From: Setoptus koraiensis
Taxonomy: Eukaryota; Animalia; Arthropoda
Assembly: GCA_048013815.1 (NCBI GenBank)
Contig: CM106585.1
Location: 7,130,001 to 7,194,000 of the forward strand
DNA length: 64,000 nt
Direction: 5' to 3'
The position numbers were made by a program, and so were the translations under genes. The notes below the pieces were generated by a model. That model did not search any database and was not told the DNA's origin. It worked only from the letters and a program-made list of their open reading frames with translations. Positions 1 to 64,000 of this stretch are shown piece by piece (position 1 is the stretch's first letter; each line of letters starts with the position of its first letter).

Positions 1-454
1 TCAGGTTACCATAAAGCCAGACACTATCGTTTGAGGCATCAATCAAGAACAAATCCGGACCAAGATCTGGTTCGTTCAGAAGTGACGCCATAAACATAAT
101 GATGGTTTCATTGTTTTGTCGCCAAGAATGGCCCGTAATTTCGTTTTGGTTGACATAAACATTGATTGTAGTATTGGATGATGCCAAATGCTCTCGGATT
201 TGATTGTCAGGATGAAGGATAGCTTGAGATATATTAGAGTGAAATATCGACACATCGATACGAACGTAGAATAACTTGTTTGGCTCTACTTCTAAGTTAA
301 CCCTGTTGCTCTTGACCTCTTCGAATGGCGTATCTTTTGTATTGAGTAATTTCTGACCTGAAATATTAATTCTTATATTATTTGAGGATCGCCAGATAAA
401 GATAATGAAGATACGGCCCACGATATATAGGCCCCAGTAATGGCGTGGAATCAT
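1..454 (-). CDS. Partial ORF running off the left edge; possible secreted or membrane protein, weakly resembling an alpha/epsilon-sarcoglycan or cadherin-like ectodomain
   Basis: Manual translation of the minus strand from ATG at 454 stays open to position 2 (MIPRHYWGLYIVGRIFIIFIWRSS...MASLLNEPDLGPDLFLIDASNDSVWLYGNL). It has a hydrophobic N-terminus and several N-x-S/T sites, and is missing from the ORF track because no stop falls in the window. The product call is only a weak motif impression. Confidence 0.4.
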   Translation of the reverse strand, partial: MIPRHYWGLYIVGRIFIIFIWRSSNNIRINISGQKLLNTKDTPFEEVKSNRVNLEVEPNKLFYVRIDVSIFHSNISQAILHPDNQIREHLASSNTTINVYVNQNEITGHSWRQNNETIIMFMASLLNEPDLGPDLFLIDASNDSVWLYGNL

Positions 455-2083
455 GATTATTTCTACTTGATCTACTCACTTGATCTAAACTTGATTGTTT
501 ATACACTTAGTTGCATCTCACAATGATTTTAGACCGAAAGTGTCTGAAAATCAGAAAGTCAAGATTGGAGCGGAGCCCAGATTAAACCAGACTTTGCGCA
601 TCACCGGAACCATAACTGCGGGCAGTCGGTGTTCCAGACCCATACCCTCATGCATTTTCGTATAATGTAGATAGTATTGCACGTGTGTGATCAGACCACC
701 CTCTCGCGTCGGTGCGCGCTTCGAAGATGCCCCCAGAACGTGTCAAAATCTTGCTCGAGGTCTGGCAAGTTCGTCGCACCTATGAGCCAGAGACCTCAAC
801 CTTAGCGTCATCCTCTTTCACAATTGACTCGCGGACTGCACAGTAACCACATGTAAGCAAAAAGCAATTTACAAGTGTGGGCTCATGAAATGTGTTTATA
901 CGTGCCAGGTGACTCTTGTCATGCATAATAGGAGCAACTTAATGGAAAAATTAATTTTTTTTCGTTTTTTCAATTTCATTTAGTCGATTTTTGCTGAAAT
1001 TCATCGCTCCTAGAATGCATGTCAATCGAAACTCAACGAGGTAATCCTCAGCACCAAAAAGGTCATTTCCTGAATATGGACTATTGAGAATGAAGCCGTG
1101 GAACAGATACTCGCGATATTTGCCTACTTTGCAGAGGTTCGCCTAACAAGTTGTAAGTTCTGCCTACAAATAGATGGTCGAGTTCTTGAATCGCGCGAAC
1201 TGAAACGTGTCTCATTGGCAGTACTTATCATTTATCAGTGGACCTTACTCTATCATCTGAGTGATTCGATCCAACAGCTCTCAATTTTATCCCGATGTTA
1301 TCGAATCGATATGACCGCTGAATTACTTTGAAGCACGGATCAAGCCGTTCACTGGGGCAAACTGCTAGATGATTGGTGCATTTGTGGTGAAATGATGATT
1401 GTTCTGTGGTAACTTACCTCTGGTAAGTGCTGAAAATTATTCGCGATATGATACGTCATCTCTGAGTAGATCTGGTAGCCGAATACTATTGTGTCAAATG
1501 GCATTGTTATCTAAACTGCCAACAACACTCTCTCCTCGATCTTGTTACGTTGAACCTTATCGGTTGACAATCTCTTACAAGTCAGTCAGTGCAGTCAGTT
1601 GTAAGTGCATAGATCAAGATAACAAGTTCGTTCCTGATGCGAGACACGTGAAAGTGATTAACCACCAGCATCAACTGTTTGATAAAGTAATCGTGCTACT
1701 GAAGTACTAAGATTGTCCTCATATATCCGTATATATTCGCCATCTTGCCTGTGCAATGATTGTGCGAGGACCAGCACGCCGTGTATGGTGCTGCACACAG
1801 GTTGCGTAGCTTTCTCAATTCAAAGGTGAGTAGTTTTGCGGCCACCCTATATGTGATGAATGTTATGGCAGAGATTAAGACTATAAATAAGGATATCAAA
1901 TCAATTAGTAGTCAGTTCATTTCAGCAATAGTACAATCTGATTGACAATTTTAAACAAGTTCAAATTTTACACTAGCCACAATTTTGTAGTTGAGTGACA
2001 ACAGTAATAATAAGCTATCAGTATTAAACAAGTGAAATCAAACTAAAGAAAATAACTAACAGACAGAAATCAAAGCACCAAAA

Positions 2084-3574
2084 ATGGCAATAATATGCAA
2101 GACGAACGGCTCTGCGACCAATGGCCATCATCACGACCAGCAGACGAGTAAAAAGTTGCTGTTTGCATTCTTTCCTATCGAAGGCCATGGTCACATAAAT
2201 CCGTCAGTCAGTATGGCCAACGCATTAAGGGACAGGGGTCATGATACTGTATTCTTGTGTATTAACGACATTGGTTACACCGGTCATCGAGTTGTTTGTT
2301 TAAAGAAACTAATGGAAGAAGAGGATGACAAGGAGCCACAACAGAAAGAAACCACGTTGAACACAGATCAGAAAGTTAGCCAAGCCGACAAGGCCATGAC
2401 CAAGCGAATGGACGCAATTCAATTCGGTGATGACCCTGCAATTGCACTCAAGAATGTTTTCTCGGCATTTACCGACGCATTCCAAGAACTGCTAGACCCC
2501 AAATGGGACAAAGCATTAAAGGACACCATTTTGGACATGAAGCCCGATGTAGTGGTCGTTGATCACGCCGTTGTACCAGCCATAATGAATCCAGCCAACA
2601 ATCTAAAATGGGTGAGAGTTGTCTCCACAAATCCAATGGTATTATACGCCGTAAGACGGCCCGACTTAATGCCGGCCCCCTCTCTGGGCGCTCCTACTAA
2701 AGGTCTCAGCGAGAAGGAGCGAGAATTGACCTGGAAAACATATCTAGAGGGCAAAAATGTATTGAGACCAACGACGGATCGTTTGCGTGAACTAGCTGGA
2801 TTAGGACCGGAAATTGAACATGATCCGGCGGCTGAATCACCTCATCTCAATCTATACATTTATCCGCGCGAATTGGACTACGATCAAGAGTTTGGTATCA
2901 CATTGCCCAATTGGGTTCGTATTCAATCCATGAATAGACCCAATAAACATCAACAATTATTTGGCGACAGGCAGAACAACAACACAACCATTAATTCTCT
3001 ACTGTCCTCATTGGACATACCCGAAGAGTTGCGCGATTTCATCCAGCAAGACGATCAGCAAGAGAAGAAAAAATTGATATACTTGTCTTTGGGCACAATA
3101 GCCTGTATGGACGTAGACAGAATGAAACGTCTTGTGAGTCTGTTCGCAAAAACACCCTACAAATTAATAGTATCAAAGGGAGCTCGTCACGAAGAGTTTG
3201 ATCTGGCGCCAAATATGTGGGGCGCCAAGCATGTCCCACAGAGGGAGATATTGCTTCTGGTTGACTTGGTTATAACTCACGGTGGCAATAACACTATAAC
3301 CGAATGTCTGTACTCGGGTGTGCCGGGTATTATTGTGTGTCCAATGTTTTGCGATCAATATGACAACGCAACCAGAATGGAAGAAAAACGTTTGGGTGTT
3401 AGAGTAGATCTAGGCAAAGAGAACTCCGAAGAAAATTTGCTCAAGTCTATTGAGAAGGTGCTGGCCGATAAGGAAATGAGAGAGAACATAAGGAGAGTTA
3501 GTTCCGAGTTGCGTCAACCGAACGATGGTCCCGAGAAGGCCGCTGAAGTTTTAGAAAAACTTGCCTTAGCTTGA
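2084..3574 (+). CDS. UDP-glycosyltransferase (GT1, bacterial MGT/OleD-like cytosolic type)
   Basis: Intronless 496 aa ORF with GHGHINP (catalytic His), LIYLSLGT and the UGT signature HVPQREIL...ITHGGNNTITECLYSGVP..CPMFCDQYDNA. No signal peptide and no C-terminal TM anchor. Confidence 0.93.
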   Translation: MAIICKTNGSATNGHHHDQQTSKKLLFAFFPIEGHGHINPSVSMANALRDRGHDTVFLCINDIGYTGHRVVCLKKLMEEEDDKEPQQKETTLNTDQKVSQADKAMTKRMDAIQFGDDPAIALKNVFSAFTDAFQELLDPKWDKALKDTILDMKPDVVVVDHAVVPAIMNPANNLKWVRVVSTNPMVLYAVRRPDLMPAPSLGAPTKGLSEKERELTWKTYLEGKNVLRPTTDRLRELAGLGPEIEHDPAAESPHLNLYIYPRELDYDQEFGITLPNWVRIQSMNRPNKHQQLFGDRQNNNTTINSLLSSLDIPEELRDFIQQDDQQEKKKLIYLSLGTIACMDVDRMKRLVSLFAKTPYKLIVSKGARHEEFDLAPNMWGAKHVPQREILLLVDLVITHGGNNTITECLYSGVPGIIVCPMFCDQYDNATRMEEKRLGVRVDLGKENSEENLLKSIEKVLADKEMRENIRRVSSELRQPNDGPEKAAEVLEKLALA

Positions 3575-4168
3575 GTTGAACTGCTGGTCAATTCAAAGTT
3601 TTAAACAGAATGAAACCGTAGCAACAGAGTTACACACTGTGAAGACTTTCAATTTTAATGAAGTTTAGTCCCTTTTTTGACAATTTTAGCAAATGTTTTT
3701 AGAGCTCTGGGAGTTATAAATAAAGTCACAAAAAGAACTGAAAATTGCAAAAATCAGAGGTGTGACTGCTCAAGTTTTATATATCTCTGCTGCTTATATT
3801 ATGTATATACTTTCTTTTTCAAATATCCCCGAGATAAGAAGGTTCTTTCAAAATGTAGATAAAAAAGTGGACAAGCAGAAAGAAAGGCAATGTTGTATGG
3901 GATTAGAACTAACCAGTGACTGGAAACTATGAGCACGCAGAGAAACAGACATCTCAAAAGCACCATCATGGTCTCAAGTCGTGTAGATGGAGCAGAAGAT
4001 TTCATGCATGACTTACTGCCGAGAAACATCCGTGCTGAATGAAATGACCGATACTAGGGATAGAGAAGAGGCCGTATAACGCTTAAATTTTTATTGGCAA
4101 CAAGCGGATATGGTTTGCATAGATAATTGTTGTTATTATGTTTTCTTTTTCTTCTTTTCACCGAATGG

Positions 4169-4611
4169 CTAGCCAAAAGGTCCTCGTGTCTGCCCGAGAT
4201 TTTGTTGCTGCTGTCTCATGAGCTGTGCTATTAAACTGAATTGAGGCGAACTGTTGAGAAAACTCGTAATATCGAAACCCTGCGATGGCGTACTCACAGG
4301 ACTTGTTATCGGCCTTGCCCTCGGTGGAGGATTCAAAATCGGACGAGGGGTTGTTCTTGCTTGACTAGTATAAGGAGGTGGATTTGATATTGGTAGATTC
4401 TGAGAAACTCTAGTTTGCTGCTGTGGGCCACGATTGACATTTGTGTAGCTATTGTGGGCCATCTGATGAGGTTTCGTCTGGTGTGTCGAAGTATTTTGCA
4501 TGGGTATTTGTTGTTGGTGCTGATGTTGTTGTTGGTGTTGTGGCCGATGTTGTTCCCGTTGTTTCGACTGCTGCTGCTGCTGTTTTGGCTGCGATTGTAA
4601 CTGAAGCTGTG

Positions 4612-4642
<31 letters not shown>

Positions 4643-5212
4643 TTGTTGCTGTTGCTGCTGTTGTTGCTGTTGTTGTTGTTGTTGTTGTTGCTGCTGCTGC
4701 TGCTGCTGTTTAGGTTGCCTTGGTTGGGCAGGAGTAGCTTGACCGACCGTAACATTGGTATCTTGAGTGCCTGCTACGGCCAGTGACGACGGAGGCTTGT
4801 GGCTGATTATTGTTACTTGTGAGTTTGACGAAGGTGTCGAATGGGTCGTCTGCGACTGAGTTACTGCCTGTTTCTTTTTCTTTCTGATTGGCTCACTATC
4901 AGCATTTTCCTCTCTAGACAAGGGTCTAAACTCAAGTTTGCCCGTATTAATGTAGAAGCCGCCATATTTTGTGGTCAATGTTGACGGTACCAATTCGTCG
5001 TATGCCTCATCATTATCTATAAATGGATCTTTGAGATCATAACCGCTTCCTTTGTCGATGTGATCCTCATAAATGCGTTCCATGTGCACCTTGCCACATC
5101 TTGATTCCACGAGATCAGAATAAGAAAACTCTCCTCCGTGTTGTTTGAGGTCTATGGTAAAACGTATTGTTTTCTTGATGGTATTCGATTTGCCTGATTG
5201 TTGATTATCCAT
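4169..5212 (-). CDS. Ubinuclein/yemanuclein-like protein (HUN/HRD domain plus polyQ tail), copy A
   Basis: HRD motif [43 protein letters not shown]. Start placed at MDNQQ (5212), which is shared with copy B; an in-frame ATG also exists at 5251. Confidence 0.85.
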
Positions 5213-5445
5213 TTTGTTAGCCTGGTCTCCAGTGTTTCTAGAGTATGTCATTGGTAGTCCTGGTCTTTTGCAAATGATAAATCCGATTCCTGCCTCTAAT
5301 TTCCTATCATTCGTATCGAGTTGAAAATTATCTGTAATAATGTAATAATGAACGATATACAATGATATATGTGTTCAATGAATATTTTTCATTGGAATGC
5401 AAATTATTCCCATTAATATCACCATCCTTGGTCGGGATGGAAATA

Positions 5446-5492
5446 AAAACAAAGACACGCGTAGTTCTAAAATGGCTCTGCAGGCGTCGCTC
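5446..5492 (-). promoter_or_regulatory. Upstream element conserved between the two ubinuclein-like paralogs
   Basis: Minus strand reads GAGCGACGCCTGCAG...ACTACGCGTGTCTTTGTTTTT, matching 17169-17216 on the plus strand, while the surrounding upstream DNA has diverged. Confidence 0.5.
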
Positions 5493-6076
5493 ATGAGAAT
5501 ACCTCGGCACGCCCAACTCAGAGTCATGAAAGAGCCTACGTACGCACCTTTCTAAACCCAACTCTCAATACACAATTCAAGTTGTGATTCATAACCAATA
5601 TCGTTTTGATAATTGTTGTGTCAATTCAATTATTCTGTAAACCAAACTTTGTCAGCAACTGAAGATAATCAAGGAATTGACGCAATCGGTCTTGTTTTCT
5701 ATCCCTTCAGTGGTACGATGGGTATTTCGACCGAAAGCACCCACCAGTGCATCGAGGATCGGAGTGGGCAAACAAATCCACAGGGGGGCGCTAAAATCAT
5801 GTGTTTTTGTGTTTGAATGTTATTTTGTGAGCGACCTCTTCAGTAGTAATCTTGAACTTATACTTGTACTGATGCATTTTCGGCCACGCTCTCCGTTCTC
5901 GAGCTGCACATGTGACCGTGCAACAAGACGATTTTATCAAAATTTTATCTTTACACAATTCTAACCGTCTCCAGCTAGATAATTCCATCTTATATTATCA
6001 GTCATTTCAGGACCTATTTGTTATAATATTGTTGTCGATTTAGCCTCATTCCGGGTCAAATTTGGATATAGTCACC

Positions 6077-8182
6077 ATGAAGAATTTGATCACAATCGAC
6101 GATAATCGTCTACTTATTTGGGATACAAAAGGTCACATAATATGCCGTAGTATAGACGATCAGAGTAACTCACCTACGAAAAACAACAAGCAACCTCAAA
6201 AAGAAGTAAAACTTATGCTAACAGAGAGGCCATACTTTTGGAATGATGTTCTGGATATTAGTCTCAGTCCTAATAAATCATTGCTTGCCCTTAGAGGATC
6301 CAAAGGGGTTTGCATTGTGGATCTGCCCAAAAGATGGGGCGGCCAATATAAAGATGTATACTATTGTAAAACGTGGAACATTAACGAGCGTCAACTCAGT
6401 TGCACAAGAGGACTTCAAGTGTATCAAGTAGAATGGCATCCGTTCAGCACTGATGACCTACAGATACTTTGCATCCTAACTAACGATAACTTTTTAAGAC
6501 TTTACGATGCGAGACAACATCGCAACGACGACGACGAATTACAATCTGTGGACCTGAGCAGGACAACAACTGGTGATTTAGATGTCAGTGACGACATTTT
6601 AAGCGCCACTATGAGTAGGCTGGACCTTGGCGAGGTTGTTGTAGCTTTCGATTTTGGTCCTCCCATGTCAGTTTTTACAGGCGACCCTCTCTGGCCTATT
6701 TATTTCGTCAAAGGTACCGGTGAAGTCCTGTTGGTATATTGTAGCCCACTAAATCCAAGCTACACCAAAAAAGTTTTTGGGCCACTTACCATGTTACCAC
6801 AAGCTGACGACAACTATGGGTCAGACGCTTGTAGCCTTATTGTACTCGATAGTTTTCCACCATTGTTGGCCATAGCTACATCATCGGGATCCATTTATCA
6901 TTGTTTTGCCATATCAGAGGATATACAAGATCATAATCAATCGAGAGATATCTTACCAAATCAAACTTTGTATGTCTATGATATCATGCAACTATCATTG
7001 AATCTCGCTGAATGCACCGACGAACCTTATTTCACCTACCAAATGAGATTGCACAAGGATAAGACCAGTAACATAAGATATTTTTGCACGCACCCTCACG
7101 GCATTCATATGGTGATATTTCCCATAATAGAGACAGTAGAGTCTGGACCGGCGGAAATAGCAGCTCTCAGAGTCGATGTTGAATCATTTGCAGAATACTT
7201 AATCTGCACGAAACCTTTGCCTTTAAGAAATGAACAAAGTGATGACGAAAACCCCTCCGACTTGTACCAATCCTCTCCTAAAGGTCTTGTGGTGGAAGCC
7301 ATGCTATCCAACATAGTTCTCATTACTATATTGGACAAAAATGAAATTGTTACCCGTAGACTCAGGCCTGCTGCAACGCTAAATTGTAGCCATTTCAGTG
7401 GTAGAAAAGAAGATAAGAATTCCTCAAGAGCTAATGAATCGCAACTTCTCGAAAGTTCGCGGATTGAAGCATCCTCAGTTAATTTTGAGGAACAAATACA
7501 GATGATTCTCAGAAGAAAGATGAGTGTACCTCTATTAAAATCATCAGATTTAGAAGATAAAAGTTTGGAAGGCTCACAAGAAAGTTCTGATCTCATTTTA
7601 GATTTTGTAGAGAAGACAACATCCATCATAAGGAGTGAGTTCTTGAAACGATTCAAGACGGCATCGGAAGCAATCCTTAAAAAATTTGAATTGCTTAGAG
7701 AAGATGCTGAGTGTCAATCAAATGAAATCCAGAATATAATTAGACAAAAACAGGATGTATTCAATTCTTTTGTCGCTCTCACAACCAAAGCGGACAAAGC
7801 GTGTCAAACTCAAGAGTCTCTTCTCAACCGGATCACCTCCACCTTAGAATGGCTACGTCGACGACAATCTGAACTGTCGGACGCGGAGTGTAAACTAAAA
7901 CTGGATATGTTAAGTTTAAGGAGCGAACTAAAGCTGTCACAAGATCGTTTGGACTCGGTCAGAAGTAAATCCAAGTACCAAAAAGACCTTGATGAGAAGA
8001 TGAAGAGGTCAAACTCAAGCTTTGGTCTTCAATCTAATGGCAAGGAATGTGACACTGCACCCACCGAAAATCAGTTGGCCGGTATTAAAGAGATATTACA
8101 AAGGCAGGGCAATGAAATAGCTGAGTTGAAGAAAATGTTGAGAGCCTATACTGCCACAGGGGTGTCGACTCAAGGCATCTGA
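6077..8182 (+). CDS. Nup88: Nuclear pore complex protein Nup88
   Basis: N-terminal propeller motifs (LSPNKSLLALRGSKGVCIVDLPKRWG, QVEWHP, ILTNDNFLRLYD, VAFDFGPP, TMLPQADDNYGSDACS) and a C-terminal coiled coil. First ATG is at 6077; the track start is TTG. Confidence 0.85.
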   Translation: MKNLITIDDNRLLIWDTKGHIICRSIDDQSNSPTKNNKQPQKEVKLMLTERPYFWNDVLDISLSPNKSLLALRGSKGVCIVDLPKRWGGQYKDVYYCKTWNINERQLSCTRGLQVYQVEWHPFSTDDLQILCILTNDNFLRLYDARQHRNDDDELQSVDLSRTTTGDLDVSDDILSATMSRLDLGEVVVAFDFGPPMSVFTGDPLWPIYFVKGTGEVLLVYCSPLNPSYTKKVFGPLTMLPQADDNYGSDACSLIVLDSFPPLLAIATSSGSIYHCFAISEDIQDHNQSRDILPNQTLYVYDIMQLSLNLAECTDEPYFTYQMRLHKDKTSNIRYFCTHPHGIHMVIFPIIETVESGPAEIAALRVDVESFAEYLICTKPLPLRNEQSDDENPSDLYQSSPKGLVVEAMLSNIVLITILDKNEIVTRRLRPAATLNCSHFSGRKEDKNSSRANESQLLESSRIEASSVNFEEQIQMILRRKMSVPLLKSSDLEDKSLEGSQESSDLILDFVEKTTSIIRSEFLKRFKTASEAILKKFELLREDAECQSNEIQNIIRQKQDVFNSFVALTTKADKACQTQESLLNRITSTLEWLRRRQSELSDAECKLKLDMLSLRSELKLSQDRLDSVRSKSKYQKDLDEKMKRSNSSFGLQSNGKECDTAPTENQLAGIKEILQRQGNEIAELKKMLRAYTATGVSTQGI

Positions 8183-8941
8183 AGTAATGATATTTCTATA
8201 CGATTATAAAAATTGTAGATCAGCTCTGATGTGTGCATCTGCAATCTGTAACATTTCCATAATCTTATATATGTACAAATAGAAGTTTGAATTGACAGCA
8301 TCAGTCGAGGTCCTGTGATCGAAATCATTCTCTTTTTCCTTTGAAGTAATTCACCAAGTCAACAAGTCATTCTCTTGTTGCTTCATGAGTATCGTTTTCG
8401 AAGACTATTTTTACTGAACGATGAACTCCAAACTTTTATAGGGTGGTGTAAGAAATTTTGTGAATTATACTCCGTTTTGCGAGCCCAACTCATGGTTATT
8501 CAATGTGTTCTACCGCGAAGATAGACCGAGACTCATTGCAGTATGACCATCATTATCTATCTCCTTTAATTCCAATGGATATTTTGGGCCGATTCACTCG
8601 GCGCGAAAGAAGTCACCAATCATCGAGGCTAAAGGGGTGTCGCTAATTGACACAGGATATATCTCATTATCCTTTATATATCTTGTTGACCATTCACGAT
8701 TCCGTCGCTTTGGTTAACAATCTCAGTATCATAATTCATTCGAGTTAATCACAGTACTATTATGTGTCTACATTAGCAGGTGGATAAAGTTCGTCTTCTA
8801 TGAATGTGTGACTTTGAGCACATTGATTTGATCTTCGAACGGAAAATCTCATCGGAAGAAATTTATATAGACACAGTAGAATAGTCAAGAGAGGGATGTA
8901 ATGGCAGAGCAGCGATTGTTGGCAACAATTTTCCTGTATAA

Positions 8942-11074
8942 TCATGCACGAAACGACTTGAAACCCATAGATAACAATCTATCAAATATGGAAGCTTGTG
9001 AATCTGAAAGATCGCTATATTCTTGGTCACCTACAAGCTGATCGTCGCCATTGACCAATATGATTCTTCTAGGAAGGCACCCTATAATTTTCGAAAATTC
9101 GCTAACGTTTAGCTGGCGACAATCGTCGATGATGACAGAGTCGAACTTAAGCTCATCGTGTTCAAATTGCAATCTGATTGCGTTAGCCGAACTGCAGCAA
9201 AAAACGTCGACCCCAATCATCACTTCTCTTAAGCAACTGTCGTAGTAACCGTCCCAATAGAAGTCGCCAGCATGGATAGAATGTTTCAGCTCCAACCCAG
9301 ACATGACATTCTTATTTACACCCGGATATCTGACCGGTAGCTCCTGCAGACGCTGATTTAGATGGAAAGGCTTCACCAATTGACATCTCAAATCTCCGGG
9401 GCGGTAACACGTCACTCTTACTTTGCCCTCCGCGTGTATATTATCCGCGACAATATCTGAAGATGTACAAATCAAAATCTTGTAGACTTCATGCGATCTC
9501 GTTTTGAATAAGCTATGCGCCAGCGACTCAACAGTCGACAATCGAATGTTACTATTGGGCTCTGTGATGAGCGTAAGCCTGTGAGTGAGCGAATGGATGA
9601 TCGCTTCTCGGTGATATTCATTTACGAGTTCACAGAGATCGCTGTCATCTATTTTAGTGGATCTCAGTTTGTTCCTAGCCTCAAGCCTCGGAAATGCATC
9701 CATGCTGTCCAACAAGATCCCACATAAGAAACTGTCTGTCAGTACACTTAACGATCGGCTTGAATCGTATAGCCCAGTGTTTATGAAGAGTCCACTATAG
9801 CTGAGGTGGAAACGATCGGTCCTCATGTTTGTGGAAAATAAAGCAGTGGTCAGTTTCTCAGGTAAATCCGGGTGCGATTCCAGACCGAACGGCTTCCCAT
9901 ACCAATTAAGTAGCAAATAAATGAATGATTCATCGTATTCCTCTCCAGCGCAAAAGTCGCTCTTATGAGCGATGGAGCCTAACCAATCGTTTAACTTTGT
10001 TTGTTCATTCGATAAGATCAGAATATCGTCTGGCAGCAAATTGCGAACAAATGATGGCTTCAAGTGGTCTACACTGATTTTAGCATAGCAGGACGGTCGG
10101 CCACGATAATCTTTTATCGTTGATGTCAATGGTCCATATGTTACTGGCACGGCTCTTGGTTGCTCAATCTTTCTGGATTTCCTATAGTGCCGATACAGAG
10201 CGCTGAGTTGGTCAATTTTCTTATATTCTTCACTTGAATAGTTCTCGACCGTCTCACTGCTATCATGATGATATTTGAAGATGTGTGCATTTATGGGCAA
10301 TGTAGCAGATTCAGGGTCGAGGCCGTTTATTTGTTTTAGTTCGGGGCAATTACTTATTATTGTAGCAATATCATCTACACTAAGACAGTGGAATTCGATG
10401 GACAAATACTCTAAATTTTGACAAAATTCGTGCAGAAATTTCATCTTACCAAAGTACATGTATGCATCAACATCTGTCACAAATGATTTTAGACTGTAAA
10501 CTCCAGAAGGATTCTGAATGTAAGCATGTTTCAAGTAAGGAGCCTCATCTTCTGGCTTCACGTAGTAAAAGGTATTTCTCAAACTGAGATGCAACAACCT
10601 ATCGCGGCAGATATCCATAACTTGTGTTAGTTCCGAAACTCTCTCCAATAACATATTATCCAATGTTAGTGCTGTTATTTTGACACATTTGCTGGCAATT
10701 GAAGTGAGCTCGCCATAAGCAATTGACAATCCAGTAAGATCTAAATGGGTTAAGTTGATTAAATTGTCCGATATGATGCAATGCATACCTGACCCGATTC
10801 GCTTGATGACATTGGTCTTTTTCATATTACAAAAGCTAGCATGCGTTATCTGAGGCATCTTCTTGAATAGTGGCTCCATAGTTTCAAGATCGATTGATCG
10901 GGACTCATGGTGATCTAACGACAAACTCGTGAGGCGCCGGTAGGAATCATTGACCACTCGATTGAGGCTTTTACACACTCTGGCTAGATTGCCGCGATCA
11001 GTGAGAGTCTGTAGGTGATTTATGATACAAAACCAGATATCGTCTGGCAATTTACTGTAATCAAATTCTTCCAT
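8942..11074 (-). CDS. F-box/LRR protein fused to a degenerate UPF1-like SF1B helicase half, copy 1 (710 aa)
   Basis: F-box LPDDIWFCIINHL..TDRGNLARVCKSL; FBXL-type LRRs (LTHLDLTG, LLHLSLRN, LEYLSIEF). The C-terminus carries SF1B-like motifs ILICTSSD, DVFCCS, FDSVIIDDCRQ, IILVNGDDQL and SIFDRLLSMG. Confidence 0.8.
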   Translation of the reverse strand: MEEFDYSKLPDDIWFCIINHLQTLTDRGNLARVCKSLNRVVNDSYRRLTSLSLDHHESRSIDLETMEPLFKKMPQITHASFCNMKKTNVIKRIGSGMHCIISDNLINLTHLDLTGLSIAYGELTSIASKCVKITALTLDNMLLERVSELTQVMDICRDRLLHLSLRNTFYYVKPEDEAPYLKHAYIQNPSGVYSLKSFVTDVDAYMYFGKMKFLHEFCQNLEYLSIEFHCLSVDDIATIISNCPELKQINGLDPESATLPINAHIFKYHHDSSETVENYSSEEYKKIDQLSALYRHYRKSRKIEQPRAVPVTYGPLTSTIKDYRGRPSCYAKISVDHLKPSFVRNLLPDDILILSNEQTKLNDWLGSIAHKSDFCAGEEYDESFIYLLLNWYGKPFGLESHPDLPEKLTTALFSTNMRTDRFHLSYSGLFINTGLYDSSRSLSVLTDSFLCGILLDSMDAFPRLEARNKLRSTKIDDSDLCELVNEYHREAIIHSLTHRLTLITEPNSNIRLSTVESLAHSLFKTRSHEVYKILICTSSDIVADNIHAEGKVRVTCYRPGDLRCQLVKPFHLNQRLQELPVRYPGVNKNVMSGLELKHSIHAGDFYWDGYYDSCLREVMIGVDVFCCSSANAIRLQFEHDELKFDSVIIDDCRQLNVSEFSKIIGCLPRRIILVNGDDQLVGDQEYSDLSDSQASIFDRLLSMGFKSFRA

Positions 11075-11375
11075 TTCCGTGTGAAGAAATTCACAGAGGC
11101 TCTGGGTTGATTACAGAGACGCCTAACTCTAATACCTTCGTTAGTAAAGATTTCTAGTTGGTAGTTTATTGGTTGTCGTTTCGGATTTTTCTAATATACG
11201 AGCGACTGATAGAGAGAAAATTTTTGCGTTGCAAGTGGTGGCATTCGTTTCCAGTCTATGCATCGAAAAACCAATGCGGGAGGCCTGGTGTGTTGCCACT
11301 GGCGCAAAATTTTCATTTCTGTCTATGGAAGAGAGCAAAGTTTTGTGAAATAGTGCGTGAGGTAAGGAATAGGCC

Positions 11376-11662
11376 TACTTTGTTGTTGTAGTCCACTAAA
11401 TCTAACAAGAAATTCTACCTATGTGTTTAACTACCCTTGAGTTCTCAACAGGTTGAGCTAAACTGAAAAAAGACTTCTCGGATCACTCGATATGTTGAGG
11501 CAAGCTGGCGAAAACTATGGGCCTGGCCTCATTGATTAGACCTTCAAACAAAATATTTCATTGGAAAAATCTAAGAAATTTAATTAAACACCATAGAACA
11601 AGAGAACAACCAAAGAGATACAAGAACAGCAATGTTTTGCAGCAGTTTTCATGTATAATCAT
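11376..11662. repeat. Near-identical spacer segment of the F-box tandem array (copy at 14095-14381)
   Basis: About 285 bp, TACTTTGTTGTTGTAGTCC...TTTTCATGTATAATCATG, occurs twice with about one mismatch by eye. Confidence 0.85.
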
Positions 11663-13803
11663 GCACGAAACGACTTGAAACCCATAGATAACAATCTACT
11701 AAATATGGAAGCTTGTGAATATGAAAGATCGCTATATTCTTGGTCACCTACAAGCTGATCGTCGCCATTGACTAATATGATTTTTCTAGGAAGGCACCCT
11801 ATAATTTTCGAAAATTCGCTAACGTTTAGCTGGCGACAATCGTCGATGATGACAGAGTCGAACTTAAGCTCATCGTGTTCATATTGCAATCTGATTGCGT
11901 TAGCCGAACTGCAGCAAAAAACGTCGACCCCAATCATCACTTCTCTTAAGCAACTGTCGTAGTAACCGTCCCAATAGAAGTCGCCAGCATGGATAGAATG
12001 TTTCAGCTCCAACCAAGACATGACATTCTTATTTACACCCCGATATTCGACCGGTAGCTCCTGCAGACGCTGATTTAGATGGAAAGGCTTCACCAATTGA
12101 CATCTCAAATCTCCGGGGCGGTAACACGTCACTCTAACTTTGCCCTCCGCGTGTATATTATCCGCGACAATATCTGAAGATGTACAAATCAAAATCTTGT
12201 AGACTTCATGCGATCTCGTTTTGAATAAGCTATGCGCCAGCGACTCAACAGTCTACAATCGAATGTTACTATTGGGCTCATTGATGAGCGTGAGCCTGTG
12301 AGTGAGCGAATGGGTGATCGCTTCTCGGTGGTATTCAATTACGAGTTCACAGAGATCGCTGTCATCTACTTTAGTGGATCTCAATACGTTCCTAGCCTTG
12401 AGCCTCGGAAACGCATCCATGCTGTCCAACAAGATCCCACATAAGAAACCATCTGTCATCACACGTAACGCTCGACTTGAATCGTATAGCCTGGTGTTTA
12501 TGAAGAATTTACTATGGCTGAGGTGGAAACGATCGGTTCTCATGTTTGTGGAAAATAAAGCAGTGGTCAGTTTCTCAGGTAGATTCGGGTGCGATTCCAG
12601 ACCTACCGGCCTGTCACCCCAATTAAGCAGCAAATAAATGAATGATTCATCGTATTCCTCTCCAGCGCCAAAGTCGCTCTTATGAGCGATGAAGCCTAAC
12701 CAACGGGGCTTTCGTTCCTTCGTTCGTCTTCCTTTATTCCATAAGATCAGGGGATCGCCTGGCAGCAAGTTGCGAACAAATGATGGCTTCAAGTGGTCCA
12801 CACTGATTTTAGCATAGTAGGACGGTCGGCCACGAGCACCTTTTATCGGCTCTGATGTCAATGGTCCATATGTTACTGGCACGGCTCTTGGTTGCAACTC
12901 AATCTTTCTGGATTTCCTATAGCGCCGATACAGTGCCCTCAGTTGGTAATTTTTCTTAGATTCTCCACCTGAATAGTTCTCGACCGTCTCACTGCTATCA
13001 TGATGATATTTGAAGATGTGTGCATTTATGGGCAATGTAGCAGATTCAGGGTCGAGGCCGTTTATTTGTTTTAGTTTGGGGAATTTACTTATTATTTCAG
13101 CAATATAATTTACATGAAAATATTGGAATTTGATGGACAAATACTCCAAATTTGGACAAGATTGGTACATAAATTTCATATTTTCAAGGTATTTACCAAC
13201 TATTGTCACAAATGATTTTAGACTGTAAACTCCAGAAGGATTCTGAATGTAAGCACGCTTCAAGTAAGGAGCCTCATCTTCTGGCTTCACGTAGTAAAAG
13301 GTATTTCTCAAACTGAGATGCAACAACCTATCCCGGCAGATATCCATAACTTGTGTTAGTTCCTCAAAGTCCTCCAATATCATATTATCCAATGTTAGTG
13401 CTGTTATTTTGACACATTTGCTGGCAATTGAAGTGAGCTCGCCATAAGCAATTGACACTCCAGTAAGATCTAAATGGGTTAAGTTGATTAAATTGTCCGA
13501 TATGATGCAATGCATACCTGACCTAATTCGCTTGATGACATTGATCTTTTTCATATTACAAAAGCTAGCCTGCGTTATCTGAGGTATCTTCTTGAATAGT
13601 GGCTCCATAGTTTCCAGATCAATCGATCGGGACTCATGGTGATCTAACGACAAACTCGTGAGGCGCTGGTAGGAATCATTGACCACTCGATTGAGGCTTT
13701 TACACACTCTGGCTAGATTGCCGCGATCAGTGAGAGTCTGTAGATGATTTATGATACAAAACCAGATATCGTCTGGCAATTTACTGTAATCAAATTCTTC
13801 CAT
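11659..13803 (-). pseudogene. F-box/LRR/UPF1-like gene copy 2, interrupted by one premature stop
   Basis: ORFs 12253-13803 and 11659-12192 are in the same frame. TAG at 12253-12255 corresponds to TCG (Ser) at 9536-9538 in copy 1, and the downstream frame is intact to the shared stop. Confidence 0.8.
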
Positions 13804-14094
13804 TTTCGTGTAAAGAAATTCACAGAAGCTCTGGGTTGATTACAGAGACGCCTTACTCTAATGCCTTCGAAGTTCATTCTAGCTGGTAGTTTATTGGTTG
13901 TCGTTTCGGATATATACGAGTGACTCATAGAGCGGAAATTTTTGCGTTGCGGGTGGTGGCATTCGTTTCCAGTCTATGCATCGAAAAACCAATGCGGGAG
14001 GCCTGGTGTTTTGCCACCGGCGCAAAATTTTCATTTCTGTCTATGGAAGAGAGCAAAGTTTTGTGAAATAGTACGTGAGGTTAGGAATAGGCCC

Positions 14095-14381
14095 TACTTT
14101 GTTGTTGTAGTCCACTAAATCTAACAAGAAATTCTACCTATGTGTTTAACTACCCTTGAGTTCTCAACAGGTTGAGCTAAACTGAAAAAAAACTTCTCGG
14201 ATCACTCGATATGTTGAGGCAAGCTGGCGAAAACTATGGGCCTGGCCTCATTGATTAGACCTTCAAACAAAATATTTCATTGGAAAAATCTAAGAAATTT
14301 AATTAAACACCATAGAACAAGAGAACAACCAAAGAGATACAAGAACAGCAATGTTTTGCAGCAGTTTTCATGTATAATCAT
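14095..14381. repeat. Near-identical spacer segment of the F-box tandem array (copy at 11376-11662)
   Basis: Direct repeat of 11376-11662 at an offset of about 2.72 kb. Confidence 0.85.
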
Positions 14382-16492
14382 GTACGAAACGACTTGAAAC
14401 CCATAGATAACAATCTGTCATATATGGAAGCTTGTGAAAGATTGTGTGTCATTCCCGCCTCGCTCTTTTCATAGACATCTACAAGCTGATCCTTGCTATT
14501 GACTAATATGATTCTTCTAGGGAGGTATCTGCTAATTTTCAGAAATTCGCTAACGTTAAGCTGGCTACAATCGTCGATAATCATCGAGTCAAACTTCAGC
14601 TTGTGGTGGTCACGATGCAATCTGACTGCGCCAATCAAACTGCAGCACAAAACCTGGACGCTGTCCATCGCTCTTCTCGAGCATTTGTAGTAATACTCTC
14701 TCCAAGCATCTGATGTGGCATCATCGAAATGTAAATCCTCTAGCCTAGATATGACATTCGTATCTACACCCGGAAATTCGAAAGTTAGCTCCTGCAGACG
14801 CTGATCTAGATGGAAAGGCTTCACCAATTGACAACCTATGTCACCGGGACGGTAACTTGCTACTCTTACTTTGCCCATCTCGTCTATTTTTTCCGCTGCG
14901 ATATCTGAAGATGTACAAATCAAAATCTTATAGTATTCATGAGATCTTGTTTTGAATAAGTAATACGCGAGCGACTCAACAATCGACAATCGAATATTAC
15001 TATCGGGCTCTGTGATGAGCGTAAGCCTGTGAGTTAGTGAATGGGTGATCGCGTCTCTGTGGTATTCATTAACAAGTTCACAGAGATCGCTGTCATCTAT
15101 TTTAGTGGATCTCAGTTTGTTCCTAGCCTCGAGCCTCGGAAACGCATCCATGCCGTCCAACAAGATCCCACATAAGAAGCTATCTGTCAATACGCGTAAT
15201 GCTTGAATTGAATCATCTGGTCTATTGGACAAAGCTTTCTTGAGTTCGAGATGCATGAGATGGAAATGGTCGGTCTTCATGTTTGTCGAAAATAAAGCAG
15301 TGGTCAGTTTATCGGGTAGACCTTCCGGTCTACCATAGTTATTAAGTAGCAAATATATGAAGGATTCATCGTATTCCTCTCCAACGCGAAAGTCGCTCTC
15401 AGAGAGGACAAATCCGTTCAAATTGACTCTTCTTCGGTAATTATATAAGTCCAGATAATCGCCTGGCAAAAGGTTACGAATAAATGATGGGTTCAAGCAA
15501 TCTACACTTATTCTGGCATAATAGGCAGGCGGCCAGACATCTATGGTTTCTGATATGACTGGTCCATAAGTTATTGGCACGGCATCTTGTTGGCACTCAG
15601 TCTTTGTGGATTTCCGATAGTATCGATATAATGCCATGATTTGGTCAATTTTCTCAATTTCTTCACTTGAACGATAGTCGTAAGTGGCACTTGCATCATA
15701 GAATTGAGTGAATATGTGTGCATTCGAGAGAAACGTAGCAGATACAGGATCAAGGCCGTTTATTTGTTTTAGTTTGGGGCATTTACTTATTATTTTAGGA
15801 ACTTCGCTAGAAGCATAATCGGCCAGATCTTCGTGTTTGAATTTGATAGACAAATACTCTAAATTTGGACAAGATTTCACGAATTCCATTGTTTCATCTA
15901 AGCTAACGGTTATCTCTAACGATTCAAGACTGTAAACTCCAGAGGGCTCAATATAAACATCGTACAAGGAGTCAAAACTGTAGTAAGAGGTATTTCTCAA
16001 ACTGAGGTGCAACAACCTATCCCGGCAGATATCCATAACTTGTGTTAGTTCCGAAACGTCCTCCAATATCATATTTTCCAATGTTAGTGCTATTATTTTG
16101 ACACATTTGCTGACAATTGAAGTGAGCTCGCCGTGGGCGATTGGCACCCTAGTAAGATTTAAATTGGTTATGTTGGTGCAGTTGTCAGATATGACACAAT
16201 GCATACCCGGTCCAATCCTCTTGATGACGTTGATCTTTTTCATATTACAAAAGCTAGCATGCTTTATCTTAGGTATCTTCCTGAATAGTGGCTCCATAGT
16301 TTCTAGATCGAGCGATCTGGGCCTGTGGTGATCAAACGACAAACTCTTGAGACGTCGGTAAGAATCATCGACTAATCGATTGAGGCTTTTACACACTCTG
16401 GCTAGGCTACCTCGATCAGTGAGAGTCTGTAGGTGATTTATGATACAGAACCAGATATCGTCTGGCAATTCGCTATAATCAAATTCTTCCAT
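14378..16492 (-). CDS. F-box/LRR protein fused to a degenerate UPF1-like helicase half, copy 3 (704 aa, most divergent)
   Basis: Same architecture: LPDDIWFCIINHL F-box, LRRs, ILICTSSDIAAEKI, FDSMIIDDCSQ, NLSQASIYDRLLSMG. Confidence 0.8.
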   Translation of the reverse strand: MEEFDYSELPDDIWFCIINHLQTLTDRGSLARVCKSLNRLVDDSYRRLKSLSFDHHRPRSLDLETMEPLFRKIPKIKHASFCNMKKINVIKRIGPGMHCVISDNCTNITNLNLTRVPIAHGELTSIVSKCVKIIALTLENMILEDVSELTQVMDICRDRLLHLSLRNTSYYSFDSLYDVYIEPSGVYSLESLEITVSLDETMEFVKSCPNLEYLSIKFKHEDLADYASSEVPKIISKCPKLKQINGLDPVSATFLSNAHIFTQFYDASATYDYRSSEEIEKIDQIMALYRYYRKSTKTECQQDAVPITYGPVISETIDVWPPAYYARISVDCLNPSFIRNLLPGDYLDLYNYRRRVNLNGFVLSESDFRVGEEYDESFIYLLLNNYGRPEGLPDKLTTALFSTNMKTDHFHLMHLELKKALSNRPDDSIQALRVLTDSFLCGILLDGMDAFPRLEARNKLRSTKIDDSDLCELVNEYHRDAITHSLTHRLTLITEPDSNIRLSIVESLAYYLFKTRSHEYYKILICTSSDIAAEKIDEMGKVRVASYRPGDIGCQLVKPFHLDQRLQELTFEFPGVDTNVISRLEDLHFDDATSDAWREYYYKCSRRAMDSVQVLCCSLIGAVRLHRDHHKLKFDSMIIDDCSQLNVSEFLKISRYLPRRIILVNSKDQLVDVYEKSEAGMTHNLSQASIYDRLLSMGFKSFRT

Positions 16493-17168
16493 TTCCGTGT
16501 GTAGAAATTCATGGATTCTCTAGTTGAATTATAACTCTAATACCGTGGCAAGAAACCTTCACTACTTAAGTTGGTAGTTCGGTGGTTGTAAATTTTTCTT
16601 ATTATTTGTCCTTTTATATTTCCAGCATCTCCCAGCGGCTCTCTCGTGCATAAGATCTCCCTGAATGAGATGCCTCCCATTAGAGCAGCCTACAAGTACC
16701 AGAGATAAGAGCACATAGATCCGCACCATAAACAAGTGGTTCCGGAGGGTCAAATGCAAAGAGAGAGTGAGCAAACCAAATGTAATTCAAATGTAATGCA
16801 GCAGGGGGTGGCATTCGGTTTCAGCCGACATACAACGAAAAACTGATCCGGGAGCCGGGCGGGTCGGCACTGGCAAAAATTGTTCGCATTTTTGCCTATG
16901 GAAAAGAGCAAAATTTGTTGCATTAGTACCTGAGGTTTGGTAGCTACTTTGTTGCTACATGATACAATTAATATGCAAATGCGGCTTATCTCTAATTTGT
17001 TGCATGTTTGCAACCAATGCAAATGTTTCATCAGATTTAATACGAGATTGGAATTCCTATCAGCCGATCTATGGCGAAAACATCATTGCTTGCATGATGG
17101 TGATGTATTCATGCATGTAGGCATGAGCGATAAGAAATAAACTAGCCTGACGAATCATGAGCATTCGC

Positions 17169-17216
17169 GAGCGACGTCTGCAGCACGAATTCCAAACTAC
17201 GCGTGTCTTTGTTTTT
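17169..17216 (+). promoter_or_regulatory. Upstream element conserved between the two ubinuclein-like paralogs
   Basis: GAGCGACGTCTGCAG...ACTACGCGTGTCTTTGTTTTT matches the reverse complement of 5446-5492. Confidence 0.5.
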
Positions 17217-17364
17217 GTTGTGTCTCTCGACCAATGATAACAATGAGATCAAAATTAATTTGCCTGCCTACTAGAGATATTCATTATATACATGTATCAT
17301 TTTATTTTGTTCATCTTTGATCAATTATCAGATAAATTTTAACCAACCACTTTTAGCCAACAAA

Positions 17365-18315
17365 ATGGATAATCAACAATCAGGCAAGTCGAATAGCATC
17401 AAGAAAACAATACGTTATACTGTAGACCTCAAACAGAATGGAGGCGAGTTTTGTTATGCTGATATCGTCGAATCAAAAGGTGTCAAGAGGCGCATGGAAC
17501 GCATTTATGAGGATCACATCGACAAAGGAAGCGGTTATGATCTCAAAGATCCATTTATAGATAATGACGAGGCATACGATGAATTGGTACCGTCAACATT
17601 GACCACAAAATATGGCGGCTTCTACATCAATACGGGCAAACTTGAATTTAGACCCTTGTCTAGAGAGGAAAATGCTGAAAATGAGCCAAACAGAAAGAAA
17701 AAGAAACAGGCAGTAACTCAGTCGCAGGCGATCCATTCGACACCTTCGTCAAACTCACAAGTAACAATAATCAGCCACAAGCCTCCGTCGTCACTGGCCG
17801 TAGCAGGCACTCAAGATACCAATGTTACGGTCGGTCAAGCTACTCCTGCCCAACCAAGGCAACCTAAACAGCAGCAGCAACAACATCAACAACAGCCACA
17901 GCTTCAGTTACAATCACAGCCAAAACAGCAGCAGTCGAAACAACGGGAACAACATCAGCCTCAACACCAACAACAAATGCCCATGCATAATACCTCGACA
18001 CCCCTCACGAAACCTCAACAAATGGCCCACAATAGCTACACAAATGTCAATCGTGGCCCTCAGCAGCAAACTAGAGTTTCTCAGAATCTACCATTATCAA
18101 ATCCACCTCCTTATACTAGTCAATCAAGAGCAAACCCTCGTCCGATTTTGAATCCTCCACCGAGGGCAAGGCCGATTACAAGTCCTGTGAGTACGCCATC
18201 GCAGGGTTTCGATATTGCGAGTTTTCTCAACACTTCGCCTCAATTGAATCTATTAGCGCAGTTCATGAGACAGCAACAAAAAAATATTGGACAGACACGA
18301 GGACCTTTCGGCTAG
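17365..18315 (+). CDS. Ubinuclein/yemanuclein-like protein, copy B (inverted paralog of copy A)
   Basis: HRD motif identical to copy A and a short Q tract. First ATG (MDNQQ) is at 17365; the track start is TTG. Confidence 0.85.
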
Positions 18316-21300
18316 CCATTCGGTGGAAAGAAGAAAAAGAAAATATAATAACAACAATTATCTATGCAAACCATATCCGCTTGTTGTAGGTCTGACAGCA
18401 ATTGAATCGTTGGACAGACTCTCTCAAGTATTTTTGTTCTTGTTATTTTCTCTTTCTGTCTAATAATAGTTTACCTAATTATCATTATGATTGTGATCAA
18501 TAGCCTCGCGCCAGTACCATTGGTAGCGCCACAATAGATTCTGGGAGTAGGTTGTTTTTTTTTTCTTTTTCTTTCCATTTCTAGTGTGGTGTTTGTCAGA
18601 GTCGGAAAAGCAACATCGCCAAATAGTGCAGCGAGGTGCAATGATTGTTATTGCTTTTGTAATCAACTTTTGCAGTTGCGTGAGCCGACTCCGTCGGTCG
18701 ATTTTACTGTACTTATGTTATGAGGCAATGAGGCAGAAGAAGGAGAGAGAATCGCTAATGGTAGCGGCATGAACTTGTTTTCGAAGTGGTAAGAAGAAAG
18801 GCAAATACAACCTGTTTCGTGTGGCGCTGAGAAAGCGGAGAAAAAGAAAGTGGTCTCGATTAGAGAGGCCAGCCAGTGTACCGTCAATTCAAACTTATTT
18901 CCATACATAGGTAAGCCGATGAACCAGTTGCCATTGCCGCTAACATGTGTGTACAATGATGTGATGACCTAAAGATGAAGATCTTGTTCCGTTATAAGCG
19001 TTACAATAATAATAGTGGTAATAAAAAGGCAACGACGCAAACGCCGGTGATTTAATGCCAACCGATGATGACTCAAGATTGTGTTTGAGGCTCGGTGAAC
19101 GGACTTGAGTCGGCGGTTATCATCATGAATGGGCATGAAACGGCTATTCTACTGGTCAGTTGTTTCAGCCGGCCATGTTAGTCGCATATTGGCTCTTCCA
19201 TTAAAGATGAAATGGGAGTGGAAACGGGCAGCCAGAAAAAAATAATAATCATCATCATCGTCATCAGCGGCAAGTGGTGCAAGTGTCACTTGAGACGACG
19301 CTGAATTAATGAAAATTCGATTGCCCCCAGGCTGTTTGGCGGCGTTGTGACCGGAAGTAAGAAGGTAAGCGAGCAGTGTCCATTGGAACTTTCGTTTTTA
19401 AAAGTTCCGTTTAACAGGATTGGTTTGGTTCGGTGTGGAAGTGAGTGAGAGATACAGATAGAAGCAATCATAGATTCACGACACACCGGGCCTAGAGCTG
19501 GCCGATTAACGGCCAGCAGACGGCAAACGGCAAACAAAAGCAATACAAACAACTGTCATACTGTACAAACGGGGCAAGCGTGCAAACGACAAGCATGAGA
19601 TAGTTGATTCATTTAAATTCATCCTGACGGTTGTATCGGCGATTGCGTTGTTGTTGGCCGGCGTACATGATCGAAGGTGGCTGCCGTTATCTCTGGTCGC
19701 TAGTCGCTGGTTGAGCCTCTTTAAAACGACGACGACAACGAGGCTGGGTTGTGTGACGTCATACGACAACGACGATGAAACAATCAGAGCGGCGGTGGTA
19801 AAAAACTAATGCGCACACAATGAAGAAAAGCAATCGATCTCATTGATTAAGGATAGTGGTTGTTTGTTGTTGTTGTTTTGCTCGCTTGCAACGATCTATC
19901 GGGATCATCAGCTATATATACAGGCTATATGTACATGTTGAGCTCGGTAGAAGCCACCACAAAATGGCTGGCATCTTCTCAGCATTAGTGTACAGGTGAC
20001 GTTATTAGATTAGTTCTAGTTTGAAAGTGGATTCAAGTGAACAAGCACACTGATGATGCAATACATGCACTAACTAAAAATAGTGGCCAGCGCGCCGGCC
20101 AATAGCTGGCACAACAAATGGCAAGCAAACAACTGCAAATGGCTAATAGCAAACAACAACAACAACAAATGGCTAATAGCAACCAACAACAACAAATGGC
20201 GCGCCGAGTGCGGCAAATACGGCAAACAGCAAATTGAATGGATGCTAGAGCGGTTTGCAATTGTTAAAAAGTTTGCTAGTTGAGTCACACACAGTTTGTT
20301 GTTGGCAAGCTAGCGGAGGGAAATTATCAACAACAACAACAAGACGCGATGATTGACAGTCGCTCGATGGCGCGCATGACGATACCATTAGGCCGGCGAT
20401 GACGGCAACCGCAATGACAATGGCAGCCATTGAACAATGATGTTGCACCAACACGGTATATATAACATAATCATACAAGTGGTTGCTGGGCCATCATCAC
20501 TAATCATCGTGGCCACTTGCTCACTCATGGCTGCTATCTCATGGCGCCATCTTGGCCGTGCCGTGTGGCCCGCTGGCCGCCGGCTGCTGGCCGCTGGCCA
20601 CTGGCAAGCTAGCGAATCAATATATGACTGCTGGCTACACTATAACTGTACACTGGGCACTTGTTAGCAATGGGTCGTCGTTGTTACACTTGAATTGCAT
20701 CATGATGAGCGCTGCTGATGCAACCGCTGTGGACAACAACATCATGAGCCGATTTGAGCCACAAGTCGACAGAGGAAGCCGCTGATGGTGGCGCCGCCGC
20801 TTGTGAGCCAACGCATCGCTGAATCGGCCCAATCCCAATCGCCATCAGCTGACTTCTTCGCTGGCAAGCCAGCGAACCAGCCCAAAGTTGGTGGCGGCCA
20901 GCGGTAGGCGAATTGCATGGCTGCCTCATACTTTGTATCCAGGCTACTATATATTTATGGCGTATATTTGATACGACGACGACGACGACCACGGCGGCGG
21001 CCTGGCCAGTGGTCGCCGTCGTCGTGCTGGCGGGTTCGCGCAGCCGCAGGTGATTGCGATGGTGCGGCGCCAGCAGTCGAGCCGTGTCTCCCGCGACCGA
21101 CTGTCCGGCGCCCGGGCAACACACGGCTTCCACTTGGCTCGCCGGGCAGCGCCGAGCAGTTGCGCAATGCTCGAGCACGGCCCGACAACGGCCGCTCGCA
21201 TAATTGATGCGGGATACATGCTCGACGGCTCCATTAATCTGGCCGGCCCTGCAACAGCGCCCGCAAACAGGCAACAACCAGCAACAACCACACCAACTGC

Positions 21301-22652
21301 GCTCGCACGGCACTTTTCCTCCGCTCTCCGGGCCGCCCGATCTTCCGCTGGCCGCCCAATCTTCCGCTGGCCGCAGGCCCGAGCGGGCTTCCTTGTCGGA
21401 CACGCCCCCATTGGCGTACTCACCTGTCGAAGGTGCCATTATGGCATTGTGCCGTATGGATCGGCGCGGATCGTTGTGCGCCAACATTTAACAGATAATC
21501 GCCCGCAATAACATGAGCATTCGTTGTTTTGGTTGTTTTTGGCGTCCGCCAGTTGAGCTGCCATCGGGCGTTTATTATGACACAAACGGCGAGCCGATAT
21601 TGTTATCATTTGACCGACCGATCCATCACCGATGCACCGGCTCCTGCGACGGCAATCTTGCGATTATGACGCCATGGCTCGCAGCGTCGAGACAGCGTCG
21701 TGGCGTTACAAGACGAGCGACACATAGTGTCCATAAATGGCCAGCTCCGTTTGTGGCAATTTGTGCCTCTTGCTGCCACTTGTGTGTTGCGCAATCGATC
21801 GACGGAGACTCCCACGGCACACTGGCCAGACGGGCTCACCTTGAGCGGCCCGTTGTGAGCCGGCGCGGCCAGTTACGACGGTCGCGGCCGGCTGCTGTGG
21901 CCGTGCAAATGGTGCGGAGAAGCAGCAAAAAGGAGATAGGCAATGGTATTGTTGATAGTTTTGTTGTGCGCACTCGCCGCCATTTGCCAAGTCGGCCACT
22001 TGTTGCGCTCGCTTGCCAACCGAACGCAACAGCGCAGCGCAACACCAAAAATAACCGCAACGGGCCAAATATCCGCCGGCCAATATTGTTGCCGCGTCGA
22101 GCCATGTATCATGTATAACAATATCGGGCAGCCATTGTGCGCCGTGTGTCCGTTTCACGTCAATCGATCGGCCTAGGCAAATTGATGGCGCTTGTCTAGC
22201 GGTGCGTTTGCGGTGGCGCTCGTTTTATATCGGGCTCGTTTTATGCACACAAATTACAGGTAGACTTGGCAGGCTTCTCACACACAAGCGAGCGGCCACA
22301 AACCGAAAAGCAAGATGCAAACGAGTAATTGTATGCACGCCGATGAGTGCCATTCAAAAATATGTTGCGATTGATTTCCCAATTGGACAGTTCCCGAACC
22401 GGCAAGCCGGCAAACCGGCGCCAATGCGCAACAAGTGAACCGACCTGACCGAGCGAATTGCGGGCCAGCGGCAACGGTCTTGCCAGAAGCCATTCATCAA
22501 TAACAATGGCTGCGTTGTTATTGTATTGTGTTGCCGGGTCGCACCGCGAGCGGACGGTAACAGCGCCACTGCGCCGCCAGATTGGCCAAACTCCGGCGCT
22601 CGCCAACCGGGCCGCCTCCGCAACCATGCAACCGCGCACCAGTCCGCCACTC

Positions 22653-22737
22653 TACCTGTGCTCCCCTCACCTGTCCTCCCTTCGCCTGTGCTCCCTTCAC
22701 CTGTGCTCCCTTCACCTGTGCTGCGTGTACCTGTGCG
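22653..22737. repeat. 15-bp-period tandem repeat containing CACCTG/TACCTG cores
   Basis: Units start at 22653, 22668, 22683, 22698, 22713 and 22728; consensus CACCTGTGCTCCCTT. Confidence 0.85.
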
Positions 22738-23516
22738 CACATATACCATATAATATAATATATTTGGGGGTGGAGACTGGCTCGGTCTTGTTGCCTCACG
22801 CAGGCTGCTCTCCTCCTCTGGCGGCTCTAGCGGACACCACGCCAACGGACACCACGCCAACGGACACCACGCCAACGGCCGCCTCGAACACGGCAACGGG
22901 CAACAGGTTAGAGCAAACAAATCATAGCTGCTGCCGCCTTTGTGCCGTTGCTGTTGTTGCTGTTGCTGCCGTGATTGTTGCCGTGATTGTTGCCGTGGTT
23001 GTTGCCGTTGCTGTTGCCGTCGCTGTTGCCGTTGTTGCTGCTGCCGCTGGTGGGAATTGGCTTGGCTAACACCTCTGCAAACACACCGGCCGAGCGTAGT
23101 TGCCCGACGGCCGACTGTCGTTTTGGCCCTTTGGCTCGGCGCAGCAATCTCAGCCGGCCGGCCAAGTGTTGGCTGTTGAGCGAGACGGCAACTGTAGCAC
23201 TAACTGCAACCGCTAACTAGGAACCTTCTTATCCGAAGCCAGCCCAGTGCCGTGTTCGCAGCAACTACTTTTATTTTTATGTAGATTCCATCGAAGCCGC
23301 GGCTCAAGTATTGACTTAAACACACACACACACACAATTTCGCTGGCTTGTTGCTGCTGTTGTGCCCGGATCAGAGATAAAGAAGGAGAGAGAGAGAGAG
23401 ACGGCCTAGTTTGGCCCGGCGCCACCGCATCCACTCACCGCTATCTAACTTTGCCTGCTCATTACGTTGCTCCTTCGCTAATCATTGTTTTGATTTTGCT
23501 TAATTTTTGTACACAT

Positions 23517-23517
<1 letters not shown>

Positions 23518-23578
<61 letters not shown>

Positions 23579-23586
23579 ACACACAC
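23518..23586. repeat. (CA)n microsatellite
   Basis: Near-perfect CA run of about 34 units. Confidence 0.95.
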
Positions 23587-25217
23587 CGACACAAGTTCAA
23601 CAATTATGTAATATCAGTGCATTATCAATGGCTGAATAGTGGTGATTGTAGCACTTTCAAAGGAAACAACAACAACGACAGCTCATAAAGTGTCACAATC
23701 AAAAGCTCAATGCTCAGGTGAGACGACGACCACCACTACCGACAGGCCGATAACAAAGACGGCGCCATAACAGCCGTTTAGCGTTTGCAAGTCAACGTTT
23801 GCTTGTGAATAGTGTTAGCATCATACGCTCAAGTCAGGCAATATTTTGGGGGCTCGTTTTGCGACAAAAGTTTGGCCACAATCGCAGCGATATCGCACGG
23901 ATAAGAGCGCATAGCAATAGCAACGGCGACACTCGTCACAGCAACAATAGCCATTTACTGCCACTACTATTGCACACTAACTCTACATCACATCGTTTCT
24001 GTTTGACACAGTGGCAAATAGAAAATTACGCAACGACAGCAGCAACATACGACAACGACGACCGCGGTGACGACAACAACAACAGCAGCAACGACAGCAA
24101 CAACAACGACAGCAACAACAACGACAGCAGCAGCAACAGCGACAGCAGCAACAACAGCAGCAACAGCAACAAAATGACCAGATATTTGACAACAGCAATG
24201 CATTAACATAACAACGACAGCGACTCATATTCATACTTGCACAAGTTGAGTTTGTCACACACCGACGACAGGCCGACCAGACGGGCTAGACAGAAACAAG
24301 AGCACGCCAAGACACGACACGACGCAACCACAGCCGCACAACACGCCAGACCATCGCCATCACCTGCAACAATTGCACTTGACATGCAATTTGATGTTTG
24401 TTGTTAATCTGCATAAACAAGCAAACAGCCAACAACAAAATTAAATACAATTCTTTCAGTTTGCATCATCACTCATCTAGTCTCGTCGGTGCATTTGTGT
24501 CACTGGTGGCCAGCACAACAACTCACACAACTCATTGTGACCGGGCGTTAGACTCGGCCAACTGTAACTCCAGCCACAGCTCCAAAATAGCAACGCAACA
24601 TTGCATAATAATAGTCTGTTCGACGACAGCAACAAGTGCCTATAGCCTTTTGTGGGCCAGCAGACAAGCAAGCGAGCGCACATTTTCATCTGTCATCTCT
24701 CATCGGCAAATCATCGGCAAATCATCGGCAAATCATCGGCAAATCATCGGGTCGTCAAGCCAGCGAGTCGTCGAGCCAGCGAGTCTTCAGATCGTCCAAT
24801 GGTCGAGCATCAAATTTTCGCTCAGATCGAAATCCTCAATCCTCAAATTTGTTAGTTTTGTGACAGCAGCCCTCTAATAGCATCAAAGTGAGTCGGCTCG
24901 TCTTCAGCGCAGACATGACAGCCACTGACAGCAGCGCCGGTGCCCATCCGACAGCGGCAAGCGTGCGAAAAGCGTCAATCTCGTGTGAGCCGAGCGATGA
25001 TAAAACTCAACCTAATGTGATATATATTGATAAACTGTCAACTACAAAACCGCTCACATATCAGCATCAATCGAACAGCGGCAAGTCAGTGTGCCGCCGG
25101 CCCGTTCACAACAAAACAAATGCCAATCAATGGGCCAACGATACGATTGATTCAGCGGGCCCCAAAAGCAGCAGATATTGCGCAAGAGCGTCGCTGGTTG
25201 CCCCGGGCTCTGTCAGT

Positions 25218-27110
25218 ATGCAAAACATATACAGAGTTGCGTCTGTAATAATGATAAAATTAATATTGTTGTCATACAATGCAAACAAGCCTGATAGTGT
25301 TGGCGCTCTCGTCAATTGTGATATATTCTCGTCAACGTCTCATTTGCAAAATTTAATGTATCTAGAGCGCCATCTAATAATGTCACTGGGCAAATATGTC
25401 ATAAATATGGAGCACAAATTGTCAAAAATACGCCGTTACATCGACAGCTGGGAAGAGACGGCGGGCCGCAACGAATACGTGGGCACCTACAGCGAAGAGG
25501 AGATTGTGGGCAATCCGTTGCAAGCGTTTCAGCTAGTGAAAAGATTGACCATTGATTGGCGCTCCATAAGCGATCTATTCAAGCACGACCAATGGAACGA
25601 GGTGAAAAAGCTGACTCAGGACTACAAGACCATAATGCCAAGCGACGACGACTTGCATGGGGCCGCGCTGGCCATAGTGCGCCTCCAGGACACCTACAAT
25701 CTGACCAACAGCGAGCTGGCCTCGGGCAAGATTCAGGAGCACTTTACGCGCATTCAGATGTCGGGTGAGTTTGCAACTTTAATTAGTTGTTAATTAGTTA
25801 ATTATTGCTTTTTTTTTGCCCAACTGTCACTGCCTGTCCACTGACTGACTAACTAACCGATCGATTCGTCCCCATTCGCTGAAGCTCGCGACTGCCTCTA
25901 CCTGGCCAAGCACGCCTTCAACAACGCCTACTACGGCCACTCGCTTGACTGGTTCGAGGAGGCCCTCAGCAGGGCCTACAGAGAGGGCAACTCCACGGCC
26001 TCCGTGTCTGAAATCCAGCCCTTCTATCAGATGGCCGCTCAGGTGGTCAATCAGTTCACAAAGGAATACGAGGGCCCCCTGGACACCTATCACATTTACA
26101 TGGAGGCCAGTGGCAGCAAGGAGCACTCGACAAAATTCAGAATGTTGGAAGAGGACAACAAAGACTACAGAAAATATCAGGCCTTGTGCAGGGGCGAAAA
26201 TAGGCGCACTGCGGCCGACGTGGCCAAATTAAAATGTTACCTCACGCACAATAACGATCCGTATTTGTATTTGCAGCCGGTGAGATTAGAGGTGCAAAAC
26301 ATCAGTCCCTATATAGCCATGATACACAATCTCATGACGGAAAACGAAGCCACCACCATAAGGGAGTTGGCCGCGCCAATGGTAAATATTGATTCTTTCA
26401 TACTGATTCGTTTGTTTTGTCCCGATGGCCTGTTGTTTTAAACAGGCTCTCTAACAATTTGAACGTAGGCTCTAATTTCAAACATCTCTCTACTCCAACG
26501 ACCCATGTCGTTGTTTACAATAATATTATGCAAAATTTTGCAAAATGTTCAGCTGACCAGGGCTCGCGTGCAGACCGACAACGGAACCAGCGACATGGTG
26601 TCCAAAACGAGAACCTCACAAACGGCCTGGTTCTCGCCCGACACACATCCTATTGTGACCCAAATGAACAGGCGCATTGAGGCCGCCACCGGACTGTCCG
26701 TGGACATGACCGACAGCCACTGCGAATTGATGCAAGTGGCCAATTACGGAATGGGAGGCCACTATACGCCCCACTACGATTATCTCATTGTTGACAGGCC
26801 CCAAGAGGAGCGCGATCAAGTGGACGAGCGAGAATTGTATGCCGGCGACAGAACGGCCACCGTCATGTTTTATTTGAGCGACGTAGTTCGGGGCGGATCA
26901 ACGGTATTTCCGCGCCTGGGCGTCCAATTGAAACCCGAACTGGGCGCCGCCGCCTTCTGGTTCAATTTGTACAGAAATGGCGAGGGTATCATAGACACGG
27001 TGCATGGCGCCTGTCCCGTGCTCATGGGCGAAAAATGGGTGGCCAACTTTTGGATAAGAGAACGGGGCCAGTTCAGTAAGAGGCCGTGCAGTCTAGATCC
27101 AAAACAGTGA
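25218..27110 (+). CDS. P4HA: Prolyl 4-hydroxylase alpha subunit, 3 exons (25218-25764, 25885-26381, 26553-27110)
   Basis: N-domain GNPLQAFQLVKRLTIDW and GAALAIVRLQDTYNL; TPR segment ARDCLYLAK; catalytic motifs YTPHYDY, RTATVMFYLSDV and HGACPVLMGEKWVAN. GT-AG introns 25765-25884 and 26382-26552 preserve the frame. The start ATG is uncertain. Confidence 0.9.
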
Positions 27111-27380
27111 TCATACCTGTCATGTCTGTCATACATATGACGTATATATGACATATATATGACATATATATGGTCAGTGTTGTTGGTTTCCTCTCCTCGC
27201 CTGCCCTCTCCTCATCGTGACGCAGTCTCCGATTTGAATTCTATGATTATTATTATTATTATTACTATCTTGTCATTATTGTCATTGTGTAAATAGATGA
27301 GTGAATATTTAAAATTAGTTAGTTTGAACAAAACAACAAGCACCGTAGCATTTTATTTCATTTGGGCTCTTGTTAGGCTC

Positions 27381-28022
27381 TCAGATTTTATCGTAGGCCG
27401 TCATTATCAGCAGTGCAGCCACGAGAAAACCCGCCGCTACTGCGAACAGCGTCGTGAGGTCAGCCGAGCCTTTGCCAACTAGCATGATAGACAACGCTAA
27501 TATACAGATAGCCATTATACCTTCCAATATTACGAATGGCAAGCCAGTGGGAAATGCTCGTTTCTTTAGGAATGGTGTCAGTAAAATTGCTATTACATAT
27601 ACGCTAATGAGCATCATTGTTAGCATAATCCAATTTTTACTGGCCTCGTTCGGGTTGTCACTCTGAACAAACAGCACAAGACATCCAATGCTGGCCAGCA
27701 GTTGACACAGTCTAATCAACGGACAACCCAAACAGGTTCTCTCTTCCGATTGATATTCTCTGGGGCTTCTGTCTCGTTGGCCGGCCTCTTTCTGGTTGGT
27801 AATTTCAACAACTCGCGCCTCGGTTGTTTGCCGGATTTGTGGGTTCGTCTGCTTGCTCGAATAGACCACATTGTCATTCTTATTCCTACCACTTGCGCCA
27901 CCCAGGTCGATCACTCTCTTATGTGATGGCTCCGGCTCATCTGAATAGTTCAGATCGAGCTTTGTAAATTTTGTGTTTGGATTCGCCAACTCGATGGATT
28001 CTTTCACTTCAATTTCCTCCAC
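27381..28022 (-). CDS. Four-transmembrane protein, MARVEL/CKLF-like
   Basis: 213 aa ORF with a charged N-terminal half and four hydrophobic segments in the C-terminal half. The family call is based on topology only. Confidence 0.5.
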   Translation of the reverse strand: MEEIEVKESIELANPNTKFTKLDLNYSDEPEPSHKRVIDLGGASGRNKNDNVVYSSKQTNPQIRQTTEARVVEITNQKEAGQRDRSPREYQSEERTCLGCPLIRLCQLLASIGCLVLFVQSDNPNEASKNWIMLTMMLISVYVIAILLTPFLKKRAFPTGLPFVILEGIMAICILALSIMLVGKGSADLTTLFAVAAGFLVAALLIMTAYDKI

Positions 28023-28629
28023 AATTGGCGCGTTAGTGCGTTTGCGGTTGCCTCGATTGTGGCAAGCTCACTCAGTATGGTCAGTCAAATCGTGACTAAA
28101 TAATCGTGGCTTTGCCTCAGTAATCTATAATGCGCTGTATCACGGCTCGCTGGTGTTGGCGTTAATGAGACGGCACAATGATATGATGCAAACGATTTGC
28201 AAGCGCGAATATATCACAGTGCCCGCGTGATGCGACGTCGACGCAAAACGACATAACGCACAGTTGATTAACAACAATGACAAACAAACAAACACTAGTA
28301 ATTAAATAGTAAATAACAAATATTTGGAGAAGGTGTAAATGATTTTTATGTTGTTTTAATTCATCAAAGCATTTACAGGCGTATAGTATTAGATGAGACG
28401 ACATTGTGTAAATATGATGGCGTTATGAGAACTTGCTTGAAGCTAAACTTGTTGTTATTAACCATACATTGTATCTCTATATAGTGTGGATTGTAGTAAA
28501 TCCGAGCCAATAATATGCCGATATAATAGCTTGCTATTGTTGTTGCTGTTGTTGTTGCTGTTAAAGCTGTTAGTTTAAACTTTAAAGTTAAGTGTGTTTG
28601 TTCGCTGTTGTATAAATAAATCATCATCA

Positions 28630-30081
28630 TCATTTAAAAGTGGCCGTGCCCTTGATACAGTCCATGACTCTTGCGGCCAGGTCGTTGTCAACTTTGGCAA
28701 AATGTTTCAGCATTCGTTGCTGAATCCAAGCGTGGGTAAGCCGCAAACTGGCACTAATATTCGCAACCAAGCGAGCCTTTTCGTCGCTCTTAAGCGTCTG
28801 ATTCCAAAAAATAGCCGCCTGGCTATAATTGTCGTCGTCGGACGAATCGTGACGATAAACGTCTCCCTGGAAATATTGTCTGTGCTCCATTCCCTTGATG
28901 TCCTCGTTTATTTTGACCAAGGTGTCCTTGTTCATGCCAGAGTTTGGATAATAATTTGGCATGGAGCCATAATTGTCATTGTAACAATACGGTCCGTCTC
29001 TATATGTGGGCATCATCACTGGACAACGAGGCCTGTTGACGGGTATATCCATAAAGTTGGCCCCCAAACGATGGCGCTGTGTGTCGCTGTACGAAAACAG
29101 GCGACCCTGGAGCAGTTTGTCCGGCGACGGCTCAATGCCCGGCACCAGATTGGCCGGACAAAAGGCCACCTGTTCTATTTCGCAAAAATAATTCTTTGGG
29201 TTGCGATTCAACACAAGCGTGCCCACCTTGATTAGCGGATATTCCTTCTGTGACCAGGTCTTGGTGACATCGAACGGATTGAATGGGCACTCGTTGGCCT
29301 GTTTCATTGTCATCACCTGAAACAAAAATGTCCAACTGGGATAGTTTTGGTCGTCAATGGCCTTCTGTAAGTCTCGCAGCGAATAATCGGGATCCTCGCC
29401 GGCTATCTTGACCGCCAATTGCGGATCCATGTTCTTGATGCCCTGATTGGTTCTAAAATGGAACTTTAAGTAGAACGCTTCGCCGGATGCGTTCACCGTC
29501 TTGAATGTGTGGCTCCCAAAGCCGTGCATGTGTCTGAAGCCGTCGGGAATGCCCCGATCAGAGAACAGAAACAAAATCTGGTGCGTCGATTCGGGCCGCA
29601 ACGAAAAGAAGTCCCAAACGGCATTGGGATCTTTCAGATGAGTCTGGGGATTGCGCTTTTGCGAATGTATCAACGACGGAAATTGCATCGGGTCCCGGAT
29701 GAAAAATATGGGCGTGTTGTTGCCAACGATGTCCAAGTTGCCCTCTTTGGTATAGAATTTCACCGCAAAGCCACGCGGATCCCTAACAGTGTCCGCTGAA
29801 CCAGATTCACCGCCAACTGTGGAAAAGCGAGCGATAACGGGCGTCTTAACACCTAAAGTAGAGAAGACATTGGCCTTGCAATATTTTGTAATATCCAAAG
29901 AGGTCACTTCGAATTCGCCGTAGGCACCGCCACCTTTGGCGTGCACTACCCGTTCTGGGATACGCTCGCGGTCAAAGTGGGCAATCTCGTCTAGATAGGC
30001 CACATCTTGGAGAAGTGTAGGACCTCGGGGGCCTAAAGTTAGCGAGTTGGTCTTGTCACCGACCGGTGCACCTGAGGTCAT
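28630..30081 (-). CDS. Cat: Catalase (monofunctional heme catalase)
   Basis: [15 protein letters not shown] (distal His), [30 protein letters not shown] and [16 protein letters not shown] (proximal Tyr). A short upstream exon may extend the N-terminus. Confidence 0.97.
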
Positions 30082-30547
30082 TGTTGTTGGCGGTGTTCGA
30101 GGTCTCTTGTTATTGACAATGATGATGGCTTGAGCTAGTGCTCTCGTACTAGGTCACTTGATGATATAGATAAATTGATTCGACGATGCTGACTTTGATT
30201 GTAATTGATGGCAATTTAGTTTGATTTGATTAGATTCGATTTGATTGACTACTGATGACACTTTTTATGTAAACTGAATTCTTGCTCTCACGACCAAATG
30301 GAAGTGGACACAAAATCGATTGGCATCTTGCTTTTATACCAGATTTAAGCGATTGTTCAATGACTGTTGCTACTCTTCCATCTAGATTTTAATGATTTTA
30401 CCATGCATCGTTTGAATGTGAACTAATTGTTTAATCTAGATGTGGTTGTTTGGTACATACAAACAACCACAATGCAACTAATTCATAACAAGTAAGCTTA
30501 TAAGGTGCAATATGATTGTTTACCAGCTCTAGTTGACTAAAGGGTGG

Positions 30548-30581
30548 TCTCTCTCTCTCTCTCTCTCTCTCTCCCTCTCTC
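30548..30581. repeat. (CT)n microsatellite
   Basis: CT run upstream of catalase. Confidence 0.85.
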
Positions 30582-31345
30582 AAAGAGCAACAATGTTAAC
30601 ATTGTTTAACTTATTGGGCGTCATTTATAACAAGCCTAGAGTGTAGTTCAAGATATTGACACTCTCCCGGTGAACCATTCTATCACTCTACTGAAATGAG
30701 CACAATCAACCCTATAGTAAATACATCTAACATGCTCATACTAAATGCTTGTAACCTGGCAATGTTGCGCTCAAATGTAATGAGTTTCACATAAACTATA
30801 ATAAGCGATACGATTAAGTTTTAAAACAATTGTATGGCAAATTTGTAAAATCATGCAACACTTACATACCGTTTGGTATGCAACCATTTAAATTAAAATC
30901 TACCATGATCAACAACAACAGCAACCTGTCAAGTATCGCATATGTGTGCCATACATCTACCTCGGCCAGGCAATAACTTGCCAAACCCCCTCCTCATCAC
31001 TATCAGTCTATGGCGGTTCAAGAGTAAACGCTCCGGCTAATACATGTGAATGTATGTTTAGATAGATTATCTATTTGAACTGGAACAACACAACAAACTG
31101 CACCAATTCGAAGAAAAAGAATTGCGTGATGCAAGAATTGACAAAATAGATTTATCCCCTGCATGCCATGTTATACCATGATGCAGAACATGATATAGCG
31201 TGCGAGAAGAGACACAGTATGCTGCTGATGCCAGTTATTAACTTATATTGCCGTTTATGGACCTATTTTATGGATATTTTGTTTTTTAGTTTTTGTAGAT
31301 ACGCATAAACGCACAGACACATTGATTAATAATTTATCTATTTGT

Positions 31346-32218
31346 CTACCAGTCCGATGCTCCACCCCAGTCGCCACTGTGCTTGGGATCTTCAGGCATT
31401 TGTGCTGACCAATCTGATTGAGTCATTTGTGGCACATGTAACGGAACTTCTGCCATTGGTACGGGCTCCATCATGTCCGCTGCTCCGCCCCATCTCTCCT
31501 CGTAGCCGGCCTTCTCGTCTAGTTTTGGTGCCAAGACACCGCCGTCGCGTGCTCCAGTTGTCACAGCGGCCACTTGTTCCTCTTTTTCGGTTTCTTCCGC
31601 GTCTCTAAAGAAGTACAAGTCCACCATAACGTCCCATGGGCGTTCACGTGAGATGGTACCTCTCATTCTCAGTACTTCGCGCGCTAGCATCCACCACATA
31701 AGACCAATGGACAAAACGTTCTTGTTATTACATGGTATAGCTATGTCTACGTGCTTGACTGGCGAATCTGTATTACAGAATGCAATAACTGGTATATTAA
31801 CGTAACTGGACTCGGTGATGGGCTGATGGTCAACGCGTGGATCAGTTATAATCAATAATCTTGGTTCCCTAAAAGCGGCCTGGCTTTGATTGGTGAATGC
31901 TCCTGGAGTGAAACGGCCAGCAATTGAGGTAGCCCCAGTTGCGGCTGAAAATTTTAGCACAGCTCGCTGACCATAGACCCTGGTGGAGACGGCATAAATG
32001 TCGGCCGGGTTCTCGATGGCACAGATAGCTCTAGCTGCCAATAACAATTTCTCCCAGGTCTTCTTCAAATTCATAATGTAAATTCCATCGGCTCTTCTCT
32101 TGTAGGTATATTGTTGCATTTGATAGTCCAAACTCTTAGTTCCGATGTGTGTGCCACAAGCCAAAAACTTGGTGACATCGTCCTGTTTGATCGCCAATAC
32201 AGATGAACCTGCCGACAT
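31346..32218 (-). CDS. RPSA: 40S ribosomal protein SA (uS2)
   Basis: [60 protein letters not shown] and [13 protein letters not shown]. Confidence 0.98.
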
Positions 32219-32446
32219 GGTGATTTTTGCTGTTGATAATTGTTGTTTCTAGCTATATGAAAACAAGAAAAACCTAATTATTAGCTAGTGCCTAATTATT
32301 CTAGTCTTGAGTATAAACTAGTCCGACGATAGTAGCTATTGATAGGAATAATAATTGACCACAATGATGGATGCCGGTGAAATATCCTGTAAATACTAGC
32401 AATAGTGAAAGAAGTGTGCGAGTGTGATCCAATGCGACTGCAGCGA

Positions 32447-32458
32447 GTAAAGAGAGAA
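32447..32458 (-). promoter_or_regulatory. Candidate TCT/polypyrimidine initiator of RPSA
   Basis: Minus strand TTCTCTCTTTAC about 230 bp upstream of the ATG. An acceptor-like TTTTCATATAG sits just before the coding exon. TCT initiators are typical of ribosomal protein genes. Confidence 0.35.
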
Positions 32459-32735
32459 TTTAGCTTCCGCTCTTTTACATGTGCTTAATGTGTGCGACAG
32501 AACCAGCAGCAACACTGTGCCGAATCACCAGAGATGCTCAGGCGCTGAGGCGCGAAAATTCAAAGCTCAAAAATTGCCGATTTTCAATCGATCTTATTCT
32601 ATCGGATACATGAGACGTGACAACACTTTCCTTAGCTAACTATTGACTCGTCAACAAATAAAGTATAATGTCATCAAAATGAAATGTTAACATTTCATTA
32701 TTAGATGTTTATTTCGACATGGCTCAGGACAAGAG

Positions 32736-33611
32736 CTAAAACCCTTTTGAATGCAACCAATCCACGATAGCCCCTAAATGTTTGCCTCTAAATAAGACAC
32801 AACCGTCTGGTTCTTGTACACTGGTCAATATACGCCTCTTTGTTTCAGATATACTCTCGAGATGCAGCCGCAACTCTTCTTCGAACTGCCAAAGATCACC
32901 AGAGATCCGTCTGACAATCGTATGACATTCCTGGGGATCATCGTGTAGCCTGTAATAAACAGGAAGGACATAATTTCTCGTTCTTGCCACAAAATATGGC
33001 AAATCAGGAGGATTCTCTGTCGGTGGTATGTAGCCACAAGCTGTTGGCTCTACGGCTTTATTGTTGCTCCTAAACACCGGTCTTGGCGCGATCCTGATCT
33101 TGGCCAACCTCTCCACATGCGACCACAATTCAGGTGTAGTTATATTTTTGACTTTTGTGAACACACTTTCGGTTCCCTCATCCGCAGCATCGGCATATAT
33201 TGATTTGAATGGCTCCTCTTGAGGATTCACATAGTCCATTATGACATCAGGCTTGAAAAGAGGATCAAAAAAATCTGGTCGCTTCTGGATATCTTCAATC
33301 TCGGACTCATTATACTTTTGATATGGTAGCTTATAGTCCTCCAATGGTGATAGCATCGATCTAGATTTGCGCCTTGGAGGAATTGTTTTCTCTTCCTTAG
33401 GTATCTTCCACTTTAGGGGTGTATCGGTTCGTTGTGCCAATTTCAAGTTATCAAATCTATTGTAAATTGCATAATTCTTCTCAGCATTGTTCCTCTTTCT
33501 GACTGCAAGTCGCAGCGTTCTAACGTTTGTCCGGTAAATCAATGGTGCTTTCGTGGCTTTCAACACCAATTCTGATATAGGAGAAAATGCTGGACAAAAT
33601 ATAGTTGCCAT
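32736..33611 (-). CDS. MRPL49: Mitochondrial ribosomal protein L49 (mL49) with a long N-terminal extension
   Basis: C-terminal domain LPYFVARTRNYVLPVY..TIVRRISGDLW..VLFRGKHLGAIVDWLHSKGF. First ATG is at 33611. Confidence 0.85.
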   Translation of the reverse strand: MATIFCPAFSPISELVLKATKAPLIYRTNVRTLRLAVRKRNNAEKNYAIYNRFDNLKLAQRTDTPLKWKIPKEEKTIPPRRKSRSMLSPLEDYKLPYQKYNESEIEDIQKRPDFFDPLFKPDVIMDYVNPQEEPFKSIYADAADEGTESVFTKVKNITTPELWSHVERLAKIRIAPRPVFRSNNKAVEPTACGYIPPTENPPDLPYFVARTRNYVLPVYYRLHDDPQECHTIVRRISGDLWQFEEELRLHLESISETKRRILTSVQEPDGCVLFRGKHLGAIVDWLHSKGF

Positions 33612-33933
33612 CGTTGTCTGTTTTTCGAAGCGAGTATAAGTGAGTCCAGGCAAAACGAGTTGGCCGAAGAATATAGAATTTTAGGATACAACGTGTGGTG
33701 TAAGTCAGCTCGCTACATGTATTGCGTTGAGTTTGTGACCTGAGCTGACAGAAACACATGTTTTCTGAACATGCTTACTAGTGTTACACTAGTAGTGTAT
33801 TTATTGTTTTGAAGTTTGGTTTTATAACACGCGCTTCAATCTTGTGTTTTCAATATTTTCTAGTGACCAAGACATTACAACTAGCAATTAATTTTATTAA
33901 TAATATCACACACAAATGTGGTTTCTGTAAGTG

Positions 33934-34269
33934 ATGGCCCAAACAAAAGAACTTCAGAAGTTGGCTGAAATAGAAAAGGACTTGGTTGATTCGTTAAACA
34001 TGGCCAGTCAAACTCTGTCAGAGCTCAGCAAAGAAAAACCCAGTGTTAAAAGTGTCGAAAACAGCGCCTTCTCATTCCTAAACAAACTAGAAAAAGTAGA
34101 GATTGATTTGACGCAACAAATAGCATATCTACAACGCGCTTCCACGGGTCAATCACATGAAGGATCCTCTTACGGTTGCCAGAAAGATCTCAAGATGGCA
34201 CAATTCAGATTAGAGCACGCCAAGAGACGGTTGGGAGAACTTGAGGCCATCGCCAATAATACTGGCTAA
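33934..34269 (+). CDS. MED11: Mediator subunit 11
   Basis: LAEIEKDL..ELSKEKP..LTQQIAYL..STGQSHEGSSYGCQKDLKMAQFRLEHAKRRL. ATG is at 33934. Confidence 0.9.
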   Translation: MAQTKELQKLAEIEKDLVDSLNMASQTLSELSKEKPSVKSVENSAFSFLNKLEKVEIDLTQQIAYLQRASTGQSHEGSSYGCQKDLKMAQFRLEHAKRRLGELEAIANNTG

Positions 34270-36680
34270 TCTATCCATTAAGTCATCTTCATCATCCACG
34301 TCGAACAGTGACTTAATTATTCTATCGCTAGTTTGTCGGATAATCTCATAATCCGCCGAGGAGGCATCGTTCGGAATCTGATAGATGTTGAAACATTCAG
34401 TTGCTATCAGTTTTGACCAAATTTCACCGTAATAAAGGCCAGCTCTAATTGTATGTAGATCCAATTCGCCACAGTAATGAAAAGTTGTGGGATCGTGAGA
34501 GAAAGGTTTATAAATAGTGTACAACTTTTTTGCCACCCTTCCGGCATCCGTGAGAGATGTATTGAACTCTATATCTAAGTGTGACTTGTATAATTCATGG
34601 GAGTTGCGTACAGAGTTGAAGTAAGTCAAAGACTTCAGTAATCTCTCAATGATGTCCTGACTTAGATGTTTGCCGCTCTTTCTGTCATAGCTACAAGATT
34701 GTAGAACTCTAGGATCTTTTAGAAGCCATGAAACAAACAAATTGGGTAATATGCGATTTGTATCTGCCTTGAATGGTCCCTTCAAGTTGAGTTCATAAAA
34801 TTCATCATTATACAATAACTCTTGAATTATTGTACCAACTCCTTGAAATAGATTTTGTATGTCCACCTGCGACATAAATGCTTCGCTGCCTGAACTTTTT
34901 CTCAGCCCATTACTCAAATATAAAGAGGCTTTGGATCCCAATTGATTGCTTCTACCTCTTATACGCCCCATAACGCAACCAGATGCGTGAATATCTAATT
35001 TGGTGAACGGGTCGTAATAGAAAGTGCCTAAATTTTCACCTTTATAAGATACCATGTACTTTTTTACATCTTTGTTCCAAACGTAGGAATCGTCGGGATT
35101 CACACGTACAACGGTTATATCGAAATAGTTTTTGAGAAAGTCTTGAAGACCTTGAAAGACTTTGGCGTAGGGGAACATCCTGTCGATTTCTCTTTCCTTG
35201 AGTTTAACGAGTTTTTCTTGTTTATATTTATGAATCCAGTATTCAATATCTGCCTCCTGAATCTCCCCATCATAGTTGTCATCGTTGTGGCTTGAGGCAA
35301 ATTCCTTAAGTTCATCTAGTCTCTTTTGAAATATGGCAAAGTTAGTTTTATTTAATTTGCTCAATGTCTTCAATATCAATTCGGTTGATTGTTCATGAGC
35401 ATCGGGTCTCTTGAACTCAAAATAGTTCCTGCATTTAAAATTGTCTGCTATCTTCATTCTTCCCAGTCTGAGATTTTCTATTACCCTGTAATTGTTGTAT
35501 CGCGGACTACCACCCGGTGAACAAAGTCTGTTTAAGGTCCTGTAAAACGTCCGCCTGATATCACTATCTGGACACAATTTGATGAACAATTGACAGTTTT
35601 GTGTGTTAACATCTAACGGAGTCCTTAATTTGTGGTGAGTCGAATCATCGATCGACAATTCCGGCGTTACAGCTTTCAAAATATCTGGATCATCAATTGT
35701 TCGAGTAAAAGAGGCAGCGGCTCCATAGTAGTTGTCATGCATAGATCTTAGATGAATCTTTAGATGAGATTCTAGCCGATCTAAGGCGTTTTTGGCCTCC
35801 ACTCTGAGAGTAGATCCATAGTTCTTCGACTCTTGAACGTACATTTCTAGCATTTTTCGCACGCTTCTATCATAGTCTTTCGACATTTTGGCTAGACTTT
35901 CGATGGTATTCATGATTTTGTCAGATTGGTATACTTTCCTGCGCACCTCAAGACATCTCTGTGGTAAACTAGAGCCATTTAGTGCAATAAACTGCGAGTT
36001 CTTCACGTGCCACATGAGATACATAATCTGATAGGCCGAGTCTAGTTTGAACAGGCCGTCTTCAATTGTAAGGAATAACTTTCTCGGGTCTTTCAATATA
36101 GTCTCTGAATGAATCCACATGATGATAATTAGTAAAGAATAATCATGGTCAATAAAGAATAAGTTAGGCAGACTTACTATGCGCTGGTGGTATCTATCGG
36201 ATGATTATTGAGAATTGTCAAACTTACCGTTAGCATCGAGGTACGTGAGATTCTCTATAAGAGCTGAGAATTCTCCCATTGTTTTGCCTAGAGCTAAGTA
36301 GCATTTCTCGAAGTCTATCTTAGAGAAATCAATTCTATCATTCGCGTGAGCAGCAAAGTTAATAACTTCATTGTTCTCTGGCGTTTCGGCTGGTATCTCT
36401 GGTAAACTGATGAATGGGGAAACATCATCGTTGCGTTAATGTACTGAGACTATTAACAGATAGTTGGATATTAAGAGATTATCGGAAGTACTTACGCTAC
36501 GAAGAAATCTTCCCTCTTCGAAGTATCTAGTATCTCCTGGTCAGGATAGGCTGTGGACAGAAATCTATGTGATGAGGGTCTTAAACTGTGTCCCCAGAAA
36601 ACTTGTTTGCACGATCTGATGCTGATGTTGTTGACATGAAGAACTTTCCTCAGATTGACCAATGATCTGTGGCAAATCAT
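34210..36680 (-). CDS. M3 (oligopeptidase A/thimet-like) peptidase homolog, probably mitochondrial and inactive; exons 36680-36496, 36406-36228, 36104-34210
   Basis: GT-AG introns 36495-36407 and 36227-36105 join a presequence-like exon and an LPEIPAETPENN exon in frame to the long ORF. M3-like segments are NYRVIENLRLGRMKIA, LGTFYYDPF and ELYKSHLDIE. The HExxH position reads FQGVGTII. Confidence 0.72.
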
Positions 36681-37028
36681 TGTTCCGCCAAGAATAAATT
36701 GGTTTTTTCTATATCGAATGTGTGAATTAGCTTATCAGGTTGATAATTAGGAAATATATTCACAAAATCCAATGTGAAGTCAGATTGTATACCAACATTA
36801 AACAATGGTAGAATAAAACAGCGCGTGGATGCAGCTGAAACTATGGTGCACCGTGCACCATGCTTACGAACACATGGTTTCTTTTATTTTGTTTTGCCTA
36901 CAAGGCACCGCATGGTGAAAGACAGTATCATTATTGCAGTCTATCTAAATAAATTTTATATGATTATTGAATGCAATTCCAAGTAAAACTGAAATAATAT
37001 AACTAATTTTCTAGACAGTTATTTCGGT

Positions 37029-37892
37029 ATGACTACATCAGAGAAAGCAATCAAGTTATTGAAATACCTCCCGAGGTTGAGCTCAGATAATCTTGTCAAA
37101 TCTCCATATAAAGAAAAGAAGGTTAGTAAATTAAAACGATTCGAGAGGCCATACCCAGTCAAATCACATGAAGAAAGACAAAGATGGCATCCTTTAGGTT
37201 ACGAGCCTGGCAGAACACCATGGTACCTCAAGGCTCCAGCTGAGAACTACTATAAAAACTTTGATGCAAGGCGCCAATATCCACCTTTGTCATTGCATAC
37301 ACTTCAAATGCTGATCGACACTCATCTTGTGGATACCACTCTACCTATAGATTTAGCAACCATATGCAACAGCAACCATTTTGACTGTGTACCTTCAGAT
37401 AATCATTATGGTGTACACCTTACAGATGAAGGCATGGACAATTTTGTAGCTTGTGTCAATATCGAGGTACAATATGCAAGAGAGCCCGTAATAGCTGCAA
37501 TTGAACGCAGTGGTGGTCGGATAACAACGGCTTTTTTTGATATTAAATCAGTCTCCGCACTTTGTAACCCATATAAATTTTTCCAACGTGGTGAGCCAAT
37601 CCCTAAAAGGTTATACCCACCGCGGGATGCAATTGACTATTATACTAACCCAAAGAATAGAGGATATTTAGCTGACCCTGAGGAGATTGAAAAAGAACGT
37701 TTCATTTTATCTCAGAAATACGGCTACGAGATCCCGGAAGTGAAAGATGAACAAATGAAAAAAACTCTAGCTGTAAGGAAGCACGCGAGACAGATTTTCT
37801 TTGGTCTAGAACCAGGCTACTACATCAATCTCAAAGATAAGCAAATACTTGAGCCTGATGATGAAGAGCTCCTCCTATACTACCGGGGTTGA
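37029..37892 (+). CDS. MRPL15: Mitochondrial ribosomal protein L15 (uL15m)
   Basis: ERQRWHPLGYEPGRTPWY, RRQYPPLSLHTLQMLID, GVHLTDEG, VNIEVQYAREPVIAAIERSGGRITTAFFD and YYTNPKNRGYLADP. Confidence 0.92.
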   Translation: MTTSEKAIKLLKYLPRLSSDNLVKSPYKEKKVSKLKRFERPYPVKSHEERQRWHPLGYEPGRTPWYLKAPAENYYKNFDARRQYPPLSLHTLQMLIDTHLVDTTLPIDLATICNSNHFDCVPSDNHYGVHLTDEGMDNFVACVNIEVQYAREPVIAAIERSGGRITTAFFDIKSVSALCNPYKFFQRGEPIPKRLYPPRDAIDYYTNPKNRGYLADPEEIEKERFILSQKYGYEIPEVKDEQMKKTLAVRKHARQIFFGLEPGYYINLKDKQILEPDDEELLLYYRG

Positions 37893-38225
37893 TTGGTTAT
37901 CTATCCACCCAATCGAATTTGAATATTAGTATTCAAAGTGAGCATGAAATTATTCGGAAATTATTGAATTGAAACCACTCACGGAGGGAGGTAGTTTAGA
38001 ATAAGTTTTATAACGATGGTTACAATAAAATTAATCTAGAGTTTAGTGTCCGAACGCGTCAATCCATGAAAATATTTCTCGAAATGGAGAGGAGGTTATA
38101 GTGCTCCATTATAATTTATATAATAATTTAGAAATCAAATTAGTACCATTTTGCTCGAAAGAGAAGATCTCTCTTGAAGGTGGAAGAGCACAGAATAAGA
38201 TTGATCAGATCCTAATCGATAGTGT

Positions 38226-39519
38226 TTAACGGCAGCTTTGGTGGTGTGGTTCAAATCCCGTGCGATAATCTCGGCATATAGGCGGTAAAAAGTTGCGAAG
38301 TCTCGTGTTACATTTGGAGCATGATGCCGAAAATAGATTGCCGTATGAGGCTAGCCAACTCTATATTTGAAAAAAGTTTAAAATATATTTAAGTCGAAGA
38401 TTTTTCAGTTAGAATCTTTTTTTGGTACAATGCTCAACGAAGATAGAGTTGAATACTTACTAGGAATGTTTTCAAAGCTATCGGAGGATTTTGAGGATAT
38501 TGAAAATGCAACATAGCCATATTAGCTTGTTGCGTTATCTTCCTGAACACTAGATACTTTGATTCAGACCATATGTCAACTTCACTGTCTGGATCAACAA
38601 ATTCTGTCTGTGTGTCAGTAGGGCTTTTCATTTTTTGTTGTTGTTGTTGCACATTTGTAACTTTTGTTGTAGATTTGTTGAAGTGGTCTTGTGACCCACT
38701 CACAGCAAATGATTCGTGGTGGGCCTTTATGACGAGGGCATCCAAAACTTTGCCACGTAGTACTAGAACTGCTTTCAAAATTCTGTTCAAACTCAGTTGT
38801 ACTATAGCTGTTGACATACCAAACGGTGTAGAGTATTGAACTTCTACGGTTGGATTGTGTTTGGCAAAATAATTTATAACATCTCTCAAATTATCCGAGG
38901 GCATTTGAGTTATTGTTGGTTTGTTTAATTGTTGCAGAGACATGTAGGGATTGAATAAGGCTCTTCTTTGACATTTAAAGCCGGGGAAAAAAGTTCTCCT
39001 CAGTGATTGCTGTTGCAATAATTGATTACACAGAAGAGAATATTCGTGCATATTATCGTACATTTTCAATGTTTTACACATATCTGTGTATAGATTGTTT
39101 TGCTCGGAGATGAGATCGTGTCCCAAATGTGCAGATTCGCCCAATGTTGTAGTGAGCGATGACGCCGCTACCATCTCGACGCCCTCGTCTATTGTCTTCA
39201 AAATGGTATATATCTTGCTAATGGATGCAGAGACGAAATTGACAAGATCCTGGTTGGACTGTTTGTCTTGTTGCTTTAAGACGCGGCAATCAGGCGAAGA
39301 TATCTTACAATTGACATGATGATTTGATCCTATCAACATCAAGTGCTCCTCTAGGCTGGCTTGAGCACCGCTGGTGGCCGACTGGTGTCGAGATTCTTGT
39401 TCTGGTGGTCCATTGTCGGCTAAAGTAGAGAAAAGTTCTGTGACAGATAACCGTAGAACTCTGACGCTGTTTATGAGGTTGGTCACAATTTCTAAATGTG
39501 CCTTATGGTCACTGGTCAT
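38226..39519 (-). CDS. MED27: Mediator subunit 27; exons 39519-38461 and 38360-38226
   Basis: VRVLRLSVTELF, DIWSESKYLVFRKIT and AMLHF. After the intron 38460-38361 the second exon gives SWLASYGNLFSASCSKC..LPPICRDYRTGFEPHHQSCR, the conserved Zn-binding C-terminus. Confidence 0.9.
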
Positions 39520-40225
39520 TGTTCCTGGTGATTGTGTATCATTGATTGAAATGTGATGAATTTTTTGAATTTTTTGTTGAAGATTAAATATTTCCCTTTA
39601 TAGCCTCAAATCACTTCCAACTGATTGAATTCTGTGCGGTTATTTGAATAATATGATGACGACTTCGACGACGAAGAAGGCTTTTTTTTATTCAATGGCT
39701 GCACCAACATGTTCATTTCGACTAATAACAACATGCAAAGAGGTGCACGATGCCGGTGCTGCTGCAGCATTGACGATTCCACGAGCAGATGAATGACTAT
39801 CGGCGGCGTTGTGGAGGAACAGCTGATTTTAGAGCTGGTAGAAATTTTGTTCCCTAGATGTCGCCTACGAAGCGGAATCATGAAAAGAGCCGGCACAGTC
39901 GAGTGGAGCTTCGCCGGGGACCATATGCTGTAATTGGTGTAGTATGTCCAATTACGAAACATGTAGACATGACCATAAGGACAACCGGCACGGACATGGA
40001 CACACCAGCGAGACCAAGAAAAGGAAGATTTTAAAAAAAAATCTATAAGAGAAAAGTGAAAATCGAATAAAGAGTAACATCGACAATGAGAGAATTTGTT
40101 ACAAGTGAGACGCATGGTTTGTATATGAAAATATGAGCAAATGAAATGATTTATTGAAATTTAAATGTTGAGCTGCTCATCTGTTGTAGTCTTTGATTTG
40201 TGTTGTGATGTGTATTGTAATTGTG

Positions 40226-40228
<3 letters not shown>

Positions 40229-40259
<31 letters not shown>
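40229..40259. repeat. (GT)n microsatellite in the Myc 3' region
   Basis: Perfect GT run of about 15 units. Confidence 0.9.
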
Positions 40260-40263
<4 letters not shown>

Positions 40264-40366
40264 TGTTTGTTTGTTTGTAGGTATACGTGTGTGTGTTGTT
40301 ATTGATGTTGTTGTTATTTTTTATCAATTAATATTAATATTATTATATTTATTATTATAATTAGTG

Positions 40367-41449
40367 TTATTGTTGCTGTAGTTGTAGTTGCTGTTGTTTG
40401 ACAAGTATGCTATGTTGCTTGCATTGCTCTAATTTGTTTAATAATTTTTCATGCTTAGCTCGTTCCTCTGCTAATAGTGATTCGAGATCTTTGGATTTTT
40501 GATTGATTTGTCCTACATAGGTTGTCGCTTCGTGTAAAATTTGAATTCTAGGCGGTTTCTTAGTTGAGCTCCTCAATTGGGGCACTTGATCCCTTAAATG
40601 ATTGAAGGCACTTCTAAGATGATCTCTCCTTTTCCTTTCTGAGTCATTATGCTCCCTACTACGCTTGTTGTGCGTGTGAGGTACGTAATTAGGATGATGC
40701 CTATCAAGAATAACTGGCGAAGTTGGAGCTGACACTGCTGGTGATGAAATTGTTGATGATGATGCTGTAGATGACAGGGATGGTGTTACCAAAAGATTGT
40801 TGTTGTTGTTATTAATATTATTATTGATAAATTGTTGATTGTGTTGCTGTGATTCTAGTTGTGTTGGTTGGTGCTGCAGATGTTGCAGTTGCTGTTGTTG
40901 ACGTATTTGTAGTTGTTGCTGCTGCTGATCTAATTGCTGTTGTTGATGTTGAATTTGCTGCAATTGTAACTGTTGTTGTTGCTGATGTTGTTGCAATTCA
41001 TGAGGATCTGGTGTTGATGATGATTTAAATGAAGATGCCGTAGATGATAGCGATGGAGGCGTAATCAAAAGATTGTTATTATTATTAATCAGTTGTTGAT
41101 CGTGGTGTTGTTGTTGTTGTTGTTGTGTTGTTACTAGTGGTTGTTGTTGATGTAGTTGTTGTAGTTGCTGTTGCTGATGTAATAGGTGTTGCTGTTGTAG
41201 ATCTAACTGCTGATGGTGTTGTGATTCGTGAGGATCTGGTGTTGTTGGTGATGATATAGTTGAGGTGTGGTCTTGTGTATGATAAATGTAATTTATGGAA
41301 AATAAGTTTGTAGCGTTAGACATGTTAGCTAAGTGGTTATTTGTTTTGCTGCTGTGTCTCTCATCGCACATGCCGGACCACATACAATCGTGAAACATAA
41401 CTGGCCCATCATCGAATAAGAGGTCATAATAGTAGGGTGAGCCCATCAT
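40367..41449 (-). CDS. Myc: Myc transcription factor (Myc box II plus bHLH-Zip), possibly incomplete at the 5' end
   Basis: FHDCMWSG (MBII) and the C-terminal bHLH-Zip REHNDSERKRRDHLRSAFNHLRDQVP..PPRIQILHEATTY. The frame stays open upstream of the ATG to a possible acceptor (CACACGCAG) near 41505. Confidence 0.88.
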   Translation of the reverse strand: MMGSPYYYDLLFDDGPVMFHDCMWSGMCDERHSSKTNNHLANMSNATNLFSINYIYHTQDHTSTISSPTTPDPHESQHHQQLDLQQQHLLHQQQQLQQLHQQQPLVTTQQQQQQHHDQQLINNNNNLLITPPSLSSTASSFKSSSTPDPHELQQHQQQQQLQLQQIQHQQQQLDQQQQQLQIRQQQQLQHLQHQPTQLESQQHNQQFINNNINNNNNNLLVTPSLSSTASSSTISSPAVSAPTSPVILDRHHPNYVPHTHNKRSREHNDSERKRRDHLRSAFNHLRDQVPQLRSSTKKPPRIQILHEATTYVGQINQKSKDLESLLAEERAKHEKLLNKLEQCKQHSILVKQQQLQLQQQ

Positions 41450-42418
41450 GTTGCCGTCGATAATGGTGGTTAGATGGTTAGTAATGGTGTTGGTATCGAC
41501 TGCTGCGTGTGCAAATGACGAATGAGCGTCCCAAGTTGCCCTCGCCGCTCTCTCTCTCTCGTTTTCTCGTTCGCTCGTTGGCTCGTTTTCTCCTCGTCGC
41601 GCTCGCTCACTGTGTTTGTGTGTGTGTGTATGGCCGTTGCCTCTGCTCTCTTTATGCCTAATGTGCTAGTAATGTGCTGCTTGTTGTGCTCGCTGCTGCT
41701 GCTGCTCTGGCTGTCGCGGCTAAAGGCTGTGAATGCGCTCTGACTCTCTCTCTATCTATCTATATATATGGTGAATTTTCGGTGCATTGTACAGCAATAA
41801 CTTGTAACCTGAATTGCAAGCCAAGAGAGCAATACGCACACACACACACACACACATTCACTTGCAACGATTATTCGGTCGAGCATGCGCAGCACAGCAC
41901 ACATTTCTATTCCATGTTCTATTCAATGTTGTGATGACGATAGGGAGAGGGATGAAGTGCGACGATGCCGACGCGCATTGTGACGCACCGCGCGTCCACC
42001 ACCGCCATCATCATCCCCATCATCCCCATCATCATCATCATCATCATCATCAGACACACACACACAGTGAGAGAGAGAGCGCACACATTCTTCATTTGCA
42101 CATACTCTCATCATTATCATCTTGCTAGTCATCATCATCTTGCTCGTCATCATCATCATTTTGCTAGTCTTGGTCTCTCGCTCGCTCTGTGTGTGTCGTT
42201 CGCTCTCTCGCTCGCTCGCTCTCTAAACCCTAAAGAGCGAGAGTAAGTGAGAGCTGTTGCTTGTTTTCACAACACACTACAATTGTGCCCGTCCGTCTGT
42301 CCGTCTGTCTGCCTACGCTGTTTTGTTACTGCTCTTCGTGTGCGTGCGTGTGTGTGTGTGTGCTCATCTTCATCTTAATATCTCTGTCTGTGTATGCCTG
42401 TCTGTCTGTCTGTATGTC

Positions 42419-42449
<31 letters not shown>

Positions 42450-44613
42450 GTGTTCGCTCTCCAAGCTGCAGTCAAACTATTCAATAGAGTGTGCTATCGG
42501 GCTCATGCGCAGTGCAGTCGTTTGTTAGTTGTGCCAGTCGGGAATGGCGCAACAACAAGATGTGTTTGCAACTAGCTTTTGCTCGCCGCTCGTTTGTTCT
42601 CTCTCTCTCTCTCCCTCCCTCTCCCTTGTTCAACTATCCAGCCAGCCAGCCAATACACAGCTCGTAGTTGTAGAAAATACATAATTCTGATCAACTGCAA
42701 CTGCTGCTGCTCAAGCGACTGCTGCTGCTCGAGCGACTGCTGCACTTCGGCTGATTCGGCTCGTCTCGCGGCAACAGCTCACAACGGCTCACCAGGCTCG
42801 ATTGTCGAGTGAGTGTGCGATAAGCGCGCACAGCGAGCCAATGATACGATGCACCGAGTTTATGAGCAGCAGCAGTGATGAATAGCTATAGAAAGTAAAG
42901 GCAAAGTTGAGAACATTAGCTCGCTTTCGTTCAACTTCAACACTCGCTTGCGCTGCGACTAGCAATCAAATCGCCGCCTGTCTGATTGTGCCTCCATTAT
43001 CGTGACGCCAATCGCTGGGGTCGAAACGGGGTCCGTCGTTCGTTTACGCGACGAGGGCCAATTCATGTCTTGCTTCACTCTACTTTCGCTCCATTTTCCA
43101 TTTAAGTTGCCAGCCCTTGTGTTGTACAGACTAGTGGCAATCGGCGGAGTTGGGCTCGCTGGAGCCAAACGAGCCGCAACAACAAGTTGTTTGCTCTGGC
43201 TGCGGCCTCTGTTGTGCCAGTTGCAACTCTTTCGCCCCATCTTGTTCGACGCTATTGAGTCGGTACAATGGAGCCACGCAGTCAACGATTGCACAAATGT
43301 TCTGTGGGGGGCGATACGTGATTGGGGGCCGTCGTGCGCTACGAGTCGCCACAATTCGATCGAACTTTCGCTCGTCGCCACAATTCGATGGCCTCACGCT
43401 GGCCAAGATGGCGGATTGTTGGTAATAATTTAGATTGATGGGAGTCGACCAAATCAATTATTCTATTAGGCGGACAACTAACCGCAGCCACGGCTGCACC
43501 AGTGCAACAATAATGAACATTGTTTGCACCAATTGCGACAATTTCCAGCCGTGTGTCTTATTATTACATTACTACACTATTATATTATTATATTATTGCC
43601 AATCAGATTATCTAATCAAATAATGGCTCTTGTTATTTTGTTGTCGATACTATTACTAACATGTAATAGTGTATGGTTTTATATATACTATTATTACTAT
43701 ACATTGAATATATGCATTGAATAGAATGGCCGGGTACACGTAGCAGGGAACACGGAGCACACAAGAGCACAGAAACAATGGGCACCCCGTTATCGCGTCA
43801 TCATTTGCTTCCAATGGGCACTAAAATCATCAACTGTCGCTTATCTCAATTATAAACCATTACAATGGAGAACACCGCGGAAAACGACAACACAATGATG
43901 GAGATGCTCTTTTTGATATAAAATTTACAATATACCCAACATTATCTCTCTGGTGAGCCATTGTTGTAGACTTATCATCTAATGGCACCGCTGTGATCGA
44001 CTGCTAATGGCTGCGTCCTCACATTATCATCACCACTACCATATACACTATACACCACTATGTACTATTCGCACATACCATCATTATATTACTATTATCG
44101 GCATCTTGATAATTATGTCTCATCTGATAAGTGCAAGTTCTCTATTGCAATTATACACCTCCCATATGACACTAGCAGTATTTTCTTCGTCAAGTATCGC
44201 CAACAATACGCCAACCGGCAATGGGCTTTTTGTTGTTTTTGTTTATGCACTCGGGAAATAAAACATATTTAGACATACGCTCACACTTATGTCTAACGTA
44301 TATATAGAGGCTGGATATATATTTTTATGATGGACACACCATAAACGACCATTGCGCAAAAACGATATTGATAACAATGTCAATCACATCTGGCAGTTAT
44401 ATGATGTTATAGTGGCTTACAGTTGGTCGATATTCGCAGGGACACTCAATACAACACCACAAAACTACCATCACTCTTTATATTCCATCACCATTACCAG
44501 TCAACAACACATACGTGTATTGTTAGACGAAAACCAATTGAACCCAAGATCACACACACAACAATCATTTTTTAATCATTAGGGCGCTAACCTATTGCCA
44601 CTTATTCCCACAA

Positions 44614-44615
<2 letters not shown>

Positions 44616-44654
<39 letters not shown>
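44616..44654. repeat. (CA)n microsatellite
   Basis: Perfect CA run just upstream of the GH27 gene. Confidence 0.9.
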
Positions 44655-44658
<4 letters not shown>

Positions 44659-44854
44659 ACAAGTGAACACACAATCGTGTTTAACTATTGAGAATTTATG
44701 TTTTATTCCTTTTGCTATCGACAAAACGATAATAGCAGCGAGTTATAGTATAGCAACATTCAATCGATCAGAAGAATACAGAACGAGACGATAGAGAAAA
44801 AAAATCAAATTAGCTCACACTCAATAATCTCAGACACAGTAGCTATCTTACAGC

Positions 44855-44968
44855 ATGAAGCCTGCAACAAGTGTGCAACTGGTGGCAATGGCGTGCTTAC
44901 TAGTTGTCTGGAGCACATCAACAATTGTTACTGGTCTCGATAATGGCTTGGCTAGAACGCCGCCCATG
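44855..44968 (+). CDS. GH27 alpha-galactosidase/alpha-N-acetylgalactosaminidase, exon 1
   Basis: MKPATSVQLVAMACLLVVWSTSTIVTG-LDNGLARTPPM followed by a GTAAGT donor: a signal peptide plus the canonical GH27 N-terminus. Confidence 0.9.
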
Positions 44969-46395
44969 GTAAGTGTGCAATAAGTGGTAGATCTTATTCA
45001 CTACTACTGCTAATGAGATCAACTATTCTCATTAAATAATTTCAACTCGACTTTGGCAAACACTTACACTCACAAGCACACACACACACACACACTCAGA
45101 CACACTCATACTCCGACTCGCTAATGGTTTAGAATGAACTGGCACAAATTTAAAGATCTATCAGGGCAATTGTTGCTATTTATCTTGATCACAAGGAGAT
45201 TTGCATAAACATGAACGGCGGCAGCAACAGCGGCGTGTTCCAGTATAGCTTTATAATAGTCTAAAATCAACCTACCACTATTATAGAGACACGTTTCATC
45301 TACTATTGACAATACGCTACAGAGCTAACATCTTGGAGTCAACAACATGTTTAGTGTGTGTCTGCGATTGTGCTCTTGAGTTACGTGTGCACCATAATTC
45401 CAGAATCAACACTATCATCAATGGTGATTATCGGCGATTAGAATATTTTCCGCATCAAAAGATGGAATCAGCGCAATGCATATGCGCTACTAGCGAGTGT
45501 CCAGCGTGTTTGGTAGTTCGCCGAGATTGGTTGAAATTCGCCCAAGGGCGCTCAAAAATTTCAATGGCAACTCTTTGATTAGCCGAGAGACAGAGAGACT
45601 ATGGGAGTCGATACTTGTAGTGTCCATCAGTTGCACACTTAGCGCCAGTTCGAAGACTCAAACTGCAAATGTGGTCGTACCATTTCTAGATTGTCGTCCT
45701 CTCTGTGAGTGTAAGTGTGTAAAGTCAGACAGACGAAAACGTAAAGTAGACAACGGAATAGCAACAACAGCAACTGATTTCCAAAACTCTCGAACCACAG
45801 ACGACACACACATGTGTAGTGGACGGTGGTGTCGAAAATGCTGCCACAAACAACAAACGTTCTCTTGTTGGTGTAACATAATCAATGTATGTTATGACAA
45901 TGTATCAACCACAATGTGTCGATTTATCTGTTCCGATCAGAGTGTTGGAACATGTGTGCACTCTTGTTTGTTCATCTTCATTCATCTTATTGACATGCTC
46001 GACCATACTCCGCCCCTAGACGTTCGCTCTCGCTAATCCTTCTTTAATATTCATTTAATCATTCTTATCTCTATAACACTTAATACGCCATGCGTCTACT
46101 TGGCTCTTATTGTTGTTGTTGCCGTATTAATTTTTCCATCAATAATAGCTCAACAACAACAACAAGGGAATCATCGAATTGAACGCATGAGCATCATTAC
46201 CGGTGCCTTGTGGCGCTTCTGTCAACACGCTGCTAACGATGGTCGTCTCTCGCATGATCTCGAACAGGAATCAAAAATCATTCGCGCTCGACTAACCTAA
46301 TCTAAAAACCCAATCTAAAGCCTTGTAATCCAACTATAATCTAATACCATTGTCTCCTATCGTCTGTTTATCCTTCACTCACATAATATCATCAG

Positions 46396-46996
46396 GGTTG
46401 GCTAGCTTGGGAAAGATTTGTTTGTGAGCTGGACTGCGCCATATACCCCAACGAGTGCATCAATGACAAATTGTTCAAGGATATGGCGGACAGGCTAGCC
46501 GAGGACGGGTACGTTCAGGCGGGTTATCAGTACGTCAACATTGACGATTGTTGGTCGAAGCGCGACCGCGATCCCAGCACGCTTACCCTTGTACCCGAGT
46601 ACGATCGCTTTCCCGGTGGCATAAGAAAACTGGCCGATTACGTGCACGGCAAAGGCTTGAAATTGGGCATCTACGGTGACTGTGGAACGTATACGTGCCA
46701 AAAGTTTCCTGGTCAGCTAAAGTACGAGACAAATCTAACAGACAACTACTTTGATATTGACGCACAAACTTTTGCCGAATGGCAAGTTGACTCGTTCAAA
46801 TTCGACGGTTGCTACCTGGACCCGATGAAGGCCTCAGAGGTGTGTCCGTACATGTCGAGAGCGCTCAATAGCACCGGCCGGCCAATATTGTTTGTATGTA
46901 GCTGGCCCTTTTATGAGATGTACGCTCACAAAAAGACTGATTTCAATATGGTCAAGGAGAAGTGCAATGTTTGGCGTTACTTCGACGACATCGAAG
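46396..46996 (+). CDS. GH27 alpha-galactosidase/NAGA, exon 2
   Basis: CAG acceptor, then GWLAWERF..C, YQYVNIDDCW, RFPGGIRKLADYVHGKGLKLGIYGD, FKFDGC (nucleophile Asp) and CNVWRYFDDIE, ending at a phase-1 GTAAGT donor. Confidence 0.95.
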
Positions 46997-49900
46997 GTAA
47001 GTAATTGGACACTGTCTCATTGTTGGCGAAAATACGTTGACAGACTAAGCAGGTTTATCGGCGCCAGCAGCATCATCATCACCAATGTCGTACATGGTCA
47101 TCATCATCGTGTGTCGTTGAACCGTCTCTTCTATTTGTGGCTGTCGCGTTGTATAATAGAATCAATATTTGATTGTTGACTCAAGCAAACAACACTAGAC
47201 AATAGTCGCCGCCGCCGCCTCCATTATGTATGGCTGGTATTTCGGCAAAAAGTTATGATATCATACAGTACATTGATTGACACTCCAATTGAGATTGCAT
47301 TCAACAAGAGCGCTCAAGTGTAGATGTTGCTGCTGATTGGCCGGCGCATTAATTAATTGTGACAGTAGTAGATTGATCTCTCACTCAAATGTGATGTCTT
47401 GTCTGCTTAGTTGGCAGGGAGTGCTCCGTGGTGAGCGAAGACAATTTGCTCCAGAGCCACTCTAGATGACATTGGGCATAATGGCGACAAATGTTTGCTT
47501 GTTTGCCCAGAGCTGTTGCCTTTTGCCAAGCGTCGCCGTCGTGTTATTGACGGCGGCGGCGTATAATGCAGCAAGAGCAATGGCTAGAGATGCTAGTTGT
47601 CTAGATCGCACAACAATGTATTGCGATTAAGTTCCAGCCAATTGGTGATAATCATCGCTAAACATTTTAATTAATTTGAATATCCATGTACATGAGAATT
47701 CATAGACACATGCACTAACTGTAGTAGGGTGTTAGTACATGTGAATGCAAATGTGCTTGCCCAAACGGAGAATTTAAGAGAAAGCCAAATAGTGATTCAT
47801 GCGAAAATGATCCGCCTTTGTTTCTGTGTCTCTCTGCTCTGTGTAGCGCTATCTGTTGCGACGACGATGATACTACTCCAATGCGACACTAAAAATATGA
47901 GCAATTTGTTGTTGTGTCACAAAGCTACTACCCAGCTATCTGGTCGTCTCTTCAAACCCGGCTGTGTCATTGTCCTTTGAGCCCCCCTATATGAAGCCTC
48001 TCTCGATGCACTCTCTTGCGAGCAGGCACCTCTGTTGTCTGTTGTTCACTTGAGCATATAAATCGAGCATAAATTGCCCAGACGGGCGCCTCTTGCTCTA
48101 TAGCTAGACGCAACACGGCATGATGTAACTCATATGATATAATAAATGAGGCCCACTTTGTGTTGTTTGGCCGTGTTGCTGAGCCGCAGCCACAGACGAC
48201 ACAAACAGACAAGGATGAGGCGCTAATGTAGCGCGCTGACATGTGTGGGCATCAATCATCACGAGTGGCTTTTGTTGAAATCGGCTCCAAAATTCGGCAA
48301 ATATCCGTGTGTTTGTTACAGTGATGTAACCTTTGCCCGCATGTGTGCTGGCATCGGTGATGGACACGTAGCGCCGCCGATATGAGTTTATATGATGATA
48401 TGAGCCGATATGATTCCCAGTGAGCCAATGTCCGATGTCTGAATTGAACTCGAACCAAGCCGCCTCTCAGTGGGCCATTGTTCTTGTTTGGCGTTGGAGT
48501 GCCGCTAACAGCCGCTATTTGGACGCCCGTTGATACTTGTTGCCGTTGCGGCCAGGTACCAAACCAAGCTGCAACGAGCGCTGTTTCGTTTTAGCTCCAG
48601 CAGCGCCGAATTGAGACGTGATATGTCCAGTCTCTCTCTATCTCCAATGGAGCGGTGGCGGCGGCGGCGGCACGGAGAGAGGGTTGCAAGTATGCGGGCG
48701 CGAGCTGCCAGTGCCCAGTGACGGACAGGCGGCCCGATTTGTGGAAGATGGAATTCAATCAACAAGCGACTGACGTCCGTCAAACTGTTGGCCGTTGGAG
48801 CTGCGCCCATTCTTAATTAGCAGTGGCAGCGCGCATAGCGACAAAGAGAAGCCGCTTGGCTTCTTTCGCTTGATTGGCGAGTTCGCAGCCCGGCAGCCAG
48901 CAGCAGCCCCATTGTTGTGAGTCGTATTTGTTGTATGTGTGTTGTGGCGTACTAGTTGCGAATTTGTTAGTGCTGCTCGAACGATGCCAATGAGTTGGCT
49001 GTGTTGTCGTCGCTGCCGTTATATTAGCACATCCGGAGTAGCGATCGGGCCGCGGCATAGCGACAGTGCTGCGCCCCTCAACGACACAATCAGCGCCAGC
49101 CATTGGGCGATCTCAAGCAAGTTGACGGGCCAGATAGTTGATTGGCGACACTTTTGATGCACGAGACAAGACGGCGCTGACAAGCGAGCTGTTTTGGGGC
49201 TGTTGCAACGGTTGCAGCCAATGGGAGTGAGTTGGCGTGCTTGAGAGAGGAGCAAGTGGAACGAAAGATAAAAACTCGCTAGACAAACATAACACACAAA
49301 TGTTGGCAGTGTTGGTCGGTAGTATACATTGTTCAGACTAACTGTTACATGTGCAACAATGGCGTCGTCGTCGGTGTTGTTGTTGTTTGTTGTGGCTGCT
49401 GATGTGGGACAACAAACAACAACAGTGACTGCAAACACTGCCAACATAGAGACAACAAGTTACAAGCTAGTCGCAACAAAGCGCAAATTATTTATCGCCA
49501 TTCGCTGCCGTATTAATACAGTATATATTTATAAATAATACAATAATATTGGTAATTTAAACAATGTTGCCATTGTTATTGTTTGCACTGTCCCATGCTG
49601 TTCATCACCGGCATTAATTACTGCGAAACTGCTGCAACTGGCAATGGACGACAAACAACAACAATGGTGCTGCCTCTCCACCAGTCAGTATTTATATCAA
49701 ATTAATTCTGTCTGCGAACGGCGGAACTTGATCGGCACCACGACGACGACGACGACTATGCAAGCATATCCTACTAAATGACTAACGAAGCGGCGGCCAC
49801 ATGAGTTTATGATTGACCGGCAGCCCGGCTGGACTTTTGCGGCTCTATTTGCAACGCGACGCGCACCACAAAACGCAGCCTGTGTTTGCCCAAACTGCTA

Positions 49901-52900
49901 CTTACTCGTTAAACTTACTTGTTAAACTCGATTGTTAAAACTTGATTGTGTTGTTAGAAGTTACTTGTTAAACTGGCCTGGCCGCCGACGACAGACACCG
50001 AGCGTGATGAGACCCGCTGACATGTGAAGAGAGGGCCAAACATTGTAAATATTGTGAGAGAGCAAAACGCGAGCCAGCCATTGCCGGCCAGAGGCCCATT
50101 GTGTGTGACAACTTGTCACATCTTAATCTAATTCTGGCTCGCTTGCTCCGTGTGATTGATATGTCATATCATGTGTGTGTGCGACTGTCATGCTGTCATA
50201 CTGTCAAACGTGGCCAGGCCGGGCCAGCTCGAGAGGCCGGCCAAGTGATGATAAGTTGACACTGACGACAATGAGCACCCTACTATTTGACTGTTCTCAT
50301 GCCACCATAATTCCCACAAGCATAATTGCACTCAATTCAGCATTAGTCGCATTCTGTCACAGTGGCTGTCACAGTGGCTGTCACAGTGGCGCAGAGAGCA
50401 ACCACAGAATGAGTGCAAAGTCAATCAACTCTCTACGCGCCGTCAACTTGGCCGCTTTTGCCGGTTCCGGCCACTCGCAAGTCCACGGCCATTGATTAAC
50501 CTGGGGCCGCGCGCGGCTTGACCGCTCTCTGGCACAGCTGATATCAGCCAGTGTAACAGCTGATATCCGCTGGAACAACAGCTGATCAGGTTAGCCGGAA
50601 CCCTGGCGCAACTTGTAAGTGTCATCTGGTTTGAGATATACAGAGAGAGAGCCACCTTTTGGGCAACTTTCGACCAATTGTGGAGCGCCAAAACAGGGCG
50701 CGCGGGCGACAATGTGCACAGGTGACGATGAGCACGCGCGCGCGCCCTCACCTGTGCCATCGGCTGCAGCCTCAGGTGGCTGTGCCGGCCACTTGAGTGC
50801 CGGTCACCCGGCGAAGAGGATCGCGTGTTGCTGGGCGCAGCGAGGGGCTGGCCGGTAACGAGCTGACGGCCGGAGAATGGCCCAAGAGCCCATTCATTAG
50901 TTGGCCGGTTCGATCAATTCAATTGGTAATTCAATAGCACAGTAGTAGTGCCAAACTGGCGCGACGACAATAATGATGTCGATGCAACTAGCGGCCCGTT
51001 CATTTGGACAAGGCTGCAAGTCATTAGTGGGCCGACGCTGGCCCAAGATGCACCGTCGTTGTCTTTGGTGCTTGTGTTTATCTGCTTGCAAGCAAGTGAC
51101 AAAACACTACAACAATCGTCAGCCCGTGCCAGTGGGCGTGTTGGGCTAGCCTACCCTAGGCCAGGTATGCACACGAGCCGACCGGCCGGCCGGCCAGGTA
51201 AGGCGGTGGCGGCCGTGGCGGCAGCTGCAGCCGGCCGGCCGACAATATCTGGCCGGCCGCCGCTATCTAGTGCGGCGTGTGCTGGCGTGTGTTGGGGGCT
51301 AGCCGATATAGTGGCCATTTGTTTGTTTGTAGCGGGTAGTAGCTGATAGTGGCAAGCAATTCATCATCTACGCCAACGTATAACTGTGATTTTGTGCCCC
51401 GACCGGAACATCTGGCCGCATCCCGCCACACGCACACCGTTGCCGCTGTTGCGACCGTTGCAATAAACAATGCACAGGTGATGTCTATCTGATCTGATTG
51501 ATGGTTGATGGGTAATTGAGATTTGTCACAGGTAGAGCCGCGAGAGGCACGCGCTTGTTGCGGGACTTGATTAATCGTGCCGGCCGACCGACAGCGAGCG
51601 CCCGACAGCGAGCGGCCCGCAACCGACAACCGACAACCAGCAACCGACAACCAGCAACCGACAACCAGCAACCGACAACCAACGAGCGACTGCAGTCAAA
51701 ACGAAGCCGTCGACAAAACTGGAGCAGCTGCTCCAGTTCGGACTGGCCGGCAAATCTGGCCGCTTGTCACACCGATTAACGGCGCGCGTTATAACTTTTT
51801 TGCTCGCCTTATCGCTGAAATATTCGCTGTTCTATTGTTTTTCGCAAAAATGGCTCTTGTCGGTTGTTGTCGGTTGTTGTGCGCACTTAAGGTGGGCCAA
51901 TTATTGTGTTGGCTCGCATGGCATTGGCCTCGTTATCCCGTGAGTGGCGCAACGGCGATAGGCATCTCTTGCGCGTGTCCACCCCGGACAGTGCTCGCGC
52001 CAACAGCGACCGGCCAGCCGCAACCAGCCAGCCAAACCAGCCACAACCAGCCGCAACCAGCCACAACTAGCCACGAGCGACGCAATTGGATCACGATATC
52101 GCACGTATCCAATAACAGCGCAAGTGGAGGCCTGATTTTGTGGTCGATAGCTGGTGATTGAGTGTGCCCGGCGAATCGCTCATTACTCATCGCTCATTAG
52201 CGAGTGTGCTTGTGCTGCGGTGTGTGCGATATGCGCGCAATGTGCGCGCCATGCCAGATGATAGACAGACACAGACACGTAATCAATAGCTTGGCGCTAT
52301 CGCCGATTGATTACGTCTGCTCCAGCTAGCAGCCTGCCGGCAACCAATAAATGTCGAGCGAACACAATTTGTGGCTCGAGCTTATTTATTATTGATATTG
52401 ATATATGAGATAGCGATAGTATTATCTGGCTGGCGATATAGAGCGCCGATAAGCGGCCACAAGTGCTCAACGAGTTGCCACCCAACAGAACATATGCGCA
52501 TATTGGCACAGCACTTGTGCCATTCGCATGACGCGTTACGCAACAAGCGACAGGCGGCTCGCGACTCTTGCGAGCCTTCACGAGCCTTCACGAGCCTTCA
52601 CGAGCCGATCCGCTCAGCAGACGACGATATTGGCTCGTCTATCGAGCGTCTATTGAGCGTCTATTGAGCGTCTGTTGAGCTCGACAGACGCTCGACGAGC
52701 ATTAAGCGAGATATTATTTGAACTAACACAACTAACTCTCAATCTCCTCTCTCGACTGACCCAATTTCCCATAAAACACACACAAACCAACAAACATCAA
52801 CATGCAACTGATACGATATTGTGCCGATGCCGTGGATACTGTGGATATTGCGACGCGTTGCCATGGTGTGAAACTGATACGCACTCATACGCACATTCCG

Positions 52901-52952
52901 TGATAAATCAATGAAACGAAATACGCAACGTACCGCACACAAACGACAACAG

Positions 52953-53024
52953 ACTCGTGGCAAAGCGTGCTGGCAACAGTGGACTTTTTCATCAGAAATC
53001 AGGACACAGTGGTCAAATATCACG
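52953..53024 (+). CDS. GH27 alpha-galactosidase/NAGA, exon 3 (72-nt mini-exon)
   Basis: AACAG acceptor and GTAAGT donor with phases 1/1. It encodes (D)SWQSVLATVDFFIRNQDTVVKYH(G), which fills the missing segment between DDIE and GPGHW. Confidence 0.9.
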
Positions 53025-56000
53025 GTAAGTGGCACGCACACACACCAACAGCATCCAATCGACATGACATTGCGATTGCTCACAAGTCGCGGCCATTCAT
53101 TTAACCACTGTCACTTGTGGCCGCTCCACGGAAGGGGCCTCCTTCGAGCTAGACACAGACCGATTAGCCAACTCTAGAGCCAACTCTTTCGTCCGTGTCG
53201 CGGCTACTCCCACATCCGCCAGTTAGACACATGAAACGTTGATCATCAACTGGCCGAGCTTTTGTGGCGGCCATTGCACAAGTGCCCGCTGACCCGTGGG
53301 CCAGCCCGTGATCGGGCCGTATCTGCAATTCGCGACACACCAACCACGCACAGTGGTCAGCCTTATCGGCCGGACACATCGAATCGTTTGAGTGAGTCCA
53401 TTTGAGCATATCTCATCGGCCATCAGATATATAATTGAGCCCAATAATTGAGATACGGCCAAATAATTGAGACATGGCCAAATAACTGAGATATGGCCGA
53501 TGGTCGTGCAGGCACAATCGAGCCACCAGTGGGCAATTTGGCAATAATGAAACGGAAGCGGTGCACTATGATTTATTGGCGCAATAACCGGAGTCTCGGC
53601 TCGCGCTGCATACAGTCGCTGTGTGAGAGTTGGAAGGACGAGTGTGCTGTCCTGCTGTAAACTGCCACTGCGCTCAGGTGAGCCTAATTGAATTTGAGTT
53701 TATATTGGGCCTGTTATCTCTAGATGTGTGTGTGTGTCGTATTTGTGTCTTTGTGGGCCCACGGTGGCTGTGCCGGCCACCATTAAGACGGCCAGTCAAT
53801 ATTCATATATTTATATAAATCGTCCATTATTGCTCTGTTCAAAGCAAACAAGCAGTTAAAGTTAAAGCTGTGGCCGCTCTTCAATTTGCATGGCGCCACC
53901 GGCCGGCCGGCCAGTAGCCGGCGCGCCATGCAAATCGGTATCGGCCGCCGGCCGGACCGGTCAGTCGCCTCGATTTGCGATTTGCCTTTTGATCTGCTAA
54001 TGACTTCCTCTGATTGCCGTTGATAATTATCATTGTGCTCTCACCTAGTGTCCAGCACTGATAATACTAATAATACTGGCTCTGGACACTAGCCGCTCAC
54101 GCACCTCGGCCGGAATTGCTCGGTTGCTGTAGTGAAGCAACTTGAGGTGGAATGCGAATATCCTACTTGAATCACAATATAACCGTGTCCACCTCCTTCG
54201 CTGCCCTCGCTGCCTTGGCCGCCTGTGCTGCTGCTGCGTCATCGTAGCTGCCTCATTAGCCATAAGCTATACAATATTTGGTTGTTATTTTAAATTTAGC
54301 GACCGCACGAATAATTGTCGGCCGTCAGCGGCAAACGTGCTAGCGTCCGGCCGACAACAAGCCAACAAAACGAGCTAACAAACGCACGCCAGTCGCCTTT
54401 TTTTGACATTGTTCAAGTTGTTTGTCGGTTGCTGGCCGGCACAAGCGACTGTTTTGATAAAAACAATAATTGCCCATCGCTACAAGCGACGTGACTGACC
54501 ACCTATCGCCGTTTGGTGCAACTTTTTAACCGGCCATCCGGCGCACACCGTCGGATATCGCAAAGAGCCTCTCAACGGGCCCCTCTCACAAGTCACTATA
54601 TTTGAGCTTTTGCACACACATTATCGTCGCTGTTGGCGCTGGTAATGAGCGTCACCGGTACATATAGGCACAAACAATGGCCGTTATATCTGTTGTTTAT
54701 AGCTGCGGCTGTTTGGCAAACAATTATAAACAACAGAGCGGCGCTGTTGCCGATGCTTGTTGATCGATGATTGATGATCGAACGGGCCCAATCAAGCCGG
54801 CCCGTTCCCTTGTAAACAATGAATCGAGTTGAATTGAATTCCGCGAACAACAAACAACCCTTTTCGCCCCGCCATTCAGCTGGCAAAAGCTCGCACCATT
54901 CATTGTTCACACTGTTGTTGTACATCTCCCAACATACTGGCCCCGAGCACCAAATTGTGTATCGGTACGCATACAAAATATCCCTACAATATACGCATTG
55001 CAAGTGGCCAGCAAAGATGCGCGCTCTCACCTGTGCGGCCAATCCGGCCGCTCGGATATGGTGGCCGCGCAAACAAACAAAACTGTAACTGTATTTGGTT
55101 TACAGTTGTAGATGACCTTGTGTCTCGCAGCAGCAACATTGACACTGTTTGCGGGCTCTTGATTGGCCTGTTGCGAGCACCACAATTAGATTGTCGAGGC
55201 GCCGCCAGTCGTTGACCCCGCCGGCCACAAATAGCTCGCCTTGTTTGTTTGCCCGTGTGCACTTGAATACTTGCAAGCGCTGTCGAAATAAAGCCGGTCA
55301 GTGGTGAGAAATTCCGATAAGAGCGGCTTACAACGGCGCCCACAAACCTGGTCGAATTGTCACTTTTACTCACTTGCGTTGCTGGTCACTCGTTTGCACC
55401 GACTGTTCGACCATTTGAATATTCGACCGTTCAACTGTTCGACACGTGATGGGGTTGTTTGTGCGATTGCTCGAATGGGGCAGCTCAACTCAAAGCGTTT
55501 CGCAGATAACTGATGAAAATATTGTCAATTTATGCCGCAAAAACATTGCCATTGATGAACGTGCTCGCGCGCGCGCCTATCCTAATGGCGTTGTTTACCC
55601 TTGTACAAGTCAGCTGATTGAGTGTGGCTAAATCTGCGGCCAAATCCGTGAGGCGAGCTGAAGATGATTCAAAACATGATGCTAGTCAGTTGTCAGTTGC
55701 AGCAAGCCCAAGTGGCCGCACAGCCAAGGCGAGTCAAGGTGAGAATTGTCAGAACTCCCATCTATCCAGTTGCACTTGTCAGTGGCGGTGGCTAGTGGCA
55801 CGCCCCGTCGGCAATTGGCCGATAAGTGATCGATGTTGTTGTTGTTGTTGTCGTATTACAATAATAATAATAATAAGTATACGACAACAGCAGCAGCGTC
55901 CATTGTCGATTCTGCGGGGCCGCAAATCATTGTGCGCGCATTAGTATCAATGCGAACGCTTCTTGTTGCTGTTGCTGTTGCTGTTGCTGTTGTGCACAGT

Positions 56001-59000
56001 TGATACAAACAACAAACAATGACCACTGGTCAGTTGGTCGTTGCCGCCGCTGGAATGAAGTGGCGCCGCACCAAGTGGCAGATTTAGCACGGTCGTCACA
56101 ACAGCAACAACAACGACAACAACAACAACATGTCTCTGTGAGTGTGTGACCGCGCACAGGTGATCGTGTTTGTCTCTGTTGAGCGACTCACTCCTTGTCA
56201 GTGGTGCCGCCTATTGTCCGATTGGCGATGTTTGCCGGTGTCTCGTTGTGAGAATATCACTGGTCCGCTCGCCGTCGCCCGTGACAGCCCGACCGTTCGG
56301 ACGGCGGGCCGGCCCGCTCGATGGGCGAGGGGGCACTGTTTGGGCTGTGACAGGCGAGCGGTCACGACCAGTGCCAGCGCGAATCATAGTGCCCGACTAG
56401 GCCCATAGGTGACCAGTGCACAAACGGCACAGAGTCCATTTGTGATCAGTGGCGATCGCTTGTGATCGGCACAGACGATATCCGATCGATGTCAGGCTCA
56501 GGCGAGCAACGGACGGCGACAGATTGATGACCACCTACTTGTAACTTGTTTCACTGCACTTGTCTCTCGCTCACAGTGACCAGTGAGTGACCAGTGGGCA
56601 CACTGTTGCGCAGCCAGTTGACACACAACAGTTGTTGAGTGTGTCCAGCGTCCGGCCAACAGGTGCAAATAATGACATGGCTGCTGGCCGCAAAATAGCA
56701 AGCATCAACAAAAGTAAGAGTAACACATTACAAGTGGCCCTGGCGGCTTGCACGCGAACTAGCGGCGTCGCAAGACACTGTCAGACGAGTGACAGCGACC
56801 GACGGCGAGGGCGAGAGCGAGAGCGTCTGACAAATAGCCCTGTCTCATATTTGCCATTGGTAGCCTACTATTGGTGGCGCAGCGTGCTAGCGGCAGTATC
56901 AGACACTACAATCAATAACACCACAGACCGGCGCACCGCTGCCATGGCAGATGTTATCTGGAGCAAGCGCTTGCGTGGGTGTAGCCAGGGTTGGAGCACC
57001 TCTCATTAGCTGCTTATCGGTTAGAATCTGGCCTCACCAGGTGAATCGTGATGCTTGCTTGTGTGCGGATTGTGTGCAGCAGCAGCAGCAGCGGATTGGC
57101 ACAGAGTGGCGACATTGCACATTCTGGCGAGCAGATAAATTGTGATGGGCTGAGAAGAAGCCATTTAGTTGTACATTTAGTTGTATGAGATGTGCAGCGC
57201 GAGATAACGAGAGCAGTATGTGCCGTTTTATGTTGTCGTCGTCGTCGTCGTTGTGTCGCGTTTATCGGGGGCCTTTGTTTGTGAACTGGCCATTTGTCTA
57301 GCAAAGCGCGTCTAGTCGGCGTGAACGGGCTGCCAGTGCGGCCAGCCGGTGCAGCCCGCAACAGGTCCGTTGCGCTGGCTGCTGATTTATCCTAGATTGA
57401 GTAGTTACCTGCGCGCCGGTAACTCAATCTAGAGACGGCCCGCGGGTGACATTTTAGTCGGTGTCTCTGCTAGTCACAGTGCACTGAGAGGGGGCATCGG
57501 TCAGTTGATTGGCCGAGTGAACGATGGCGCGATAAACATTCCATAGATTGGATCTATGTGTTTGTACTTAAAAGTGGCGTTGTGGCGCGTTCAATTAGAA
57601 ACGAGCACGGCCGAGTTCCAAGAAATGCTCGCAAGAGAAAACCGTCCGCTGCCACTATGGCCGCTATCGCCACTATCGGCGCTATGTCGTTGTCGCGGTG
57701 CCAGTGGCAGGCAGTCGTGCCAGCCCCGGATCGTGGCAGTTGCTCGCCAGTCTGAGACTTGGCCACAATCGGCCAGAGTTGGCCAGAATCGGCCAGAAGC
57801 GGCAGCGAGCGAACAGCGCCATCGGCAGAGTGACACAAACTAACGGGCGGCAATAATTTTTCGTCGCGCCCGACAGCCAGTTGAACCTGTTGGCGTGCAC
57901 ACGTACTATTATTGAGCGGTGTTGGCCAGTTTTGGCCGGTTTTGGCCGGTTTTGGCCAATGGCAAGGACGGTCGCGCTGGCAGATAGCGATCGCGCCCGC
58001 AAATCGGGTCTCCTCAATTGAATTTGAGTCTCGCTCAGGTGAAATAAATAACAGCCAGTGACTGTTTACTATTTTGCTTAATAAATTTAACGACATTCAA
58101 TGTGTCGCTATTGAATTCTGCCATCCTCTTCTCATGCGCCACCATCGAACAGCAACCGTCACTGGCTGCTATCACTCTTATTCTACAACTTGCAGACTAT
58201 AAGTAATTACTTATAGACGACGACGCGCTGCTGCGACACAACATCAGCTCGCACAAACTTATAATATTGATATATCTAAACAACAAACAAATCAACAAGT
58301 ACACAATTAGCTATGCGACACACACACACGGGGGGTCATTGACACGCTCAAATACCTGAGACTCGCCACTGACCAACCAACTTGATCACTAACTTTGCCT
58401 CTAACTCACACTCACCAGTGGTCAGCCGAGACCGGCGCAGCAGCGGCCCGTTATACAGTGATACTATGCGCTATGTAGTCTTGCCAAGCGGCCACCAGCT
58501 GTGCCACGCGAACTTGACTGGTCAATTCTTGAGCGACTTTTGTGCGGCGGACGTGCGAATTGCGCCACCGGCGCCCGCAAACAGTATTGGCTGACCAACC
58601 AAAAGTGGCCCCTGTGCGCCATTGAACGCTTTTCGCGCGCTCTGTGCCTCCAGACCGTTTGCGCGCTGTGCTGGGCCTCTCGGGGCAGGTGACTGTGGCG
58701 GCCAGCCAACAAGTTGTAAGTTTATTTCTGTGGCCGTTATTTGGTCCGTTGGTCCGGCAGCCAGCTTACAGCTGGTGACATAAGAGACATTGCAAAACAT
58801 TTTCATGTTTTACGTTTTACACGCTAACATACGTCGGTTGTTATTCATACATAAAGTTACTCTCGTAGTACAAATGTCAAGTTATTCATGAATAGTGATT
58901 CATGAATAAGTTTACTTGTCAACTGTGTTATTGTGCACAACAATGCACGACGTGCACCAATTGAGGTGCGCAACTGATGCAATTCGCGCACAACTGAGCC

Positions 59001-62000
59001 ACAACCCATGATGCAATGCCAAATGATGAGCCAATGCACATACGTGAGGCAAATAGGCGAACAACAAGGGTAAAACTGTTCCAGTTTGTGCGTTTTGTGT
59101 GCCAGTTGTGCTGCTAGCCGAGTACTTGATGAGCTAGTTTACATGAGTGTAATACACCAAGTGTACACACATAAGTGTGTAATAGATGGGAAAATATGTG
59201 CGCGCACATCTGTGCCCCCGACTTGCGTGCGAACTGGCAAATCACACGGCCCTCGATGGGCACTGTGATTGGCACACACGCACAAGCTGACAGTGTCACA
59301 TGAGACAATCAAATGTGGCACACGGAATTATTATTATTATCCGGCTCACTGTGACACTGTTGGCGCAATTAGTGCGCCCACTTCTCGTAACGAGTGGCCG
59401 TTACGAGTTTGGACACTTTGGCCAGCAATCGCGCATTGATATCACATCCTCCAAATGGCGGACGTGTCGCCCGTGCAGCCATTGGCATGGCGAGTGGTCA
59501 GTTCGCGTACTTGGCGCGGCGCGATGCACAGTGCGCTTGATTGTGCAATCGATTGCATCATGCAATTTAAATGCATGCGCCAATGCGATCTGGCCATGTC
59601 ACTTTGCAACTTTGTCCATTTGCAAATTGGACAAAGTTTGAGTTTGGATGGTGGGCGAGTCGCTGTTGCTCGTGTCGAGTGCTGCCAATCGAACGCAGCG
59701 ACATCGGCGGACACTTGCATCGAGTGGCGCGATATCTGGTTGGCGCGAGACACGAGATATCGACACAAGTGACAGCGCCGAACGCGGCCACAAAGAGGGA
59801 GCCACGAGCACACTGACAAAAGAGACTCGCTGAGACTGAGCGCTCCGCGGCGGAGGTCTCAAGAGCCGTCGCAAGGCTGTGCGACTGTGGGAGCTGCGTT
59901 CCGTTGCAAGTGGCCGAGCCGTTTAAAAAGCAACTAGTTCCAGTTGATGCGGCTCATGAGCGGCCGCGCTGCCAGTCGCTTCCACAAACAACAGCAAGCA
60001 AAAAGATGATAACAAAGAGCCAATTGGCCAATTCTCTTCTTTGTTGGCTCACTGCTCCTCGTCGCCGGCACATCGCTCATCTGCCCGTTTGCTGGCGAAC
60101 ATTCGAACATTCGAACGTTCGAACGTTCGCCAGCTCCAACTTGGAACGTTCGCACACGAGACGCACACACAAACTTTCGAAAGCTTCGAATCGAAGCTCG
60201 AAAGAACGAACATTTGGTGGTATGGTCGCAAGTTGCGATAGAACGAATTCGAATCGAATTTGTGCTTGCCACCACTCACAACTTGCCGCTGTCGCAGTTG
60301 GCGCGCTGCTCGATACGTGAGCAGCCCATCGCTGTTGTGCTGCTCATATCCACCATTTTGTGCCACTCTTTGTTGTCTGCCGTGTGCTGCTGGCGCTGCT
60401 GCTGCTACGGCCACCACAACAACAGCACCATCACACATTCACTGTACTGGTCACTTTAACTGGCCGGCCAACTAATGAGCTGCCCACAGAATGCCCAATG
60501 GCTGCGCACTGCGCCATGTTTATCGACGCGCCCAACAAATTGCGATCACACTGTTGCCATTTGCTCACCAATTGCCAATTGCTGCTCCTATTGCCCCTTG
60601 CAAATGCCCCATCCATGTCGCGCAAACAACAATCTGGCGCACACTCAAGCGCAGCGTTACCAAATGTGCCCAGTGTGCCCGTGCCAATGGTCATCGCCAC
60701 TGACCATACACAAGCGATCTGAATTCTGCTCTCTTTTCGGCTGTGTGCGACGCGCCTCAGTTACGCGTCTGTGCGTCGCCCACGAGCACGGGCTGTGCAC
60801 GCGGGCCTCACTTGTTGTCGCTCACGCTAGCGATGCGGCGGGGAGCTCCCTCCTCCCGCACGGGAGCGGGAAGCTGGCTCCCGCCCGGCAGGAAGGAGCA
60901 ATTCGGGGAGCAACGTATTTGTTGCTGCGTCACTAGCTCGTGGCTCGGGCTATTATTGGAATGGCTTAAATAGCACGACAGCATCATTCAATCTACAGGT
61001 GAGTTTACATTGAAAGCGAGCGAGTGCAACAGGTTATATCGTGTATAATTGGCGTAAGCAATATGATGACGCAAGCGTAAGAATCTAACATCATGGACAT
61101 TTGTGTAATATTTTATTCATTGCCGTTCATTGCGGATAACAATTTCAATATATGGGCTGTGTATCGTTTGGTCGATTAGCATGATAAGATCGACTATTTA
61201 TTGTCGAGTTTCATAAGTCGACTCATTGAATGGTCGCAATGGTCTGATCAGATGGTCGCATTGTTCGCAGTGTCCACTTTGCAAATGATCCACTGCAACT
61301 TGGATCGATCTCTTAAACAGTCGACCTTATGATACTCTGGCCGTCACCCATATGTATGATATAAGCCATGCGCAAGCCTATAACTTACACATATTTGTAC
61401 ATATATTTCATGATGCTATTGTTGTTGCTGCTCATGGCACCTATCCCATGATGGCCGTAAGTCATCATGATGATGGTCACAACAAACGACCATGATTATG
61501 CCGCCGTAAAAGCATACAAAGTTACTCACTCGCTCGCCACAACTCGAGCTATAACGAGCCAACTCATATTCTCACCACTGCCATCGCTTAACATCGACCA
61601 TCAACGCCGCCCAAAGTTTAAGTGATTTCTTTTTATTCCACCCTTTTCAATTTATTCGTACCATATTCATTATTGTCTATTTGTGATGCACAACATGCTC
61701 ATGCCAGCACAAGCGAACAGTCGCACAAATGATTGCGCGATTGCGTCATCTTAGAAACGGCTCACTATGATTGTATATTTTTGATTAGTATTATTAGTGG
61801 TATTAGCCGCCTAATGTGCTCCAATTAGGTTGCTCATCTATTGGTGAGCAGCCGAAATTCATATCGCACCCGAGTGCCACTTTGGCTGCTCGAGCAACAA
61901 GCAACGCGGCCTTTATCAATGGCAATGCTGGTGATATTTACTCATCACGTTACACAACGGCAATCGAAGGATCATCGATGTAAACGAAAACTCTAAACGC

Positions 62001-63736
62001 GATATGAAACGCAGTTACGTAAGCGCCAGATAGAGAGTAGACATTGAGTAGAGAGGCCAACATGAGGCGAGCAAGTGGCGCTAATGCTGTTACAATGCAA
62101 ACTGAACAATATAAACCGAAGCGAGTCGGCCAGCGACGGCCAACAAGTGGATCGCTGGCGCGCTAATTGGGTTTGCGTGTCCGCTCGGGCGCGGCGCCCG
62201 AGCCAATAGGACTGATGTGCGTGCCAGTGTCTTTGTACGCACTAAAAACTATAAAACCACTTTGCCGGCCAGAGCCAGTCATTGGTCGGGCCACTCGTCG
62301 AGCTCGTCGGGCTCGTCGGGCTCGTCGGACGGGGCCACCGTTTGGCGCCGCCGTCGCCAGCGCATCCGATAATGGGCCGGTCTCTCAGCGAATTCTCGTG
62401 CGCCGCTGTGCATTTAGCAGAGCGCTGCGATAATAGACCAATAGTCCATCGCACGAATCGTTTATATCTGGCGATCGAATCGCTCTCGATTATAACTCAA
62501 ACTCTCGCTTATGTGGCCGCTCGGCCACACGGGATTACGGCCGTTGTGTGTCTGACAAATAAACGATATTTTAAACGAAATGCGATCAATAATGCGAGTG
62601 TTGTTAACACTCGTTGTTGGCTTGATGATGTGGGCTGCCGGCCAATCATGATGGATTGGCCGACTTGTTGCACGCAGCGGCAGCGCGTGAGCAGTGGTCA
62701 CTCGCTGCGCCGTTGTCCGGTCCAGTTTGGCGCAATTTTGGCGCAATTCGTTGAGCCGGCCGGCCGGCCGGTTGGTCAGCCCGGTCAGGTGGTGGGGCCA
62801 CTTGCACTTGTTGTTGTTGTTGTTGTCGTTGATAACTTGTCAACTTGTGCACTATTTAGTGCGCCATTATTTGCTGTACGCCGGCTGACAGCTTGTCGGC
62901 CGGCGCGCCACAACAGTGACAGGCAGGCTAGTTACGTAAGCATTGCGTGCCGCATTTTGGTCTGTTTGTTTGTTTGTTGCGCGACGACCATACAAGAGCC
63001 ACTGAATGAGCCATCATACATGCGACCAATGGTGAATGGTCAACTTTGGAGCAAAAGGGCCAGCCCATTGAGCGACACAAGTGACCATTGACATAGTCAG
63101 TGTGGCGTGCTGTTGACACACACATTCAAACAACAAGCGATGACACAACAACAAACAACAATTTGCGGCAACTATTGCGTAAGCTCATTAATTAATATCT
63201 GCCAGTTGCTCTTAATGATGGCCGGTTGGATGGCATTGTTTCTTTGTCATGCGACGGTGGCCCGGACATTCCGTGCTTGTGTGTGGTCCGAATGCTGCGA
63301 CTCTCTCAAAGGTCAGCCACTGACCACTCACTGTACGAGACATTGCCGGACAGCCGGATTATGGTTGCAGTGGCCGAGAGATGGATGCCATTTCCATCAC
63401 ACACACGACACACACACACACACACCGTCTATGTAATGTTCTTATAGCGTGAGCCGTATAATTTATCCCCCGCGCCACAACCAGAGAGATGCACACTGTC
63501 GGCACGCATCTCTCGTTGTGGCGGCGCTCGTTGCGCAATCGCCGGCTAACCGGCGATTCTCGATAACAACTAACTCGATAACAGCATTAATAACTTTGAC
63601 CATTGGTCACTTGCAACAAGCAACGAGCACCGATAAGTGATAGTATCAACAGAAGAGTGTAAATAATAAATCATCATTCTCTCTTTTCATCATACTCATT
63701 TTCGCCAACATGCATTATTATGCATCATTGGCGCAG

Positions 63737-64000
63737 GACCCGGTCACTGGTTCGACCCCGACCAGTTGGTCATCGGCGACTACGGTCTCAGCAAGGATCA
63801 GGCCCAGGCTCAGATGGCCATTTGGTCTATTTGGTCGGCCCCATTGTATATGAGCAACGATTTGCGCGACATTGATCCCGATATGCGCAACATTCTGTTG
63901 AATAGGCACGTTTTAGCCATTAATCAGGACGATCTGGGCCTGTTCGGATTGATGGTGCAAGACAAGCGCTCCATTCAGGTGTACGCAAAAACAATCAGAA
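63737..64000 (+). CDS. GH27 alpha-galactosidase/NAGA, exon 4 (runs off the window)
   Basis: GCAG acceptor, then (G)PGHWFDPDQLVIGDYGLS..AQMAIWSIWSAPLYMSNDLR..AINQDDLG. Confidence 0.92.

Follow-up and report, generated by a model that had tools for sequence, protein, structure and literature searches.

Three tandem, intronless genes on the minus strand of a 64-kb stretch of the Setoptus koraiensis genome (the window) encode proteins of approximately 710 residues, in which an F-box is followed by leucine-rich repeats (LRRs) putatively of the FBXL type and by a UPF1-like module that is predicted to be catalytically dead (table 1). On balance, these proteins are probably mite-restricted SCF substrate receptors in which the pseudo-helicase serves for binding without ATP. 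The architecture had not been recognised in the original prediction, and our literature searches found no description of an F-box, LRRs and a dead UPF1-like half-helicase in one protein; the combination of F-box/LRR and pseudo-half-helicase is apparently undescribed. A search across approximately 1.8 billion representative proteins found relatives confined to one other sample.

The tandem genes and their F-box/LRR half

Table 1. Positions of the three genes, their domains and the intervening spacers in the window.
Feature	Position	Strand	Description	Basis
Copy 1	8942-11074	-	intact ORF, 710 aa	ORF, Pfam, UPF1 homology
F-box, copy 1	10931-11056	-	residues 7-48	PF12937 29 bits, PF00646 26.1 bits
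LRR-type region, copy 1	10295-10927	-	approx. residues 50-260	profile matches, E 6e-5 to 8e-3
First stalk helix and 1B-like β-barrel, copy 1	9785-10234	-	residues 281-430	fold alignment, AF2
Second stalk helix, RecA1-like domain and 1C-like insert, copy 1	8957-9763	-	residues 438-706	hmmsearch, hhalign, VIA
Walker A equivalent, copy 1	9539-9562	-	residues 505-512, EPNSNIRL vs UPF1 GPPGTGKT; glycines and lysine gone	
Walker B equivalent, copy 1	9113-9133	-	residues 648-654, IIDDCRQ vs UPF1 LIDESTQ; catalytic Glu replaced	
Spacer, copies 1/2	11075-11658	.	96.5% identity to spacer 13804-14377; belongs to duplicated 2.72-kb unit	
Copy 2	11659-13803	-	colinear with copy 1, 88% aa identity; one in-frame stop	
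In-frame TAG, copy 2	12253-12255	-	after codon 516, within Walker A equivalent	direct sequence reading, translation
Spacer, copies 2/3	13804-14377	.		
Copy 3	14378-16492	-	intact ORF, 704 aa; 66% identity to copy 1	

The three genes form a tandem repeat with a unit of approximately 2.72 kb. The fusion had been predicted in each copy, and all three ORFs are indeed colinear over the expected intervals, but the prediction had overlooked that copy 2 carries an in-frame TAG where its Walker A stretch has degenerated; owing to this stop, copy 2 reads as 516 + 177 aa. Read coverage over the TAG is thin, and the sequencing runs holding the locus behave like DNA libraries. Between copies 1 and 2 every indel preserves the reading frame, changes are symmetric on both branches, and copy 2 has evolved no faster than copy 1. 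The window copy closest to P0001, a member of the family from the other species, is copy 3 (73% identity). No Skp1 gene was found within the 64-kb window.

The F-box scored above the curated Pfam cut-offs in copies 1, 2 and 3 (PF12937, 29–31 bits against 24.3; PF00646, 26–30 bits against 20.5), and that of P0001 likewise exceeded both gathering scores. When a profile of residues 1–300 was compared with the PDB, the best matches were COI1 (E 6.4e-5), SKP2 (5.2e-4) and TIR1 (1.3e-3), then MAX2 and RAD7. The top matches of this profile were exclusively F-box/LRR proteins, and it aligned with the F-box and first LRRs of SKP2, in keeping with the N-terminal F-box and FBXL-type LRRs originally proposed. 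Pfam LRR models remained sub-threshold in the window copies, and AF2 modelled residues 1–300 with low confidence only. As the E-values are modest, we assign the region after the F-box to LRRs of the FBXL subclass with moderate confidence; no orthology to any named FBXL was found.

The UPF1-like module and its missing parts

The module is ordered as in UPF1, with a first stalk helix, 1B barrel, RecA1 and 1C, and ends at the RecA1/RecA2 border. The AAA_11 model gave 22.6 and 25.1 bits in window copies, just below its cut-off of 27, and exceeded that value in the relatives P0002 (40.3 bits), P0003 (28.5 bits) and P0004 (41 bits). Searching the PDB with a four-sequence family profile (hmmsearch) yielded human and yeast UPF1 (E 2.3e-13, profile positions 473–695), with a weaker match to SEN1 (1.7e-5), while hhalign against a UPF1 profile matched stalk 2, RecA1 and 1C (probability 99, E 2e-18). 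The 1B barrel was undetected in this profile comparison. Its region was aligned to UPF1 (from residue 297 or 324 to approximately 414) by fold, including with an alignment from which UPF1 rows were left out, and both AF2 models agree on the strands. With a model that drew on family sequences only, residues 304–709 were placed on UPF1 324–694 (Foldseek E 7.6e-14), and a better model placed residues 281–710 on UPF1 297–698 (VIA Z 22.3). Protein-language-model features of residues 300–710 lay nearest to AAA_11 clusters (score 0.97). Viral SF1 helicases were less like the module than cellular UPF1. The original claim that some 380 C-terminal residues follow the UPF1/SF1B core in order is borne out by these profile, profile–profile and fold comparisons, in which the SF1B match was significant and UPF1 the best hit; every motif pairing listed with UPF1 was recovered in the hmmsearch and hhalign alignments.

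The catalytic motifs have not been kept. The Walker A consensus GxxGxGK(T/S) is degenerate in six of six full-length members, and the Walker B position reads DD in copies 1–3 and DN, ID or EN in the relatives, so that the predicted loss of the Walker A glycines and lysine and of the Walker B glutamate was confirmed by alignment in every member. The protein had also been predicted to stop where RecA2 would start, and the fold alignment does end at UPF1 residue 698. The window proteins gave no match to PF13087 (AAA_12; RecA2, motifs IV–VI) or to PF09416 (CH zinc-knuckle domain), and tblastn with the RecA2 of P0009, P0006, P0008 and P0010 detected no RecA2 remnant in the 64-kb window. The terminal SQ tails of UPF1 are missing as well, and stretches resembling motifs Ia and III survive in part. 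With RecA2, the Walker A motif and the Walker B glutamate missing from every member, the module is predicted to be unable to bind and hydrolyse ATP or to translocate; as a helicase, it presumably cannot be catalytically active.

Origin and selection

The other sequencing run with relatives probably represents a sister species. Across the two species, 2.1-kb ORFs stay open in at least six genes. In the sister-species run, helicases also occur as separate genes, as does an F-box/LRR gene, P0005, which stands alone and is homologous to the N-terminal half of the fusion family. Among the helicases, P0009 is an intact UPF1 paralogue and P0006 is partly degenerate, with the Walker A lysine changed to valine; no CH domain (PF09416) was found in these two, the nearest intact relatives. 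They match UPF1 at 235 and 184 bits, and SEN1 or IGHMBP2 far lower (130 and 105 bits). In the tree, the family forms one clade (support 100/98), sister to P0006 (98/87) and then P0009 (100/99), and this whole group is placed apart from canonical UPF1; LPRR and TR(S/L)H motifs are common to P0009, P0006 and the family. UPF1 proper, the NMD factor, was rejected as an assignment, as the CH domain is missing and the tree groups the module with the CH-less mite paralogues. On phylogenetic grounds, the module descends from these mite-specific paralogues and not directly from the NMD factor. Since the sister species keeps complete helicases and an F-box/LRR gene separately, the family is most likely a mite-restricted fusion of two pre-existing gene types.

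Comparison of copy 3 with its nearest relative, P0001, gave a dN/dS of 0.18, with values of 0.14–0.21 in every domain, the dead helicase part included (LRR, 0.16), a substitution pattern which shows that, in this comparison, the family is maintained by purifying selection. The tandem copies diverge faster (dN/dS 0.5–0.9). For copies 1 and 2 the value is 0.86, with the LRR alone at about 1.3; the 0.86 could reflect relaxed constraint instead of diversification. Conservation peaks in the F-box (0.10, copies 1 vs 3). The LRR and a loop of 1B contain hypervariable blocks. In part of these blocks synonymous divergence is raised too, indicating gene conversion, and the excess of amino-acid changes is not statistically secured. 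In five of six members the module is acidic (pI 5.1–6.5; P0002 remains basic), whereas the intact paralogues have a basic RecA1 (pI 8.5–8.8); this shift argues weakly against kept RNA binding, net charge being a crude proxy.

Comparison with known systems and possible roles

To our knowledge, FBH1/FBXO18 is the sole well-known protein combining an F-box with a superfamily-1 helicase. It shares that junction with the mite family and is an SCF ligase subunit (PMC12946210, PMC2294136). However, FBH1 is a complete, active DNA helicase of the UvrD type (SF1A) without LRRs, whereas the mite module is of the UPF1 type (SF1B), has lost Walker A/B and RecA2, and is placed after an LRR domain. Membership of the FBH1 family was rejected: there was no PF00580 match, and sequence and fold matches were all SF1B, with UPF1, SEN1 and IGHMBP2 at the top. 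UPF1/NAM7 (PDB 2gjk, 2xzo, 2wjv, 8rd3), the best match, has the same order of stalk, 1B, RecA1 and 1C, but the mite module is without the CH zinc-knuckle, RecA2, ATP-binding residues and SQ tails. The CH domain of canonical UPF1 is RING-like and linked to E3 activity (review PMC9914065); in the mite family its position is occupied by the F-box/LRR, although this is an analogy only.

SKP2 and the plant proteins COI1, TIR1 and MAX2, FBXL-class proteins that alone gave significant PDB matches to residues 1–300, likewise have an N-terminal F-box directly followed by LRRs, but there the LRR solenoid alone is the receptor, sometimes with a small-molecule cofactor, whereas the mite proteins carry approximately 430 extra residues of helicase-derived fold. 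Reuse of a helicase fold without ATPase motifs as a binding platform has parallels in MUT-15 (bioRxiv 10.64898/2026.09.04.749402) and Utp25 (PMC9539457). Both of these belong to SF2 (DEAD-box-like), retain the pair of RecA domains and lack any ubiquitin-ligase part; the mite module is SF1B, with a single RecA domain and a fused F-box. Tandem arrays and rapid birth and death recall lineage-specific F-box expansions in nematodes and plants (for plants, see the survey PMC3030570), as does a presumed substrate-binding part that evolves faster than the F-box, for which selection here is suggestive. The C-terminal parts of those families are FTH/FBA, kelch, LRR and similar domains; we know of no case of a helicase remnant.

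F-box proteins select the targets of SCF ubiquitin ligases, and their substrate-binding domains set what they recognise. In the reading that we favour, the F-box would dock on Skp1-Cul1-Rbx1, and the LRR solenoid and pseudo-helicase together would offer an ATP-independent surface holding the substrate for ubiquitination. Naked RNA would be a less likely substrate than a partner protein or RNP, given an acidic module in place of a basic parental RecA1, and the pseudohelicase scaffold MUT-15 provides a precedent for such a binding platform. It is unlikely, though conceivable, that the adaptor instead serves as bait, as originally suggested for UPF1 partners, RNPs or viral NMD antagonists, the dead half-helicase mimicking canonical UPF1 or its mite paralogues and luring partners or pathogen factors towards ubiquitination by SCF. 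The UPF1 fold is preserved overall while catalysis is gone, and the tandem expansion, the divergence of the young copies (dN/dS up to about 1.3 in the LRR of copies 1 vs 2) and the hypervariable blocks in the LRR and a 1B loop are traits common in conflict-driven gene families. Yet canonical UPF1 meets UPF2 and SMG factors via its CH domain, RecA2 and terminal tails, all of which are missing here; the descent from CH-less paralogues, the acidic module, the statistically unsecured excess of amino-acid changes, the partial gene conversion and the lesser resemblance of viral SF1 helicases to the module also speak against a bait. An immune-type system, in which every paralogue would present its own variant of a dead host helicase surface, one needed by viruses or selfish elements for binding, and factors grabbing it would be ubiquitinated by SCF, is quite improbable; among animals it would amount to an E3-based counterpart of the integrated decoys in plant NLR receptors.

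RNA guidance, with 1B, RecA1 and 1C clamping single-stranded RNA without ATP and tethering SCF to particular RNPs, also appears rather unlikely. In SF1B helicases the two RecA domains grip RNA together, and the mite module has no RecA2; the acidity of five of six members against a basic parental RecA1 points the same way, even though the 1B, 1C and RecA1 elements touch RNA in UPF1 structures, a UPF1–RNA complex (2xzo) is among the top matches of the module, motif Ia-like and III-like stretches persist in part, and the pseudohelicase MUT-15 keeps RNA binding (bioRxiv 10.64898/2026.09.04.749402). That the sister species has P0009 and P0006 alongside the family, and that all share the LPRR and TR(S/L)H motifs, would suit a regulator acting independently of SCF, in which the half-helicase pairs or competes with intact paralogues (as a dominant-negative or heterodimeric partner) and the F-box would chiefly promote turnover of the protein that carries it. 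With the F-box the most conserved part and the LRR constrained between species, a working adaptor fits better than a degron, and we regard such a regulator as very unlikely. Even less credible is a fortuitous fusion drifting towards pseudogenes: the in-frame stop in copy 2 and the dN/dS between copies 1 and 2 speak for decay, as does coverage of the locus by DNA-like libraries only, but the ORFs stay open in two species, dN/dS between copy 3 and P0001 is low across all domains, indels are in frame only and copy 2 is no faster than copy 1.

As far as we have found, a helicase-derived pseudoenzyme is new as the substrate-binding domain of an F-box protein. The presumed parts, still separate in the sister species, make the substrate receptor proposed here a clean natural example of how a motor enzyme can be pared back and put to use for binding. 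Should its targets not be RNP or viral factors, the family would be a well-documented lineage-specific curiosity; if they are, it would establish a new link between folds of the RNA-surveillance type and targeted proteolysis.

Domain composition of the tandem F-box genes

Three intronless genes arranged in tandem, with a repeat unit of approximately 2.72 kb, encode the predicted F-box/LRR-helicase fusions of the window (table). The F-box scores exceed the Pfam curated cut-offs in copies 1, 2 and 3, while the Pfam LRR models are sub-threshold in these proteins. When nine sequences, among them the stand-alone F-box/LRR protein P0005, were combined into a profile of residues 1-300 and PDB was searched with it, F-box/LRR proteins ranked first (COI1, 6.4e-5; a plant F-box protein, 4.4e-4; SKP2, 5.2e-4; TIR1, 1.3e-3; then MAX2 and RAD7), and the SKP2 alignment reaches from the F-box into the initial repeats. 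Language-model features of the same residues fall nearest to F-box and FBXL clusters, with scores (0.88-0.90) that serve as leads only. We accept the predicted composition of the N-terminal half as an F-box followed by FBXL-type LRRs, with moderate confidence for the LRR part. AF2 gave a poor model of this half (mean pLDDT 52.9 for the full-length model), so the model provides no relative arrangement of the LRR and the pseudo-helicase.

Coordinates of the fusion genes in the window
Feature	Position	Strand	Description
Copy 1	8942-11074	-	intronless ORF, 710 aa
Copy 2	11659-13803	-	intronless ORF, colinear throughout with copy 1, one in-frame TAG
In-frame TAG of copy 2	12253-12255	-	seen in sequence and translation
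Copy 3	14378-16492	-	intronless ORF, 704 aa

The C-terminal half was originally read as a UPF1-like SF1B helicase, and profile and structure searches both gave significant matches. Pfam AAA_11 narrowly misses its cut-off of 27 bits in the window copies (22.6 and 25.1 bits), where its matches are colinear and cover both ends of the model, and passes it in relatives. A single-sequence phmmer search of PDB gave no significant match, and a family profile was required to reveal the homology. With a four-member profile, human UPF1 and yeast NAM7 were matched at E-values of 2.3e-13 to 2e-12 (profile positions 473-695), followed by SEN1 at 1.7e-5. Comparison of a six-member family alignment with a 15-member UPF1 alignment by hhalign gave a probability of 99 and an E-value of 2e-18 over residues ~447-704. 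All of the motif pairs proposed from the sequence (Q motif, Walker A, Ia, the VxCC(T/S) strand, Walker B, III and the SLFERL helix) were reproduced in these alignments.

Structural comparisons pointed the same way. The top Foldseek matches of the full-length model, which was built from family sequences alone, were to UPF1 (E 7.6e-14), with residues 304-709 aligning with UPF1 324-694. A second model, restricted to residues 270-710 and made from an alignment that also contained UPF1 rows (pLDDT 72.4, pTM 0.73), reproduced the strands of the first, and its residues 281-710 superposed on human UPF1 297-698 with a Z-score of 22.3 over 365 aligned residues. Aquarius, SEN1, IGHMBP2, ZNFX1 and DNA2 followed at Z-scores of 18-20, and nidovirus nsp13 at 14. 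The ranking was unchanged in the AlphaFold DB clusters (UPF1, 4.8e-17). For the 1B barrel, the Pfam UPF1_1B_dom model gave no match and the hhalign alignment stops short of the region; the modelled fold supports its presence. A viral or transposon origin for the helicase part was rejected, since viral proteins match less well (best 4.6e-10) than cellular UPF1 and its closest relatives are paralogues of cellular type.

As predicted, the protein stops where RecA2, the second motor domain, would begin. The chain is cut off ~6 residues short of the point at which intact relatives have motif IV (QYRMHP), and tblastn with four RecA2-bearing helicases found no RecA2 remnant within the 64-kb window, which excludes a hidden downstream exon there. 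Motifs IV-VI and the arginine finger are gone along with RecA2. None of the six full-length family members retains a recognisable Walker A (GPPGTGKT): its position is occupied by EPNSNIRL or EPDSNIRL in copies 1-3 and by other sequences in relatives. The Walker B DE is replaced by DD, DN, ID or EN. These losses agree with the prediction that the half-helicase is catalytically dead. In SF1 helicases the ATP site lies between the two RecA domains and, since RecA2 is absent, the half-helicase would be unable to act as a motor.

Relatives and origin of the family

phmmer, run exhaustively over 1.84 billion representative proteins, yielded only 12 matches. Four are full-length fusion proteins (P0001, P0003, P0004 and P0002, with 58, 40, 36 and 33% identity, respectively), one is the stand-alone P0005, two are fragments (P0007, 129 aa, and P0012, 115 aa) and the remaining five are helicases or helicase-derived proteins. 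When the family alignment was searched against a 5.8-billion-protein set, P0001 and P0002 were among the matches listed. All of the fusion relatives, P0005 and the helicases P0006 and P0009 come from a single Logan-assembled run, SRR33593474. Its synonymous divergence of 0.87 from copy 3 indicates another species, or at least not the genome of the window. As the protein collections lack the proteins of the window's own genome, the family may also be present in other unannotated mite genomes.

The nearest helicase paralogues suggest a source for the C-terminal half. P0009 is a complete helicase of 710 aa with intact Walker A, Walker B and RecA2 and without a CH domain; no F-box ORF or F-box exon was found upstream of this intact helicase. 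P0006 (locus L005:892-3366) is a full-length UPF1-like paralogue in which the Walker A Lys is changed to Val and the Walker B Asp to Asn. UPF1 is by far the best match among solved helicases for P0009 and P0006 (235 and 184 bits, versus 130 and 105 for SEN1). In a phylogenetic tree, the half-helicase family forms one clade (100/98), which is sister to P0006 (98/87), then to P0009 (100/99), and stands apart from 15 canonical UPF1s (100/99); as the branches are long, the branching order carries a long-branch caveat. P0006 also has a hydrophobic, membrane-anchor-like N-terminus and a low-complexity acidic stretch. The region just upstream (L005:21-197) encodes the C-terminal tail of a second such helicase, indicating that the helicase paralogues are tandem as well. 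A further UPF1-like protein, P0011 (430 aa), terminates at the border of RecA1 and RecA2; its Walker A is degenerate (GSNLTAKCE) and its Walker B intact. P0011 may be a half-helicase of separate origin or simply part of a gene that is interrupted there by an intron.

For the N-terminal half, P0005 is a candidate donor type, being 31% identical to copy 1 residues 3-260. This 298-aa F-box/LRR protein (L007:1354-2250) has an acidic tail, and its gene adjoins that of threonyl-tRNA synthetase. The simplest history is that a CH-less UPF1 paralogue arose in the mite lineage and that one copy was fused behind a P0005-type F-box/LRR gene, with RecA2 and the ATP site lost either before or after the fusion.

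Divergence and maintenance of the copies

Copies 1 and 2 are 88% identical as proteins, and copy 3 is 66-69% identical to both. The three group together in the tree with P0001 outside; the triplication is therefore specific to the window's species, or the copies have been homogenised. Nei-Gojobori estimates indicate that the fused gene is maintained as a whole, dead helicase included: between copy 3 and P0001, dN/dS is 0.18 overall and 0.14-0.21 per domain, with 0.21 for the dead RecA1 part. Values are 0.49 for copy 1 versus copy 3 (F-box, 0.10) and 0.86 for copy 1 versus copy 2 (LRR, 1.33).

Copies 1 and 2 differ chiefly in clusters at residues 190-235 (the end of the LRR), 347-370 (a 1B loop) and 429-451, visible in the window as blocks of difference amid near-identity (9785-10500 versus 12500-13230). 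Copy 3 is most distant from the other two at residues 593-622, adjoining the 1C-like insert. Over the whole of copies 1 and 2, dN (0.064) is higher than the divergence of the duplicated spacer (3.5%). This excess and the blocks may stem either from diversifying selection or from patches converted from other paralogues. Residues 190-235, with 2 synonymous and 23 non-synonymous differences, are suggestive of positive selection, but the counts are too few to establish it and gene conversion is a likely confounder. Synonymous divergence is raised too in some of the blocks, and copies 1 and 3 are almost identical at residues 452-480, which argues that conversion among paralogues contributes. Homogenised spacers set against a diversified coding sequence were rejected as evidence of selection: the 96.5% identity of the spacers (11075-11658 and 13804-14377) fits a recent duplication of copies 1 and 2, whose synonymous difference is 7%.

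The original prediction did not mention the in-frame TAG of copy 2. When differences between copies 1 and 2 were polarised with copy 3 and P0001, the loads on the two branches were equal (24 non-synonymous to 9 synonymous versus 25 to 9), and all five indels are of whole codons. The stop is therefore recent, or allelic, or an assembly artefact, public-contig coverage being thin at the site. Logan contigs from public runs that match the locus also span the intergenic spacers, break at the paralogue repeats and are DNA-like. One contig, from a different sample (run X4), shows 9 differences from copy 1 in the 303 positions of 9380-9682, with several variant states agreeing with copy 3 or P0001 and not with copy 2. 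An allele, a conversion tract and a further paralogue are all possible sources of this contig.

The cluster and the Nup88 gene (6062-8182) are enclosed by an inverted pair of HUN-domain (ubinuclein/HPC2-like) ORFs, at 4169-5362 (-) and 17317-18315 (+). These are near-identical outside a poly-Q tract of unequal length, which lowers their overall identity to 66%, and the pair looks like a recent inverted duplication. G+C content is ~0.40-0.42 across positions 1-20000, which include the F-box cluster, versus 0.53-0.56 at 20000-24000 and 50000-58000. The catalase neighbours are arthropod-like.

Comparison with known proteins and possible role

In the known F-box helicase FBH1, the F-box is joined to a UvrD-type SF1A helicase that is active, and there are no LRRs (PMC12946210); FBH1 is unrelated in sequence to the mite family. 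FBXL proteins, unlike the mite fusions, are without any helicase part. Full-text literature searches for an F-box joined to a UPF1-like helicase, and for F-box genes in eriophyoid genomes, returned nothing relevant.

The F-box would dock on Skp1-Cul1-Rbx1, and the LRR and pseudo-helicase would present a substrate. Both RecA domains normally take part in holding RNA, and five of the six members have an acidic module (pI 5.1-6.5), whereas RecA1 of P0009 and P0006 is basic (pI 8.5-8.8). On these grounds we lean, tentatively, towards a protein or RNP as the ligand over naked RNA. MUT-15 provides a precedent for a pseudohelicase acting as a scaffold (bioRxiv 10.64898/2026.09.04.749402). The original prediction proposed a decoy adaptor, and bait for the partners of canonical UPF1 now seems less likely, given that the CH domain, RecA2 and tails are absent and that ancestry lies with the CH-less paralogues. 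It is possible instead that the adaptor baits partners or antagonists of these CH-less paralogues. We class the fusion proteins as putative SCF adaptors whose receptor module is new and derives from a helicase.
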